A stretch of DNA of 64,000 bases, taken from the NCBI GenBank assembly GCA_000004985.1, contig GG738857.1; one strand, written 5' to 3'. A model generated the notes under the pieces. That model did not search any database. It was not told the origin of the DNA and worked only from the letters and a program-made list of their open reading frames with translations. Below are positions 1-64,000 of the stretch, piece after piece. Origin of the DNA: Naegleria gruberi. Taxonomy: Eukaryota. The stretch's first letter is position 1, and each line of letters opens with the position of its first letter. The position numbers and the translations under genes are program-made.

Positions 1-998
1 CTGAAGAGTATGCATGTGGAGTCAAACTTCAATTCAACTCTACTTCACCCGTTCCAATTGCCAGAGTATTCTTAATTTTGCATGCCAATGTCAAAATTAT
101 TGACATGCATTTTAATACAAGAAAAGCACTTGGTAAACAACAACTAAGTGATTCTCAAATTAACAAATTGAACAAGTCAAAATCAATGCTTGGAATATTA
201 GATATAGTGAATGAATATGAACCAGTTGATAATTTAATACCAACGGGAGAGTTGACCATTACTTTGGAAGAATTTGGTGGGAAAATATTCGATCTCAAGA
301 TTTCACTTGCACTTTTCCAAAAAAGAATTGAGAATGGAAAGTCAACTTCTGGTTCATGTAGAGTGACTCAAGTGATTTGTGGCAGTACATGTCACATGTT
401 CTTATATTCAGAAGTTACAAAGAAGGATAAGAGAGGAGCTGAAAAGAGATTGAAGGAATATTGTTCAGATGATAATATTTCAGTAGATAATGTTGACAGC
501 TGTCAGACTAGAAGAAAAAAGAAAAAAGTCAATCAAACTCGTTGTAACTCAATTCAAATTAGAAACCAAATTTCATATGTTGAAAGATCAACTCAAATTG
601 AAAGTGAAAACACTTCAATGAGTTCATACTTTGATGAGAAATTTGAAAATATGTTTGCAGATGCTGAAATTTGCAATACTGTTTTTAATTCGAATCAATT
701 TAATCCAACTGTAGTGGAAACTAAACAGTCACCATGCGAAAGTTTCATTCTAGAGTCTGGTGAGGTTACTGATTTGGATATGGAACTTTTGAAGCTTTTG
801 GTTAATAATCTTCCTCCAGTCGAAACTGTGGATTATTCTGATGAGTTTTTATCTGAAAGCGATGTGAATTTAATTAGTCAATCAAGCTTTGATAGTTATC
901 TCAGTTCCAATAACAGTATGGATGATCTTCAAACAAATTGTTATATCTCACTACCTTGGTGTGATAAGTTTTATCTCTTTGATGTATTAGATCAATAA
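1..998 (+). CDS. Hypothetical protein, 5'-truncated by the window edge (codon_start 3). Paralog of the minus-strand CDS at 59110..60177.
   Basis: The reading frame is open from base 3 (EEYACGVKLQFNSTSPVPIARVFLILHANVK...) to the stop at 996-998. The protein is ~90% identical, and the DNA about 97% identical over the first ~240 nt compared, to the 59110..60177 gene on the opposite strand. The ORF-track start at 78 is a TTG. No recognisable domain. Confidence 0.6.
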   Translation, partial: EEYACGVKLQFNSTSPVPIARVFLILHANVKIIDMHFNTRKALGKQQLSDSQINKLNKSKSMLGILDIVNEYEPVDNLIPTGELTITLEEFGGKIFDLKISLALFQKRIENGKSTSGSCRVTQVICGSTCHMFLYSEVTKKDKRGAEKRLKEYCSDDNISVDNVDSCQTRRKKKKVNQTRCNSIQIRNQISYVERSTQIESENTSMSSYFDEKFENMFADAEICNTVFNSNQFNPTVVETKQSPCESFILESGEVTDLDMELLKLLVNNLPPVETVDYSDEFLSESDVNLISQSSFDSYLSSNNSMDDLQTNCYISLPWCDKFYLFDVLDQ

Positions 999-1080
999 AT
1001 TCATTTATTCTTATTTAGTTTAATTTAGTTTTAATTAAATAGAATGGACATGTCTTTGAAAAAGCAAACTCTAGAGCTCA

Positions 1081-4000
1081 TTACTCTTTATTTGAAATAG
1101 CCAATGGCTTCAAATGTTGCAAAATCTCATAAATTGAATAAACTCTCTCAATGTGATTTGCTTTGGAAAGTGAATTTGCAACAACCTTAATAGCAAATGC
1201 TCTATAATGCAATTCTGGATCGGATAATAAATAGAACTTGGCACTACAATATTTTCCTTTAGCATCCCATAATAATTGTTCTTCTTGTTTCTTATTTTCG
1301 TATCCGAATCTCAATTGACCTAAATCGAATTTCTTGGTAGATTCGTTTTCTTTTGTGATGGCAGAGTTGAAAAGAATTATTCCTTCACCAGATGGATCGG
1401 CTCTTACTCCAACAAATGAATTAATTCTATTCACATTATCCGAAACTTCAGCAAAGAAATCTTGGTCTCTCAATTTGGCTGTTTCCTTAAACTTTTGAGG
1501 ATCTTGAATTTCTTTCAATTCTGGATGCATATAAACTACTTCTACTGTTTTAGTTTCACCCAAAGAATCGACTAAACTAAACTTAAACGTACTAGGATAT
1601 GGGAAATAATGAGGAACCAAACTAGTAGCATGATTATTGTATTCTGGATTTTCTCCTTCGCAAATCGTCTTACCATTAACGTTATAATTAACAGTTTCGC
1701 CTGGATTAATATTGAAATTACTCAAATGCACATATTCACCTTGATCTGTGCTTTCTTTGTAAACTACTTCAACTTCTTCAGTGAACTTGTTCTTTACAAA
1801 GGTTTTAATGAGAGCTGGTTGCCAATAAGTAACATCTGCTGCATATGTGAAAGGAATCCATTTCTTATCATGATCTAAATATTCGATTTTCATGGAAACT
1901 ACTGAAATAGTTGTGTTGGTTGGGTTGACAAAACGAAGATTGAGAAGTTCGAATTCTACCTTACCAATGTTGATGTAGATTGGAGTGAAGGAGCTTCTGG
2001 TTTGGATATTGGTAGAGGTTGAGCTGTCAGGAAGAATAATATTGATTTGACTTGTTCCCGCCAAAATTGGGTTGACCAATTTGGATAGATCATTGTCAAG
2101 TTGTTTAACTGGACCCATTCCTTCAGAGATTGGTTTGAATTTTTCAGAGACGTATTTGGAATAGTACTTTTCCAAGGCAACCAAATCTTTGATATTGAGT
2201 TTATCGGTGGCAAAATCATGGTTGACTGGACGAAGTGTTCCAGTAACTGTTGGAGCAGCAATAAATTCACCAAAACCGAATAATTTGAAAGTACCTAATA
2301 ATAATACATCTCTTGTTTCAAATTTCCAATATTTTGCCTTAAATCCAGTTGAACTATCACTCAGTTCAAATCTATTCAAATTTGGATAAACTTTTGACTG
2401 TTCCATATTCTTACCAAATGGAATCCAAGGTTCATTAAGTCTAATCTTGTAATAAACTTGAATGTCTGAAGCGAATTTCTTTTGATTCTTTTCATCATAC
2501 AAGGCATGAGTATAATATTCAATATATTTAAAGAATTGAATTTTGTTGTAACCAATAATTAAAGTTCCATATTCAGAACAAATACCATATTCTGCTGAAT
2601 CATCCAATAGACCTGCGATGGTATTCTCAGCCCTTTGCTCAGTTTCAAGGGAGGATGGTTGCTTATTTCCCAAAACTTCATCCTCATCCAATCCAACATA
2701 AATTTCATCAGGAACTAGACAGTTGACTTGATTTCCCTTGTAAGGTGTCAAGTGGGGAGCTTCTTGTTGCTCTCTTGAGAGAATCACTCCGTTCAAACTA
2801 TTGTATGGAACGAAAGGAGCTACTGCAAAGAATTGAATCATGCCAAATGAGAAATCTCCACAAACTCTTTCGAATTTGAAGAATCGAGCATTGATTCCTT
2901 CTCCATCGAATTTGATAATGTTTAGTTTAGGCCAGTGATAGAAATTACCAGAAAGTGGTCGAACACGAGTCCACAGATCATTTTCATTAACTTTGGAGTA
3001 TAAAACGAGTGACGTTTTGAGCTCGTCCGAAAATTGAATCTTTTCATGTTTCATAAATTCAAAATATTTGAATTGGAAGACAGCTTCAAATTCGAGAATC
3101 AAATAATTGTGAACTGATTGAGCTATGGATGTACCGTATTTACCATTATCATCAAGAATACCCTCAATTGAGTTGTTTGCCTTATTTGAATTTTGGGAGG
3201 TGAGAATCTTGATTGGTGCAACAACATTCACATCAGGACAAGTGCTTTCCGTATAGATTGGATCCACAAGATTAGATGGAGAAAGTTTTGTAACTTGTGG
3301 ATTTTCCTTTCTACTCAATTCAACCTTAATCTCCTTATGCAACTCTGAACCAATCTTGACTTGTTGAGCTGGTGCAAATGCATAAAATCTCATCATACCT
3401 GCAGCTAACGTACCAGTCATTCCTTGATGTGGTTTTTGTACAAAACGAATGTGTTTTGCCTTCAAACCAACCTCACCAAAATCCAACATGAAAACTCCCT
3501 TAACACTTGTAGTAAGGGAATAAACTTTTCTGTAAGTAAGCCAATTATCTCTATTGGTGAGCTTGTATTCGACGAGTGTGTCGATGAGGGAGCAGGTTTG
3601 GTATCTTCCTGTGCCATCCTTTTTTTCGTATTGATCACTTTTTTCGTGGTTTCTGAAAGTCATGACTCTGAAATTGTAAACTCTGTCAAATGCCATTTCA
3701 ATGAATGAGGAAGTTCCGGAGCTTGTGCTGAATCCCTCTTTACCATCTGGTTTCGATAAATCTTCAATTGCTTTAGGGTCTGCTTTTTGACGTGCATTAG
3801 AAGTATTTCTATAAAGGGATACAGGTTTAATCAAGTTGATTTCTTGACATCCTGGATAGGGATCTTCCAAAAACTTTGCATATTCTTCTTTTGATAGAAG
3901 TGGACCAGACTTGGTTTTGACTGCTACGAATGGGGCGTATCCAAAAGGTCTAAACATACCAATTTCAAGGCAACTGTCAGCTGCCACCAATCTCAATCTC

Positions 4001-6117
4001 TTGGCCTTAATTGGTTCAGTAAATGTAATGGTATTCACAAGTGGACCAAGTTGAATAGAATCCTTCTCAATAGTACTAACCAAAGTCCATGGATCTGAAT
4101 CTTTTACCTTGGACTCAATCTTTGTACCTTTCAGATAAAAAACTGGATCATTCGAAAGTGACAAGGTCATGTATTCCACATGAGTAAGCAAGTAAACATG
4201 TTCAAATTCCAACTCAATTTCCTTTTGATGACTAGCAGTGGTGTAACCATAATCTCCAGAATCATCTAACAAACCTTCAACGGTATTTTCACGTCTTGAT
4301 TCTCCCTTAGAAATTAATTCCTTAATTGGAATGAGATTTACCTCTGGACCAGTGAATTTAGGTTCCCATTGGGCGAGTGCTTCTTTTACTGATAGGATAA
4401 CACCTCCTTTAGTTTGAATTGGAACATAGTCACAGTAGCCATATAGACGAATCATACCAAAAAAGAGATTTTCATTATCTTCCTTACAGAATCTCCAATA
4501 TCTTGCCTTAATTGGTGTTGTGAATTCAATAGTGTTGACTTGAGGACGTAATTTAATATCACTTCTCTTGATATGTCCATAAATTGTCCATGAATCACTT
4601 TCTTTCACTCTGTATTCGATTCTGACATTTTGTAAACAATCCAATTGCATGTTGTCTCCCAATTTACTGGACTTGTATTCCAAATAAGTGAACAAATACA
4701 CTGCGCCATATTTGATTTCAATGTAATTATTCGAACCTCTTGCTGTGCATGCTCCCAATTTACCAGAATCGTCGAATAATCCCTGGAGTGAGTTATCACC
4801 CCAAGTGTCCTTTGAGGATTGTTTTAATTCGAGAGGTGGAACACAGTTGATTTCACCTGAAGTGAATTTTGGTTCATCAGAAGATACAACAATTGGTTGA
4901 GAAGTTTGTGGTTGTTGAGCTATTACTGGTTGAGTAGTTTGTGGTTTAGGTTGAGTAGTGGTAACTGGAGTTTGTTGAACTACTGGTTGAGCAACTTGAG
5001 GTTTTGGAGTTGCAACCACTGGTTGTGAAACTACTGGTTGAACAACTGGTTGACTTGTTGTTGGTTGACTAGTTACTATTGGAGTTGCTTGAACAACAAC
5101 TGGAACTGAAGTTGTGCCAGATTGAGCATTATATCTAGAAACAACACCAGAAACAGTCTTGATATCAGTATATGGATGATAACCAAATAATTTCAACATT
5201 CCAATAAATAATTGGACGAATCCATTTCCTAATTTGGAGAATTTGAAAGCTCTTGCTTTAACTGGAGTATCAAAGTGAATATAGTTACTTTCTGGATGTT
5301 TCTTAATATCAGATTTCTTGATTTCTCTCAATGGAATCCATTCTTGACTTTCCAATTGTTTATATTCGATTTGGGTATTTTCCAATAACCCAAACTGATT
5401 ATTTTCTCCCAATCTACAAGCCTTAAATTCTAGTAAAGTAAACAAATAAACTCTATTGAACGTGAGAACAACATTCTGCTTCGATCCATTTTGAGTACAA
5501 ACACCATACTTTCCAGTTTCGTCTAACAATCCTTCAATGGTATTGTTTCCCCAAGTATCCTTGGATGATAATACCAATTTAGTAGGAGCTATAACACTAA
5601 TTTCACCTTCTGTGTATTGAGGTTCATCAAGATTATCAACAACTGCTGACTCTTGCACATTCGAAACTTGAATAATCTCACCAGCTTTAGTCTTGATATT
5701 CACAGGAAGAGCATCACTAGCTCTGACCCACAATCTACCAAACGCAACCTCACCCTTTCCAAATCTATCAAACTTAATAAAACGAGCAGCAACATTAAGA
5801 TTAATCAATTGAATACCATTTCCTTCTTTGAAAGAACAAACTGCCTTCCAAGGATCTGTTTCATTCGAACGAACACTAACATCGACACCTCTCAATCTCT
5901 GCTGATCATCAGGATACTTTTTGTTTGAAACACATTCCAATGTTGTGAATTGATAAATTCTATCAAATTTCAACTCGACATTAGGTTTCATAACATATTG
6001 AGTGGAACAACCATGTTGACCACTCTGATCTAATAATCCTTCGAGAGAGTTATCAGATTTCTTGCATGGATCTTTAACAATCAATGCAGTTGGCAAAACA
6101 ATAAAACCATCACTCAT
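1081..6117 (-). CDS. Giant repeat protein (~1678 aa) built from ~9 tandem ~180-aa modules resembling a galactose-binding-like fold (discoidin/F5-8 type C or APC10/DOC-like). It carries one Pro/Thr/Gln-rich mucin-like linker.
   Basis: A continuous 5 kb minus-strand ORF. The first in-frame ATG is at 6117 (MSDGFIVLPTALI...); the ORF-track start at 6144 is TTG. A recurring module signature runs N..EGLLDxSGxYG..T.......L.F..VYLFT.LEYK...LG.N.....L.N..IEY...ESD.W.......SDI.....N.I.F..PIKARY.RF...............LFGY, repeated about 9 times. The PxKARYxRF....LxGY core resembles the C-terminal strands of discoidin/DOC domains. The domain assignment is from memory, not an HMM search. Confidence 0.7.
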   Translation of the reverse strand: MSDGFIVLPTALIVKDPCKKSDNSLEGLLDQSGQHGCSTQYVMKPNVELKFDRIYQFTTLECVSNKKYPDDQQRLRGVDVSVRSNETDPWKAVCSFKEGNGIQLINLNVAARFIKFDRFGKGEVAFGRLWVRASDALPVNIKTKAGEIIQVSNVQESAVVDNLDEPQYTEGEISVIAPTKLVLSSKDTWGNNTIEGLLDETGKYGVCTQNGSKQNVVLTFNRVYLFTLLEFKACRLGENNQFGLLENTQIEYKQLESQEWIPLREIKKSDIKKHPESNYIHFDTPVKARAFKFSKLGNGFVQLFIGMLKLFGYHPYTDIKTVSGVVSRYNAQSGTTSVPVVVQATPIVTSQPTTSQPVVQPVVSQPVVATPKPQVAQPVVQQTPVTTTQPKPQTTQPVIAQQPQTSQPIVVSSDEPKFTSGEINCVPPLELKQSSKDTWGDNSLQGLFDDSGKLGACTARGSNNYIEIKYGAVYLFTYLEYKSSKLGDNMQLDCLQNVRIEYRVKESDSWTIYGHIKRSDIKLRPQVNTIEFTTPIKARYWRFCKEDNENLFFGMIRLYGYCDYVPIQTKGGVILSVKEALAQWEPKFTGPEVNLIPIKELISKGESRRENTVEGLLDDSGDYGYTTASHQKEIELEFEHVYLLTHVEYMTLSLSNDPVFYLKGTKIESKVKDSDPWTLVSTIEKDSIQLGPLVNTITFTEPIKAKRLRLVAADSCLEIGMFRPFGYAPFVAVKTKSGPLLSKEEYAKFLEDPYPGCQEINLIKPVSLYRNTSNARQKADPKAIEDLSKPDGKEGFSTSSGTSSFIEMAFDRVYNFRVMTFRNHEKSDQYEKKDGTGRYQTCSLIDTLVEYKLTNRDNWLTYRKVYSLTTSVKGVFMLDFGEVGLKAKHIRFVQKPHQGMTGTLAAGMMRFYAFAPAQQVKIGSELHKEIKVELSRKENPQVTKLSPSNLVDPIYTESTCPDVNVVAPIKILTSQNSNKANNSIEGILDDNGKYGTSIAQSVHNYLILEFEAVFQFKYFEFMKHEKIQFSDELKTSLVLYSKVNENDLWTRVRPLSGNFYHWPKLNIIKFDGEGINARFFKFERVCGDFSFGMIQFFAVAPFVPYNSLNGVILSREQQEAPHLTPYKGNQVNCLVPDEIYVGLDEDEVLGNKQPSSLETEQRAENTIAGLLDDSAEYGICSEYGTLIIGYNKIQFFKYIEYYTHALYDEKNQKKFASDIQVYYKIRLNEPWIPFGKNMEQSKVYPNLNRFELSDSSTGFKAKYWKFETRDVLLLGTFKLFGFGEFIAAPTVTGTLRPVNHDFATDKLNIKDLVALEKYYSKYVSEKFKPISEGMGPVKQLDNDLSKLVNPILAGTSQINIILPDSSTSTNIQTRSSFTPIYINIGKVEFELLNLRFVNPTNTTISVVSMKIEYLDHDKKWIPFTYAADVTYWQPALIKTFVKNKFTEEVEVVYKESTDQGEYVHLSNFNINPGETVNYNVNGKTICEGENPEYNNHATSLVPHYFPYPSTFKFSLVDSLGETKTVEVVYMHPELKEIQDPQKFKETAKLRDQDFFAEVSDNVNRINSFVGVRADPSGEGIILFNSAITKENESTKKFDLGQLRFGYENKKQEEQLLWDAKGKYCSAKFYLLSDPELHYRAFAIKVVANSLSKANHIERVYSIYEILQHLKPLAISNKE
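4880..5110 (-). repeat. Low-complexity coding repeat (P/T/Q/V-rich linker, PVVQ/TSQP units) inside the 1081..6117 gene.
   Basis: Nucleotide-level tandem degenerate units (ggttgagtagtttgtgg / actggttgagcaac...) that translate to VVQATPIVTSQPTTSQPVVQPVVSQPVVATPKPQVAQPVVQQTPVTTTQPKPQTTQPVIAQQPQTSQP. Confidence 0.7.
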
Positions 6118-6482
6118 TTTTTTTATGTTGTGGTTGACTAACAATGAATGTGAACAAAGTGTTTTATAGGTTTACTAATATGGAAGGTGGACTGGTTAGT
6201 GGAAAGAACAAGTTGCGAACTGGACAATGTTTGTGAAACATTTTGATGAATCAAGTTGGATGTGATCTATTCGCAATGGGCATGATCGTATATTAGAAAG
6301 TTGTAAAGTTGTGATTTACAGTTCTATCTACAGTTCCTAACAGATCCAAAAGACAACAACATTAGGAACATTTCGGAACCCTGCATTGTTACTGTAAATT
6401 GCATTGTATTCGATAACCATGTGTCATTACTGTAAATTTCGAATAGATTTTAAATTTTTAATTAAAATAAAATTAAAAAAAA

Positions 6483-8006
6483 ATGTGTGAACTTGCATTA
6501 CCAGAAGAGATTTTTCATCATCACATATTTCCATTCATCAATGGTGTTGATCTTCTCGCATCGTGTCGGTTAGTGTGCAGAGAGTGGAATTCAATTATTG
6601 GAGAAATTCCGCTCCGACTGATAACTGTCAATGAAACTTTGAAGGAAAAGCAGAAACAATTCTTTATTAATAATTGTGCAAAGGGAAAATTTAATCAAGT
6701 GGTGCAATTGAAAGGAAATTTTGGAAATATTTATAAAGTTTTGAATAGTTTGAAATCCTTGACATGTTTGGATTTAATTTTTGAAGGAGAGAAGGAGGAT
6801 GATTTCAAGTATTTGGCAAAATTAACCAAGTTGAAGGAATTTTCAATTAATTATTGTGATAGTGGCGATGTAATTTTGAAATATATTCATAATTTGAGTT
6901 TAACTCGGCTAGAATTGAAATCTACCAAATTGCGTCCACAAGAAGTTAAGATTATTGGAAAAATCACAACTTTAAAGAGTTTGAACCTCCACCACAACAA
7001 TATTGAAGATGAAGGTGTTGAATTTATATCCGATTTGAAATTAGAGAGCTTGGGATTGTGTAGATGTGCACTGACAAGCAAGTCAACATCTTTTCTGTGT
7101 AAAATTACTAGTTTGAAAAAACTTGATTTATCAGAAAATATTATTAACGATGAATGTGGCTTTTATTTGTCCATGTTGACAGATTTGGAAGAGTTGGATT
7201 TGCACGATAATTCCATAGAAGGGAAATGCTTTAAAGAATTCTCAAGTTTGAAAAAGTTGAAAACTTTAAAATTATGTCAGAACAGAATTTCACAAGAAGA
7301 GGCCATGATATATTTATCTCAAACAGTATCACTCAAAAGCTTAAATCTTTCCCAAAATAATATTGGCCAATCAAGTATTCATCTTTCCAATCTAACTAAT
7401 CTCAAAGAACTTGAATTGAATTTGTGTAAAATTACAAAAGGAGGTCTTTCCTTTTTTTCCAATTTAAAAAAGTTGGAGATTTTGAAAATAAGTCAAAATA
7501 GTCTTGGATATGACGATTTTGAAGAACTTTCTCATTTGGTTAGATTGAGAATTCTTTCAATCTTTGGATGTGGATTAGAAAAAAATTCCACCAATTTTAT
7601 TGGAAACATCAAAACACTTAGAAACTTGGAAATGTTTAGTAATAACATATACGATGCTGGCCTTGCTTCCCTTTCGGGTTTAGTAAATCTACAAATACTA
7701 AAATTAGATTCCACTAGAATTACCGATACTGGAATACAACATTTATCACAAATGAAAGAATTAGAAATTCTCAGGTTGAATTCAAATTCACTCGGAAATG
7801 AAACTTTAATCAAGCTGGCTCAATTTGAATTTAAAAAACTTACTGAATTGGAGATTTCCCATGCAAATATTGACAAGGACAGTATTTCAGTAATTTCTCA
7901 AATGAAATCATTGAAAATCATAAGAATGTTTGGAACAGGATATTCAAGAAATGATCTCATAGATTTGAAGAAGGCATGTCCACATCTAATAGTTTCAGTT
8001 CGATAA
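6483..8006 (+). CDS. F-box/leucine-rich-repeat protein (F-box followed by RNI-type LRRs), 507 aa.
   Basis: ATG at 6483. The N-terminus LPEEIFHHIFPFINGVDLLASCRLVCREWNSII is a classic F-box (LPxEI...F..L....L..C..VCK.W). It is followed by ~16 repeats of L..L.L..N.I.D.G...L (cysteine-containing/RNI-like LRR). Clean stop at 8004-8006. Confidence 0.8.
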   Translation: MCELALPEEIFHHHIFPFINGVDLLASCRLVCREWNSIIGEIPLRLITVNETLKEKQKQFFINNCAKGKFNQVVQLKGNFGNIYKVLNSLKSLTCLDLIFEGEKEDDFKYLAKLTKLKEFSINYCDSGDVILKYIHNLSLTRLELKSTKLRPQEVKIIGKITTLKSLNLHHNNIEDEGVEFISDLKLESLGLCRCALTSKSTSFLCKITSLKKLDLSENIINDECGFYLSMLTDLEELDLHDNSIEGKCFKEFSSLKKLKTLKLCQNRISQEEAMIYLSQTVSLKSLNLSQNNIGQSSIHLSNLTNLKELELNLCKITKGGLSFFSNLKKLEILKISQNSLGYDDFEELSHLVRLRILSIFGCGLEKNSTNFIGNIKTLRNLEMFSNNIYDAGLASLSGLVNLQILKLDSTRITDTGIQHLSQMKELEILRLNSNSLGNETLIKLAQFEFKKLTELEISHANIDKDSISVISQMKSLKIIRMFGTGYSRNDLIDLKKACPHLIVSVR

Positions 8007-8128
8007 ATTTTATCAAAAGATAAATTGGATTTGACTTCCAGGAATATTAATTGTAAAGAGTCATTACAATTTTAAATACTATTTAAAAATCAAATTACAA
8101 AAATATTTAAATTTTAATTGAAAAAAAA

Positions 8129-9330
8129 ATGTCCACAAGTGATATTCAACCTCTCCGTTTTGGCTTCTTCTCCACCTCAAGAATTGGCATCAAAGTCGCC
8201 AAAGCAATTGCTCAATCTCCTTTTGCTTCGTTGTACGCTGTTGCCTCTCGGGATTTGTCCAAAGCTGAAAAATACGCTCAAGAACAAGGCTTTGAGAAGA
8301 GTTTCGGATCCTATGATGAATTGTTGCAATGTGCTGAAGTGCAAGCTGTCTATGTGCCTGTGCCTACAGCAATGAAGGAAGAATTGGTGATCAAGGCAGC
8401 AAAGGCAGGAAAACACGTCTTGTAAGTATTATACTTTAGATGATCAATTTTAATATTTTAATTATTTTAATTATTTTAATTATATTAATTATATTAATTA
8501 TAATCAAATAATGCAATTATTATAATGATGATGAACGATTGGAATATCGGAATAGATGTGATAAGCCATTTCAATCTGCTGAATCTGTTAAAAAGATGAA
8601 GCAAGCTTGTGAGGAAAATGGAGTCTTCTTCATGGACAATACAATGTGGGTTCACAATAAGAGAACTCATCATTTGAAGAATTTATTTAACACTGATGAT
8701 AGATTTAAAAAGCTCGTCAGAGTTAATTCTTCATTTGCTAATTATTTCATGGATGATTTGCATGACATTAGAATGAATACTGATTTGGAAAAGACTGGGT
8801 GTCTTGGGGACTTGGGTTGGTACTCTATTAGAAATATTTTGTGGGCTTTTAATTATGAATTACCACAAAAAGTTGTTGGATATTCAAAGAAATTCGAATC
8901 TGATCAAGAAAATTTGAGAGCAATTATTAACTTTGATGGTCTTTTATTCTTCAGTGGTGGCAGAGTTGCTACATTGAATTGTAGTTTTGAGGAAGCACAA
9001 AGACAAACCTCTGAAATTGTCTTTCCACGTCACAGAATTATGATTGATGATTTTGTTTTAACTTGGGACAATGAAGATATTTACTTCCCAAGAGAAACTT
9101 ACGATAAGAAAGGTAAATTCAGAATTCATGCTGAACATGGCAGATTTGAAACTATTACTTGTGAAGAATCAACTCAACATGTGGAATTATTTGAAAGTTT
9201 CTATAAGGGAGCTAAGAATCCAACAGAAAACAAACATTGGGGAGACGAATCTGAAAAGACAATGATTGTATTGGATGCATTATTAGAATCCTCTGAGAAG
9301 GATGGTACTCCTATCGTCATCCAACAATAA
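8129..9330 (+). CDS. Gfo/Idh/MocA-family NAD(P)-dependent oxidoreductase. Two exons, join(8129..8421,8556..9330), 355 aa.
   Basis: ATG at 8129. Exon 1 encodes the Rossmann N-terminus (RFGFFSTSRIGIKVAKAIAQSPFASLYAVASRDLSKAEKYAQEQGF...ELLQCAEVQAVYVPVPTAMKEELVIKAAKAGKHV). A GTAAGT donor at 8422 opens a 134-nt AT-rich intron with embedded (attattttaatt)n repeats. An ...aatag acceptor at 8554-8555 restores HVL-CDKPFQSAE, the conserved GKHVLCEKP motif of this family. The junction is phase 2, tt+a=Leu. The ORFs 8118..8375(+) and 8177..8416(-) are frame overlaps of exon 1. Confidence 0.6.
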
Positions 9331-9683
9331 AATGGATACAACAGTGAAAGTTGTATAGCATTTGATACAATCAATCTCCTCTTTATGCGGCAGATTTCCT
9401 CATTCCCTTAGAGATAGTACCGATGCAAGAGATTCGAATAGAAAACAGTAAGTCAAACATCCAAAATATCAATTTTAGAAACGTAAAATTTATTTGATGT
9501 CAATTGAAATCATTTGGAATATTGGAAAATTCGAGAAGAATATCATCCTACTTGGTTTGTTCTCAAAATAGATTAAATCCAAACTTTCATTTTTTCCAAA
9601 TTTGTAATTTGCTTATCACGCTTTAATATTCACTTTAAAAGTACTTTGGCAGTACTCCAAATCATTGAAAAAAACGACACAAA

Positions 9684-11981
9684 ATGATAGTTTCCAAGCA
9701 ACAACAGCACTCTCAAACCTTTTCATTCAAGACGAAAGATCATAATCAAACGGATAATGCTTCCTCCATGCAATTCCTTCCAATGATCCGATCATTCTTC
9801 TATGGAGTTATTACATTATCCTATTCTGTTACCTTGTATCCTTTCGTACGTCTGTTCCAATGGTGGTTCTCAATTGTAAAGTACTTGTTATTCGAAATTC
9901 CGAAAATGATTACCAAGAAGGCAAGTCAATTCATGATGAGATATCAATGGTTTGGAAATATTACATTACCAATTATCAAATTAATATTTGTTGACTTGTT
10001 GAGAATTCCAGACAAGGATGTTTCCAATTATTTGAGAATTGATGTTTCAAGGTTGAGAGCACAAGATACTCACAAAGCAAAGAATGTCATTGATAATATC
10101 ACTAATAAGGTAACTCCTGTGGTTAATAAGGTTTCAGATAAGGTTTCTTCCAGTGTTGAAAAGATTATTCCTAAACAATTGATTCCTCCAACTTTACAAA
10201 AGATTATCGTCCCAGAACAAGAGCAATCCATTTCTAAGGATCAAGAAAAGTTACAAAAGCAAATTGATACTTTGAATTTGGTCATTTCCAAGCAAAAATC
10301 CAAAATTGAGAAACTCCAAAAAAGTCAAGATAACAAAACCAAAGTTGATTTGGAAAAGCTTGAATCCATGAGAAAGGAAAGAGATGCTCTCGTTCATGAA
10401 AAGAATCGCCTCGAACATACCACTTTGACTCAACTCCAAATGATGCAAGAAGTTCAAGTCATGTTAAATAATCAAGCAAAGAAAATCCATGAATTTGAGG
10501 CATTGAAGGAGAATCTCAATGGTCAAGTTCACACTTTACAAAGTGAGAATCAAGTATTGAAGACTGAAATATTGAAAGAAAAGGAAAGGATTAGAAAGTT
10601 CAACTCTGAATTCGATCGTTGGAATAATTTAAAGCAGAATCTCGAAGATCAAATCATCTTGCTCAACAGAGATTTGCAATCTGTAAATGAAGATAATCTC
10701 AAGCTGAAGGAGAAAAACTATTCTCTCGAAAAGGGACAGAAGGAACACACTCAAAGGTTGGATGCATTTGAGAAGATTAAGCATGATTTCCATGATATTT
10801 CCATCAAGTTATCTCAAAAGGAAGATGAAATTGATCGCTTGAATGATTCAGTTAAGGATAAGACTAGAGAGAATGAATTGTTAAAGAATCAGGTTGGCGA
10901 TTTGGACTCTGAATTGAGAAAGATTTCACTTGATTATTCCAAATTGAAGAAGCAACAATCTCAAGTTCCACAAAAGTCAGTTCAAAAGCAAGAACAGGTG
11001 ATTGAGAAGCAACAACCAGTTCAAAGCGTCACTCCAAAGAAGGATGAAATCAAGGAACAACGAGACAAACTAGGTAGTGTCGATAAGAAGGATTTACCAG
11101 CAGATGCTGGCTCTCAAGAAGCTGCAGTGATGGAAATGGACAGTGACAGAGTAAGCAAATCGAAAATTCCTGAGAAATCAGATAAATCCAAAGGTGTTTC
11201 CAAGCAAGCCATTCCATCAGAAAAGCAAGTTGAGAAGAAGGAACCATTCTATGATAAAAATCTAGAAAAGAAAAAGAAAACCAAGGTTGTCGAACAAGTC
11301 AAACCAAAGGTCCAAGCTCAGCAACACCACGAAAAGGAAACCTACATGACTCCTTCATGGGAAGAAGAAACCATCATTGAAGCTAACAAGCCACTCACAA
11401 GGAGAAAATCCCAGCAACAACTCAAGGAAGGTGAAGAATCTCAAGTCTACCAAGTTAGTGATAGTTACGTTGAAGAGTTGAATTACATGCTCGATGATAT
11501 TGAAAAGGGAGAAATTGAGAATGTCCAATTCCAATCCATCATTTCCAATCCAAAGATTAATGGAAGTTTATCCAAGTTGGATCCTGAACAAGTGGATGAT
11601 TTACTCGATGTTCTGGAAAAGAGTGATAATGTATCCTTTGTAGACTTTTCTAATTGTGGTATGGACAATTCACTCACTCAAAAGATTCTTCACTCCTTGT
11701 CCAAGAATAATTCGATTGAGGTTGTGGATTTGGCAACCAATTGTGTCGAACCTAATCAACTTGTGGATAACGTTGTTGAATTTATTGAGAGTAATCACGC
11801 TTGTAACAAGTTACTGATGAAGGATTGGAAATTCTCAGATGAAAATTTGTCCAAGATTCTCCATTCAATCGAATTGAAGAACAAGTCAATTGTAGATTTG
11901 AAACTGGACGATTCTGAAAATAGTGAGGAAAATCACAAATTGTTGCATCAAGTGATCCATAACAACATTCTTGCCAAGTAA
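9684..11981 (+). CDS. Coiled-coil protein with an N-terminal hydrophobic segment and a C-terminal tropomodulin/RNI-like LRR-cap domain, 765 aa.
   Basis: ATG at 9684. Hydrophobic stretch FFYGVITLSYSVTLYPFVRLF. A ~350-aa heptad-rich K/E/Q region (EKLQKSQDNKTKVDLEKLESMRKERDALVHEKNRLEH...). The C-terminus LDPEQVDDLLDVLEKSDNVSFVDFSNCGMDNSLTQKILHSLSKNNSIEVVDLATNCVEP... matches the tropomodulin/leiomodin C-terminal LRR pattern. Confidence 0.55.
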   Translation: MIVSKQQQHSQTFSFKTKDHNQTDNASSMQFLPMIRSFFYGVITLSYSVTLYPFVRLFQWWFSIVKYLLFEIPKMITKKASQFMMRYQWFGNITLPIIKLIFVDLLRIPDKDVSNYLRIDVSRLRAQDTHKAKNVIDNITNKVTPVVNKVSDKVSSSVEKIIPKQLIPPTLQKIIVPEQEQSISKDQEKLQKQIDTLNLVISKQKSKIEKLQKSQDNKTKVDLEKLESMRKERDALVHEKNRLEHTTLTQLQMMQEVQVMLNNQAKKIHEFEALKENLNGQVHTLQSENQVLKTEILKEKERIRKFNSEFDRWNNLKQNLEDQIILLNRDLQSVNEDNLKLKEKNYSLEKGQKEHTQRLDAFEKIKHDFHDISIKLSQKEDEIDRLNDSVKDKTRENELLKNQVGDLDSELRKISLDYSKLKKQQSQVPQKSVQKQEQVIEKQQPVQSVTPKKDEIKEQRDKLGSVDKKDLPADAGSQEAAVMEMDSDRVSKSKIPEKSDKSKGVSKQAIPSEKQVEKKEPFYDKNLEKKKKTKVVEQVKPKVQAQQHHEKETYMTPSWEEETIIEANKPLTRRKSQQQLKEGEESQVYQVSDSYVEELNYMLDDIEKGEIENVQFQSIISNPKINGSLSKLDPEQVDDLLDVLEKSDNVSFVDFSNCGMDNSLTQKILHSLSKNNSIEVVDLATNCVEPNQLVDNVVEFIESNHACNKLLMKDWKFSDENLSKILHSIELKNKSIVDLKLDDSENSEENHKLLHQVIHNNILAK

Positions 11982-12235
11982 ATATATTGTAATAAATACA
12001 AACATGCATTATTGATATTTAAAATCGATATTGAGATGACATTTAAAGTAAACTAATTTGGTCAATATTAATCAAAATTATGTCATAATTGTAAAAATAG
12101 AATTTTCTTCGAAACGTTCCTTTCAACAAAAAACAAAAGCCTGCAAACAACCACTGTCATTATTTCTTGTGAATACCATTGATGCTAGCTTTCGTACACA
12201 TTCCTTTTCGGTGAATTAGAAACTATCTTTAAAAA

Positions 12236-13747
12236 ATGTATAAACTAACTCATCTTCCTCCTGAAATTATCATTAAAATCATCGAGTATCATGTAGAAGG
12301 CTTGGGTATTTCCCTCCTCGGAAACAAACTTGTTATTCTCGAATCAATTCAATCAGCCTTGTTGTGGGAAAGAATTTGCAAAGCCTTTTCGAATGAGTCA
12401 CTTATACGAAACTATTTGACTGACAACTTTTGGAAAAAGATTATTCTTGAAAACTTTGTGAGGGAAACTATCGGATTGGACAGCCAAACTCTGAAATCAA
12501 CACCTAGGAGGAAAATTATTGAACATATCAAATCAAAACAAGATGTAAAAACACTCTTGGTCAATTATCGAGAATTCTTAAAATTAATTACTGACTTTCC
12601 ACACTCAATTTCAATCTATCAACGATACTTCACTAGAAAGGATGTATTGGAAACATTTCAAATTGTAGTATTGGGACATCATCAAGCAGGAAAATCACAA
12701 CTCGTCAATTCATTTCTTCAAATTGAAACAAATCAATTGACCTCTCACAATAATGAAGTTTACACTCGTGTTGAGAAACATCCAATGACTCCTAATCAAA
12801 TGTTTCGAATGCAAGTAATGGACACTCACTTTCTTCATACCTGTTCTCAGCATATTTCACAAGCTCATGCCATTCTACTGGTTTGTTCACATTGTCAATT
12901 GGAGGAAACCTTGTTCGAAACTGAGCAAATTCTCAAACGATGCATTGAAATTAAACAATCATCTTCCTTTCCACTCATTGTAGCCTTGAACAAATCCGAC
13001 GAATCCAGAAAGAGTCTCAAGAAGAGACGTTCCAACAATGATTACAACAATAACTCGAGTCCTTCAACACCTAAATCACCAACCTCTAATAACTGCTGTC
13101 ATGGCTCATACCTACTTGCAGATCCATTCCTATCTTCACCCCCACCAATGTCCTCTTCATCCTCTCCATCATCGACGATATTCAGCAGTCCTCCTCCAAT
13201 ATGTTGTTTCTCTGCTCCAATCATTACAGGAAACAGCCTTCTACTGAGCAATAGTTATAATAACAATAGCAACTGTACTCATCACTTGATGAATACGAGT
13301 TCTGCGACCTTATCTACCATAGCCACAACAATAACAACAACTACAGCCATGAGTACTTCCAATATTTCTTCATCATACAATGGAACACCAACAAGCCTTC
13401 TATTGGGTTCTTCTTCTTCCTTCATTCAAAACAACGTTGGAGGAGGTAATTCTTCAACATGTTGTTCTCATCATCAGCATCATGTAAGAACAGAGGAGGA
13501 TGAATACAAAATGATGGAAAATCTATTAATTCGCTACGGAATGATCAATTATCGAATCATTAGAACGAGTGGTAAGGAGAGGTCGAATGTTGTGGAGGCT
13601 TTTGATGAGTGTGTGTTGCGAGCTAGCTTGAATCATGCCAAGTTGATGGTCGATGTGATTGATGCGGCTGTTGTTCATCACGTTGAAGCAACAGAAAAAT
13701 TCTTTAAAGCAGGCATGCTACAGAGAAAACGATGTGATTTATTGTGA
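12236..13747 (+). CDS. F-box-like N-terminus fused to an atypical Ras-superfamily-like GTPase domain, with a Ser/Thr/Asn-rich low-complexity C-terminal half. 503 aa.
   Basis: ATG at 12236. LPPEIIIKIIEYHVE is F-box-like. G1 P-loop VVLGHHQAGKSQLVNSF. G3-like VMDTHF, where DTAG's Gly is Phe. G4 ALNKSD (NKxD). Downstream are homopolymeric S/P/T/N tracts. Confidence 0.5.
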   Translation: MYKLTHLPPEIIIKIIEYHVEGLGISLLGNKLVILESIQSALLWERICKAFSNESLIRNYLTDNFWKKIILENFVRETIGLDSQTLKSTPRRKIIEHIKSKQDVKTLLVNYREFLKLITDFPHSISIYQRYFTRKDVLETFQIVVLGHHQAGKSQLVNSFLQIETNQLTSHNNEVYTRVEKHPMTPNQMFRMQVMDTHFLHTCSQHISQAHAILLVCSHCQLEETLFETEQILKRCIEIKQSSSFPLIVALNKSDESRKSLKKRRSNNDYNNNSSPSTPKSPTSNNCCHGSYLLADPFLSSPPPMSSSSSPSSTIFSSPPPICCFSAPIITGNSLLLSNSYNNNSNCTHHLMNTSSATLSTIATTITTTTAMSTSNISSSYNGTPTSLLLGSSSSFIQNNVGGGNSSTCCSHHQHHVRTEEDEYKMMENLLIRYGMINYRIIRTSGKERSNVVEAFDECVLRASLNHAKLMVDVIDAAVVHHVEATEKFFKAGMLQRKRCDLL

Positions 13748-14000
13748 TTTTTTTTAATTTGGATTTTTCAAATATTTTTTAAAACGTAACGGTTATGAGC
13801 GGGAATAAAATTGTAAATGAAGATTAACACATTGAGTTTGACTTAATGAATCAATATCACCTGCTTACTCAACTGCCACTCAACTCAATTGCTACAAAAC
13901 AGGTTCAAAGAAAAAAAGTTGAGCGGGATAAGAAGGGAAATCAAGTTGGGCTAAATTTCGAATAGTTGTTTGTAGAACTTACATTTTGTGTGTTGGGAGT

Positions 14001-16516
14001 TTATTGTTTGAGTTTTCTATTTTCCTCTTCCAATATTTTAATTCTTTCTAACAGGTTGCTATTTTCCATGGTGTTTTCATCCAAAAGTTTATATAGGTTG
14101 GTGTTTTCCTCTGCGAGTTTGGTATTTTCATCCGAAAGTTTATCAACTTCCTCTGCAAGTTGAGAGTAACTTCTTAATGGTGATATTTTCTTCAATTCTC
14201 CAACTTGTTTTTCAATATTCAAAGTGATATCTTTGATTTCACCTTTCAAGTATTTCAAAATATTCTCAATGGTTAACTTGTGAGAATAACAATTCAATCT
14301 TTTTGATGAATCTCTTTGAATCATGCTAATAATGCTTCTAATCAATATATTATTCACTCCTAAATCTGGATTAATTGATTGATTGATTAGTTTTTCAATT
14401 GCATAATGTAATTTCATTTCTCCCTCTGTTGTTGTCACAACTGTATAGAAATATTTTCCATGTCCACTTAAATATGGATACTTGTCATTATATTTAGAGA
14501 CATCTGGATCATTAACAAATGTTGAACATAGTTGCAGAGGACAATTTGCTAATAATTTCAATAAAATACATCCCAATGAAAATATATCACATGAAATGGT
14601 AATTTGTCCAACATTGTGAGCAAGCTTTTCATCATTATCACTTTTCAATAAATCATCAGAATAATTATCATGTGAAACTTCAGGAGACATGTAGGCAAAC
14701 TTTCCACGAGCAATTGTAATTGAATTACCTGTCTTGATAACTCTTGATGTTTCAAAATCAATTATCTTGTATAAATCTTGAACTTTGACAATATTTTGAG
14801 GATCTAAATCTCTGTGTAAAATATTGTGATCATGAATTGATTGAACTGAGTTCAATACTTTGATAAATATATCAAGAATTTCAATCAACTTTTCCTTAAT
14901 AATGAATCCATTTCTATAAATTCCATCTTGATTATTTCTTGAAATATAATTTGATAATGATTCCTCTCCAAGTTCCATCACTGTATACAAATGATTTTGA
15001 ATAATGTCACAATCAAAACATTTGATCTTTCCTTCAATGTCTGTTCTTTTCAATAAATTAATGGTTTCTTTTGTTGATTCTTCAGATTCCTCTGGGTCAT
15101 ATTTTAATTTTAATGCCCTTAATGATTTACTACTTTTGTGAAATACTTTGAATGCAACACCTTCACCTCCATATCCTAATACTGAAATGAAATCATAATT
15201 ATATTTGAAATAATTATAGAAATAATTGAGAGCTTTGAATACTTTTGATAAATCTCCTCTCAGCTCATTATATTTACAAATTATTTGTTTGTAATTTACA
15301 AATGTTTTCTCATTTTCAAACCACTTGTTGGCAAAATTCATAATTTCATTAATTTCCTGTTTTGAATAAAATGATGTTTCGAAATTTGTTGCAACTTGTT
15401 CCACAATATTCTTCAAATCTTTCATTCTTGTTGATTGACAGGGATTATCTTCAATAAATTTGTCCAATCTGAAACAAAATAAATAATAGTTAGCTCTTTC
15501 TGAAAGAACATTTTCAGTGGATAATTCTGAATGGTTCATTTGTTTCAATATTTGAAAAAAAATCAACTTTTCAACAAATATTGGTGTGTAGATAGGATTA
15601 AAATTGAATATTGTACTTTTTGGTGTTGGATTAAAGAGACTTGTTAATTCAATACCATAATATAAATCCTTTTCATCCATAAATATTTTGGAGTATTGTT
15701 CAATTATATTGCTTGACAGCTTTGTCTGAAGATTAATGGATTCTTCAATGGTTTTGGTTATAGAGGGTGAGAACCTTCTTGCATTTTCCTTGTTCAATTT
15801 AATTAATAAATAAATAAATATACTATCTTTTTTAAATGATTCATCAGCATGCTTAAGTGCCAATCCAGCTTGTTTAACAGATTCCAATATAAATTCTCTA
15901 TCTTTTTTCAATGATGAATCAGCATATTCAAGTGCATATCCATCTTGTTTGACAGACTCCAATACAATTTCTCTATCTTTTTTAAATGATGAATCAGCAA
16001 ATTCAAGTGCCAATCCATCTTGTTTGACAGATTCCAATACAATTTCTCTATCTTTTTTAATATTGAATCAGCAAATTCAAGTGCCAATCCATGTTGTTTA
16101 ACAGATTCCAATATAAATTCTCTATCCTTTTTCAATGATGAATCAGCATATTTGAGTGCTGGTCCATAGCGTATAACAGCTTCCAATATAATTTCTCTAT
16201 CTTTTTCCAATGATGAATCAACATATAAAAGTGTCAATCCATTTTGTTTAATAGCTTCCAACACAATTTCTCTATCTTTTTTAAATGCTGGATCAGCATA
16301 TTGAAGTGCCAACCCATTTTGTTTAACAGCTTCCAATACAATTTCTCTATCTTTTTTCAATGATGAATCAGCATTTTCAAGTGTTGATCCATTTTGTTTA
16401 ACAGCTTTCAACACATATTTCCTATCGGCCTATTGTTGCAATCATGAATCATCACACCAATAAAAATAATTATTTTCTCCACAGCAACAAATACCAACCC
16501 ACTCGTTTTTGTTCAT
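14001..16516 (-). pseudogene. Copy A of the DUF4116-repeat/atypical-kinase gene. Only ~8 repeats, and a 1-bp deletion near 16050-16055 shifts the frame (ORFs 14001..16037 and 15908..16414).
   Basis: The kinase domain and C-terminal coiled coil are about 95% identical to copy B. The repeat frame is broken where ttttttaa-tattgaatcagc replaces the unit sequence ttttttaaatgatgaatcagc. The conserved 5' block containing ATGAACAAAAACGAGTGG is present at 16516..16499. It could be a sequencing error in a repeat instead of true pseudogenisation. Confidence 0.55.
15790..16414 (-). repeat. Tandem 75-bp coding repeats (25-aa DUF4116-like units), ~8 copies, copy A.
   Basis: A 75-bp period (ttgtttaacagcttccaata(c/t)aatttctctatcttttttaaatgatgaatcagcatattcaagtgccaatcca...) encoding AVKQNGLALEYADSSFKKDREIVLE. 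Confidence 0.8.
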
Positions 16517-17598
16517 TTTTTTAAAGGTATTCTAGACCATCACATTCCGAATCAACTTGATGATTTTTACACCCAAAAAGAACAGTTTCAACTATTACAG
16601 ATGGGTTTTTTTGTTATTGGACGCCATCACATGATCTGTTAAGATTTGCATCCTCTTCTTGTTGATCCATTATGAATTGCTCCTCATCATCTGATTCCGA
16701 GGATCAGAACCAAGCTCTCTCAATCAAATCATCCACCATTAAATCTTGCTCATCTACTTCTGAATTCAACTTCTTAGTCACTCCTTGTTGTGTTTGATAA
16801 GGAATTTATTGCCTAATTTTTGATATATATTTTCAAATGTATGGAGTGTTCCTTTGTGTTGGTGTTTTCTCTATTTTTTTAGGCTTTGAAATAAGGCGCT
16901 AAGATCCACTCATTGATACTGATGAACCATGATCTCAATGAGGTCGAGGAAGATGGATCGAAGAAGAAGCCTATTGATGAATCATCACATAATTGGCATC
17001 ATGATGAAAATAGCAGTCTGGTTGACAGCTGTGTATGTGTAAATAACATCATTATTACTATTCATCTAGCGTTTACTCAATTCATATTCATTCTTATCAT
17101 GTGATTACATAGCTTATTAACCATTACGAACCGTGTGGTCCCATTCTTGCTCTGAATATAAAATTAAAAACCGATCAAAGTTGGTGGCAAGAATGAAAAA
17201 TTTACAAAATCGATCACAAATAAAATAAAATTCAAGTTTTGGTCACCAAAACGACCAAAACGCAGACCAAACAAGTTATTCAAGTTATTGTTGCTTTGAT
17301 TTTTAAATAATATATTTGATAAAATAAAAAGAATAAAAACGGAGCGCGGGAATAAAATTGTAGATGAAGCTTAACATATTGTAAATTTATTGTAAAGTAA
17401 TCTTTTTATGGTTGCATACTTTAATAACAAGCATCATGAATTGCTAGGCAACTCAAGAGTCACTTTAGGGTTGTAATATTTGGTATTGTTGCTGTGTTAC
17501 TATTATCTTTTTTAGAATGCATCCTTTTTTGTCATTTCCATTTCAGTCTTTGTGAAGAAACCTTTCGAATAGAGAAATTGCAAACAAAGAAACAAAAA

Positions 17599-18726
17599 AT
17601 GGGTGGAAAGCTCTCTTCGAATCACAATCATCATCAACACTCCAACAACACTCCACTTCTGCAACAAACTAAACATTCGAATAACAATGACAATCATCAG
17701 AGAATAGTTTTACTGGGAAATACTTCAAGTGGAAAGTCAACTATTTGTGAAATGATTCAATATCAGAAACAACATCAAGCAGATAAATCATGCAATACTT
17801 ACAACCTATTCTATAAGGTAGATTCGAATACAATTTCAAAAACTATTATTGAACAGATATTGTTTGCATCAAAGGATATATCTATTGAGGCAATTATTCG
17901 AGAATATACAAATGATTGCAATAATTTTGATAATTCTACACTTTTTGCATTGTGGAATGATCAGAAATTTAGAAATATTTATCAGAGCTGTCAAGATTCT
18001 CTCAATTTATTCGAAAATGTTGACATTTTTGTAAGGAAACTTAAGAATCATGAAAGTTTCATTCCAGATATTTACATTAAGGGAAATTCTTCTGGAATTA
18101 CAGAGTATGACATTAATTTTGATGACAAGAAAGTGACATTTGTGACTGCAGGTGGAAAAACAAGTGAAAGAAAAAAGTGGAATTTCTGCTTGCAAGGAAA
18201 TGTTTCCGTTTTGGTTTATGTTGTTTCGTTGGCAGAATTCAATCAATCAGGTTATGGAGATGAGAAGGTGAATAGAATGGACGAAAGTTTGAAACTTTAC
18301 AAGGAATTGATGACTCGTGTTTCGAATAGTGGTAATAATACGAGAGTTGTCTTACTGTTTACCAAACCAGATATAATGATGAGGAAACTGAGGAGTTACA
18401 TTGAATTTGGAAGATTATTCGAAACTGAAACACTTACTGATCTTTCACGAATTGTAAACGATTATCACGAAAGGGATGTTCTCAATACAATTATATCGAG
18501 TTTTTTAACCGAAACAAATAATATTTATGGGAAAATACCAGAATATCACATTATTCAGTCGATATCAGAATTGGACATTTCACAACTCGCCAAACTAATG
18601 TTGAATAATGAGAAAAATAGACATTATATTTCTAATTGCTTGTTTGAGAAAATATCGCTTGTGAGATGTTATCAATTAGTGATGGCTCAACAATTGACCG
18701 ATTTAACAATTAAGTGTCAATTATAA
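17599..18726 (+). CDS. Divergent heterotrimeric G-protein alpha-subunit-like protein (376 aa) with substitutions at catalytic positions.
   Basis: ATG at 17599 gives MGGKLSS, the consensus for N-myristoylation and S6. G1 is LLGNTSSGKSTICEMI, compared with the canonical LLLGAGESGKST. The switch II region reads FVTAGGKTSERKKWNFCLQGNVSVLVYVVSLAEF, compared with the canonical [32 protein letters not shown]. G4 reads LLFTKPD, compared with the canonical FLNKKD. The ORF-track start at 17494 is a TTG. The catalytic Gln of DVGGQ is Lys (TAGGK), and switch I (IKGNSSGITEY) lacks the RxxTxGI arginine. Convergent with kinase copy B across a 231-bp spacer. Confidence 0.65.
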   Translation: MGGKLSSNHNHHQHSNNTPLLQQTKHSNNNDNHQRIVLLGNTSSGKSTICEMIQYQKQHQADKSCNTYNLFYKVDSNTISKTIIEQILFASKDISIEAIIREYTNDCNNFDNSTLFALWNDQKFRNIYQSCQDSLNLFENVDIFVRKLKNHESFIPDIYIKGNSSGITEYDINFDDKKVTFVTAGGKTSERKKWNFCLQGNVSVLVYVVSLAEFNQSGYGDEKVNRMDESLKLYKELMTRVSNSGNNTRVVLLFTKPDIMMRKLRSYIEFGRLFETETLTDLSRIVNDYHERDVLNTIISSFLTETNNIYGKIPEYHIIQSISELDISQLAKLMLNNEKNRHYISNCLFEKISLVRCYQLVMAQQLTDLTIKCQL

Positions 18727-18957
18727 AGTTTAAGGATGAAGTTATGGTTTTCTGTAAAATAAAGTGCATCTAAAATGAGTTTTACTGGGTCTGTATAAGT
18801 TCCTTTCCTTTGAAGATCCATTTGGAGTGAGAATTGATTTATTTCTTGTGTATCATGTCAATGACATTTTGCTGCACAATTTTGATACTTATTTTCAATA
18901 TGAAGTCGCAAATTTCATTGCTAATACAAAGTATAATCTATCAACCAGGTTTGGTGT

Positions 18958-21900
18958 TTAATTTTGTTTGAGTTTTCTATTTTCCTCTTCTAATACTTTA
19001 ATTCTTTCTAATAGGTTGGTATTTTCCTCTACAAGTTGAGAGTAGCTCCTTAATGGTGAGATTTTCTTCAATTCTCCAACTTGTTTTTCAATATTGAAAG
19101 TGATATCTTTGATTTCACCTTTCAAAAATTTCAAAATATTCTTAATTGTTAACTTGTGAGAATAACAATTCAATCTTTTTGATGAATCTCTTTGAATCAT
19201 GCTAATAATGCTTCTAATCAATATGTTATTCACTCCTAAATCTGCATTAATCGTTTCATTGATTAGTTTTTCAATTGCATAATGTAATTTCATTTCTCCC
19301 TCTGTTGTTGTCACAACTGTATAGAAATATTTTCCATGTCCACTAAAATATGGATACTTGTCATTATATTTAGAGACATCTGGATCATTAACAAATCTTT
19401 CACACAATTGCAAAGGACAATTGGTTAATAATTTCAACAAAATGCATCCCAATGAAAATATATCACATGAAATGGTAATTTGTCCAACATTGTGAGCAAG
19501 TTTTTCATTGTCATCACTTTTCAATAAATCATCAGAATAATTATCATGTGAAACTTCAGGAGACATGTATGCAAACTTTCCACGAGCAATTGTAATTGAA
19601 TTACCTGTCTTGATAACTCTTGATGTTTCAAAATCAATAATTTTGTAATGATCTTGAACTTTGACAATATTTTGAGGATCTAAATCTCTGTGTAAAATAT
19701 TGTGATCATGAATTGATTGAACAGAGTTCAATACTTTGATAAATATTTCAAGAATTTCAATCAACTTTTCCTTATTAATGAATCCATTTCTATAAATTCC
19801 ATCTTGATTATTTCTTGAAATATAATTTGATAATGATTCCTCTCCAAGTTCCATCACTGAATATAAATGATTTTGAATAATTTCACAATCAAAACATTTG
19901 ATCTTTCCTTCAATGTCTGTTCTGTTCAATAAATTAATGGTTTCTTTTGTTGATTCTTCAGATTCCTCTGGATTATATTTTAATTTTAATGCCCTTAATG
20001 ATTTACTACTTTTGTGAAATACTTTGAATGCAACACCTTCACCTCCATATCCTAATACTGAAATGAAATCATAATTATATTTGAAATAATTATAGAAATA
20101 ATTGAGAGCTTTGAATACTTTTGATAAATCTCCTCTCAGCTCATTATATTTACAAATTATTTGTTTGTAATTATCAAATGTTTTCTCATTTTCAAACCAC
20201 TTGTTGGCAAAAATCATAATTTCATTAATTTCCTGTTTTGTATAAAATGACGTTTCAAAGTTTGTTGCAACTTGTTCCACAATATTCTTCAAATCTTTCA
20301 TTCTTGTTGATTGAGAAGGATTATCTTCAAGAAATTTATCCAATCTGAAACAAAATAAATAATAGTTAGCTTTGGTGCTTTGTAAATCAATTAGAGCAAT
20401 AATATCATTAGACAATTCTGAATGGTTCATTCGTTTCAATATTTGAAAAATAATCAATTTTTCAACAAATATTGGTGTGTAGATAGGATTAAAATTGAAT
20501 ATTGTACTTTTTGGTGTTGGATTAAAGAGACTTGTTAATTCAATAGCATAATATAAATCTTTTTCATCCATAAATATTTTGGAGTATTGTTCAATTATAT
20601 TGCTTGACAGCTTTTTCTGAATATTTAAGCATTCTTCAATGGTTTTGGATATAGAAGGTGAGAACTTTCTTGCATTTTCTTTGTTCAATTTAAATAGCAA
20701 ATAAATAAATTCTCTATCTTTTTTAAATGATGAATCAGCGTATTCAAGTGCTCGTACATTTTGTTTAACAGCTTCCAATACAATTTCTCTATCTTTTTTC
20801 AATAATGAATCAGCATATTTAAGTGCATATCCATCTTGTTTGACAGTTTCCAATATAAATTCTCTATCTTTTTTAAATGATGAATCAGCGTATTCAAGTG
20901 CTCGTACATTTTGTTTAACAGCTTCCAATACAATTTCTCTATCTTTTTTCAATAATGAATCAGCATATTCAAGTGTCAATCCATTTTGTTTAACAGTTTC
21001 CAATATAATTTCTCTATCTTTTTTAAATGATGAATCAGCATATTCAAGTGCCAATCCATTTTGTTTAACAGCTTCCAATATAATTTCTCTATCTTTTTTC
21101 AATAATGAATCAGCATATTCAAGTGCCAATCCATTTTGTTTGACAGCTTCCAATATAAATTCTCTATCTTTTTTAAATGATGAATCAGCATATTGAAGTG
21201 CTCGTACATTTTGTTTAACAGCTTCCAATATAATTTCTCTATCTTTTTTCAATGATGAATCAGCATATTGAAGTGCTCGTCCATTTTGTTTAACAGCTTC
21301 CAATATAAATTCTCTATCTTTTAGAAATGATGAATCAGCATATTTAAGTGCATACCCATCTTGTTTAACAGCTTCCAATATAAATTCTCTATCTTTTTTA
21401 AATGATGAATCAGCATATTTAAGTGCATATTCATTTTGTTTAACAGATTCCAATATAATTTCTCTATCTTTTTTAAATGATGAATCAGCATATTTAAGTG
21501 CCAATCCATTTTGTTTAACAGCTTCCAATATAATTTCTCTATCTTTTTTCAATATTGAATCAGCGTATTCAAGTGCCCACCCATTTTGTTTAACAGCTTC
21601 CAATATAAATTCTCTATCTTTTTTAAATGATGAATCAGCATATTGAAGTGCCAATCCATTTTGTTTAACAGCTTCCAATATAATTTCTCTATCTTTTTTA
21701 AATGATGAATCAGCATATTCAAGTGCCAATCCATGTTGTTTAACAGCTTCCAATACAATTTCTCTATCTTTTTTAAATGATGAATCAGCGTATTCAAGTG
21801 CATATCCATTTTGTTTAACAGCTTCCAATATAATTTCTCTATCTTTTTTCAATAATGAATCAGCGTATTCAAGTGCTGGTCCATAGCGTTTAACAGCTTC

Positions 21901-22533
21901 CAATACAATTTCTCTATCTTTTTTAAATGATGAATCAGCATATTGAAGTGCCCACCCATTTTGTTTAACAGCTTCCAATACAATTTCTCTATCCTTTTTA
22001 AATGATGAATCAGCATCTTCAAGTGCCGATCCATTTTGTTTAACAGCTTCCAATATAATTTCTCTATCTTTTTTAAATGATGAATCAGCAAATTCAAGTG
22101 CCAATCCATTTTGTTTAACAGCTTCCAATATAATTTCTCTATCTTTTTTAAATGATGAATCAGCGTATTGAAGTGCCAATCCATAGTGTTTAACAGCTTC
22201 CAATATAATTTCTCTATCTTTTTTCAATAATGAATCAGCGTATTCAAGTGCTGGTCCATAGCGTTTAACAGCTTCCAATACAATTTCTCTATCTTTTTTA
22301 AATGATGAATCAGCATATTGAAGTGCCCACCCATTTTGTTTAACAGCTTCCAATACAATTTCTCTATCCTTTTTAAATGATGAATCAGCATCTTCAAGTG
22401 CCGATCCATCTTGTTTAACAGCTTCCAACACATATTTCCTATCGGCCTATTGTTGTGATCATGATCATCACATTTTATATAATAATTATTTCACCACACA
22501 GCAACAAATACCAACCCACTCGTTTATGTTCAT
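18958..22533 (-). CDS. Copy B (intact) of the DUF4116-like repeat / atypical protein kinase / coiled-coil gene. Main exon 18958..22456 (~1166 aa), plus a proposed 18-nt 5' exon at 22516..22533.
   Basis: A single 3.5 kb ORF carries ~23 repeats of (E)AVKQNGxALEYADSSFKKDREIILE and a helical linker. The kinase domain has glycine loop LGYGGEGVAF, beta3 RALKLK, HRDLDPQN, DFETSR, YMSPE and DIFSLGCIL. The C-terminus LVEENTNLLERIKVLEEENRKLKQN is a coiled coil. A TAG stop sits immediately upstream in the repeat frame, and there is no in-frame ATG in 1.7 kb of repeats. A conserved ATG at 22533 is proposed to splice in across a 59-nt intron (GTTGGT...caacaatag). Confidence 0.75.
20690..22456 (-). repeat. 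Tandem 75-bp coding repeat array (~23 units, DUF4116-like), copy B.
   Basis: A perfect 75-bp periodicity, with mostly synonymous variation and a few replacement changes (N/D/H/Y, L/W/R, E/Q/K) between units. Both the repeat frame and the +1 frame of the same strand are open over long stretches. Confidence 0.85.
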
Positions 22534-24106
22534 TTTTTTTAAAGCTGTTCTCGCCCATCACATTCCGAATCAACTATCAAGATTTTTACACCAAGATTCA
22601 AAGAGATAAAACTTTGTGAAAAATGTATTCTCTTGATTTATTTTGAAATATTTATAAATTAGAACTAGTAAGTTAAGGGAAGTCATCAAAATTACACTTG
22701 GAGTAGGATGGTTTGAAAACGTCGAACATGAGGGTTGTTGAGAAAAATTAAAAAAGGAAATAATTAATAATATTAATAAATAATATAATTACAAAATAAA
22801 ATAATTAATAATACTACTAATTCAAAGTCAGGAAATTGATTGTTTGTTCAGGTAGATTTTCGATGAAACGACCGAAATTTTGGTTGTTGCTCCCAATACA
22901 GCACCTAGATGGCTGTGAGATTGGATGAAATTGTAGGTGGAGAACCTACCCTCAACTTTAACCTTTGGGAATTTGGGTAGGAACTCAGTAAGAGGAGAAC
23001 TTTCTGTAATTTCACAATGCACTCAGTTGTATTGTGTTACATGCTGTTCAACATTTACTGCTTTCATCTCGGTAAGCAGCATTCTCTGTCAATCATTAAA
23101 AACATACGATTTTCAAACATCTATTTTAGTAAGATTTCCTAATTGAAAATGCAAAACATACCAACATTAAAGCTAAATTATTGGATAAGGTGAACATTGT
23201 AATAATTCTGTTTAGCCAACAAGAACTTGGAACAATATTGGATCAACATCAGGTACATCACGACTCTGTTGATTCTTGGAGTGATTTCACATCTATTAAC
23301 TCCAAGAATTTCACCACATCATCTCATCATGATTTAAATAATAGCAATAATAGTAATTTTTGGAATTTAATCCTTCATCATGATTTGGAAATAATTTTAT
23401 TATTTGGAAAAATTCAAGTTGGTACATCATCATCGGAACAACTACCAACCATCATCATTGTTATTTATCATCATTATAATAGTAATATTTGTGGAAATAA
23501 ATCTGATAATAGTAATATTTTAGTGAAATTCAATATTTTCACTAAAATCATCATCACAGATTTATATATGATAATTTGGAAAATTTTCAATCTAGTATTG
23601 TTCAGCATGGTCAATTCCATCAGGTAAAATCACTTCCGAACATTTCCCTATTGGTTATCATGTATCTCAACATAATAAACAATATATTTATTATCAGATT
23701 TTCATAGTTTTGTGTTTTTACCAACTTCGGGGTATTCATGGTCACCAATCATGATTCATGCCAAAAGAACATAGCCAATCATCTTGAAACATTAATAAAC
23801 TTTTATTAGTACTATTGTAGATGTACTATATCAATTATTTCGTCTTGTTTCGTTGAAATCATGATTTTTCTGTTTTTAATTTCACATCACATACACCATA
23901 TTTGTTGATGTAAATTAGAAATGTAAATAATCCATTCTTGATTCTCTAATCGTGTTTTATTGTGTTTTGGTGTATTTAGGATTTTGAAATTATTCTGAAG
24001 TTATTCTTCATATAAATATGATTCTTCACTTCATGATATGAGGAGGGATTGATATCATGATTGTTTGGAAGTGTTGTACAAATTTTGGACACAACCTGAA
24101 TTGAAA

Positions 24107-24971
24107 TCAGGAAGAAAGAGTCAAATCTTTATCACCATATAAAATAAGATCAATGGTTGTTTCCTCAAACATTGTGCTTCTTTGAAGAATTGAAATATCG
24201 CCATCAATTCTTTCACGTTGATTGATGAATCTATTTCGAACTTGCCTACGACGATAGTTTTTGAGGAGTGGATTGCAAATCCTTCCAGAGAGGCATCTGA
24301 ATTGATTATTATTGACTCTGGAGCGTCGAGCTCTAACCAAGAGCCTTCGGATTATTGGATAATTTTTCGTTATACCCTCAGATCTTTGGCAGGGCCTCGA
24401 TTCACTAGTATAGTTGAATTCCATCCTTTTGAATCTTGTAAACAAGAAAGGAAGTTCACAAAGGAAACAACACACTGTATCATCTCCATCTCATCCTAAA
24501 TAAAGAGTGGACACACCACTTCCTCCCAAAAACTGTTGCGCTCATTAATCTTTGGTAAGGGATTAATTTCTGAGTGAGGTTTTTCATCAATGTTTTTTTC
24601 TTATCCATGTTTTGAAGATCCAACTATTGATAACTTTTTTTTTACATCCTTCAAAGCAGGTTCCAGGCTGTTTCACCATTAAGGTGGTTCAGCCCCCGAG
24701 CTTTAATACCCAATTGTCTAAATATTATATGAACTGTATTTTGTGCGTTTACTATCGAAACATGCCATCGTTTATCTTTCCAAGATAAACCTGTATTCGT
24801 CTTTGGGACAACGTTGATAGGATTTAAAGAATAGGTTATAATTTGGTTTTGTAACATAGAGTCTATCTCTCTCCTTATCCATGTTTTCTCTTTCTGAGAG
24901 AACTTCTGTAGCCGTAAAGATGTTTCCTCTGTCTTTCCAGGAAAGAGTATCGCTGAAAAATGTTGATTCAT
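24107..24971 (-). mobile_element. Degenerate reverse-transcriptase fragment of a retrotransposon, with multiple frame breaks.
   Basis: ORF 24651..24971(-) contains ...QNQIITYSLNPINVVPKTNTGLSWKDKRWHVSIVNAQNT, the RT domain 1-2 signature (pS.Sp...PvvlVpKkdG.wR.cvDyR.LN). ORF 24107..24475(-) contains FNYTSESRPCQ...(F.Y..PFG-like) then DLILYGDKDL (YxDD-like), in the correct N-to-C order but in different frames. Confidence 0.4.
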
Positions 24972-26279
24972 CCTTATTTGAGTTGTTTTATTACCATAAT
25001 GGCAAAGGTTACTGTATGTGAAGAATCCACCTTAATTTGTAATTTTTTGTTCTGAAGCAGCAAACCAATGACGGAAAATAATATTAGGAAAAGACATCAT
25101 GTTTACTATTTTATTTGATGAAATCAAGTGGAGAATACATAAAACAGATGTTGCTACAAGAAAACACAATGTTAATAATAAAAATATAATTAATTATTGA
25201 AATAATTCAAGGAACTGGCTTTCCATCATGCATAATCTTTACGTAATTGCTCAGCAAAGAGCTTGGAAATTGTTTCACCAATCTTTCCCTTTTCTTGATT
25301 GATATATCTCAACAATAATTCAAGGTGGAAAATCAGCAAGATTTCCAACCTTGAAATTTACCTTGTTGGAAAATTTACCATTAGTGAATTTTATTTATGG
25401 TGCAATGATGATGACCATTAAGATATTTTCCTTAATGATCGGAAGTGAACTTGTTGATGATATTGATGATAAAAGATATGATGAAGCGAAAATTCCACAA
25501 CTCGATGAATACTAAGTGGAAAAATTCCAACTCTCTTGATGGTGATATTAGACATCCCTACTAATGATACTATGTTGTTGAAATTGATGATGATTCACCA
25601 ACTTGAATTTGTCCAATATCAAAATTACTATCTAATTCCATAACGATAAACTTCCACATAAAACTACTATTATTACTATTATATTGATGATGTATAGATG
25701 ATGAGGTTCCATTCTTGGAGTGGGAAGTTGAAGAACCACTCCGAAAATAAGCTACTCATAAAATTGATATTTTTTTTTGAATGCAAGATACGTCTTGGTT
25801 GAGTTTACTATTCTTTCGATGTCTTTGAGGCTCAAAACTGTGCAATTGGCTTCAGACTCAATATTAAGGAAGTATTGCTTCCATTTTTATTTTGCTTACT
25901 GGATTTTCCAGGAAAGATTTCTCTTAATATTGATAGACGTGGTACTGATAATTTTATAACTGTTAATGGTTTTGGTCCAAAATATGTCAGTAGTGGTACT
26001 GTTATTGCACGAGATAATTCTAAAGGTTATGAAATTTTTAATGCAAATAGAATTTATGATTTATTGTAAATACAAAATGAAGAAAATCAATAAAACTATT
26101 AAATAAATATTTTGTGAAATTGTTATGGCTGATGAAACACTTCTAGTAGTAGTACTTCCATATCTATTAATTGAATTGTTTACGGGAGGAAAAAAAAAAC
26201 TACTTTCATCAAAATTAACGCCTCCAGATGTGCATCCACAGCGCTGGCTATAACAAGAAAATGGACTTGTTGTACAATA

Positions 26280-26825
26280 CTACTCTTGTTGTGTAGAATA
26301 TTTTTGGAACTTTGGTTTGATAGTAATTGTCAAAGGATAATACTCATCAGGAATAGTAGAATTGTCTACCAATCCGAATCCGGTATGCATTATCGCAAAG
26401 AACTTTGAACATCCACAAATACTCTGAACAGCATCAGCATAAGGGTACAAACTGAAAGATGTACCAGGATTAATACATTGATTGTCTGTGTATCTGTAGC
26501 GAACACGATCTGCAAAGAAAATATTTTGAATATCTGTTCTAATTGAAGAATTTCCTCTGTAATAAGGTTTGTCAAGTGAAACATCAAAAGTATAAATTTT
26601 ACATCCTACTGATGAATCCACAAATTTTTTGACTCCATCAAGTTTTAAACTAAAAGGTGTAGTGTAACTTCTATTGGGAATAATAATAGTAATTGGGTTA
26701 TCACCAGAAATCTCTATTACAGAATCTGTTGGAAGATCTTTAACATTGATCAACACATTCGCACAACTCACACATACAAACAATAGCAAGAGCAATAAAA
26801 GAGTGTTAAGAAGACTTCTAGGCAT
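26280..26825 (-). CDS. Small secreted Cys-containing protein (181 aa), hypothetical.
   Basis: ATG at 26825. The N-terminus MPRSLLNTLLLLLLLFVCVSCANV is a signal peptide. The ORF is clean. It is flanked by retroelement debris on both sides, so it could be a host gene or element-derived. Confidence 0.4.
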   Translation of the reverse strand: MPRSLLNTLLLLLLLFVCVSCANVLINVKDLPTDSVIEISGDNPITIIIPNRSYTTPFSLKLDGVKKFVDSSVGCKIYTFDVSLDKPYYRGNSSIRTDIQNIFFADRVRYRYTDNQCINPGTSFSLYPYADAVQSICGCSKFFAIMHTGFGLVDNSTIPDEYYPLTITIKPKFQKYSTQQE

Positions 26826-27508
26826 TGTTTTCTTGTTTGTTGACTCATCTCAATTTGCCACCGCAACTAAATAGAATTGCAAAGAAGAAATGGGTGACCT
26901 TTCATGTCCACTTAAACAAAAAAGATCAATAAAAATGATCCCAAAACGATTATTATAACATATCAGGTAGTTAAATCCAAAGTGAAAGGACGTCCATACA
27001 GTCAAATGATCCACAAACATGTCAATCCCCATTGATTCTGTGTCACCCACATAAAATAATATTCGTAATTAATAATTTGTATATTTGGGTCTATTTGTCA
27101 GATATTTGAGTACCTCTTTTTGAGTTATTGTATTGTTGTCAAGCTTTGTAAATTCTCATGAAAGACTCAATGATAGTAGATGTTACTGAACTATATGCTG
27201 TGGTAATGTTTTTCGCAAATTCTTTAGATACAACCTGATTTTCTGGTTTTACAGTGTAGAGACTTAAATAATCTCCAATAAAACTACACCAAACACATTT
27301 TAATGTGAAATTCATAGGAGTTGTTCCCTCAAATATATATAGGAATTATCAGATGTATAACTTTCCGAATTTGAGTGATACCAAAATTGGTACCTTATCT
27401 ATCATAGGTTGGATCTACAGTACAATATCTAGATATTCCAACTAAATCTGGTTCAGATATCTGGACCATTCAAACATAATTTTTTTCTACATTGATTTAC
27501 AATTTTGA

Positions 27509-28520
27509 TTACACTGCGCTTGGTGCACCTCTTACTAAGAAACTCTTTCCTGGAACTTCCTCTGGTGGTAGTTTTTCCATTAGCTGGAATCTGATTCCGT
27601 TTTTTATCCAATCCACAATTATTTCTGAGACGACGAATTCTGTCCAACGTTGATGGAAATGAGAGAGTCTACCACCTAGAGGAACCTGCTTGTCACTGGT
27701 GGAGGAATTGGAGTTGTTAGAACCGGATCCATGGCTATTGAATTGTCTTCTTCCATTATAAGTGGTTGGTGTTTGCTCTATTGAAATGGTCCGAGTCGTA
27801 TGGGACGAAGTGGTTAGACCTTTGATTAAATCTTCTCTTTTGAAGGTTGCTACTACTTTTCTTTGTCTCTGGGTTTTAACCAAGGTATTAACAATTCCTT
27901 TGCAGTTTCAAAACCACCAGAACCGGTTCACCCAATTTAATGGCAATACAATTTAAGTCAGCAATATTCTGGATGAATTCAATAGCTTGAAGCCATTCAA
28001 CTAAATCAAAAGAGTTACCATTTCTCAATCTTTTACAAACTTGTACAATACTTCTAAATTCTTTTCCACCATAAACATCAGGAACAGGGGCGTCAACTTC
28101 TCTGAAGAGTATTTGTAGCAAAGCCATTCTATTCTTGTGTGAAGAGAGTCTGCTGAATATTGTGCATTAGAAGTTGACAATATCAAATCAAATATATCAT
28201 CTGAAGATAACTCGTCATTAATTGACTCTCCAGTGATTGATTGATAGCAATCACGTAGATATTCCTTCAATGAAATACCTTCAGAAACCTTCACCCTTTT
28301 ACCAGTACCGAAATTGTTGTTCGAATCAGATTGTTTAAGATTAAGAATTTAGCGAGAGCAGCACACCTGAAGATACAAGACCGGAATTTTGAGAGGTTTT
28401 CAGGGTTGGCGATACGGTCTTGGCTTTGTTGATATGTAGTGGTTGAATCACCATCAGCATCTGTTGTGTCGGTAGCAGAAGATGAATCAGATGTGCTGAA
28501 TACTTCCACTCTTTGTTTAG
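27509..28520 (-). mobile_element. Degenerate retrotransposon fragment (gag-like plus pol N-terminal region), directly abutting the pseudo-G-alpha copy.
   Basis: ORF 27509..27883(-) contains PLGGRLSHFHQRWTEFVVSEIIVDWIKNGIRFQL. This is the GGRL..F..W.........I..G...F block found upstream of RT in DIRS/Ngaro-type (and some LTR) elements. Upstream ORFs 27888..28127 and 28025..28294 are Cys/His-poor gag-like reading frames broken by stops. Confidence 0.4.
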
Positions 28521-28537
28521 TCGCCTATTAAGCATAT

Positions 28538-29030
28538 CGGAATATTCACTTCTGGAATTACAGAGTATGACATTAATTTTGATGACAAGAAAGTGACATT
28601 TGTAACTGCAGCTGGAAAAACAAGTGAAAGAAAAAAGTGGAAATGTTTCCGTTTTGGCAGAATTCAATCAAACAGGTTATGGAGATGAGAAGGTGAATAG
28701 AATGGATGAAAGTTTGAAACTTTACAAGGAATTGATGACTCGTGTTTCGAATAATGGTAATAATACAAGAGTTGTCTTACTGTTTACTAAACCAGATATA
28801 ATGATGAGGAAATTGAGGAGTTACATTGAATTTGGAAGATTATTCGAAACTGAAACACTTACTGATCTTTCACGAATTGTAAACGATTATCACGAAAGGG
28901 ATGTTCTCAATACAATTATATCGAGCTATTTGAATGCAATAAATAATATTTATGGGAAAATACCAGAATATCACATTATTCAGTCGATATCAGAATTGGA
29001 CATTTCACAACTCGCCAATGTTGAATAATG
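28538..29030 (+). pseudogene. Truncated pseudo-copy of the G-alpha-like gene, homologous to 18090..18726 and lacking the N-terminal GTP-binding half.
   Basis: Sequence from ttctggaattacagagtatgacattaattttgatgacaag onward is ~95% identical to 18090-18726. It has a ~35-bp internal deletion (aatttctgcttgcaaggaaatgtttccgttttggtttatgttgtttcgttggcagaattc becomes aaatgtttccgttttggcagaattc) and a divergent C-terminus. 3'-UTR homology continues to ~29190. Upstream of 28538 the homology is replaced by retroelement-derived sequence. Confidence 0.7.
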
Positions 29031-30806
29031 AGAAAAATAGACATTATATTTCTAATTGCTTGTAATTGCTTGTTTGAGAAAATATCGCTTGTGAGATGTT
29101 ATCAATTAGTGATGGCTCAACAATTGACCGATTTAACAATTAAGTGTAAATTATAAAGTTTAAGGATGAAGTAATAGTTTTCTGCAGAATAAATTGCATC
29201 CATATTGAGTAGGACTGTATGCATCATCTGCCTCTCAACTTTGTTCACAAAATAGTTCAAAGCTGATCAACTTGGGAAATTTCCAAATGCCACGCAAAAA
29301 GATTGGATTGTTATTCTCACAAGTTAACCATTAAAAGAGAAATCGAAATGATTTATTGAACCTTTCAAGTGAAATGAACAAACTGTTCAAATTTCAATGG
29401 CCCAGTTTGAAATCAATATATTTCGCATAGTTGTTTGTGGAACTTACATTTTGTGTGTTGGGAGTTTATTGTTTGAGTTTTCTTATTTCTTCTTCCAACA
29501 TTTTAATTCTTTCTAATAGGTTGCTATTTTCCATTGAAAGGTTGGTGTTTTCCTCTGCAAGTTTGTCAACATCCTCTAATAGGTTGGTATTTTCATCCGA
29601 AAGTTTATCAACTTCCTCTGCCAGTTGAGAGTAACTTCTTAATGGTGAGATTTTCTTCAATTCTGCAATTTCCTTTTCAATATTCAAAGTGATATCTTTG
29701 ATCTCACCTTTCAAGTATTTCAAAATATTCTCAATTGTTAACTTGTGAGAATAACAATCCAATCTTTTTGATGAATCTCTTTGAATCATGCTAATAATGC
29801 TTCTAATTAATATGTTATTCACTCCTAAATCTGGATTAATTGATTCATTGATTAGTTTTTCAATTGCATAATGTAATTTCATTTCTCCCTCTGTTGTTGT
29901 TATAACTGTATAGAAATATTTTCCATGACCACTAAAATATGGATAATTATCATTATATTTCGAGACATCTGAATCATTAACAAATCTTTCACACAATTGC
30001 AAAGGACAATTGGTCAATAATTTCAATAAAATACATCCCAATGAAAATATATCACACGAAATGGTAATTTGTCCAACATTGTGAGCAAGCTTTTCATTGT
30101 CATCACTTTTCAATAAATCATCAGAATAATTATCATGTGAAACTTCAGGAGACATGTATGCAAACTTTCCACGAGCAATTGTAATTGAATTACCTGTCTT
30201 GATAACTCTTGATGTTTCAAAATCAATAATTTTGTATAGATCTTGAACTTTGACAATATTTTGAGGATCTAAATCTCTGTGTAAAATATTGTGATCATGA
30301 ATTGATTGAACTGAGTTCAATACTTTGATAAATATATCAAGAATTTCAATCAACTTTTCCTTATTAATGAATCCATTTCTATAAATTCCATCTTGATTAT
30401 TTCTATAAATATAATTTGATAATGATTCCTCTCCAAGTTCCATCACTGTATACAAATGATTTTGAATAATTTCACAATCAAAACATTTGATCTTTCCTTC
30501 AATATCTGTTCTTTTCAATAAATTAATGGTTTCTTTTGTTGATTCTTCAGATTCCTCTGGATTATATTTTAATTTTAACGCCCTTAATGATTTACTACTT
30601 TTGTGAAATACTTTGAATGCAACACCTTCACCTCCATATCCTAATACTGAAATAAAATCATAATTATATTTGAAATAATTATAGAAATAATTGAGAGCCT
30701 TGAATACTTTTGATAAATCTCCTCTCAGCTCATTATATTTACACACTATTTGTTTGTAATTATCAAATGTTTTCTCATTTTCAAACCACTTGTTGGCAAA
30801 AATCAT

Positions 30807-30856
30807 NNNNNNNNNNNNNNNNNNNNNNNNNNNNNNNNNNNNNNNNNNNNNNNNNN
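30807..30856. other. Assembly gap (50 N) inside kinase copy C. By alignment to copy B it replaces ~350 bp.
   Basis: A run of exactly 50 n. Flanks align to copy B 20200-20221 and 20570-20600. Confidence 0.95.
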
Positions 30857-30959
30857 AGCCATAAATATTTTGGAGTATTTTTCAATTATATTGCTTGACA
30901 GTTTTGTCTGAATATTTAAGCATTCTTCAATGGTTTTGGATATAGAAGGTGAGAACTTT

Positions 30960-32269
30960 CTTGCATTTTCTTTGTTCAATTTAAATAGCAAATAAATAAA
31001 TTCTCTATCTTTTTTAAATGATGAATCAACATATTTAAGTGCCAATATATCTTGTTTAACAGCTTCCGAAACAACTTCTCTATCTTTTTTAAATGATGAA
31101 TCAGCATATCTAAGTGTTGATCCATGTTGTTTAACAGTTTCCAATATAAATTCTCTATCTTTTTTCAATAATGAATCAGCATATTCAAGTGCTCGTACAT
31201 TTTGTTTAACAGCTTCCAATATAATTTCTCTATCTTTTTTAAATGATGAATCAGCATATTCAAGTGCCAATCCATTTTGTTTAACAGCTTCCAATATAAT
31301 TTCTCTATCGTTTTTAAATGATGAATCAGCATATTCAAGTGCCAACCCATTTTGTTTAACAGCTTCCAATATAAATTCTCTATCTTTTTTAAATGATGAA
31401 TCAGCATATTCAAGTGCCAATCCATTTTGTTTAACAGCTTCCAATATAATTTCTCTATCTTTTTTAAATGATGAATCAGCATATTCAAGTGCTCGTACAT
31501 TTTGTTTAACAGCTTCCAATATAATTTCTCTATCTTTTTTAAATGATAAATCAGCATATTGAAGTGCTCGTCCATGTTGCTTAACAGCTTCCAATATAAA
31601 TTCTCTATCTTTTAGAAATGATGAATCAGCATATTTAAGTGCATACCCATCTTGTTTAACAGCTTCCAATATAAATTCTCTATCTTTTTTAAATGATGAA
31701 TCAGCATATTTAAGTGCATATCCATTTTGTTTAACAGCTTCCAATATAAATTCTCTATCTTTTTTAAATGATGAATCAGCATATTTAAGTGCCAATTCAT
31801 TTTGTTTAACAGCTTCCAATATAATTTCTCTATCTTTTTTAAATGATGAATCAGCATATTCAAGTGCCCATCCATTTTGTTTAACAGCTTCCAATATAAT
31901 TTCTCTATCTTTTTTAAATGATTAATCAGCATATTCAAGTGCCCACCCATTTTGTTTAACAGCTTCCAATACAATTTCTCTATCTTTTTTAAATGATGAA
32001 TCAGCATATTGAAGTGCCCATCCATTTTGTTTAACAGCTTCCAATATAAATTCTCTATCTTTTTTAAATGATGAATCAGCATATTCAATTGCATATCCAC
32101 GTCGTTTAACGGATTCCAATACAATTTCTCTATCTTTTTTAAATGATAAATCAGCATATTCAAGTGCCAATCCATGTTGTTTAACAGCTTCCAATACAAT
32201 TTCTCTATCTTTTTTCAAAGATGAATCAGCATATTTAAGTGCATATCCATTTTGTTTAACATATTCCAA
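30960..32269 (-). repeat. Tandem 75-bp coding repeat array (DUF4116-like), copy C.
   Basis: Same 75-bp unit as 20690..22456. The +1 frame of the same strand is open for 195 and 136 codons (ORFs 31612..32199 and 31165..31575). Confidence 0.8.
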
Positions 32270-32580
32270 TACATATTTCCTATCGGCCTATTGTTGTAAT
32301 CATGAATCATCACATCAATAAAAATAATTATTTCCACCACACAGCAACAAATACCAACCCACTCGTTTTTGTTCATTTTTTTAAAGCTATTCTCGCCCAT
32401 CACATTCCGAATCAACCATCAAGATGATTTTTACCACCAAAAAAGAACAGTTTCAATTATTACAGATGGGTTTTTTTATTATTGGATAGATACGTTCTAT
32501 TTACAAGTTGAAAAAAAAATTCTCAATTTCTCTCAGTTATATGGTAGTTATATGATTACATTTCATTTCACATTAGATTA

Positions 32581-33010
32581 CTAATAAGTATTCATGACTA
32601 TGCGAGTAGCATCAGTACTCGATGGAATAACCATTTTTCGCTTCTGTCTCGTTTTTACAAGATATTGTTTTTTTGGGGGGAGAGTTAGATTGGTAGAATG
32701 AGTTCGAAGACATGGTCTCAAAGCTTGATATTCGTCTTCCATGATATCTTCCAAATCGAGAAGTTGATTGCTGGCAGTTGAAAAGAATGTGTCGTGGTGT
32801 GAGTTGTGGTGGTGGTGTGGATGGTGATGATTCATGGTTGGTAGTTTATTAGAGTTATTGAAGAGGAGGGAGCAGAGATTGTTTTCGAGATTAGAATTAC
32901 TTTCAGCGAATAGGGAATGATTATTCGATTGATGATAGTGGTGATGATGTGCAAGGTGTTGTGTGTTTGAATTACTAGTAGTGTTAGTAGTAATTGAAGG
33001 TTTGAACATT
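32581..33010 (-). CDS. Small His/Asn-rich low-complexity protein (~142 aa), hypothetical. Coding status uncertain.
   Basis: ATG at 33010 (MFKPSITTNTTSNSNTQHLAHHHHYHQSNNH...HHHPHHHHNSHH...). No domain recognised. Lies between kinase copy C and the TARBP1-like gene. Confidence 0.3.
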
Positions 33011-33254
33011 TTATTTTCAAATTTCAAAGAAAACAAGAGTCAATTCGAATAAGTAAGCATTAACGTGACCGTTATTTATGGTCAAGGAGATGGTTGAAGA
33101 AATCTCTATGATGTTTCTCCTCGTGTAAATGTATCTTCAATTTCGTTGGAACCCAAACGATTCTTTCTTCCACAACCTAAATTTCCACTTTCCAATCATT
33201 GGATCATATTGGCCTTTAAAACACTTGCGTAAATTATACAAATTTGTTAATTTT

Positions 33255-36200
33255 CTATTTACGTCTTAAAAATTGCTCAGTGTATCTATAAATCATAATG
33301 GATGCACTCACATGCACATTCAAACTTCTTAATACACCCAACTGTGGAATTTCTACACAGGTATCCATCAATGACAGTAATTCAGGTGGCATGCCTTCCT
33401 TTTCATTCCCCAAACATATACAGCATCTTTCTGGGAATTCGTAATCTGGTAACATAACAGATGTGCTGGTTTGTTCTAGGCCTACGATTGTGTATCCCTC
33501 TTGTCTCTTTTGGGAAAGATATTGAGCAAGTTCTGTTGGTGGACAAGCTTCCACTGGAATCCAATGCTCGGCGCTCACAGAGATGGATTTAAACTCTTCC
33601 ATTTCCACCACGTTCATATGAGGTAAAACTAGTTTTTCAGCACTGAAAATTTCACAAGTTCTTGCAAGACCAGCCAAGTTGGGAATCTTGTCAATGAGTG
33701 AGGCAATAACAATGATAGATTGTCTCTTTCCGTTCTTGTGTTGGAGGAGAGATCTTGGATTGAGTTCATTTTGAATTTCCATCTCTGACCAAGGAACGAA
33801 TTTGGTTTGGAAGTTGAGAGTGGTGTTATCATCATCTTCAGAATGATTGTTTTCCTCATCTTCATTGTTTGTTGGCTCTCCCATTTGAACAATTTCCATT
33901 TCCGAATTATCAGTCAAGCCAAACTTGACGCGAAACTTGTCGATAATAGATGAATCGAATACACTTGCAATTCCCTTGAAAAACATGGTACTTGGATTCT
34001 TTCGTTCCTCAGCAGATTTTGATGGAGCTAAAAAGTCACTTGCCCATTCCTTGACCATTTTATCAGCCACATGAGAAACCACAGCTGATGCGGTAAAATC
34101 ATCAATAGATCCCAATGTTGGAATAACTTGTTCACGTTTCAACAATGGTTCCATAATTGCTGTCATACTACTAACACCAAATTGAGGTGTAAATAATTTG
34201 TCAACCAAGAGTGATGTCTTTGTAATACCATGACCAGTCAAGTAGAAGAGTGAATAGATAATCAAATCAAAATTGTCCTTAATTCCTCTCATATGATCAA
34301 TATTAGGATTGTCATTGATAAGACTAGTTCCTTCATAATAATAACTGAGATATAATTGCTGGGTGCTTTTAACAGGATCTACAACAATCAAGCTCTCATA
34401 CTTGCTCAACCACTTTTGAATATTTTGAGCAGAGTGTAAGAATTGATAGACTTGTTTCAAGAGTTCATTATTCTTCAAGATTTCTTGGCCTCTCTTGTTG
34501 GACATTTCTTCCATTCTATAAAGGACATTTCTCAACATGATATGTGTAATAACTCTAACAGTGTGATGATTAGAAGTGGCGTAGACAAACAATCCATTCA
34601 ACAACAAGGTAAGCCAGGTTTCCTTTTCAATATTCGAATCACTCAACAATAAATCTTCTGATGCATAAATGAGTACATTACCAACCAGTGAGACAACGGA
34701 ACCAATGTATTGTTGTCTCTGGTTAATATCCTCCCTCAAGTGATGCAACAGAGATTTGATGCCCATAGCTGGGAATTTGAGCAAAAGAACAAGAGCAAAC
34801 AATTCTTGAATCTTTCTTACAGATGGTGGATTATCTGAAAAGACGCAAGTCCAAACTCTACCCGTTCCATCCTCATCTAAAAGCTTCAAATCTTGAAGCA
34901 TTTCAAAATCAATCTTTGGAGCAAGAATTCCAAGCAATTGCCAAATACGAAGCTTTTTGTAATGCTTTGGAGATCCAGGCATACATGATTGTTTCTTCAT
35001 GTAGAATGATGAAATGTTAATATCAATAAGACTATCTGTCAATGCATAAAGGAATGATCTATCGAGAGTGGCATCAATCGAGTCAGCCATATAAAACATG
35101 GCAACTCTCAAAATCTTGACTGCATGGAACATTGAAGTGTAGAGTAGATTTCTACTGTAATTTGGTTTCTCTTGACTGAGAGCAAGGAATGACTTGAAAC
35201 CCTTCTCAGTTTCCTCATACTCGTCATCTTCAGAAACTTCTGGACAATAAAAGATAAGAGTCATGAAATCGTTCAACAAGTGCTTTCTGGATTGATCCCC
35301 TTGATAGTCTCTCCATTGCTTGGAACCCAACAATTTGATGAATTGTAATCCTAGAATGGTTCCTACCTTTACAACAGTCTTGGAATATTCATTAATAATC
35401 TTTTCAAAGAGTTGGGAAATTCCCAATTCAGCATACAATGAAGCATCCTTACAAATTTCAAAATCTAACATTATTTCAAAGAAGGATGCAATATTAACAT
35501 GTTCATTGGTGTATCTGTGTCCGTGAGAACCTCCTTCTGATCCTGTTGAGCCTTTCAAAATTCCCCAAGTACTATTAATGATCTTCTTGAGTTGGCTAGA
35601 TGAAATAAAGTCCATTCCCAATCTGTTTTGTACTAACATGTGATGAACAACATATTTCAATGCATTAACAACAAGGATGGTTGATTCGTTGGACATTATA
35701 TCCAAACAATCAATGCAATGTTCCAAAAATTGTGTGCATTCCTCCTTGCTGGCAAGCAATTCGCTAATCTTGGCATTTTCAACCTTGAGTGGTTGATGGA
35801 AGATGAGTGCAGCTAACGACTCCAAGCTTCCCCACTTCATATCAGAAATGCAGGCAATTAAAAAGTTTGGCTTCATGAGTGTAGTATCCAATTCTTCGTT
35901 CAACAATTGTTTGTATCCATACGAGCTGGATTTGATGGCATAGTAAGAGATGGAAGGCAATACATTGAACAGTTGCATGATTTGTTCTCCACTCCTAGTA
36001 AATGTCACAGCGAGGGCCAAGAATTTACAAACACACAAAGCCCTCAAAGTAATATTATTCACAAAGAGTGTGGCAGCACCAAAGTGTTGATTTCTCAATT
36101 CTCCTTCCTCTGAATCTCTTACAACAGTGTTTACAATGCTCTCAATCAAATCTTGTGAATGTAAACTGAAATAATTCAAGACTGAATTGTGCAATAGATT

Positions 36201-39200
36201 AATAATTGGCAAAAGGGACTCTCTTTCAAAGTATGCAAAATTGTCCTTATTCTTGAAAGCCATTTGTGAAATGGAAAGAAGAGCATTGATAAGGTTTTTA
36301 AATCTCTCATAGGAAGAGTACATGAAAATGGAATTATTTCCCTCTCTGAGAATTTGATGATAGGTCGACGAAATATCGCCCAAGCTAGTGCAAACTACAG
36401 ACATAATTTCCGATTTGATGTACATGACAACTTCTTCGAGAATACTTCTAGTGCAAAGGAGATTCATCAAGTTTTCTCTGAATAGAGCCAAGAGAATATT
36501 TTCTTCCTTGCAAGGACTATCTGCAAAGAGATTTGAGTTCAACAAGGAAGAAAGCAAATTCAAAAGTCTAATCTTGATAACAGGAGACATTTGGGTATGG
36601 GTATAAAGACTACCAAGTGTTCCAGCAAACTCACAACAATCAAACTTTAACAAGTTGCCAAGTTGCTGAGACATTTGATCCTTCTTCCAATCTATAAAGT
36701 ATAAAAGTGTAGCAAATCTTTCAGTGAAGAGATGAGCTTGAGTGTCTGATGTTGATTCATCAATAATCTTTCTCAAGAGACCTTGCATAAAGGATGTGAC
36801 ATGCTCTTGACTCTTACCTAACCAAGTTCTGATTTTTCTGGTAGTATCTGGATCTGAAAGATAGGCCAATGGATCAACACATGCTGCACTGCAGAAGAAC
36901 CTTCCCAGAATTTCCATGGTTTGTTCCGAATCCTCCTTACACATCTTTTCAAAACTAAAGCAATTTAAAATGATTTCCAAAGAGGTACTGTACATTCTCA
37001 GTTTCAACCAAAGACTTTGCTCAGGCACTTGTTGTAAGATAATCTTGTCCACAAGAAGAGCCAATTCTTCAACGCTTAAAATTTCCTCCTCACTCAATTT
37101 GAGTCTCGCAAGAATGATCAAGAAGTAGGATGTTGCAATTCTGGACCATCTAGTGGAGCCAAAATTTGTCAGGAAGGTGCAAATGCTCGACTTGTATTCA
37201 TCTATGCCCAGAGATTTACAAGCATTGAAATATGCTTCAAAAAAGAGGAAAATCTTCTCTCCAATATTATCCTTCTTGGTGGTGTAGAGTTTGCAATTTG
37301 AAGCACACTCCATGAATGATCCACAAATGAATGTATTATCCAATAGTAAATTCTTTCTCAACAAGGTATTTTCAAATTGAACCATGACATAATCTTGGAT
37401 GGTCTTGTAGGCATCAAGCATTGAGTGAACAGCCAATTTTACAACACCAAGATTGGCGTGAGTCATTGCTCTAATCCACAAAATCTTGACAAATCTCTGA
37501 TCAATGAAATAATTGTAATTTCTATCAGTTCCTTGTTTTGGCATGAGGTCAAAAACTAATCCCCAAACTGGGGTAATCAAGTGAATGGAGTGATTTCCTA
37601 GTGTTTCATAAATCATGAAAAATGTTTTCCATTGGTGTTGAAGAGAATCGTGGAGCTTGATCTCTACAATTTCTTCCTTAGGTCCTTTCTTGGCTTTTTT
37701 CTTCTTGGATTCTGTTTCCTTTGTCTTTTCAATTACATCCTTCGACACGAAAGGAGAGGACAAGTAGGAGGATATTGGTTCGGAATGTGAAATGTATGGA
37801 TAATTATTGGTGGTATCGAGAATGATTCTCTTGAGCAAGAATAGAGCTCTCTTTCCTGTAAAGTTTTCAGCATGCCACACAAGACATTCAGCAATGCTTT
37901 CCCACAACCACTCACAGGTTCTCATATCGACAATGAAGGAGTTTCCTTCAATTCTGAAAAATTCATCATACCACTGGCACAATAACATGTAAGATTCTTG
38001 AAGTAATTGATCGAACAGGGATTTTCTACTGGCCTTATCAACGAGAAGTGGAATGGAATTGTCAAGCTTTCCAGATTGATTCATTATTTGAATGAGGTCC
38101 AATATTTGGGTTAAATGTTCTCGGCTAGCTGCAGTCACAAAGTGTGGCATTAAATTTAAAAAGCAACATTTTCTCAAATGTTCGGCAACCTTCAAATCAA
38201 TCCTCCACATGGAAAAGGAAGTCAATGTAATTCCAAATCTCAAAACTCCTCTCTTTTCAATCATAATGTCGAATAATTCATTTCCAAACTGTTTCACAAC
38301 CTCATTGGAAGATAATTTTTCCTCATCCAACAAGTACTTAGAAAAGAGCATGACATTTTCCAATGTCAACTCATCCACCAATGATGATGAAGATTCATCT
38401 TCCAACAAGATTCCTCTCTTTAGTGATGCCGTACAAAACTTGAGTAAATCAAAATTGCCACTTGAATGATCCCTCATGAAACGAATGATAATTTGAAGAG
38501 CAGTGGCTTGTATCTTCTTATTCAATCGAACGGCCAACATGGCAGAAGTCTTCTTTTCGTTATAAATTGTCAATTCCTCTTGTGATAAAGACAATTCTGT
38601 ATGATGATTAACTGGTGAAGATAAAGATGATGATGATGAATGATAGGAAGGGAACAAAATTGTACTGCAAACATGTTCAATAAAGAAGGCTTGATGCTTA
38701 GCAATACTTTCCTTCAATCGTTCCTCCTTCATATAACAACTAGTATCCAATTGTAATTGTTCAAAGAGAACATCCAAAGTTGCAAGGCTATAATAAATTA
38801 ATTCAATTGTTTTGTTTGATGAGGCCGAGGATGGAATTTGCCATGATAATGATGAAGAATTTGTATTGTTACTATTGTTCAATATTGTTGTTGTTATTGT
38901 TGGAGTTTCTACAGCAACAGCCAATGATACTAATTGTTCTAAAACTCCATCATATTCCTTCAGCAGTATTTGTTCTAATAATTTGTAAAGGTCTTGTCCC
39001 GAAAACTATCCACACATGTGAGAATTAATAATAAATAACAATGATGATAATGAAGATAATAATTGTTTGATAACACCAAATTAAATAATATAATATGATG
39101 ATGATGATGATGATGAAGATAATGGAAAGATAATAATTTGTTGTTGGAAAAAAGTGCTCGTGATGAATAAAACCTACCATCAACAAGTTGAGAATAAAAT

Positions 39201-39306
39201 CCTTTCGGATGGTCTTTCCTTGATAAATACCATCTTGAAGTTCATTGTTTTGTTTATCTTCTTCTTGTTGGGAACAGAGTTGAAACAAACGTTCAACAAA
39301 AAACAT
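33255..39306 (-). CDS. TARBP1/Trm3-like large protein with a C-terminal SpoU (TrmH-family, SPOUT) 2'-O-ribose methyltransferase domain. Two exons: 39306..39178 and 39005..33255 (~1959 aa).
   Basis: The C-terminal 170 aa match SpoU motifs: IVIASLIDKIPNLAGLARTCEIFSAEKLVL (motif 1), GYTIVGLEQTSTSV, CLGNEKEGMPPELLSLMDTCVEIPQLGVLRSLNVHVSASIMIYRY (motifs 2-3). The long ORF has no in-frame ATG between an upstream TAG and its TTG start at 38924. An upstream ATG at 39306 (MFFVERLFQLCSQQEEDKQNNELQDGIYQGKTIRKDFILNLLM) ends at a GTAGGT donor at 39177. The acceptor ...ttctcacatgtgtggatag at 39006 joins phase 0 to FSGQDLYKLLEQILLKEYDGVLEQLVSLAVAVETP. The 172-nt intron contains a (gat)n tract. Confidence 0.55.
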
Positions 39307-39739
39307 TTTTTTTCAAAATTCTGTTTGAATTTATTATTAAAAATTATTAAAAGTAATCCAGCAAAATTTTGCCAATAGTTAACACTTAGTTGGTTTCCTT
39401 AACCCTAACATAATAATATCTGTTCATGATTTCATCACTTGATGCGAAGGTTTGTTTTTTTTTTATTAAAAAATAAAAAATTAAATTACAAATTTTAACG
39501 GTAACTTTAAGCACACATTCTATTACAAGCAACAATAAAAGATTTTCTTTTCCAAATGAGACGTCAGAGCATGATGACACATTCATAAAAGTGATGATTC
39601 ATTATAATGTGTGAAAATCGAAACACAAGGACTTTACTTTTATAATCGATAATTAGTAATGATGGCATGATTTTAATGCCCAGTTGACCAATAAATTTCA
39701 CAATTCGGATAAAGTTTCTTCCTCAAGAATCTTAAAAAA

Positions 39740-42700
39740 ATGGATCATCGTCTTATCATGTGGATATGCTCACTAGGTTTCGTCTTACTTCTTCTGACAC
39801 AAACAGTTGCTGCAGTTGAAGTTTCGTATAACATTTCATTACTAGTAGGTGGTGGTAATCAATATGGAGATGGTTTGCCAGCTGATAAAATCAATCTCTA
39901 CAACCCAACAGCAATAGCTTTCAACTCCAGAGGAGACATGTATGTGGTCGATGCACAACTCCAAGTTATTCGAAAGATAGCAAAAGATGGAATCACCACA
40001 ACCATTGCAGGATTTCCACAAGATGCTGGTTACAATGGGGATAACATTCTAGCAAACAAAGCCAAGTTAAATTATCCTCGAGGTGTTGCGGTGAATGAAA
40101 ATGATGAGATTTTCATTTCTGATAGTGGCAATTACAGAATACGAAAGATTTCAAATAGTGGTATTATATCAACTGTGGCAGGAACTGGGGAGAATGGTTT
40201 TATGGATCATGTACTGGCTATTAACGGCAAGTTTGGAAATCCATCACATTTGCTTTATACGAATAGTACTCTCTATATCAATGACCAATCGAATAACAAG
40301 ATTAGAAAGTTGGATTTCACAACAGGCTCACTCTCAACAGTCGAAACCTATCCATTAGGAAAGAGTTCAAATGGCAAGGATTACTACTTTGCCAACTTTG
40401 CAGGTGTCATTACCAAGTTAGATTCGAATAGTGGAAATAGCACAAAAATTGGCTCAGAACTCTCACCAAATCTCTCCAGCTTTATTCAATACAGTTCTCA
40501 ATTGGACTGCTTCTTCTATTCCATCTATTCCGATTATAAGGTCTATAGACAATCTTTGACAGGAGTTGTCTCAACATTTGCTGGTTCCAATGAAAATTCT
40601 GGAAATATTGCAAATTTCAGTGGAGAGGGAAATCTTGCAGTGAATGCAACAATTGGTTCTCCAGCTGGTCTTTTGATTCGTGATGGATATTTGTATGTTG
40701 CCATGCAGACGAATAGTAGAATTGGGAGAGTGGAGCTCAGTAGTGGGATAATTACGACATTTGCAGGAGTGGATGCTAATAGTATGTTTGAAGGGGTGTT
40801 TGGAAATGCTACCTATTTATCAGATTCATCAGTTAGAAATATGGTATTCGAAACTGAAAGTTCCGTTTATTTTAGTGAATCAAACAAAATTCGAATGATT
40901 GATAAGAGAACGAGCTTGATCCGAACAATAGTCAAAACTTCTTCAGCTATCGAGTGTTTTACCTATTTCAATAATACTCTCTACTTGGTAATCAATTATG
41001 CAACCATATATAGAGTGGATTCGAATAATTCTTCTTTGCATCACTTTGCTGGTTCATTAGGAACTATTGTACAGAATCGACCTGCACTTGGAGTACAATT
41101 CATGCCAAAGGGCATATCATTCAATCAGAAAACCGGTGATTTATATGTGTCAGATTCTTTACAACATATCATTTCCAAAATTACTAAAAATGGTCAACTT
41201 TCAGTTATTGCAGGTAGTGTCAGTAATCCAGGATTTAGTGGAGATAATCAATTGGCAATTAATAGTCTACTCTATAGTCCACAAGACATTGTCGTCAATT
41301 CACAAAGCGGTGAAATCTTCTTTGTGGATGCATCGAATCAGAAGATTCGTAAAATAGATTCGAATGGAATTATTTCTACTCTAATAAGTGTTTCTTATCC
41401 TGAACATATGGAAATTAATCCATCAACAAACGAACTCTACATTGCATATGGTTGCAGAATTGTCAAATTTTCTGCTGTTAATGGAACCATGACAGGAATT
41501 CTTGCTGGAACTGGAGCAGCTTGTGCATATAATGGAGATAACATTCCAGCAATTAATGCACAGATAAAAGTTGACGGGATGACCATTAATTCCAATGGAG
41601 AAGTTTTCTTCATTTCAGAGGGTTCAAGGATTCGTAAAATTGATTCGAATGGAATTATTTCGACCATTGCAGGAACTGGAACTCTTGGTTACAATGGCGA
41701 TAATATTCCAGCAGTTACAAGTCAATTAAATAATCCTACTGGTATAGCAATTAGTCCAACAACTGGTGAAGTATTCATTTCGGATACAACTAATCTTAGA
41801 ATTAGAAAAATAGATTCGAAAGGCATAATTTCAACCATTGCTGGTACAGGAACTCTTGGTTACAATGGAGAAAATGTAGTTGCCACCAATGCTGACCTCT
41901 ATCATCCATCTGGTCTTTCATTCTTCAATGGAGAGCTCTATTTTGTTGCATATGATAGAATTCGAAAGGTTTCGACTGAGAATCTAGTTTCTACAATTGC
42001 AGGTGGAGACGGAGATGGAGGACCAGCACAATACTCAAATCTAGAACAGGTGAGATTCATGACCATGTCCAACTTGGGAGAAATGTTCATGGCTACTGGA
42101 AACAGAATACGAAAGATATCCACAACAGGTATCATTTCAACTGTGGCAGGAATGATTTATAATTTCGGATATAATGGAGATAGAAAGATTGCTACCACTG
42201 CCCACTTGTGGAATCCGATTGGAATTTCCCTTAATAGTGAAGGAGAAGTTTATATTGCAGGTATGTGATATTCGAAAGTCAAGTTTAATTTATTTTTATA
42301 ATAATTTGATTAGATTTGAGCAATCATAGAATTCGAAAGGTTTCCAAGAGTGGAATAATTTCGACAATTGCTGGATTAGGAGCTGCTGGATATATCGATA
42401 ACGTACTCGCAACAGAAAGTCAACTAAATGCACCGAAAGGAGTTGTTGTTGCCCCAAGTGGTGAGGTGTTTATTGCAGATTCGAATAATAACAAAGTTCG
42501 TAAAATATCAACGAGTGGAATAATTTCTACAATTGCAGGAGGTGGAAGCATTGGTTTAACCGCTGAAACTCAATTGGCCACTTTGACAAAACTTACAGAA
42601 CCAAGCTCTGTAAATGTAAATTCCAATGGAGAAGTGTTAATATTTGATAGGAATAGTATTAGAAAATTATTACCTTTGGCCATAACCTGTTTTGGTAAAT

Positions 42701-44037
42701 TTGATTCAGAAGCATGTTCTGGAAAAGGAAAATGCATATCCTACGACAAGTGCGCTTGTTCAATAGAATCAGGATCTTCAACCTATTATGGACCTATTTG
42801 TGAAAAGTTTGATTGTAATGGAAAACCAATGAATGAATCAGGTGTGTGCTCTGGAAGAGGAAAATGTCTTTCACCAAATTCATGCTCGTGTCTGGATGGA
42901 TTTTATGGTTCCAATTGTGAGAATAGTTTGGTAACGCCTGGAACTAGTCGACAGGTAGCAACGAGTGAAAAGACAATTGGGCAGGATAATACTTTGGTTA
43001 TTGTGTTGGCTATTATCATTCCAATTATATTCATTGCCTTGATTGTTGTCATTGTTTTGGTCATTGTTGCAGTTGTGTTTTTCAAAAGAAAGCAGACGAA
43101 AGCAGGAAAATCTGGTTATCAAACAAAGGCCAACACTGAGCTAGAAACCTTTACAATTCCAGATTTTCCCTCAGAGGGAAGTTTATTTCTTCAACCCTTA
43201 ATGAGTATTTCGAGTACTGGTAAGAAGGAAGAGCCATTCAATCCACTCTCTAGATATTCCAACTTGGAGAAGGTGGGCCAAGGAAGTTTCGGCAATGTTT
43301 TCAAGGCATTTGATGAGAAAACCAAAACCACAAAAGCTATTAAGGTAATCAAATATTCAAACATTGATGAGTTGAACAATTTCATGAGAGAGGGAGCTCA
43401 ACTAATGAACGTCAATCATCCTAATATTCTGAAAGTGAATGAGTTTTTTATTGGACAGGATCAAATGTTGTGTATTGACACTGATTTTTATGAGAAGGGA
43501 GATTTGGTGAGATTGACCAACATTGATTTTGATTGTTCTGAAAAACTATTGAAGGAAATAATTCATCAAACATGTAAGGCATTAGATTATATTCATTGTA
43601 CCATGAATGTCATTCACAGAGATATCAAACCATCAAATATTTTCATTAAGAGTTTGGAGAATGATAGCATCCACCTCATTATCGCAGATTTTGGATTGGC
43701 CAAGTCAAATATGGCCTCAGTGATGCATTCATTTGCTGGAACTCCACTTTTTATGAGTCCAGAATTGGGATTTGGTGGAAAATATTACCACAATACAGAT
43801 GTTTACTCGTTGGGAGTAACTCTGTATCAGATAATGACAAAGGATACAGTGACATCTATTAGTCAACTCTACGTTTCAAAGGATCAAGAAACTGTAACTC
43901 AAATTCTTAGAAAAAAGATGAAGGAAGCAGAGTTATATTCTGATAAGGTAATCAATATTGTTTTATCAATGCTTTCTAAGGATAGTGTAACCAGACCTCA
44001 AGCTCAGGACATTTTGAATGATCCTTACTTTAGATAA
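39740..44037 (+). CDS. Receptor-like Ser/Thr protein kinase: signal peptide, ~20 NHL repeats (beta-propellers), Cys-rich EGF-like modules, a transmembrane helix and a canonical kinase domain. join(39740..42260,42314..44037), ~1414 aa.
   Basis: ATG at 39740 with signal peptide MDHRLIMWICSLGFVLLLLTQTVAAV. Repeats run EVFI(S/A)D..N.RIRKI(D/S).(N/S)GIISTIAG.G..GY.GD...A. ORF 1 ends GEVYIAG at a GTATGT donor at 42261. The acceptor tttgattag at 42313 rejoins phase 1 (g+at=Asp) and gives EVYIADLSNHRIRKVSKSGIISTIAG, which is itself a perfect NHL unit. Further downstream are C-x-C-rich EGF-like modules (CSGKGKCISYDKCAC...CSGRGKCLSPNSCSCLDGFYGSNCE) and the TM helix LVIVLAIIIPIIFIALIVVIVLVIVAVVFF. The kinase domain carries GQGSFG, AIKVIK, HRDIKPSN, DFGLAKS, SPE and DVYSLG. 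Confidence 0.75.
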
Positions 44038-44227
44038 AAAAGTAACAATTTTTCAACTGACTTTACAAAATGTAATTATTGTAAACTTTTAAAAATAAAT
44101 CTTCCTCCAGCAAATACTGGAAATCAAAAATCAAAAAAAATGAAGAATTGGTACGCGCCAAATGGTAAAACGGATGATGAAGAGAATGACCCCTTTAATA
44201 TTCATACTATGAAAGCTAGTTTATCGA

Positions 44228-46393
44228 ATGAATATAAATTCTGCAACCATTCCGATCGAAGAATTATTCTCCCAATTCAAACAATATTTACTAAATTACC
44301 TGATCATGGATGAAACTGATGAGAATGATCGTGTATTAATTAATTTAACTTGTAGTAACTCTTCTCCGGGTGCTAATGATGATTGGCATACTATTTCGGG
44401 AGAATTGCAATCGATTTATTTGATCATGATGAATAAGAATCAAAGCACGAGTAATTTTGAAGATAAGAAATTAATAATAATACCACCATGGTTAGACTCT
44501 TTAAATTCCATTGCCAATGTTGAATTTGTTAAACAATTTACAATTGAAGAGAATGATGATGAAATGATTAGAAATTTCAAATTGTTGAGATTGGCTATTG
44601 ATGTCTTTAGAACAGGGATGGCTCAGAGTAGTTTGATAACTGGATTTTTCAAGCATTTCTTTTATTGTCTTGATGAATCTGTTGGAGAGTGTTTGGATTT
44701 GAAAAGACAAGTTAATACTCAACAACTTGTCAGAGTTGTGTTTAATCAATCGACCAAGATACCTGACTGGAAAGTTGGTATTCTTGTCGTATTGGCACAA
44801 ATGATACACCGTTATTTCTTGAATGAGTGGATTGGATTCTATTTGTTTCTTATTCAATATTATAATATAAGAGCTTGGGAGGAAAGATTTATTGAGATGA
44901 CTGATATGGATTACAAACTATTGAATGAATTATTCACTATTCCAATTGACAAGTTTTCGAATCTGTTTAAAGCTAATTTGGCTAAAGTGGTTTACCAACA
45001 TTTCCAATGTTATAATACTAAATTGAAAATTCTTCCAAAATTATTGCAAGAACTTGGTATGCCTGAGCATAATACGCTTATGGAGACATTTAAACACGAG
45101 CTGAACTATGATATGCAAATGATTGTAAATGAGAGCTCCAGAAATCTCAGCTCTGAATCTATCAGAAAGGAGAGAATACTAAAAATATTTTACCTTTGCA
45201 AGGTTTTTTATGGATTCAAACAATTTGGTTCAGAAATAACTGAGCAATTCAAATATTTACATTTGAGTCTTTTACAAAGCAGAGACGAAGAGATTGTACA
45301 AGAGAGTTTGGAAATGCTTCATGTAGCACCTAATATCTCGTCAGCAACAGTCGCATCAAACTCAATAGAATTGATAGTAGTATTGACAGAATTGTTTGAA
45401 CACAGGAAAGAATCTATCAGAGAGGAAGCATACAAATGGTGTTCCAAACTATTAGTTCGAACAACTTGTATGATTGATGCTCCCCTTTGTTCAAAGCAAA
45501 TTCTAAATGCTTTAATGAATGCTCCTGTCCTTACTAATAATCTTATTGAACTAGCCACATCTGCATTCAATTGCTTTAAATATTTGCATGATTACAATGA
45601 ACAATATCTAAATTTTTTCCACAAGATTGTTGAAATATTGCGTATTTCAATCAATAATGACAAAGAGAGAGTGGAAATAACACTACGAGCAATACCCCAA
45701 ATTGTTGATTTAGACACTGAAATTCGTACTGTAATTTTAAATCTTCCTCTAAATGATTTGGTCAACTTTTGCCTCACCAATGAAATTTCAATTCCAACAG
45801 AAATTATCACAATAATCATGGGAATAACTGGTTCTGGTACTGAATTGGTAAAACTTCTTTTATGCACTTCTGATACCAGTCTACACTGTGTTCTAGCTGA
45901 TTTACTGAATAAGAATTTTGTTGAGACAGGTTCTTTATTGATATCACAAGAAGAAATAGACCGTTTGATTAATCAGAAATTGTCTATTTCCCAATTCTTT
46001 AAGAATTATGAGATTAATTGTTTTATTTATAAGGTAGCTCACTTTTATTCTGATACTGTGGGGCTAGCAATACATTTGAATGCATGTCCTGCTTTCATGT
46101 TTGACCAAGTGGATGGGAAAGGAAAAGTTCCTGAAATTGTTGTTTTGAATTATTTAAACTTATTAGAAATTATTCTAGATAGAGAATTTGAAACAATATC
46201 AGACAATGTGGATATCATTATGGAAACACTTGAGGATATTTCAACTCTAGGTTATCCTTTGAAAATACGTGCAATGATTGAACGTATTCTAAAGTTGCTG
46301 CGTTTGCATGACATTGATGATTGGCGTAAAGGTTTTGACCATAATAGCATCCCTGTTTATGAAGGCAATGATGATGATTTAACGTATTGGTAA
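44228..46393 (+). CDS. Hypothetical helical protein, 721 aa, no recognised domain.
   Basis: ATG at 44228 with an in-frame TGA 18 nt upstream. A long clean ORF. The stop at 46391-46393 lies ~6 bp from the stop of the convergent P450 3' exon. Confidence 0.5.
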   Translation: MNINSATIPIEELFSQFKQYLLNYLIMDETDENDRVLINLTCSNSSPGANDDWHTISGELQSIYLIMMNKNQSTSNFEDKKLIIIPPWLDSLNSIANVEFVKQFTIEENDDEMIRNFKLLRLAIDVFRTGMAQSSLITGFFKHFFYCLDESVGECLDLKRQVNTQQLVRVVFNQSTKIPDWKVGILVVLAQMIHRYFLNEWIGFYLFLIQYYNIRAWEERFIEMTDMDYKLLNELFTIPIDKFSNLFKANLAKVVYQHFQCYNTKLKILPKLLQELGMPEHNTLMETFKHELNYDMQMIVNESSRNLSSESIRKERILKIFYLCKVFYGFKQFGSEITEQFKYLHLSLLQSRDEEIVQESLEMLHVAPNISSATVASNSIELIVVLTELFEHRKESIREEAYKWCSKLLVRTTCMIDAPLCSKQILNALMNAPVLTNNLIELATSAFNCFKYLHDYNEQYLNFFHKIVEILRISINNDKERVEITLRAIPQIVDLDTEIRTVILNLPLNDLVNFCLTNEISIPTEIITIIMGITGSGTELVKLLLCTSDTSLHCVLADLLNKNFVETGSLLISQEEIDRLINQKLSISQFFKNYEINCFIYKVAHFYSDTVGLAIHLNACPAFMFDQVDGKGKVPEIVVLNYLNLLEIILDREFETISDNVDIIMETLEDISTLGYPLKIRAMIERILKLLRLHDIDDWRKGFDHNSIPVYEGNDDDLTYW

Positions 46394-46399
46394 CGTGAT

Positions 46400-47039
46400 T
46401 TATTTTCTTGGAATGAAATCAATAAGAAGAGTTTCTTCAGGTCTGAGAGTGACTCTGATATCAACTTTCATCTTGTAATTTGGATTGGAGAGTTTGAATG
46501 AAAAGTGTTTAGCCAATCTTGCCAATGCCAAAACACCTTCAACTTCAGCAAAATGCTTTCCAACTATTTAATCCACATTAATTTGTGTTGAAATAATGCT
46601 AAAACTTACTGCAAATACGTCCTCCAATTCCAAATGGTGTATAAACGAAAGGATTAGTTTGTGGATTGATAAGCTCCTTTTCCTCATTTAAAAATCTTGA
46701 AGGACGGAATTCATCAGGGTTATCCCAATACTTTTCACTTCTCATTGCAGTAACCCAACTGTATAAACAAAGAGTTCCCTTTGGAATATTCAACCCCTTA
46801 AAGTCAACACTCTTTGTCAATTGTCTAATAATTCCAATCGCAACAGGATACAATCTCAAAGTTTCCTTAAAAAGTGCCTTGATGTAATCCAATTTTCCAC
46901 TTTGGAAATCTTCATAATCAAATGTTTCCTTTCCATTCACTTTCTCAAAGTTATCCAAAAAATCGTGGAGTTCTTGTTGAACTTTTGGATTCACACAGAG
47001 ACTATAAATGGCAAATCCAAGAGTTCTTGCAGTCGTCTC
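46400..47039 (-). CDS. Cytochrome P450 3' half (I-helix Thr-Thr through heme-binding loop to C-terminus). Two exons: ~47039..46610 and 46563..46400. The 5' half lies 10 kb away at 57033..58070.
   Basis: The protein starts ETTARTLGFAIYSLCVNPKVQQELHDF, the second half of the I-helix (AGxETT). It continues to KETLRLYP (ExxR), PDEFRPSRF (PERF) and FGIGGRIC (heme Cys). The last codons run into a GTAAGT donor at 46609-46604. A 46-nt intron ends at aaatag (46564), and the final exon encodes IGKHFAEVEGVLALARLAKHFSFKLSNPNYKMKVDIRVTLRPEETLLIDFIPRK, then stops. Confidence 0.65.
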
Positions 47040-47130
47040 AAATATTTTGTTAAACACTTGTAAAATCAATTATAAACCCACCTCATAAAGTCATTTAATA
47101 AAATCCAGTAAATATGTCTTTAAATAAAGG

Positions 47131-49425
47131 TTATTGTGTTTTAACTTTCTTATTTGATTCCTTGTTTGACTTTTGCTTTCTTTTAACAGATACTATTCCT
47201 TCAATTTTTAGAAGTAGTGTCTTAACAGCATTTCTTATTGTCATACGGTCACTTGGAAACCCTAAAGAAGCAATGTATTTCTTCAAGCAGAAAGTGGCAG
47301 CGGATTGATGGTTGTCCATTTCACGAATTTCCCATCTATTCCCATAACCTATTTTAGCAGAAACTAGATCAGTATCAACATTTTGCACTATCATTCCGTT
47401 AAACATTGGGAAGGAGTGATTACTCTTCTTGAAACAGTACATCTTCTTCATTGATTCACCTGTTAATCTTTGAACTGTAAGGTTAAATGCTTTAAACACA
47501 ACATCTGCATTTACTTTCTTTTTCTCAAGTCCTTCACTTTCAAAAATGGTCATGTTCTTACCAGTCATTTTCAAACCTGTAGTTTCTTCACACACTTTAC
47601 CCACGCCAGTCTTTAACCCAAGCATGGTTGCACAATGGTGGACCTGATTAAAGTACTGTTGGTGAGTATCTGAAATTGAACAATTCTGACCAAACGTAAT
47701 ACGATTACTCTCTAATGTGCCATCTCCTTGTACAGAACCTTCAAAAAATTTGTACAAGCTAAACATACCGAAATTGGTAATGTTGAAGATGGAGGAGAAA
47801 TTCTTTCTAGTTTTGTAACTGCCATTATACTTATTACATAACAATTCTATTGCTTTTAAAAATCTGTGTAAGCCAGTACTATTTGTTACTAGTAAAAATG
47901 TATTGAAAGTGAAAAACATACCATGCAGGTGCAACAAGTATGGACCCGGATATTTGATAACCATTTTGTAAGACTCGTTCAATATCCTTGTCAGCATTCT
48001 TATCATTGAGCTTAATGGTGACATACTCTTCCTCTTTCTTGAATTTAAGATCCTCTCTTATTGTCTCTGAATTCAATTCACAAATTTCTTTTAAGAAATC
48101 TGTAAAATAATAGGTTAGTTCTTGCTCATTTTTGGCATTAAAATACAATTTAAAGTATCCTCCATCACCATCTGCTAAATAGGCTCCCAATAATTGAACC
48201 ATTACTCCCTGTTTGTCTTTGGAGTCAACCAGAGTTGGGAAAGTTCTGAACAAAATGTCAAAATCTTTAAAATATTATGAGAATAATTCATAAAATACTT
48301 ACATTCTTTTGTTTGGGTGGTGTCAGTAAGTTGACCACATGGTAATGATGTTCTTACTAGCTTTTCCTTAGATTTCAATTGATAGTTATTAATAATGAAC
48401 ATATTGTCTTGAATATCTGATACAGGTAATCTCACACTACAGTACTCATCTGGACGGACTTGAACTTCATTGGCATAGACGAAACGTTTCTCTTCAACAA
48501 TTCGAGCACATTCATTGAAATGTAATTTTGCTTTGAAACAAGTAGCACTCAACTCTAATACTTCATTTGCTGGAAACAATTTACATTCTGTCATTATTAT
48601 TATTCTTTGAAAATTGTAATTGAAATGAAACTTACCAATTTCTTCCACATTAAATCCAGATTCAATACTATATGTTTCATATGTTCCACTGGAAAGATAA
48701 ATCTCCTCAATGGTTTTTTTGACCAATCTACCAGTTGCAACCTCACGTACACTAAATTCAGTATCTCCAGCCATGTAAGAACGATGAAATGTTTCTTCAT
48801 CAACTTCATCTGCTTGATCCACCAACAAAGTTGATGCTGGAACCCCATTGTATCTACTTGTTGGGATATTGAAGAATTCGTAAAGAGAGATATCATTCAA
48901 ATCTGTCTCTGAAATCGTTGCTTGAAAGATATCGTTCACCTTCTTTTCAATTGGATCATTCTGTCTACTTTCTAATAGCATAAACTGGCGTTGACAAGAA
49001 TGAGCATCTCTGTTGCTGCTAATTAGTTTCTCAATCTCCTTCCACTTCCTTCCATGCAAATTGACTAACTCAGTCAATTCGCGCTTCTCTTCCAAGGTCC
49101 AAAATGGCCTGACGCTGTTGAAATCATTAGAATCCAACCCTTGCTTTCTGACTAAAACATTAAATTGCTGTTGGCAAGCTCTAGCTCCTTTTCCTAATNN
49201 NNNNNNNNNNNNNNNNNNNNNNNNNNNNNNNNNNNNNNNNNNNNNNNNGTCAGTCCAGAACGATCTTTTCCTGCCAAGATTCTTTAACAAATCCTTATAC
49301 TTTTTGTGGCAGGCATTTGGAGTAACATCGAAGTTGGGAGCAATTTCAGTCCAATTGTGGCCTTTTTCCTTTACCAATTTGACCAAAAGATCTTCTTCTT
49401 CTTTTAACCAGTTTTTTCTTATCAT
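47131..49425 (-). CDS. Myb/SANT DNA-binding-domain protein (2 Myb repeats at the N-terminus), ~730 aa, with 1-2 very short introns and one 50-N gap at 49199..49248.
   Basis: N-terminal WLKEEEDLLVKLVKEKGHNWTEIAPNF...CHKKYKDLL and WTLEEKRELTELVNLHGRKWKEIEKLISSNRDAHSCQRQFMLL are Myb-like HTH repeats. The three collinear ORFs 48202..49425, 47879..48253 and 47131..48024 join through a GTAAGT donor at ~48302 and a ttttaaag acceptor (38-nt intron). A possible 33-nt GTATGT...ctag intron near 47930 is otherwise read through in frame. Confidence 0.5.
49199..49248. other. Assembly gap (50 N) inside the Myb-domain gene.
   Basis: A run of exactly 50 n. Confidence 0.95.
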
Positions 49426-49765
49426 TCTGCTATATTGAGTTCTGTGTTGGAATTTGATGTGTTGTTACTTGTAACAAAGTTGAGTCGAAAATAAAAGTAG
49501 TTTTTTTTTTCTCAATTGTATTAATTTGCAAAGTTGTGTGGATGTCTTGAGGGACGTTGCGATATGACTCTTCAATTCTGAGGAAAATTTGTTTGGTCTC
49601 TTTAGATATCCAATTAATGTGTCTTCCAGTTTCGGTCAATCCCTTTTCAATATATATATTTATTCAAGCCTTATAAAAATATTAAAATATTAGAGTGTGA
49701 GACATTTCACACGACTTGAGGTTGTGTGAAAGCTTTTGTTTTTGAAAAAAAAGGAATAATCCATC

Positions 49766-50965
49766 ATGTTGTACAATACATATTTCAACAAGTGGTGTTT
49801 AGTAGAAGAATTAGTAAAGAAGAAATTTTATAGTGAAGTTGTCAGTGATTTCTGTTATTTGGATATCAAGCTAAGGAAGGAATTGACATCTTTTTGGCTT
49901 GGTAACGATCCTATCAATCAAGATGATATTAATGGATTATCAGCAGATTACTCTTGTGATTATTTTGCACTTTGTCTCTTACTTTTGATTTTTAAGGAGA
50001 AGAAGCATGATGACTTTTTATCCATGGATAGTAAATTAGAAGATTTGGCAGATTTACTTGAAATGAACCCTTCTTTGATTTATTTCAAAGAGTTGGAACA
50101 ATGTAATAGTGAATTCAATTTCCAAGCATTTGTTGGAGAGTTTAGTAAGAAGGGAAAAGTGCTTTCACAGACTAGTAATTCAACATTGTTAAACTTGTTA
50201 TTAAACAATGATGACATTGACCTTTACTCTTACACCAATGAGAGATATGAATTGGTTCAACCTTTATTGATTATATCAAGTGCAGAAACTCAGATGGAAG
50301 AACAAGTTGATGTATTTAATGAACCATTGATTCTAACAGAAGATGATGCACTCACTGATGATGATTCTATCGAAATGGCTAGAGCAGATCAAGATGGATA
50401 CTCATCCGTTAGTGAAACTCAAAGTATTGTTTTCCCATATGATGATTTGCCATCTCTAAATGAAGACACGCTTTCCAGTCTTGTAATCAAACCAGATGTT
50501 AGTGGTTTGAATTTAATTGTGGAGTATGAAAAGAAGGAATCTGCAATTATAGCAGATGATGAAAGTATTGACTTTAATGAGAAGGAGGAAGAAGAGATAT
50601 TTGACACTTCAAAGGAAACAGTTCTTCTCATCAATCGTTACAATGAGAATGGTTATATTGAAGAGGAAGCTATCATAGAACCACCTGTTAAGGATGTTAT
50701 TCAATTGAATGAAGAACTTGAAGCCTTTGAAATGGAGTTATTCTTTGAAAAGCAAATGGATAAAGATGATTGTAACAAGTCTGATGAAGGTCCTCCAATT
50801 TGGTACAATATTTGCTTTGGAAATGCTGATCATTGTGAGGATGAAGAAGATGATGAAGAAGAAGATGTTGAAGAAGATTCTTCAGATAGAGGTGGTATTA
50901 GTTCTGATTCAGATAATGATCATAATGTCCATAGACCTATTAAGAAATCCAAATATTTCAAATAA
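49766..50965 (+). CDS. Acidic (D/E-rich) hypothetical protein, 399 aa.
   Basis: ATG at 49766 and a clean ORF. The C-terminus is CEDEEDDEEEDVEEDSSDRGGISSDSDNDH. No domain recognised. Confidence 0.45.
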   Translation: MLYNTYFNKWCLVEELVKKKFYSEVVSDFCYLDIKLRKELTSFWLGNDPINQDDINGLSADYSCDYFALCLLLLIFKEKKHDDFLSMDSKLEDLADLLEMNPSLIYFKELEQCNSEFNFQAFVGEFSKKGKVLSQTSNSTLLNLLLNNDDIDLYSYTNERYELVQPLLIISSAETQMEEQVDVFNEPLILTEDDALTDDDSIEMARADQDGYSSVSETQSIVFPYDDLPSLNEDTLSSLVIKPDVSGLNLIVEYEKKESAIIADDESIDFNEKEEEEIFDTSKETVLLINRYNENGYIEEEAIIEPPVKDVIQLNEELEAFEMELFFEKQMDKDDCNKSDEGPPIWYNICFGNADHCEDEEDDEEEDVEEDSSDRGGISSDSDNDHNVHRPIKKSKYFK

Positions 50966-51039
50966 ATATAGTTGATTGGAGGAGATATAAAAAGTATTTG
51001 TTATAGTGTTTGTTGTAGCTGTGTGGTTATTGTGAGGTA

Positions 51040-51420
51040 CCATACTTGTCAGACACTGTAGGTACTTGTTGAGCACCTTACAAGTCCTTGTAAGGGTACT
51101 TGTGATGGTCCAAGTACTTGTGACGGTACCTGTGATGTTCCTTGTCAGGTACCATTCGTACCTGTGACGGTACCTGTGATGGTACCTAATGGTACCTGTG
51201 ATACCTGCCAAGTACCTGTGACGGTACCTGTGAGGAAATTCAGATACCTGTGACGGTACCTGTGATTGTACTTGTCAGGTACCATTTGCACCTGTGATGG
51301 TACCTGTGGTGGTACCTGATGGTACCTGTGATACCTGCCAAGTACCTGTGATGGTACCTGTGATGGTAAAAATCGTACCTGTGAAGTACCTGTGACGGTA
51401 CCTGACAGGTACCATCACGA
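51040..51420. repeat. Minisatellite of a 12-bp unit GGTACCTGTGAY (contains the palindromic GGTACC KpnI site), ~25 degenerate units organised as two ~125-bp higher-order repeats.
   Basis: The sequence gtacctgtgacggtacctgtgatggtacctaatggtacctgtgatacctgccaagtacctgtgacggtacctgtgagg... recurs from 51115 and again from 51245. It lies in the convergent intergenic spacer between 49766..50965(+) and 51478..53571(-). ORF 50909..51211(-) is a translation of this repeat. Confidence 0.85.
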
Positions 51421-51477
51421 CTTTACAAGAATACAATCAGAATTGCACAGACACAATTCAATTTACTCATTACCAAT

Positions 51478-53571
51478 CTACTTTTTTAACTCTTTGATCA
51501 ATTCTGTCAATCTTCTCTTCTTTTCAGTAATAAGATTATATTCCATTGTTCTCTTTTCAATAGTTTTATCAGCAATCATTGCATAATCATTCTTAACTTG
51601 ACCAAAAATTTCATCCACTAACTCTGTAAACTCTGCAAATCGATTACTTACAGCCTTACTTGACCAATCAATAAGATGTTTAGATACATTTTCATACCAT
51701 GAGTTAAAACACTCTGCATTCCTATCTACCAATCCATTGTTAACAATTTCAAAATCAATACATAAAAGATTTCTCTCCTCAATTCTTGAATTTAATCTTT
51801 CCAAAAATGATTCCTTCATTATGAAACTGTACATTTCCAAAATATCTTTGGAAATATTAACGGTACTTTCCACATAGCATGCTGTAACATCTCCTAATAA
51901 TTGAAGAATGTTCTTCAAGTGGAATAATATCTTTAACCAAAATCCACGAATCAAACCATTGATGGCACCAGTGACCATCTTTAAGAACACCTTCTGATTT
52001 TCAATACTATTAGAATTGTCCGTTCTTTCATCATTTCCAATCAAATCTAGAGCCTTACATAACTCGTCAACAGCTGACTTATTAGGCTTGGAATAGTTCT
52101 GAACATCTCCCTTAAAGGAATGAAATGGCATGTTCAAAATTAAATATTTCAGGTAAAATAGTTCCTGTTTCAATACAGATTTTAGATCATGTGCTTTGGT
52201 ATTCTTTGTTGTGAAATGCCTATTTTGAGTCTTGTTACTAGTTAACAAAACTTTCAAAGATTTCGAAAATATTTGAAAATAGTATTGATCATCTATATCA
52301 GATTCCTCATGTTCCTTAATTCTAACACTATAATTATTGGAATAGTTATGAATAATGGTATTAATGGATTCCACTGTTGAATCAGATATATGTAAAATAT
52401 TAATAAATACTATCAATGTTGATTCATTGATATTGTTAAAGAATATTCCCTTGAATAATGGCAATGCCGCAAGGAATGGAGTAATGTTAGCATTCTCATG
52501 CTTGGAGAGAGTTTGAAACTCATTCTCTTTGAATTCTATTGAATCAAGCATGTTAGAAAAGAGGAAAATAAGAAATTGTTTCCTCTTCTTGAAATCACTT
52601 TCAATAATATTATTAATAAAATTAATATTAAAAGAAAAAAATGATTGGTGAAGAGTATTTTCACTTTGACTAATAACATTTTGATAATCTAATAGAATAT
52701 CATTGATTTGTTCCTTTGAAGCACCCTTAGTAGGGTTTGTTTCAAAGGCAATACAATAAATGTTATTGACCTTTGAATGGTATTGTCTAAACAAACCATT
52801 GAATACTTCACTATTAATATCAGTGGATCTATCCACTTTTGTTTTCACTATTGAAAAATTCTTTAATCCTTTAGGAATTAAAAGCTTCTCAATTGTTCCA
52901 CTTATATTCGATGAACCCACAGTGGTGTCCATTAATTCGAATAGAAGAATGTGATCATTCATTGAGAGATTGTTTCCAATAATTGAGTTGGTAAACTCAC
53001 TACCAGAGTTCAATCTCATCCCTGGAAAATCCGTAATCCTGTAGGGAATTACAATGTTGTCTCCAAAAAGATGAAGATGGACACATTCACTTGTGAAAAC
53101 ATCAATGTCATAGGAAAATGATGTATACTTGCTGATTAATTCAGTTACCTTCATGTTGATAATATTTCTAATATTTTCAAAATTAGTTGAAGAAGATAAA
53201 TCAAACTCCATTGAACAATTCAATTTGGTGATTTTCACAATCAATTTTGTGAATCCACCACCACTGTTTGATGCACCAGTGGTATTATCGTCGGTAATAA
53301 TAGTATTTGAATGATAAATATTACCACCAGAATGATTATCATATTCATGAATTGGATGAACATGATAAACGAAAGGACATTTAGTACCAACATTCAATTG
53401 AATAACACCTAAGGGAACCTGTAAATACTCCCTCAAGAATGTACTCTTTCCACATGATTCCAATCCAAGAAGAGCAAAAGAAATTGGTTCGATAAGATGA
53501 AGAAACTCTTCTTTATCACCCTGGTTGACAAAGTAATTGCTTACTAATTTAATATCTTGTTGATTAATCAT
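51478..53571 (-). CDS. Dynamin-family large GTPase-domain protein, 697 aa.
   Basis: ATG at 53571. P-loop ISFALLGLESCGKSTFLREYLQVPLGVIQLNVGTKCPF, compared with dynamin LPxIVVVGxQSxGKSSVLEx.VG.dfLPRG.GivTR.P. DLPG-like ITDFPGMRLNSG. TKxD-like FSIVKTKVD. The long helical C-terminal region is consistent with a dynamin/Mx-type stalk. Confidence 0.5.
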   Translation of the reverse strand: MINQQDIKLVSNYFVNQGDKEEFLHLIEPISFALLGLESCGKSTFLREYLQVPLGVIQLNVGTKCPFVYHVHPIHEYDNHSGGNIYHSNTIITDDNTTGASNSGGGFTKLIVKITKLNCSMEFDLSSSTNFENIRNIINMKVTELISKYTSFSYDIDVFTSECVHLHLFGDNIVIPYRITDFPGMRLNSGSEFTNSIIGNNLSMNDHILLFELMDTTVGSSNISGTIEKLLIPKGLKNFSIVKTKVDRSTDINSEVFNGLFRQYHSKVNNIYCIAFETNPTKGASKEQINDILLDYQNVISQSENTLHQSFFSFNINFINNIIESDFKKRKQFLIFLFSNMLDSIEFKENEFQTLSKHENANITPFLAALPLFKGIFFNNINESTLIVFINILHISDSTVESINTIIHNYSNNYSVRIKEHEESDIDDQYYFQIFSKSLKVLLTSNKTQNRHFTTKNTKAHDLKSVLKQELFYLKYLILNMPFHSFKGDVQNYSKPNKSAVDELCKALDLIGNDERTDNSNSIENQKVFLKMVTGAINGLIRGFWLKILFHLKNILQLLGDVTACYVESTVNISKDILEMYSFIMKESFLERLNSRIEERNLLCIDFEIVNNGLVDRNAECFNSWYENVSKHLIDWSSKAVSNRFAEFTELVDEIFGQVKNDYAMIADKTIEKRTMEYNLITEKKRRLTELIKELKK

Positions 53572-53673
53572 AATGAAGATGATGATGATGATGAAGAGTA
53601 TATAACGTCTTTGAACAATTGAATGATGATGTTTTTAGAAAACCAAAGATATTGAATAAGTGCAAACAATAAA

Positions 53674-53822
53674 TACAATTCACATTGTGTGAAATGAACC
53701 AATTCACAACGTGTGTGAAATGAACCAATTCACATTGGGGTGAAAGAACCAATTCACAACGAAGGAACCAATTCACAACGTGTGTGAAAGATCCAATTCA
53801 CAACGAAAGAACCAATTCCATG
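53674..53822. repeat. Promoter-proximal tandem array (~7 copies) of a ~16-26-bp unit GAACCAATTCACAACG(TGTGTGAAAT), 100-250 bp upstream of the dynamin-like gene's ATG.
   Basis: caattcacattgtgtgaaatgaaccaattcacaacgtgtgtgaaatgaaccaattcacattggggtgaaagaaccaattcacaacgaaggaaccaattcacaacgtgtgtgaaagatccaattcacaacgaaagaaccaattcc. Each unit carries CCAAT. Confidence 0.6.
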
Positions 53823-54245
53823 AATTAACAATAAGAAATATACAATCCCAATAGTAACACTGCAAGATTAATCAAAAACTCTAAAACAGACCAGTATTAT
53901 TTATCGAATAAATATTTTACACTTTAAGAAACAGCACTCCACATTCATTAACTTATAAACCCGTTCAGAATATTCTGAATGACAAGAGTATCTTCTTGAA
54001 ATATCTTTAGGCTTTATAAAATGGAAGATGTCATGATATTACAATCTTTACAATAGATACAAGTCAAGTATCCAATCAGAAAGTCACTCAATCATGTACT
54101 CACCTATTTCCAACCAATGAATTTAATATGAAAGGAATGACCTTGTCTCGGAAAATAAGCATGTTTCATGAATTGATACACCTATCACTGTCATTTATAC
54201 AAGAAGGATTAAAAGCTCAATATCTAAGAATATTGTTACATTTGA

Positions 54246-54456
54246 ATGAGATTAAAAATGATAAACGTAGAGGACCAATTAGAAATACTTAAGAGTGGAG
54301 ATTTGCTTTCTAAATTGAAAATTTCTTCAAAACCCACAAGAATGGTCATTCTCGTAGAGAATATTAATAGTATTTTCCAAAATGTCTTGATTAATGAGGC
54401 TAAGAAATACTGTGGTGGTAAGACAAGCAAGATAATTCATGAACAAGCCAACCCTG
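54246..54456 (+). CDS. Short ORF (70 aa) ending at a GTATGT donor, possibly the first exon of a small gene whose second exon I could not phase. The K/E-rich ORF 54526..54894 lies downstream. Uncertain.
   Basis: ATG at 54246 (MRLKMINVEDQLEILKSGDLLSKLKISSKPTRMVILVENINSIFQNVLINEAKKYCGGKTSKIIHEQANPG), then GTATGT at 54457. Neither downstream AG (54497-98, 54536-37) restores the frame of 54526..54894. Confidence 0.25.
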
Positions 54457-55127
54457 GTATGTATATTCTAATATTATTATTTTATTTAATACAATTAAGT
54501 AAACAATCCAATTAATGTTTCATTTGTGTACAATGAGAAAGCAATGATCATGTACATAAATGTCTCAAAGGAAAAGAACAAGTTGAAAAAACTTGTTACT
54601 GAAGAAGAGCACGTCACTTTCTTCAAGATTTCCAAATCTCAGACACAAATCAACGAAGCTGATATATTTGGAAATTTGGAAAATCAAATTTCCAAATTTG
54701 TGTTCAATGAAGAGCAAGAGAAAAGAAAGCGAACAGTTGAAGATGAAGACAAAGAAAAGAAGAAGAGACGTGATGATTGTGAAGAAGAATTAGAGCAAGA
54801 GGAAATTGTTAATGGAAATCCACATTATATGGATTCATATGAAAAAGGAATTTACAATATCTTGAAATCTGTTTGGTTGAGAAACAATAAATAAAATATT
54901 ATTTTTATTAAATATTATTTTTTAAATATTAACCTCTGCAACACACCATCAAATCAGGAACAGATCTAACCATTTATTATTAACAATACAATAATTATTA
55001 TTTATAAACTAAAAGGAATGAAATCAAGATGGTACTAAGTGACAATGAAACTGGGGACGGATGAGACGGAGAACACTCAGTTTCTTACTACAGACCAAAC
55101 AAAGCCAATACTGTTAATGTGAAAACA

Positions 55128-55287
55128 AGAGACATCACCAGCCACCATTATAAATATTCATCACAGTTGCCACCATTATAAATATTTATCACGGTTGCTT
55201 TAAATTACATTGCCCACCATTATAAATATTCATCACGGTTGCTTCATACATCACCAGCCACCAATATAAATATTCATCACTGCAGCC
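55128..55287. repeat. Four tandem copies of a ~35-bp unit CCACCATTATAAATATTCATCAC(A/G)GTTG, each carrying a TATAAATA motif, immediately upstream of the JmjC-like gene.
   Basis: catcaccagccaccattataaatattcatcacagttgccaccattataaatatttatcacggttgc...cccaccattataaatattcatcacggttgc...cagccaccaatataaatattcatcactgcagcc. The array ends 21 bp before the ATG at 55308. Confidence 0.6.
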
Positions 55288-55307
55288 ATGTTCATCCTAA
55301 TAAAAAA

Positions 55308-56651
55308 ATGAAACAGCTTTCGTTGTCTAATTTAAAGACCAACAAAGCATTATCGGAACAATTAAAGTCAAAAATTAAACAAACAATTACTAATCCTGTT
55401 GTTGATGGAAACAAATGTAATATTGATTTTAAGGAAGAATTAAAAAAGTTTCATAAAGATGCTGTTGAATTAATTGAACCTAACAAAGATCTAAATGTTC
55501 AATCCGATGATAAATGTTTAATTTGTAAAAGTGATTGTGATATAAAGAATCATTTTAAGTCTCATATTAATTCACATTCTCTCTTTCAAGATTTAGTTAA
55601 CAATAGTGAAATTTTAGAATTGTCTGATAAATCATTAGAAGCAAATAATTTATATTTTAAATTCAAGATAAATGAAGAAGAATTGAAAATGTTAACTGAA
55701 ATTACTAATAACACACTACAACAAAATATTATTGATTTAGATATTTCTAATTATAGTTCAATTATTAATCATAACAAATTTATTACAAATATTAAAGATA
55801 TTAAAGAAATATTAAATAATACTAATAATAACTTTCAACAAAGAGAAAATGGATTTTATTTTCATAAGTATTTTAAAGAAGATCAAGTTAAAATATTATC
55901 ACCTAAAAATGCATTGGAAAATTTATTTAATGATCTTTGGATATCATTATCCAGTTTTACTGGAACCATTTTACATATTGATACTAATGATTATATTAGA
56001 AAAATCAAGAATATTCATTATAATTTATGTGGATTGAAATTATATTACTTTTTTGTTCCACCTTGTATTATGAATAATAATTTGGAAATTGAAAATGAAG
56101 AAATGGCAAGTCTATATTTAGATTTTGATATAAATAGACATCTTCATAATTTAATTATTTACTTTTTAACAAGAAAAAGAAGTATTGATTTGTTATTTTT
56201 AGAATCTATTGGAATTCATATATGTGTTTGTAAAAGGGGTGAAGGTATTGTATTTCCAGAAACCTTACCTCATGGTACAATTAATTTATCACCTGTTACT
56301 ATCTCTATTGGTCATGCTTGGATGAGTTATAATAATTTGGATAGTTTTTCAGGTAAAAATGATTATACTTTTGACACTTATAGTACTAAGAGTATATATT
56401 TGGAATTATTTAATAATATTTTATGTAATTTACAAAAAGAAGAGATGAATAATGTAAATATTTATTCATTTGAGTGGAAAATGTTGTTAATTGGAAAATG
56501 TTTATTTTATTTACAACAAGACTATATCGAAGATCAATTAAAATATACATTAATTGATATTATTAAAATTATTAATAAGGGTAATTTAGTGTTTGATTTA
56601 ATTGATGGTTTAATTAATCAAGTTGGTTCAAAAAGAAATAAATTAATTTAA
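55308..56651 (+). CDS. JmjC-domain-like protein with an N-terminal C2H2-type zinc-finger-like motif, ~447 aa.
   Basis: The first in-frame ATG is at 55308 (MKQLSLSNLK). The ORF-track start at 55239 is non-ATG. CLICKSDCDIKNHFKSHINSH fits a C-x2-C...H-x3-H pattern. FTGTILHIDTNDY...IHYNLCGLKLYYFFVPP matches the JmjC core (T.FH.D.....W...i.G.K.W.l.pP) with the HxD iron ligands. A second His follows (ETLPHGTIN). Assigned from memory, not by profile search. Confidence 0.45.
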   Translation: MKQLSLSNLKTNKALSEQLKSKIKQTITNPVVDGNKCNIDFKEELKKFHKDAVELIEPNKDLNVQSDDKCLICKSDCDIKNHFKSHINSHSLFQDLVNNSEILELSDKSLEANNLYFKFKINEEELKMLTEITNNTLQQNIIDLDISNYSSIINHNKFITNIKDIKEILNNTNNNFQQRENGFYFHKYFKEDQVKILSPKNALENLFNDLWISLSSFTGTILHIDTNDYIRKIKNIHYNLCGLKLYYFFVPPCIMNNNLEIENEEMASLYLDFDINRHLHNLIIYFLTRKRSIDLLFLESIGIHICVCKRGEGIVFPETLPHGTINLSPVTISIGHAWMSYNNLDSFSGKNDYTFDTYSTKSIYLELFNNILCNLQKEEMNNVNIYSFEWKMLLIGKCLFYLQQDYIEDQLKYTLIDIIKIINKGNLVFDLIDGLINQVGSKRNKLI

Positions 56652-56664
56652 TAAATAAAAAAAA

Positions 56665-57060
56665 ATGAATTATTTAGCATCACGGGTAAAAAAGAGAAGT
56701 GAAAGGTTTAATTTGAATAATGATGATACAATTTATGAAGTATCATTTGTTGATGAAAGTGAAGATGATGGAAATAATGATGATAGTAGTGATGAAGATA
56801 ATGACGGAAATGGTGGAAATAATAATGAATATGATTATGAAGATGAGAAAATAATGGATGATGAATATAATAAATTTGATGATATTAATGGCACCAATAA
56901 TACAACATTAAACACTAATAATAACTCAACATCAAATATTAATATTGATCATTTAGATGATGTTGGAGGAGATATGAATGATGATATAATATTTAATAAC
57001 AACAATAATTTTTCTGATAAATTAATAATACACTCGTGGCCAGCGACCAAAAGAACAAAA
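56665..57060 (+). CDS. Low-complexity acidic/Asn-rich ORF, uncertain. Its tail (57061..57297) is antisense to P450 exon 2 and is probably a chance read-through.
   Basis: ATG at 56665, 13 bp after the previous stop. The composition is D/N/E-rich (DESEDDGNNDDSSDEDNDGNGGNNNEYDYEDEK). No domain recognised. Confidence 0.25.
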
Positions 57061-58070
57061 GAATTCGATATCAATTCATCATCTGAGAGAACTCCTCCAG
57101 TTTCCTTGTTATTTCTACGTTCTTTCAATAGGAGAGAGAGGATATCATTGGATTCTTCTGCCAAATTGTTTTCACGTTCTCTCTTGGCAATGATTTCTTT
57201 AATGACATTACGGAAAGAGTCAACTGAGTCATGGATTTTTGCTAACATGCCAACTTTTACATTCTTTCTGAGGAATTGGGTTGGAACTACACGATAGAAA
57301 TCAGCATTTCCTAAAAAGATATTGGTTTTGGTTTCCAGAGTTTCTTCTCCAGGTTTAGAATAGAATGAATCGAAAGAATATCCAAAACCTGCCTTACCAA
57401 TAACATCCTATTGTAATAGGTTAAAATATTCTCAATTCATTCAATAACATACCATAGTCAACTTGGCAAAATCACTCATAACATCTCTTCTCTTCAAATC
57501 CTTCATAATATTTGGAACCATATCATTCTCCAATGTATTATTTGTAACACTTGCCACCAAACTCAAAGATTGTGGAGTAAATCCAGGATCTATCAAGTGT
57601 CTTTGATGTGACCAAGTTTGATGATCATCCTCAGCAAAGATATTCGAACCAAGGAACAATTCTAAAAAGGTTCTCTTTTGCATGGCATTCTTCTTGTAAA
57701 GTTTGGCACCTTTAGTTGCAATTTCCTTTCCCATATCAGGATCTGTTATGACAAGGAATGGAAATCCAATCATTCCCAACATGATTTTATAATAATCTTG
57801 AGATTGTCCTCTTGTCAACTCGATTATTGTTTCTGGTTGAAAAGGAATTCCAGGATTGGACAAGTATCCATTCGGAACCATCCACTTTGGCAAAATACTC
57901 ATCACAATAGGAGGAATGAACTGTTGATATCCCTTCTCGATATGAACAAATTGTTTCTTCATCTTTGTATATTGCAAATAACGTTCCACCATGAAAACTG
58001 CAATTAAAACAATGGAAACAACAATGGATCCGATGAGAAGCCACCCAAAGGAAGATAAATATTCAATCAT
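57033..58070 (-). CDS. Cytochrome P450 5' half (membrane anchor through the first half of the I-helix, ending ...LLVAGHE). Two exons: 58070..57453 and 57407..57033.
   Basis: ATG at 58070. TM anchor MIEYLSSFGWLLIGSIVVSIVLIAVF. Pro-rich hinge PNGYLSNPGIPF. GFPFLVITDPDMGKEI. An exon ends at ...DFAKLTM with a GTATGT donor at 57452-57447. A 45-nt intron ends at ttacaatag (57408), and exon 2 reads DVIGKAGFGYSFDS...SDDELISNSFVLLVAGHE. P450 homology stops exactly at GAG (57035..57033). The downstream sequence tgtattatt... has no canonical splice donor in a usable phase. Confidence 0.65.
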
Positions 58071-58399
58071 TCGTTGTCAAAAGAAGTTTGTGTTTGTTTT
58101 TTTTTGTTTGTTGAAGTTTTGATGTGTTTTTGTGATGATTAATTTTTATTCTCCATCCAACATGTGCGTTTTGTTACGTCCGATGATAACATCCGAATCA
58201 AATGGGGAATTGAGCCTTATTTGAGTTTCAGAAAAAATAGTTCTGGAATTTTGATTGTTGTATAGTACATATTGTAAAAGGAAGATAAATTCATTGTTAT
58301 TGTAAAAGTGTTTGAGACCATGTTTTAACAACATCAAATGTGAAATTGAAACTTCCAAAAATCATATTGTAAATTGCTCTTCAATATCTTTAAAAAAAA

Positions 58400-59089
58400 A
58401 TGTCTCAAGTTAAAACAGCTCACGATTTGCACAGTTCCGATGCCAGACCAGCAAAAGAAATTAAAAAATTAGATTCCGATGGAAATTACACACCATTTGA
58501 AGGGTTGACCATTGTTATGCAAATTTGTGAACAAGATTTGAAATTTGGTGAAAGATTATTCAAGGATTTGGAGAGTACAGTCCCAAAGAAGGCTCACTCC
58601 TTGTTACCTTATCAGAGTTATCATGTGACATTGTGTGGACTTGTTTGTAGAAATCATTTTGAATCTTGTCAAGATTACAATAATTTCATTGATGAACATT
58701 ATGAAAATTTGAAAAAATTACAACAAGAATTGGATCAAATTTGTGGAAATTCTCAAATAACCTATCGTGTTGATACGGAAACTATGAAAAAATCAAGTCT
58801 TTCCAAATTGACTGGTCATTTACTTGTGAGAAATAACGATTCTGCAGAATTACTCAACAAATGTTTTGAGAAATGTAAGGAAATTCTCAAAATTGATTTG
58901 AGAATGAGTGAAGCTCATTTGAGTTTGGCTTATCCACCTCCAAAAGGAAAGAAGATGAATGCAGAGCAACGTAAAACAGTTCAACAAGTGATGGATAAAC
59001 ACTTTGATTCGAGTTGTGTCTTGGTTTTTGAAAGACCTAGAATTTGCTTTTTCAAAGACATGTGCGAATTCATTCCAATATTTAATTAA
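58400..59089 (+). CDS. 2H-phosphoesterase-superfamily-like protein (two H-x-T/S-x motifs), 229 aa.
   Basis: ATG at 58400. YHVTLCGL and AHLSLAYPP give the two H-x-[TS]-x motifs ~90 residues apart, typical of LigT/CPDase/AKAP18-type 2H enzymes. Identification is by motif only. Confidence 0.4.
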   Translation: MSQVKTAHDLHSSDARPAKEIKKLDSDGNYTPFEGLTIVMQICEQDLKFGERLFKDLESTVPKKAHSLLPYQSYHVTLCGLVCRNHFESCQDYNNFIDEHYENLKKLQQELDQICGNSQITYRVDTETMKKSSLSKLTGHLLVRNNDSAELLNKCFEKCKEILKIDLRMSEAHLSLAYPPPKGKKMNAEQRKTVQQVMDKHFDSSCVLVFERPRICFFKDMCEFIPIFN

Positions 59090-59109
59090 ACTAAATATTA
59101 AACTAAAGG

Positions 59110-60177
59110 TTAATTTATAGTAGAAAATTGATCTAACACATCAAAGGGATTATTCTGTGCACACCAAGTTAGTGAGATATTACAATTTGTTTGAAGATCA
59201 TCAATACTGTTATTGGAACTATCAAAACTTGATTGACTAACTAAATCAAGGTCGCTTTCAGATAAAAACTCATCAGAATCATCCACAGTTTCGACTGGAG
59301 GATGATCATTAACCAAAAGCTTCAAAAGTTCCATTTCCAAATCAGTAACCTCACCAGACTCTAGAATGAAACTTTCGCATGGTGATTGTTTAGTTTCCAC
59401 TACAGTTGGATTCAATTGATTCGAATTAAAAACAGTATTGCAAATTTCAGCATCTTCAAACAAATTTTCAAATTTCTCATCAAGGTATGAACTCACTGAA
59501 GTGTTTTCACTTTCAATTTGAGTTGATCTTTCAACATATGAAATTTGGTTTCTAATTTGAATTGAGTTACAACGAGTTTGATTGACTTTTTTCTTTTTTC
59601 TTCTAGTCTGACAGCTGTCAACACTATCTACTGATATACTATCATCTGAACAATATTCCTTCAATCTCTTTACAGCTCCTCTCTTTACCTTCTTTGTAAC
59701 TTCTGAATACAAGAACATGTGACATGTACTGCCACAAATCACTTGTGTCACTCTACATGAACCAGAACTTGTCTTTCCCTTCTCAGTTCTCTTTTGGAAA
59801 AGTGCAAGTGAAATCTTGAGATCAAATATTTTCCCACCAAATTCTTCCAAAGAAATGGTCAACTCTCCAGTTGGTCGTAATTTATCAACAGGCTCATATT
59901 CATTCACTATATCTAATATTCCAAGCATTGATTTTGACTTGTTCAATTTGTTAATTTGAGAATCGCTAAGTTGTTGTTTACCAAGTGCTTTTCTTGTATT
60001 AAAATGCATGTCAATAATTTTGACATTGGCATGTAAAATTAAGAATACTCTGGCAATTGGAACGGGTGAAGTAGAGTTGAATTGAAGTTTGACTCCACAT
60101 GCATACTCTTCAGTTGTCAAATCATGTCCAATATTGTACTCTTTCATAACAAGTGACATTTCTCTTTTCTCTCTCAC
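59110..60177 (-). CDS. Hypothetical protein, 355 aa, full-length paralog of the truncated CDS at 1..998 (inverted orientation).
   Basis: ATG at 60177 (MREKREMSLVMKEYNIGHDLTTEEYACGVKLQF...). It is ~90% identical in protein to the window-start gene and diverges only in the last ~25 residues. A basic RRKKKKVNQTR patch suggests an NLS. Convergent with 58400..59089 across a 20-bp spacer. Confidence 0.6.
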   Translation of the reverse strand: MREKREMSLVMKEYNIGHDLTTEEYACGVKLQFNSTSPVPIARVFLILHANVKIIDMHFNTRKALGKQQLSDSQINKLNKSKSMLGILDIVNEYEPVDKLRPTGELTISLEEFGGKIFDLKISLALFQKRTEKGKTSSGSCRVTQVICGSTCHMFLYSEVTKKVKRGAVKRLKEYCSDDSISVDSVDSCQTRRKKKKVNQTRCNSIQIRNQISYVERSTQIESENTSVSSYLDEKFENLFEDAEICNTVFNSNQLNPTVVETKQSPCESFILESGEVTDLEMELLKLLVNDHPPVETVDDSDEFLSESDLDLVSQSSFDSSNNSIDDLQTNCNISLTWCAQNNPFDVLDQFSTIN

Positions 60178-60566
60178 AAATTTTCAGTTTAAAGTCGAGT
60201 TGTTTTTTTGTGTTTTTGAAATCAAATACTTTGCTGGATTTTAAGCATTCACGCATATGATTGTTGTGTTGTGGTGCATACTACAAAGCTCTCGATCACG
60301 ATTGTGCTTTTTTAATTCACGAAGCAAAAGCACGTTTTTTCTTCAGATCACGATTGTGCTTCACGAAGATGTAACTTCCCTTTTTGGAACGAACGTGTTT
60401 TGTAATGGTGGCAAGAGCAAATTTTTATTTTACAGTACCTCCGAGAGAATACATTTAAAATAACAACAAGAGCAACAATATACAATTTCAAACAGCATCT
60501 TACCACTTTTATTCTTTCTAAGATGTAATAAATGAATACAAAGAGAGCATTATTGTTGTGAATGTA

Positions 60567-60639
60567 GCCCGTCTAGCTCAGTCGGTAGAGCGCAAGGCTC
60601 TTAACCTTGTGGTCGTGGGTTCGACCCCCACGGTGGGCG
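60567..60639 (+). tRNA. tRNA-Lys (anticodon CTT), 73 nt.
   Basis: GCCCGTCTAGCTCAGTCGGTAGAGCGCAAGGCTCTTAACCTTGTGGTCGTGGGTTCGACCCCCACGGTGGGCG folds into a cloverleaf. A 7-bp acceptor stem with two G-U pairs. D arm GCTC/GAGC. Anticodon stem CAAGG/CCTTG with loop CTCTTAA. T arm GTGGG/CCCAC. A box TAGCTCAGTCGG. B box GGTTCGACCCC. It closely resembles metazoan tRNA-Lys-CTT. Confidence 0.92.
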
Positions 60640-60662
60640 ATTTCATTTTGTTTGCCCGTTTT

Positions 60663-60671
60663 GATGAACTT
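60663..60671 (+). terminator. Pol III terminator T-run (T9) 24 nt downstream of the tRNA.
   Basis: The sequence gatgaactttttttttga follows the tRNA 3' end. Confidence 0.7.
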
Positions 60672-61190
60672 TTTTTTTGAATAATTAATTCTATTAAGTA
60701 TTGCTCTGAAGTGCTTTCAGAGTTCAAAAATTGTTTTCTCAAACCCTTGCGAGCAAGAAAACGAGTAGAAAAGGGCAGATTGCAATCAGCAATTACGTGT
60801 TTCACAATGACGATCAATAACAACGTAAAATCCCTGGACAAGAACTGTTTGGAAATAACTGGATAGTGAGTGATGTATTAGTAAACTCGAAAATGGCATG
60901 GAAAATAATAATATATTGTGGTTTTGGCAAGGTTGAACCAGTAGCATTATCACTGCACCTTCGAAGAATTGGATCTTCTTTCAAAGTATCTTTGCAAAAA
61001 TCCATCTTTTCAAAATGGACATCAACATCTGAATTTTATTTATCTTTCGAAATGCAAAATGTTAATTCATGAAAGTTTTCACTTCATGGACATAAGAGCA
61101 CCACATTTATTTTACTGAAAAAGGAATTAATTGGAAAACTGCTCTTCTGGATTATGCTAAATCAGTTCTTGCTTGAGTTTTTGTGGATTA

Positions 61191-61397
61191 TTATTGTTTT
61201 GGTTTTCCAATGAGATCATCAATTGTAATATTGGGAACTGTTAAATTGATAAAACGATCAACAGAGATGGAATCACTCATGATTTTTACTTGTTCTTCAG
61301 GTGTAGCATTTCTGAATTCTTCCATCATTTCGCCAACTTGTTGGTTAAGAGCTCTCATCTTATCGAATATGTCAGGGTTGTTGTTGTTTCTTTCCAT
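61191..61397 (-). CDS. Small hypothetical ORF (~69 aa from the first ATG). Coding status uncertain.
   Basis: MERNNNNPDIFDKMRALNQQVGEMMEEFRNATPEEQVKIMSDSISVDRFINLTVPNITIDDLIGKPKQ. The ORF-track start at 61493 is non-ATG. Confidence 0.25.
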   Translation of the reverse strand: MERNNNNPDIFDKMRALNQQVGEMMEEFRNATPEEQVKIMSDSISVDRFINLTVPNITIDDLIGKPKQ

Positions 61398-62607
61398 TTG
61401 ATCACAAGTCTGGCTGATTCGAATAGTGTGATGTTTGTTTCTTTTTTTTGAATTATTGTTTGCTTGTGAACAATTTCTTGCTTGAGAAAACAAATTCGGT
61501 CGTCAAGGAAAACCTCCAATGATGGCAGTCAACCAAGTAACGTCAGTAATCCATTGGTTGTCACATTATCAAAACCTTCATTACAAAATGAACAGTAGAG
61601 TACTCTTAAAGAAGTGAACCATTCCAAACTCTACAACAAACTGACAACTCTCCGCTCATTGTAAACTATCGCTCTATGGCCTCAATTTGATTCTCTCTAT
61701 TTTTACAATTAAAAATCAAAAAAATTGATCCTCAAATTAATCAATTATATTACATTACGTACGTAGAGTAGTCAATGAACAACAACATTCCAAGCAACCT
61801 AACACCATTTGAAACCTCCCTCAACAATGCACCAGTATTCAGTATAATTAATACTTCAACAACTGAATATTAATACCTCCACGATCAAGAATCTTTTCAT
61901 CATCATCAAGAAAATATATTGTACTGAGTTTTGAAGCATCAGAATTTGAACCTTTTTTTGTCTTCTCTCTCGGTTAAAGCACAAGAAGAATATTTTCTTA
62001 TTCCTACCACACATCCTCAATAATATCGAATCTTTTTGTGGATTAATTCACTGCTTCATTGCTTCATCATCAAAGGACTGTTTGAGTTTTGAATATTCAA
62101 AAGTTTTTAGTAAAAAACAAACACGTCTCATCAACCAACCAGAAAAACCCCATTCAACATTAATATTTGATATCGGATTTTGAATAGGACATTAAATCCT
62201 CAAGTAAGCACCACCCTAATTAATTTTCATTCAATAGAAAGTGAGAACTCTCAAAACAGCCTTTCATTCTTCATCACCATCAAACAATTTAGAACTTCTA
62301 AAGGCTTCTTCATCAGCAACAAGGAAGATAATTTAAATTTTTATTTTCCGCGCCTCTTTTAATCAAGACACAGTAGGATCGTTAGTTCCGACCACAAAAT
62401 CTTCCATAGGATTCACCACTTGTGCTTACTGCAAACAAGTTGTTGTGTTCCAGGTTTTTAGCTTTTATCGATAAAAAAAGACAAGACTTGTTGTATCATC
62501 TCTCACTCTATCACTAAGAAGAATCAAAGCAGCAGACTGTTTTGATTGCAAGAGTAACTGTCAAGTTTGAATATTCATCATCACCATCATCATTATCAGC
62601 AATAACA

Positions 62608-63685
62608 ATGTTTGAACAATTATTGGAAGGAAAGGCTTCTGTTGCCTTATCTCAATTAACTTTCCAACTGCAAGAAAATGTATATAGTCAATGGACGGAA
62701 GATTACACTATTTGTTTGGTCTCTTTCGTGAATAGTATTCTGTTTCATACGCTGGTTTATTTGGTTATTTCGCCACTCATATCCAGAACTTTTAAATCAT
62801 ACCGTGAAGGAAGTGAAGAAACCAAGATTGAGTGGAATAGTCGTATGGTTAGTAATGTACATGCTGTGTTGTATGTCCTCTTGTCATGTTACTGCATCCT
62901 TATAGAGAATGCTTTCCCTACTTTTTCAATGGATGAAGCAACGAAAATGTCAAGATTTGCCGTTTGTTATGCTGGAGGATACTTTTTATATGATTTGGTT
63001 CTGATTTTCAGATATCCAAGTAAGTTTTTCAAGTTTTATTGAATGTAATGGGTTACTCTATTCTCCTATTAATTATTATTATCTTCATCAATCATGAACA
63101 TTGTTGCTTTCACAAATATTTTTGAACTCTTTCCTGAATTATTCAAATTGATTATTTCACCATCATCATGAACAATGTCTTTACTACATGGCCACTTAAT
63201 ATTAATAATGAAATATTATTATCATGCCATTGTTAAAATTCTAACAATCATTAGAACTCGGAGGAATTGCCATGTGGTTCCATCACGGATTTGTTCTCTT
63301 TGGTATTCTCAGTATTTGGTATTGTGACAAATATTGGGTAGTTTTATGTTACTATTCCATTTTGGAGGTTTCCACTCCTTTTGTCAATGCTAGATGGTTC
63401 TTGTTGGCTTGTGGATTGAAGGAATCACCATTCTATTTCATGAATAATGTTCTCATTTGGCTTGTTTTTGGAATGTGTAGAATGCCATTCGTTTTATTTG
63501 GACCTTACCTCATCTATGTGAATCATGACAAGATGTTCCAACATTCATTCTATTTTGCCTCCATTCTGTACATTCAAATTGCCAATATTAGTATTTTGAA
63601 TGTTTATTGGTTTGGTTTAATGTCTAAAAAGATGGTGGAAACTGCCTCTTCCATGTTATCATCCAAAGCAAAGAAGAATTTGTAA
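62608..63685 (+). CDS. TLC-domain (TRAM/LAG1/CLN8-like, TLCD-type) multi-pass membrane protein. join(62608..63019,63264..63685), ~277 aa.
   Basis: ATG at 62608 (MFEQLLEGK). Hydrophobic helices carry the WNSRMVSNVHAVL and FHHGFVLFG motifs typical of the TLC domain. Exon 1 ends ...LVLIFRYP at a GTAAGT donor at 63020. A 244-nt intron. The only in-frame AG acceptor is ctcggag at 63262-63263, which gives ...RYP-R-IAMWFHHG. It has a weak polypyrimidine tract, so the junction is tentative. Confidence 0.45.
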
Positions 63686-64000
63686 ATTTCACTTCATTAC
63701 AATCAAAGAACCACTCGATTGATAACAGTTGACAATTATTATCATCCAAAAGGTTTGATTATTATCCTATTTCCACAAACTAATACCAAAACCTTGCAAT
63801 TTACCCATTCAATCTTAAAGTAAAACATACTCAATTGAGCCATAATCATCTTGATCTTTGTTCTCTNTCACTCTTAATGAAATACCATCTAAAAACAATA
63901 CCTTCCTCATCCTTTTCCACTCTTCTACAATCAGCACCTAATTTCCATTTCCCAACTGTGAAAGTATCATTCCAAACTTGGTCCCTTCTCGTCATCCCAT

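Follow-up and report, generated by a model that had tools for sequence, protein, structure and literature searches.

An NHL-propeller receptor kinase predicted from a two-exon gene of Naegleria gruberi

Gene structure and splice junction

Positions 39740-44037 of a 64,000-nt stretch of Naegleria gruberi contig GG738857.1 (assembly GCA_000004985.1; hereafter the window) very probably hold one two-exon nuclear gene that encodes a type-I single-pass membrane receptor kinase from an unstudied Naegleria family. The ORF listing divides this region, on the plus strand, into an 842-aa ORF (39740..42268) and a 573-aa ORF (42316..44037) with a mechanical TTG start. Sequence inspection bears out the original prediction that a 53-nt phase-1 intron rejoins the two, as both ORFs and both splice sites are present: a GTATGT donor begins at 42261 and a tttgattAG acceptor ends at 42313. 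Excision of this GT..AG interval (42261-42313) yields a CDS of 4245 nt with no internal stop that encodes the anticipated 1414 aa and reads SEGEVYIADLSNHRIRKVSKSGIISTIAG across the junction. Exon 1 (39740..42260, plus strand, 2521 nt), delimited by the ORF listing, the splice reconstruction, and the public gene model, carries codons 1-840 and the first base of codon 841. The predicted spliceosomal intron (42261..42313, plus strand) runs GTATGT...TTGATTAG, includes an in-frame TGA at 42266-42268, and has a GC content of ~19% by our own count vs ~36% in the flanking 2-kb intervals. Exon 2 (42314..44037, plus strand) extends from the final two bases of codon 841 to the stop codon at 44035-44037.

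Several lines of evidence strongly favour the join. Among 18 in-frame, stop-free GT..AG pairs near it, 42261/42313 is the top-scoring pair with an NHL-unit HMM (79.3 bits vs 72.7 bits or less), in keeping with the claim that the join restores an NHL unit, although the test is partly circular because the HMM was built from the same protein with the spliced unit included. Unspliced read-through meets the TGA two codons past the donor. Homologs from N. fowleri and from environmental sequences are collinear and ungapped across residue 841, and a related environmental contig encodes the junction stretch in a single uninterrupted frame. In an AlphaFold2 model, the junction residue sits in a β-strand within a block of pLDDT 97, with values of 92-98 around the junction. 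From sequence logic, homology, and the public model, we infer that 42261-42313 is spliced in vivo. Donor motif enrichment was considered as evidence for the join and dropped: GTATGT occurs 19 times in the window vs 26 expected, so there is no enrichment and the hexamer alone is not significant. The 32-nt spliced junction has no match in JGI metagenome contigs, which served as a proxy for cDNA; this negative carries no weight either way.

The 1414-aa reconstruction is not new. The spliced product is 100% identical over all 1414 aa to XP_002679520.1 (D2V8Z5, EFC46776.1), the product of the public N. gruberi locus NAEGRDRAFT_65336, which is labelled "predicted protein". The analysis thus re-derives an existing GenBank/RefSeq model, which may itself be a prediction, and the gene brings no gain in annotation because the public model already has the same structure. 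No paper was found under the gene name or accessions in the searchable literature.

Signal peptide, NHL propellers, and EGF modules

A signal peptide is predicted at 39740..39814 (plus strand, residues 1-25) by a hydrophobicity scan and by application of the -3/-1 rule by eye; it comprises MDHR, LIMWICSLGFVLLLLT, and QTVAA and is followed by VEV. Downstream, the ectodomain matches Pfam TEN_NHL (PF25021) at 244.5 bits (cutoff 27.1; 2e-72) and NHL (PF01436) at 131.6 bits (cutoff 20; 3e-39), which confirms the NHL-repeat ectodomain that had been read from the sequence. The earlier count of ~20 repeats is too high, and the number lies nearer 17-18 (15 clear and 2-3 degenerate): a self-built repeat HMM finds 15 NHL units and two gaps sized for ~3 further units, while the AlphaFold2 model of the ectodomain (mean pLDDT 73.8, pTM 0.40) contains 17 four-stranded blades and one disordered stretch, compatible with a 3x6 arrangement.

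Roughly 18 blades are most simply read as three tandem six-bladed β-propellers, so the original "three or more" propellers narrow to three while their six-bladed form is kept. This partition is the simplest reading rather than a demonstrated one because the pTM is 0.40 and parts of the model are of low confidence, namely model residues 180-222, which are disordered, model residues 318-430, and the EGF region. The candidate propeller 1 (39854..40768, plus strand, residues 39-343) has four clear blades, the last of them set off from the other three by two to three degenerate ones, as judged from the repeat HMM, AlphaFold2 strands, and Pfam TEN_NHL/NHL. By the repeat HMM and AlphaFold2, propeller 2 (40808..41674, plus strand, residues 357-645) would begin with degenerate blades of low confidence, and propeller 3 (41678..42702, plus strand, residues 647-970) would have six clear blades and span the intron, with junction codon 841 in the fourth of them.

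Two six-cysteine EGF-like modules (42688..42918, plus strand, residues 966-1003 and 1008-1042) follow the propellers as a probable stalk, and the earlier description of Cys-rich EGF-like modules held. Both are apparent from cysteine positions, and Pfam EGF_2 matches residues 1016-1042 at 26.3 bits vs a cutoff of 22.1 (9e-6); the 1414-aa protein also has a weak EGF_Teneurin match. N-x-S/T sequons number 12 in the ectodomain vs one in the cytoplasmic part.

Transmembrane segment and kinase domain

A single TM helix, as originally proposed, is predicted by hydrophobicity scan at 42991..43083 (plus strand, residues 1067-1097, 31 residues) and is followed by the basic stop-transfer sequence KRKQTKAGK. 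The N-terminal hydrophobic segment, the TM helix, the KRKQTK stretch, and the sequon bias together suggest secretion and a type-I topology. In an alignment of 17 family C-termini, the TM pattern A-x-x-V-P-I is kept across the family. The juxtamembrane segment spans 57 residues and has two motifs conserved in the family, DFPS[DE]xS and PxSRY, the first of which reads DFPSEGS here (43162..43182, plus strand, residues 1124-1130; same alignment).

The Ser/Thr kinase domain (43255..44031, plus strand, residues 1155-1413) matches Pfam Pkinase over its full length (1-263/263) at 1.1e-53. Every catalytic motif is present, in accordance with the canonical kinase of the original prediction: GQGSFG (1162-1167), AIK with K1184, E1200, HRDIKPSN (1275-1282), DFG (1299-1301), SPE (1322-1324), and, for the subdomain IX Asp, DVYSLG (1336). 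These intact motifs indicate a catalytically complete, RD-type Ser/Thr kinase that is probably active.

The top PDB sequence matches of the kinase are active STE20, NEK, CAMK, and ULK kinases at ~1e-25. ULK3, CDPKs, NEK1/7, MST3, SLK, HPK1, STK10, STK25, and RSK2 are among the 60 best PDB matches listed; no plant RLK, IRAK, or TGF-β receptor kinase is. The kinase thus appears to resemble STE20, NEK, CAMK, and ULK rather than RLK/Pelle-IRAK kinases, by a weak test that draws on PDB matches only. An exhaustive search ranks Naegleria and Willaertia kinases nearest, with a PAK3-like protein of a bird next. A bacterial origin of the kinase was considered, since below the Naegleria matches a word-indexed search gave chiefly Ser/Thr kinases of bacteria, and rejected on the exhaustive search and on the eukaryotic identity of the best PDB matches. 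We ascribe the bacterial-heavy result to bias in the database and the word index and do not take it as a sign of transfer.

A Naegleria receptor kinase family

The closest kinase relatives of D2V8Z5 in an exhaustive HMMER search are in Naegleria. The NHL(+EGF)-TM-kinase layout is common to at least nine N. gruberi paralogs and to homologs in N. fowleri and N. lovaniensis, so that the family has members in each of the three Naegleria species sampled. Members include D2VCE7, D2VUG2, D2VNU7, D2VK55, D2VPM5, D2VGC0, D2VI53, and D2VLP5, together with XP_044560565.1 and XP_044565022.1 from N. fowleri. An N-terminal NHL/TEN_NHL region and a C-terminal Pkinase domain occur in 11/11 of the first relatives tested and EGF matches in 8/11; two more N. 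gruberi members were found subsequently. Pfam identifies EGF_TEN and EGF_Teneurin matches in paralogs.

Kinase identity to D2V8Z5 is 49-60% in nine members and falls to 35% in the remotest of the tested paralogs, while ectodomain identity to D2V8Z5 is only 23-41%. Across the Naegleria family, the kinase module is conserved and the propeller ectodomain is fast-diverging. D2V8Z5 belongs to this family of NHL-EGF receptor kinases by its layout, its juxtamembrane motifs, and a kinase identity of at least ~49% in the core group. Neither N. fowleri nor N. lovaniensis has a member that stands out as a 1:1 ortholog by kinase or ectodomain identity, and a second NHL kinase, as expected of a tandem array, was not found in the window. 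Giant EGF-repeat proteins also occur in N. gruberi, for example P0246 with 4968 aa.

The architecture had been described as uncommon, a judgment that holds for eukaryotes insofar as no eukaryotic NHL-ectodomain receptor kinase layout was found in the searchable literature, where queries that paired Naegleria with NHL, kinome, or receptor kinase returned nothing on the D2V8Z5 family. It does not hold more generally, given that PknD is established in bacteria and that the layout forms a multigene family in Naegleria.

Comparison with known systems

Mycobacterium tuberculosis PknD, one of the NHL-bearing Hanks-type kinases of bacteria, is a membrane Ser/Thr kinase with an NHL β-propeller sensor (PMC3322341; PMC1262709). 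Like D2V8Z5, it is a single-pass Ser/Thr kinase with an extracellular NHL propeller, and the D2V8Z5 ectodomain matches the PknD sensor (1RWI) at 1.3e-8. Neither protein has a well-defined ligand, and the two share a presumed logic in which an outer propeller controls an inner kinase. The domain order is inverted: PknD has an N-terminal kinase, a TM helix, and a C-terminal single six-bladed propeller (PMC1262709), whereas D2V8Z5 would run from signal peptide through ~18 blades, two EGF modules, and TM helix to a C-terminal kinase. The D2V8Z5 kinase is nearest to eukaryotic STE20/NEK/CAMK/ULK kinases and to the Naegleria/Willaertia clade, not to PknD. By analogy, D2V8Z5 would work like PknD, but it is not a member of the PknD family.

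Teneurin-type NHL repeats, evident from the TEN_NHL match, are shared with teneurins and with the bacterial teneurin-like protein (TLP; PDB 9IFO, 9PT5; PMC13018210). Bacterial TLP is the best PDB sequence match of the ectodomain at 5.4e-60, vs 1e-15 to 1e-10 for metazoan teneurins, and it also ranks among the best Foldseek matches of the ectodomain model. As in teneurins, teneurin-type EGF modules stand beside NHL repeats in D2V8Z5 paralogs. Teneurins are type II, whereas D2V8Z5 is predicted to be type I with a kinase in place of the teneurin intracellular domain, and no YD-shell/Rhs or toxin family is among the 15 Pfam matches listed for D2V8Z5 at E up to 0.1.

The ectodomain model has its highest-ranking Foldseek matches in LRP4, LRP2, and LRP6 (7e-28 to 1e-19), likewise type-I membrane proteins in which strings of six-bladed propellers are combined with EGF modules. 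With 11-13% identity, the likeness is confined to structure and architecture; LRP blades are YWTD whereas those of D2V8Z5 are NHL, LRPs have no kinase, and no LDL-receptor repeat family is among the Pfam matches listed for D2V8Z5. The Bacteroides hybrid two-component sensor BT4663 (Foldseek 8e-21) also links an extracellular multi-propeller sensor, across the membrane, to a kinase in the cytoplasm, although it is bacterial, its periplasmic double β-propeller is of another family, and its output is a histidine kinase and response regulator rather than a Ser/Thr kinase. Plant RLK/Pelle kinases, animal TGF-β receptors, and Entamoeba TMKs share the type-I layout of ectodomain, one TM helix, and C-terminal kinase; we know of no NHL ectodomain in any of the three groups.

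Proposed function and alternative interpretations

D2V8Z5 is most likely a type-I receptor Ser/Thr kinase that works through ligand-driven clustering, with kinase activity and clustering both presumed. The propellers would bind an extracellular ligand or surface, and binding would cluster or re-orient receptor molecules. The cytoplasmic kinases could then trans-autophosphorylate on the activation loop or on juxtamembrane Ser residues, and the phosphorylated kinases would signal onward.

The mechanical ORF call and the lack of GTATGT enrichment would also fit two head-to-tail genes with no splicing, a secreted 842-aa NHL protein that ends at the TGA (42266-42268) and a separate downstream membrane kinase. 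This arrangement is extremely unlikely: ORF2 has no ATG close to its 5' end and can start only at TTG, its first ATG lies far downstream within the EGF region, and it would open in the middle of an NHL blade without a signal peptide. The join, by contrast, gives a full-scoring NHL unit, N. fowleri and environmental homologs are continuous at the junction, NHL and kinase lie on a single polypeptide in all family members tested, and the public model is spliced. Somewhat less remote, yet still improbable, is a role for the intron as a switch, in which retention would yield a soluble 842-aa NHL fragment, secreted next to the full receptor and serving as a decoy or binding protein. The in-frame TGA directly after the donor would suit such a switch, and the short product would retain the signal peptide and two complete propellers; however, chance alone should put in-frame stops into short AT-rich introns, and other candidate introns in the window have them. 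The retention product would stop two and a half blades short of the end of the array and would have neither EGF modules nor TM helix nor kinase; with propeller 3 cut mid-blade, it would probably be unstable.

Other alternatives accept the single receptor and concern what its propellers do. An enzymatic ectodomain, with lactonase, arylesterase, or strictosidine-synthase-like six-bladed propellers in place of a binding module, is suggested by weak Pfam matches to SGL (33.9 bits, cutoff 26.3), Arylesterase, and Str_synth and by the many bacterial homologs auto-named "sugar lactone lactonase YvrE". Lactonase-type families resemble NHL at the repeat level, however, the YvrE names are automatic labels, and these matches fall far below those to TEN_NHL (244 bits) and NHL (132 bits). 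Enzymatic propellers were rejected as the leading reading on this marginal standing of SGL and Arylesterase, and we regard them as highly improbable. A receptor devoted mainly to adhesion or phagocytic contact, whose propellers would bind a surface such as prey bacteria, substrate, or other amoebae, rather than a diffusible ligand, while the kinase reports contact, is a considerably stronger contender, if on balance still unlikely. Teneurin-type NHL domains are the nearest to the array (Pfam TEN_NHL; 5e-60 to the bacterial teneurin-like protein), paralogs carry teneurin-type EGF modules, family ectodomains diverge fast, and N. gruberi has giant EGF-repeat proteins such as P0246. The PknD sensor on its own mediates adhesion to endothelia and laminin (PMC3322341), which offers a precedent by analogy. 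Against its separate standing, an adhesion receptor differs from the ligand-clustered receptor kinase in the nature of the ligand only, a point that sequence cannot decide.

Evolutionary implications

The assembly of receptor kinases probably took place several separate times among eukaryotes. The lack of any RLK, IRAK, or TGF-β receptor kinase among the 60 best PDB matches listed, and of any NHL ectodomain known to us in those receptor groups, points to one such independent assembly in Heterolobosea. Naegleria, and possibly vahlkampfiid Heterolobosea more widely, may have arrived on their own at a family of type-I receptor Ser/Thr kinases, in which a lineage-specific clade of STE-like kinases was fused to NHL/EGF ectodomains of the teneurin type, whose nearest relatives found are bacterial. 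The fast-diverging triple-propeller ectodomains would then act at the surface as a repertoire of sensors that respond to prey, kin, or cues from the environment. This scenario is plausible but tentative. If it is true, Discoba would have their own equivalent of plant RLKs, animal receptor kinases, and Entamoeba TMKs, and a Discoba NHL-propeller sensor kinase would add a well-separated data point on receptor-kinase assembly. The echo of PknD and the teneurin-type modules also bear on the movement of extracellular modules between bacteria and eukaryotes.

The homologs in N. fowleri, the brain-eating amoeba, are predicted to be surface-exposed and kinase-coupled, and they may be worth considering as sensors or adhesins, or as targets for drugs and antibodies. 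On the related environmental contig L001, the neighbouring genes differ from those at the N. gruberi locus.

Gene structure and splice junction

The predicted receptor-kinase gene NAEGRDRAFT_65336 occupies 39740-44037 on the plus strand, within an AT-rich window (about 32% GC) in which long ORFs are densely packed on both strands. Its coding sequence is divided between an 842-aa ORF with an ATG start (39740-42268) and a 573-aa ORF with only a mechanical TTG start (42316-44037). The original prediction joined the two by a candidate 53-nt phase-1 intron, which begins with GTATGT at 42261 and ends with ...TTGATTAG at 42313, and its coordinates, phase and junction peptide are all correct. Intron removal leaves a first exon of 2521 nt ending in phase 1 and a spliced CDS of 4245 nt, open throughout, for a product of 1414 aa; the D841 codon is split G|AT at the junction, within ...SEGEVYIADLSNHRIRKVSKSGIISTIAG.... 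The spliced product matches EFC46776.1 (XP_002679520.1, UniProt D2V8Z5), a public N. gruberi entry labelled "predicted protein" under the same locus name, at 100% identity over 100% of its length, and the join therefore re-derives an existing gene model.

The donor hexamer by itself is uninformative, since the window contains 19 copies of GTATGT where 26 would be expected. All 18 in-frame, stop-free GT..AG pairs near the junction were enumerated, and their junction peptides were scored with an NHL-unit HMM made from 11 clear repeats of the same protein. The 42261/42313 pair scores highest (79.3 bits; runners-up 72.7 and 72.3), in a comparison that is partly circular because the spliced unit is itself one of the 11 repeats. 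Two homologs, P0121 from N. fowleri and P0126 of environmental origin, run through residue 841 without a gap, and the stretch homologous to residues 818-1414 on an environmental contig (L001; ENA ERZ2098899, NODE_78) is a single uninterrupted frame. AlphaFold2 places the junction residue (816 in model numbering) within strand 812-816, and the block around it has a mean pLDDT of 97. Two genes read without splicing would match the two ORFs as they stand, and this is unlikely: the unspliced frame ends at a TGA two codons beyond the donor, the second ORF has no ATG nearby, and its start would fall in the middle of a blade. Sequence comparison thus leaves the 42261-42313 join well supported. The spliced-junction 32-mer has no match in the metagenome contigs searched, a result that is uninformative either way.

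Similar short candidate introns of the form GTAAGT or GTATGT...TAG are found at 8422-8555 (+), 57452-57408 (-) and 47921-47879 (-). Each is 43-134 nt long, contains an in-frame stop, and links open frames that run for 100 codons or more on either side, so an intron of the 42261-42313 type fits its local context.

Domain architecture and predicted fold

Profile searches bear out the NHL, EGF and kinase domains of the original prediction. Pfam matches in the 1414-aa product comprise TEN_NHL (2.1e-72, nine stretches), NHL (2.9e-39), EGF_2 (9.4e-6, residues 1016-1042, exceeding the curated cutoff) and Pkinase (1.1e-53, residues 1155-1413, the whole profile covered). An N-terminal hydrophobic segment at residues 5-25 terminates in QTVAA|VEV, and the sole other strongly hydrophobic stretch, at 1067-1097, is followed by KRKQTKAGK. 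These segments, together with 12 N-x-S/T sequons in the ectodomain versus one in the cytoplasmic part, support a type-I topology with a predicted signal peptide.

A repeat HMM derived from the same protein identifies 15 NHL units within residues 39-970, and the gaps at 203-291 and 398-439 have room for about three degenerate blades. The earlier count of about 20 repeats is slightly high, and of the three or more propellers proposed with it, three is the favoured number. AlphaFold2 modeling of residues 26-1066 from an alignment of 32 sequences (mean pLDDT 73.8, pTM 0.40) yields 17 four-stranded blades, with disorder across model residues 180-222. In the simplest partition, the array would form three propellers of six blades each, spanning about residues 39-343, 357-645 and 647-970; conservation is highest in the third, which also holds the intron position. 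Twelve cysteines in residues 966-1042 make up two six-cysteine EGF-like modules, a region of low confidence in the model.

The kinase domain is canonical, as predicted, with every catalytic motif present: GQGSFG (1162-1167), K1184, E1200, HRDIKPSN (1275-1282), DFG (1299-1301) and SPE (1322-1324). These motifs mark it as an RD-type Ser/Thr kinase. Its nearest PDB matches by sequence are ULK3, CDPKs, NEK1/7 and the STE20-type kinases MST3, SLK and HPK1 (about 1e-25 to 1e-21); plant RLK, IRAK and TGF-beta receptor kinases are absent from the best 60 PDB matches listed. Many bacterial kinases rank after the Naegleria matches in a word-indexed search; a specifically bacterial affinity is not backed by the exhaustive HMMER search.

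By sequence, the ectodomain is closest in the PDB to a bacterial teneurin-like protein (9IFO, 5.4e-60; 9PT5, 4.1e-57) (PMC13018210), followed by SOQ1, NHLRC2, metazoan teneurins, TRIM71 and the designed "Pizza" propellers; the PknD sensor 1RWI matches at 1.3e-8. The best full-length matches beyond Naegleria are large bacterial NHL proteins (26-42% identity). By fold, the best matches are the multi-propeller receptor ectodomains of LRP4, LRP2 and LRP6 and the bacterial teneurin-like protein, and they also include the double-propeller sensor of the Bacteroides hybrid two-component system BT4663.

A Naegleria family of predicted NHL receptor kinases

An exhaustive HMMER search of 1.84 billion representative proteins, with the EGF-TM-kinase region (residues 960-1414) as query, gives two classes of match: giant EGF-repeat proteins, and proteins that match through the C-terminal TM helix and kinase. 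All 11 of the latter scanned first carry NHL or TEN_NHL at the N-terminus and Pkinase at the C-terminus, and eight of them have EGF_TEN, EGF_Teneurin or EGF_2. These 11 are D2VCE7, D2VUG2, D2VNU7, D2VK55, D2VPM5 and D2VGC0 in N. gruberi, XP_044542747, XP_044550582, XP_044543693 and XP_044543675 in N. lovaniensis, and XP_044565022 in N. fowleri, a species that also has the homolog XP_044560565. Among the farther matches, N. gruberi D2VI53 and D2VLP5 have an identical layout, and Willaertia magna has a related kinase in TM-only, TPR or ankyrin contexts. N. gruberi thus harbors at least nine NHL-receptor-kinase genes, and the NHL version is so far observed only in Naegleria and unassigned environmental contigs.

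An alignment of 17 C-termini reveals a conserved TM pattern (A-x-x-V-P-I), a conserved juxtamembrane DFPS[DE]xS, and PxSRY directly ahead of the kinase. Kinase identity to the 1414-aa protein is 49-60% in nine members (35% in D2VI53), whereas ectodomain identity is just 23-41%; this difference fits a conserved signaling module carrying a diversifying sensor.

The models of D2VPM5 (P0248, 2807 aa) and P0261 (2271 aa) part from the family alignment directly past AGTP[IL]FM, within the kinase activation segment, and terminate shortly after; the Pkinase match extends no further than profile position 164. This suggests a missed intron or a truncated public model. In D2VGC0 (P0397/P0253, 2167 aa), HRD is replaced by HGN, the Gly-rich loop carries a deletion (IGS---GRTF) and the AGTP segment is missing; this member is probably a receptor pseudokinase. 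In the giant proteins (2000-7000 aa), the receptor's teneurin-type EGF module recurs in tandem up to about 40 times and appears to be heavily expanded; the only one whose source was looked up, P0246 (D2VPE3, 4968 aa), is from N. gruberi. L001, assembled at about 1.4x coverage, carries its homologous NHL-EGF-kinase gene at 7358-11818, with the NHL part divided among frames 2, 1 and 2 by introns or assembly frameshifts and with neighbors unlike those in the window.

Proposed function and relation to known systems

A type-I receptor Ser/Thr kinase is the best-supported reading of this protein; what the analysis shows directly is its domains, its intact motifs and their conservation in the family. 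By analogy with receptor kinases generally and with PknD, the protein would be secreted into a type-I topology and catalytically active. The propeller array would bind an extracellular ligand or surface, with the EGF pair serving as a stalk, and receptor clustering would then bring RD kinases together for trans-autophosphorylation of the activation loop (DFGLAKSNMASVMHSFAGTPLFMSPE) and perhaps of the conserved juxtamembrane serines as well. A role in contact or adhesion has to be taken seriously as an alternative, given the teneurin-type NHL and EGF modules and the fact that adhesion is mediated by the PknD sensor itself (PMC3322341). An enzymatic role for the propellers is unlikely.

Bacteria provide an established case of a Ser/Thr receptor kinase with an NHL beta-propeller sensor. 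In Mycobacterium tuberculosis PknD, the kinase is N-terminal, followed by a TM helix and then by NHL repeats that build a single six-bladed propeller at the C-terminus (PMC1262709; PMC3322341). The Naegleria protein reverses this order and combines a predicted three propellers and EGF modules with a eukaryote-type kinase; it may work like PknD without belonging to the PknD family. Nor is it a teneurin, since no YD-shell or toxin-type family is among its listed Pfam matches and its orientation is type I, or a member of the LDLR family, since its blades are NHL rather than YWTD.

The original prediction regarded the architecture as one not often described. A literature search, with the 2010 genome paper outside its scope, found no paper naming the gene or describing NHL receptor kinases in Naegleria, and a Naegleria pangenome paper that counts 265 kinases and 11 "SOQ1" genes lists no receptor of this type (PMC9928731). 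The gene model is already public, and the architecture is a Naegleria family trait with a bacterial functional precedent. With the observation confirmed at the sequence level and its interpretation supported, what appears to be new is a eukaryotic, type-I, putatively triple-propeller version of the NHL-sensor receptor kinase. The value of the locus lies in an uncharacterized family that includes N. fowleri members, rather than in the intron reconstruction.

Neighboring features of the window

Upstream of the receptor-kinase gene, a 1889-aa protein (33258-38924, -) has a C-terminal SpoU-type methyltransferase domain and a weak TARBP1-domain match (23.3 bits, under the curated cutoff of 27), and is probably a tRNA 2'-O-methyltransferase. 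The downstream neighbor (44228-46390, +; 721 aa) has no match in Pfam. About 3.8 kb at 22431-26280 lack an ORF of at least 150 aa, with minus-strand GTATGT at 23102, 23156 and 23889, and may represent a multi-intron gene or non-coding sequence. A further unusual repeat-plus-kinase architecture is encoded at 18961-22431 (-), where a 1157-aa ORF combines 17 DUF4116 repeats (1052 bits) with a following kinase domain (Pkinase, 3.9e-24).

What the first reader, a model, noticed from the sequence alone, without database searches (positions are those of the whole stretch)
47033..57039. Cytochrome P450 gene split into two halves by a ~10-kb segment carrying six other genes, with a GAG trinucleotide at both junctions
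The 5' half (anchor, PGP hinge, I-helix up to LLVAGHE, ending at GAG 57035..57033) and the 3' half (starting GAG-ACG-ACT = E-TTARTLGF..., through ExxR, PERF, FGIGGRIC and the C-terminus) together make one complete ~534-aa P450. Each half has its own small GT-AG intron. They are separated by 9,996 bp containing the Myb gene, an acidic protein gene, a minisatellite, the dynamin-like gene, the JmjC-like gene and others on both strands. No GT...AG pair in a usable phase exists at the junctions, so a giant host intron is unlikely. The shared GAG could be a 3-bp target-site duplication of a large insertion, or coincidental. Alternatives are an ancient inversion or translocation breakpoint, or a chimeric assembly join.
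Basis: partly seen in the sequence, partly recalled or inferred. Interest (0 to 1): 0.65.

Follow-up and report, generated by a model that had tools for sequence, protein, structure and literature searches.

The report
P450 gene split at an intron
In the amoeba Naegleria gruberi, one cytochrome P450 gene has about 10 kb of other genes sitting exactly where its relatives have a short intron, and the intron's start signal is damaged, so this is most likely a very recently broken gene and not a new kind of genetic element.

Summary
The window is Naegleria gruberi NEG-M. Two minus-strand pieces (58070..57033 and 47036..46400) join into one 527-aa P450, giving a single Pfam match at E 4e-70. They are separated by 9,996 bp that carry five annotated genes plus one unannotated acidic ORF.

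The break (AGHE|TT in the I-helix) is exactly where the N. lovaniensis and N. fowleri orthologues have a canonical phase-0 GT..AG intron of 96 and 155 nt. The downstream "GAG" therefore contains the intron's AG acceptor, with a TTAAC branch-like motif 13 nt upstream. It is probably not a target-site duplication.

The donor is damaged: GAG|TGTATT, where every credible intron in the window starts GTA[AT]GT. One in-frame GT..AG pair does exist, but it would insert seven residues into the I-helix. The block has no terminal repeats and no recognisable transposase. An acidic ORF runs into its upstream edge without a stop codon.

GenBank lists the 5' half as a truncated 358-aa protein (EFC46892). Against a 97.7%-identical metagenome strain, the 5' half shows 6 synonymous and 0 non-synonymous changes. 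Any inactivation is therefore very recent, or the gene still works.

Best reading: gene-bearing DNA landed in an old intron, leaving a young split pseudogene. This is a curiosity of known kind.

The parts
57453..58070 (-). P450 exon 1 (ATG at 58070; membrane anchor and N-terminal part)
   Evidence: Translation. The 209-aa ORF is identical in ENA metagenome contig L005.
57408..57452 (-). Small intron 1, 45 nt, GTATGT...TTAAC...ATAG
   Evidence: The metagenome strain has a 5-nt indel here.
57033..57407 (-). P450 exon 2, ending ...LLVAGHE with GAG at 57035..57033
   Evidence: GenBank model EFC46892 (358 aa) reads on into CIINLSEK...SSK*.
57025..57032 (-). Damaged 5' splice site: TGTATTAT instead of GTA[AT]GT. 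GT occurs only at phase 2 (57033-57032) and phase 1 (57031-57030).
   Evidence: Direct reading. Compared with the window introns and with the orthologue donors GTAAGT and GTAGGT.
47037..57032 (-). The 9,996-nt block between the two halves. It occupies the position of the conserved phase-0 intron.
47037..47130 (-). 94 nt between the stop codon of the Myb gene and exon 3. It contains TTAAC (47053-47049) and the acceptor ttgAG (AG at 47038-47037), and is the likely remnant of the old intron's 3' end. An alternative acceptor AG lies at 47058-47057.
   Evidence: Direct reading.
46610..47036 (-). P450 exon 3 (TTARTLGF ... ExxR, PSRF, FGIGGRIC)
46564..46609 (-). Small intron, 46 nt, GTAAGT...ATAG. 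The same position is used in N. lovaniensis.
46400..46563 (-). P450 last exon with stop codon, 6 nt from the stop of the convergent 721-aa gene (44228..46393)
47131..49425 (-). Gene in the block: Myb-repeat protein (EFC46890, JGI model 558 aa). My model has short introns at 48302-48265 and 47921-47879, and possibly 48635-48570. Its C-terminal two thirds are an orphan carrying two LAGLIDADG-like motifs.
49199..49248 (.). 50-N assembly gap inside Myb repeat 2
   Evidence: Myb repeats continue on both sides.
49766..50965 (+). Gene in the block: 399-aa acidic protein EFC46778. A 98.7%-identical copy (EFC38866) lies on a 297-kb scaffold.
51081..51415 (.). Minisatellite (units of 44 and 130 nt) between two convergent genes
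51478..53571 (-). Gene in the block: 697-aa P-loop protein EFC46891. No family match, so 'dynamin-like' is not confirmed.
54246..54894 (+). Gene in the block: two-exon gene of about 201 aa, with a 43-nt intron at 54457-54499
55309..56651 (+). Gene in the block: 447-aa protein EFC46780. No family match, so 'JmjC-like' is not confirmed. GC is only 22-26% here.
56665..57297 (+). Unannotated acidic N/D-rich ORF. It reaches the junction at 57032/57033 without a stop codon and runs on for 88 codons antisense to P450 exon 2. It looks like a gene cut off at the edge of the block.

Best explanation
The structure is real in the N. gruberi NEG-M genome. This P450 is the closest N. gruberi relative of N. 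lovaniensis P0001 and N. fowleri P0008. It once had a short phase-0 intron between the codons for AGHE and TT, as its orthologues still do. About 10 kb of gene-bearing chromosomal DNA now lies inside that intron. It most likely arrived through double-strand-break repair or a segmental insertion, not through a transposon with defined ends (inferred). The intron's 3' end survives (TTAAC ... gAG). Its 5' splice site does not (GAG|TGTATT). Canonical splicing therefore cannot rebuild the enzyme: the 5' half terminates 27 codons past the junction, and the 3' half has no start codon of its own. The locus is therefore most likely a very young split pseudogene on this haplotype, too young to have picked up any stop codon, frameshift or amino-acid change. 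The intact paralogue P0006 lies on the same scaffold.

Shown: the two halves, the conserved intron position, the state of the splice sites, the absence of terminal repeats, and the truncated annotation.
Inferred: the insertion event, its mechanism, and the loss of function.
For: The halves form one P450. The organism and annotation are established: EFC46892 is a truncated 358-aa model, and neither a 527-aa nor a 534-aa joined protein is in the 15-billion-protein collection.

Canonical phase-0 introns lie exactly at GAG|AC in N. lovaniensis (96 nt) and N. fowleri (155 nt). The codon before the break is GAG, as in the intron-bearing species, whereas the intron-less relatives have GAA. The N. gruberi P450 itself uses GAA 27 times and GAG 8 times.

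The acceptor carries TTAAC at the same distance as in intron 1. All credible window introns start GTA[AT]GT, and the junction has TGTATT.

Without the block, the P450 would fit snugly between its neighbours, with 330 nt to the divergent 58400 gene and 6 nt to the convergent 721-aa gene. The block has no direct or inverted terminal repeats. No transposase domain was found and no viral relatives. An acidic ORF is cut at the block's edge.

Both junctions lie inside contigs, 2.1 and 7.8 kb from the only gap, and a Myb repeat continues across that gap.

The 5' half shows 6 synonymous and 0 non-synonymous differences from a 97.7%-identical strain, P about 7e-5 under neutrality. Any inactivation must therefore be recent.
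Against: No read-level, transcript or second-strain evidence for either junction could be obtained. Metagenome contig L005 stops 133 nt short of the junction.

The clean selection signal fits a still-functional gene equally well. The donor is only a 1-nt change from GAG|GTATTA or GAG|GTGTAT, so a reference error or a tolerated weak donor cannot be excluded.

G at -3 of the acceptor is atypical, which leaves some room for a true GAG duplication.

The source of the block is unknown. The known extra copies are partial. The synteny of the block genes in other Naegleria could not be checked.
Confidence: 0.55

Rival explanations
1. The gene is still functional. The ancestral intron has simply grown to 10 kb and hosts nested genes. 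It is removed by cis-splicing from a weak or non-canonical donor, or the reference carries a 1-nt error at 57032.
For: Both halves are fully open and exactly complementary. The acceptor and the branch-like motif are intact. There are 6 synonymous and 0 non-synonymous changes against a diverged strain. One in-frame GT..AG pair exists (57031 with 47057). Removing T57032 would give a phase-0 GT..AG intron that restores AGHE|TT exactly (direct reading).
Against: The donor lacks the GTA[AT]GT seen in every credible intron here. Those introns are 38-66 nt, and the orthologue introns are 96-155 nt, so 10 kb would be at least 60 times longer. The block holds genes on both strands, which would need their own transcription termination. 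The only in-frame pair inserts LFNKIFE between the G of AGxxT and the acid-alcohol pair of the I-helix. No joined protein is in the public collections.
Confidence: 0.17
2. A large mobile element inserted into an intron-less GAG-ACG site and duplicated 3 bp (GAG). On this reading, the coincidence with the intron position in other species is accidental or reflects a preferred target.
For: GAG is present at both junctions. G at -3 is unusual for an acceptor here, at 0 of 8 credible introns. The intron is absent from Willaertia and from two other heterolobosean relatives, so its presence in the N. gruberi ancestor is not proven. A Myb-domain gene lies at the edge of the block.
Against: There are no terminal inverted or direct repeats. 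No transposase or integrase domain was found. The upstream end cuts an ORF. An exact-nucleotide coincidence with a conserved intron site has a chance of roughly 1-3 in 1,580 positions. TTAAC sits at branch-point distance.
Confidence: 0.1
3. Assembly artefact: the block, or one of the contigs, was wrongly placed inside the P450 in the 2010 Sanger assembly.
For: There is a 50-N gap inside the block. Near-identical partial copies of block genes lie on another scaffold, so the region was hard to assemble.
Against: Neither junction is at a gap. Two independent chimeric joins would each have to fall exactly on an exon boundary and keep the halves collinear. The Myb gene continues across the gap. No repeat is shared by the junctions.
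Confidence: 0.06
4. The halves are transcribed separately and joined by trans-splicing (as in Giardia split introns), or they are fragments of two different paralogues.
For: The acceptor is intact. The halves lie on the same strand, 10 kb apart.
Against: The flanks show no complementarity: duplex energy is -32.9 kcal/mol against -42.9 +/- 5.2 for shuffles. There is no canonical donor. The halves abut without overlap or gap and share the same nearest homologues.
Confidence: 0.03

Closest known systems
Genes nested in introns, and introns enlarged by inserted DNA (common in animals; my own knowledge)
   Same: Other complete genes, on both strands, lie between two exons of a host gene at a genuine, phylogenetically conserved intron position. 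The host's acceptor is intact.
   Different: The host donor site is not canonical. The genome is compact, with introns of about 40-150 nt, and no transcript evidence shows that the host gene is still spliced.
Young insertional or segmental-rearrangement pseudogene
   Same: The reading frame is interrupted by foreign chromosomal DNA with ragged ends, one of which cuts an ORF. There are no element termini. The public annotation gives a truncated protein (EFC46892). An intact paralogue is present (P0006).
   Different: No disabling mutation exists anywhere in 527 codons, and no amino-acid change against a 2.3%-diverged strain. Loss of function rests only on the damaged donor and the size of the block.
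Introner-type DNA transposons that create introns and borrow a splice site from their target-site duplication (Huff, Zilberman and Roy 2016; my own knowledge, not re-read here)
   Same: A short direct repeat containing AG flanks the insert. The downstream copy would serve as the 3' splice site, and the upstream copy ends the exon.
   Different: Introners are short (about 0.1-1 kb), multi-copy, have defined ends and supply a GT. Here the insert is 10 kb of single-copy genes, has no defined ends, and lacks GT at +1.
WHO/HO elements of budding yeasts (Coughlan et al. 2020, PMC7282813)
   Same: A gene with intein-like and LAGLIDADG-like motifs fused to a DNA-binding domain lies directly upstream of a 3' fragment of a host gene, in the same orientation. 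WHO genes are likewise followed by FBA1 3' fragments.
   Different: WHO homing keeps the host gene intact by bringing a replacement 3' end, and no second P450 3' end is present here. Endonuclease homology is not supported by Pfam, NCBIfam, PDB or AlphaFold. The DNA-binding domain is Myb, not a zinc finger.
Giardia split introns / trans-spliced split genes (my own knowledge)
   Same: Two halves of one coding sequence lie apart, with splice-site-like sequence at the 3' half.
   Different: No base-pairing between the flanks and no canonical donor. The halves are collinear on one strand.

Membership tests
Cytochrome P450 (Pfam PF00067) | Full-length match to the family profile above the curated cut-off | tested here: met
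   The joined 527 aa score 237 bits against a cut-off of 22.8, as one stretch covering profile positions 39-456 of 462.
Cytochrome P450 (Pfam PF00067) | Heme-binding FxxGxRxCxG, ExxR, and I-helix AGxxTT | tested here: met
   FGIGGRICIG and ETLR are in the 3' half. AGHE|TT is formed only when the two halves are joined.
U2-type spliceosomal intron | Position shared with orthologues | tested here: met
   Phase-0 GT..AG introns lie at the same codon boundary in N. lovaniensis (96 nt) and N. fowleri (155 nt).
U2-type spliceosomal intron | GT at +1/+2 directly after the conserved exon end, with the local consensus GTA[AT]GT | tested here: not met
   The sequence is GAG|TGTATT. GT occurs only one base early or one base late (consensus).
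U2-type spliceosomal intron | AG acceptor in phase, with an upstream branch-like motif | tested here: met
   ttTTAACaaaatatttgAG|ACG. G at -3 is atypical.
U2-type spliceosomal intron | Actually removed from the transcript | not testable with these tools
   No transcript data. No joined protein is in the collections.
Cut-and-paste DNA transposon with 3-bp TSD (e.g. CACTA, Harbinger) | Terminal inverted repeats | tested here: not met
   No repeat links 47037-47130 with 56950-57032. The ends were also read directly.
Cut-and-paste DNA transposon with 3-bp TSD (e.g. CACTA, Harbinger) | Transposase gene | tested here: not met
   Pfam finds only Myb repeats in the block. NCBIfam finds nothing.
Cut-and-paste DNA transposon with 3-bp TSD (e.g. 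CACTA, Harbinger) | Target-site duplication | tested here: inconclusive
   GAG is at both junctions, but the second copy doubles as the acceptor of a conserved intron.
Helitron | 5'-TC ... CTRR-3' ends, inserted between A and T | tested here: not met
   The junctions read GAG|TGTATT and ATATTT|GAG (the 3-nt repeat makes this boundary ambiguous within GAG). On the other strand they read CTC|AAATAT and AATACA|CTC.
Split intron / trans-splicing (Giardia type) | Extended complementarity between the two intron halves | tested here: not met
   The duplex energy is weaker than in 297 of 300 shuffles.
LAGLIDADG / intein-derived endonuclease (HO, WHO, VDE); applies to the Myb gene, not the P450 | Significant match to the LAGLIDADG or Hint profiles, or to solved structures | tested here: not met
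   Pfam, NCBIfam and PDB searches at E up to 10 give nothing relevant. The AlphaFold models have pLDDT 48 and 53, and Foldseek gives no hit.
LAGLIDADG / intein-derived endonuclease (HO, WHO, VDE); applies to the Myb gene, not the P450 | Two LAGLIDADG motifs about 100-130 residues apart | tested here: inconclusive
   LLGAYLADGDG and FFEGSVQGDGT are the only two matches to a loose motif in 50.7k ORF residues, and both are in this gene. The pattern was chosen post hoc.

The most novel reading that the evidence does not exclude
The 10-kb block is a mobile unit carried into a spliceosomal intron by the nuclease-like Myb/LAGLIDADG-motif gene at its downstream edge. This would be a homing-type element in a nuclear protein-coding gene, loosely like the yeast WHO elements. 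The P450 would survive because the whole block is spliced out as a giant intron. A milder version is simply a working 10-kb, six-gene intron in a genome whose introns are about 40-150 nt; I put that at about 0.15.
Probability: 0.03. Interest if true: 0.85.

Novelty: new member of a known kind. Interest (0 to 1): 0.33.

Why it matters
The practical value is annotation. EFC46892 (D2V903) is the 5' half of a P450 whose 3' half (47036..46400) is unannotated, so the N. gruberi P450 count and orthology tables are off by one.

Biologically, it is a datable snapshot. Gene-bearing DNA has landed in a short, conserved intron of a compact protist genome, and the host gene has no other damage. If the gene is dead, this shows how introns act as soft landing sites and how quickly a splice site is lost. 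If the gene is alive, it would be an exceptional giant intron with nested genes in Naegleria. One RT-PCR would decide between the two.

Tried and rejected
(1) To save capped searches, I concatenated three proteins into one query for the search for homologous proteins, once for block genes and once for flanking genes. Both returned nothing, not even the proteins' own database entries. The results are uninformative and the searches were wasted. As a result I could not test the synteny of the block genes and the flanking genes in N. lovaniensis and N. fowleri.

(2) Exact-sequence look-ups for ORFs that span either junction found nothing. Metagenome contig L005 ends 133 nt before junction 1.

(3) JGI metagenome scans with degenerate patterns for the exon ends gave 0 hits.

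(4) Viral contig scans with two block proteins gave no relatives, so there is no sign that the block is an integrated virus.

(5) The LAGLIDADG/intein idea for the Myb gene got no support. Pfam, NCBIfam and PDB sequence searches were negative. Exon 4 has no homologue other than itself among 1.84 billion representative proteins. Two single-sequence AlphaFold models had low confidence and Foldseek returned noise.

(6) Split-intron pairing was rejected.

(7) The idea that the whole block is a recent copy of the locus on the 297-kb scaffold is not supported. Only a partial copy is documented there, and another partial copy with a different breakpoint exists in the metagenome strain.

(8) The N. 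gruberi genome paper is not in the held library, so intron and heterozygosity figures from it are not quoted.

Full report
**What is there.**
All of this is on the minus strand. Exon 1 (58070..57453), a 45-nt GT-AG intron and exon 2 (57407..57033) encode 331 residues ending ...LLVAGHE. Exon 3 (47036..46610), a 46-nt GT-AG intron and exon 4 (46563..46400) encode 196 residues starting TTARTLGF and ending at a stop codon. The joined 527 residues give one uninterrupted Pfam p450 match, residues 98-516 on profile positions 39-456 of 462, E 4e-70. tblastn with ten homologues shows each one running up to 57033 and resuming at 47036-47039, with no residue lost or repeated. The gap is 9,996 nt. GAG occurs at 57035..57033 and at 47039..47037.

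**Organism and annotation.**
Four ORFs of the window are exact matches to Naegleria gruberi NEG-M proteins on a 573,072-bp scaffold. GenBank annotates the 5' half as a truncated 358-aa 'predicted protein', EFC46892/D2V903. That model is exon 1 plus exon 2 plus 27 read-through codons (CIINLSEK...SSK*). The 527-aa joined protein and a 534-aa variant are not in the 15-billion-protein collection. The best homologues are N. lovaniensis P0001 (60% identity) and N. fowleri P0008. The intact N. gruberi paralogue P0006 is only 48% identical to this gene and 51% to P0001, so the split gene is the closer N. gruberi counterpart of P0001.

**The key fact: a conserved intron.**
In N. lovaniensis the orthologue reads ...GCT GGA CAT GAG|gtaagt...(96 nt)...tgcag|ACC ACT GCT. 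In N. fowleri it reads ...GCA GGA CAT GAG|gtaggt...(155 nt)...ttaaag|ACG ACT GCA. The N. gruberi gene is interrupted at exactly this phase-0 position. Willaertia and two uncultured relatives have no intron there and use GAA for the glutamate. N. gruberi has GAG, as the intron-bearing species do, although its P450 uses GAA 27 times and GAG 8 times. That is a mild sign of a former donor context.

**Junction anatomy.**
- *Downstream junction.* The sequence ...gtgtTTAACaaaatatttgAG|ACGACT looks like an ordinary Naegleria 3' splice site. Intron 1 of the same gene has TTAAC at the same distance from its AG. The second 'GAG' is therefore g plus the acceptor AG. G at -3 is unusual: none of eight credible window introns has it.
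- *Upstream junction.* The sequence is GAG|TGTATTATTAAT. Every credible intron in the window begins GTAAGT or GTATGT, and the orthologue introns begin GTAAGT and GTAGGT. GT is present only one base early (phase 2) or one base late (phase 1).
- *The one in-frame pair.* The late GT (57031-57030) can pair in frame with an upstream AG (47058-47057). However, the product carries LFNKIFE inside the AGxxTT motif of the I-helix.
- *How close to canonical.* The sequence is one deleted T, one added G, or a restored GTA away from a phase-0 GT donor. So part of the old intron's 5' end may still be present with a small lesion.

**The block.**
The block carries:
- A Myb-repeat gene (49425..47131, minus strand; EFC46890).
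- A 399-aa acidic gene (EFC46778).
- A minisatellite.
- A 697-aa P-loop gene (EFC46891).
- A two-exon gene of about 201 aa.
- A 447-aa gene (EFC46780).
- An unannotated acidic ORF (from 56665, plus strand).

The acidic ORF reaches the junction without a stop codon and continues for 88 codons antisense to P450 exon 2. Only the Myb label is supported. 'Dynamin-like' and 'JmjC-like' find no match in Pfam, NCBIfam or PDB.

The block has no terminal direct or inverted repeats, no transposase or integrase domain and no relatives in viral contigs. Its upstream 3 kb is markedly AT-richer, at 22-29% GC against 32-35% elsewhere.

If the block were removed, the P450 would sit tightly between its neighbours. 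It would lie 330 nt from the divergent gene at 58400 and 6 nt from the stop of the convergent 721-aa gene. So the P450 looks like the resident and the block like the newcomer.

**Real or artefact.**
The only gap (49199-49248) lies inside the second Myb repeat, and the repeat continues on both sides, so the scaffold join is sound. Both junctions lie within contigs. Two independent misjoins that each fall on an exon boundary and leave the halves collinear are very unlikely. An independent ENA metagenome assembly (ERZ929261) holds a strain 97.7% identical. It covers window 59439..57166 (L005) and 54529..52536 (L006), but L005 stops 133 nt before junction 1. No contig spanning a junction could be retrieved.

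**Functional state.**
Between NEG-M and the metagenome strain, the 286 comparable codons of the 5' half differ at six codons. All six changes are synonymous. With 175 synonymous and 683 non-synonymous sites, the chance of this under neutrality is about 7e-5. By my own arithmetic from those figures, roughly 11-12 replacements would be expected if the NEG-M branch had been neutral throughout. Zero observed limits a pseudogene phase to about the last quarter of that branch or less. So either the disruption is very recent or the gene still works. The flanks show no complementarity that could support trans-splicing. The 3' half has no ATG before residue ~98, so it cannot be translated on its own.

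**Most likely history.**
A short ancestral intron received about 10 kb of chromosomal DNA with ragged ends. Break repair or a segmental insertion is inferred from the cut ORF and the lack of element termini. The donor site was lost at that time or soon after. This copy now yields only the truncated product that GenBank lists. Confidence is about 0.55 for the whole statement and about 0.8 for 'real structure at a former intron'. The rivals are:
- A still-spliced giant intron (0.17).
- A mobile element making a 3-bp TSD in an intron-less allele (0.10).
- Misassembly (0.06).
- Trans-splicing or independent fragments (0.03).

**Where the block came from is unresolved.**
NEG-M has, on a 297-kb scaffold, a copy holding only the last 118 residues of the 697-aa gene (99.2% identical) plus the whole 399-aa gene (98.7%). 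The metagenome strain has a 92%-identical piece starting inside the 399-aa gene at about window 50662, preceded by 485 nt of unrelated DNA. So pieces around the minisatellite have been copied more than once. Nothing shows the block moving as a unit.

**A lead, not a finding.**
With short introns (38 and 43 nt), the Myb gene encodes about 716 residues. After three Myb repeats come AGDTEFSV...(intein block-A-like), LLGAYLADGDGGY, FFEGSVQGDGTL about 134 residues later, and HSFPMFNGMIVQN (block-G-like). These resemblances are recalled from memory. A loose regular expression for the motif hits only these two places in 50.7k ORF residues of the window and fetched loci. But:
- Pfam, NCBIfam and PDB searches are negative.
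- Exon 4 has no homologue except itself among 1.84 billion representative proteins.
- The AlphaFold models are unreliable, at pLDDT 48 and 53.
- Foldseek finds nothing.

The gene lies 94 nt upstream of the P450 3' fragment, in the same orientation. This recalls the yeast WHO elements, where an HO-like gene is followed by a 3' fragment of its host gene (PMC7282813). But WHO homing keeps the host gene whole by supplying a new 3' end, and that is not seen here.

**Comparison and verdict.**
The locus works like, and most probably is, an intron-targeted insertional disruption, or at best a gene-hosting intron. Both are known kinds of event. It fails the tests for a terminal-repeat transposon, a Helitron, a split-intron system and, on present evidence, a homing element. 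It is a new instance of a known kind. It is useful for correcting the annotation and as a cleanly datable example. It is only moderately interesting unless transcripts prove that the 10-kb block is spliced out.

Noticed in passing
window 47131-49425 (-): Myb-repeat gene (EFC46890). With 38- and 43-nt introns, it encodes two LAGLIDADG-like motifs about 134 residues apart, plus intein block-A-like and block-G-like strings. The JGI 558-aa model skips the first motif. The C-terminal part has no homologue other than itself among 1.84 billion representative proteins. Profile and structure tests were negative or uninformative.
   Followed up: partly
window 1-1074 and 59037-60113: Inverted repeat, 92% identical over 1,089 nt, about 58 kb apart. 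It covers the 3' part of gene 59110..60177 and a paralogue at 78..998. The two copies bracket both P450 halves.
   Followed up: no
window 13950-16620, 18950-22600, 28550-32490: Family of kinase genes with many DUF4116 repeats (17 stretches in one ORF) and 75-nt tandem repeats, 85-96% identical between copies. A 50-N gap at 30807-30856 lies inside one copy.
   Followed up: partly
window 60567-60639 (+) and 60706-60845 (-): A tRNA-Lys(CTT) gene and a U4 spliceosomal snRNA gene (Rfam 53 bits, gathering score 46) lie next to each other.
   Followed up: no
window 58400-59089 (+): A 229-aa ORF with a weak 2H-phosphoesterase/DUF1868 match. The NEG-M sequence is not in the protein collection, so it may be unannotated. 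The metagenome strain's version is called as a gene on L005.
   Followed up: partly
L008 1-485, versus window about 50662: A metagenome contig carries only the last 86 codons of the 399-aa gene plus the minisatellite (92% identity), preceded by unrelated DNA. NEG-M has another partial copy (the last 118 aa of the 697-aa gene plus the 399-aa gene) on its 297-kb scaffold. The minisatellite neighbourhood has been copied in fragments.
   Followed up: partly
window 39740-44037 (+): The NHL-repeat ORF (39740..42268) and the EGF/kinase ORF (42316..44037) are joined in frame by a 53-nt GTATGT...TTAG intron (42261-42313). They are probably one receptor-kinase gene.
   Followed up: no
window 53676-53818 and 55132-55288: Short tandem arrays sit in the upstream regions of block genes. 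One has units of about 25 nt (CAATTCACAACG.GTGAAAGAAC). The other has units of about 44 nt (CCACCATTATAAATATTCATCAC). They may be promoter elements.
   Followed up: no
L002 10001-13301 (N. fowleri VFQX01000047): The 738-aa N. fowleri model P0008 fuses the P450 with the neighbouring UVSSA gene and mis-reads the I-helix region. The DNA has a normal intron at AGHE|TT, so this is an annotation error in that genome.
   Followed up: partly
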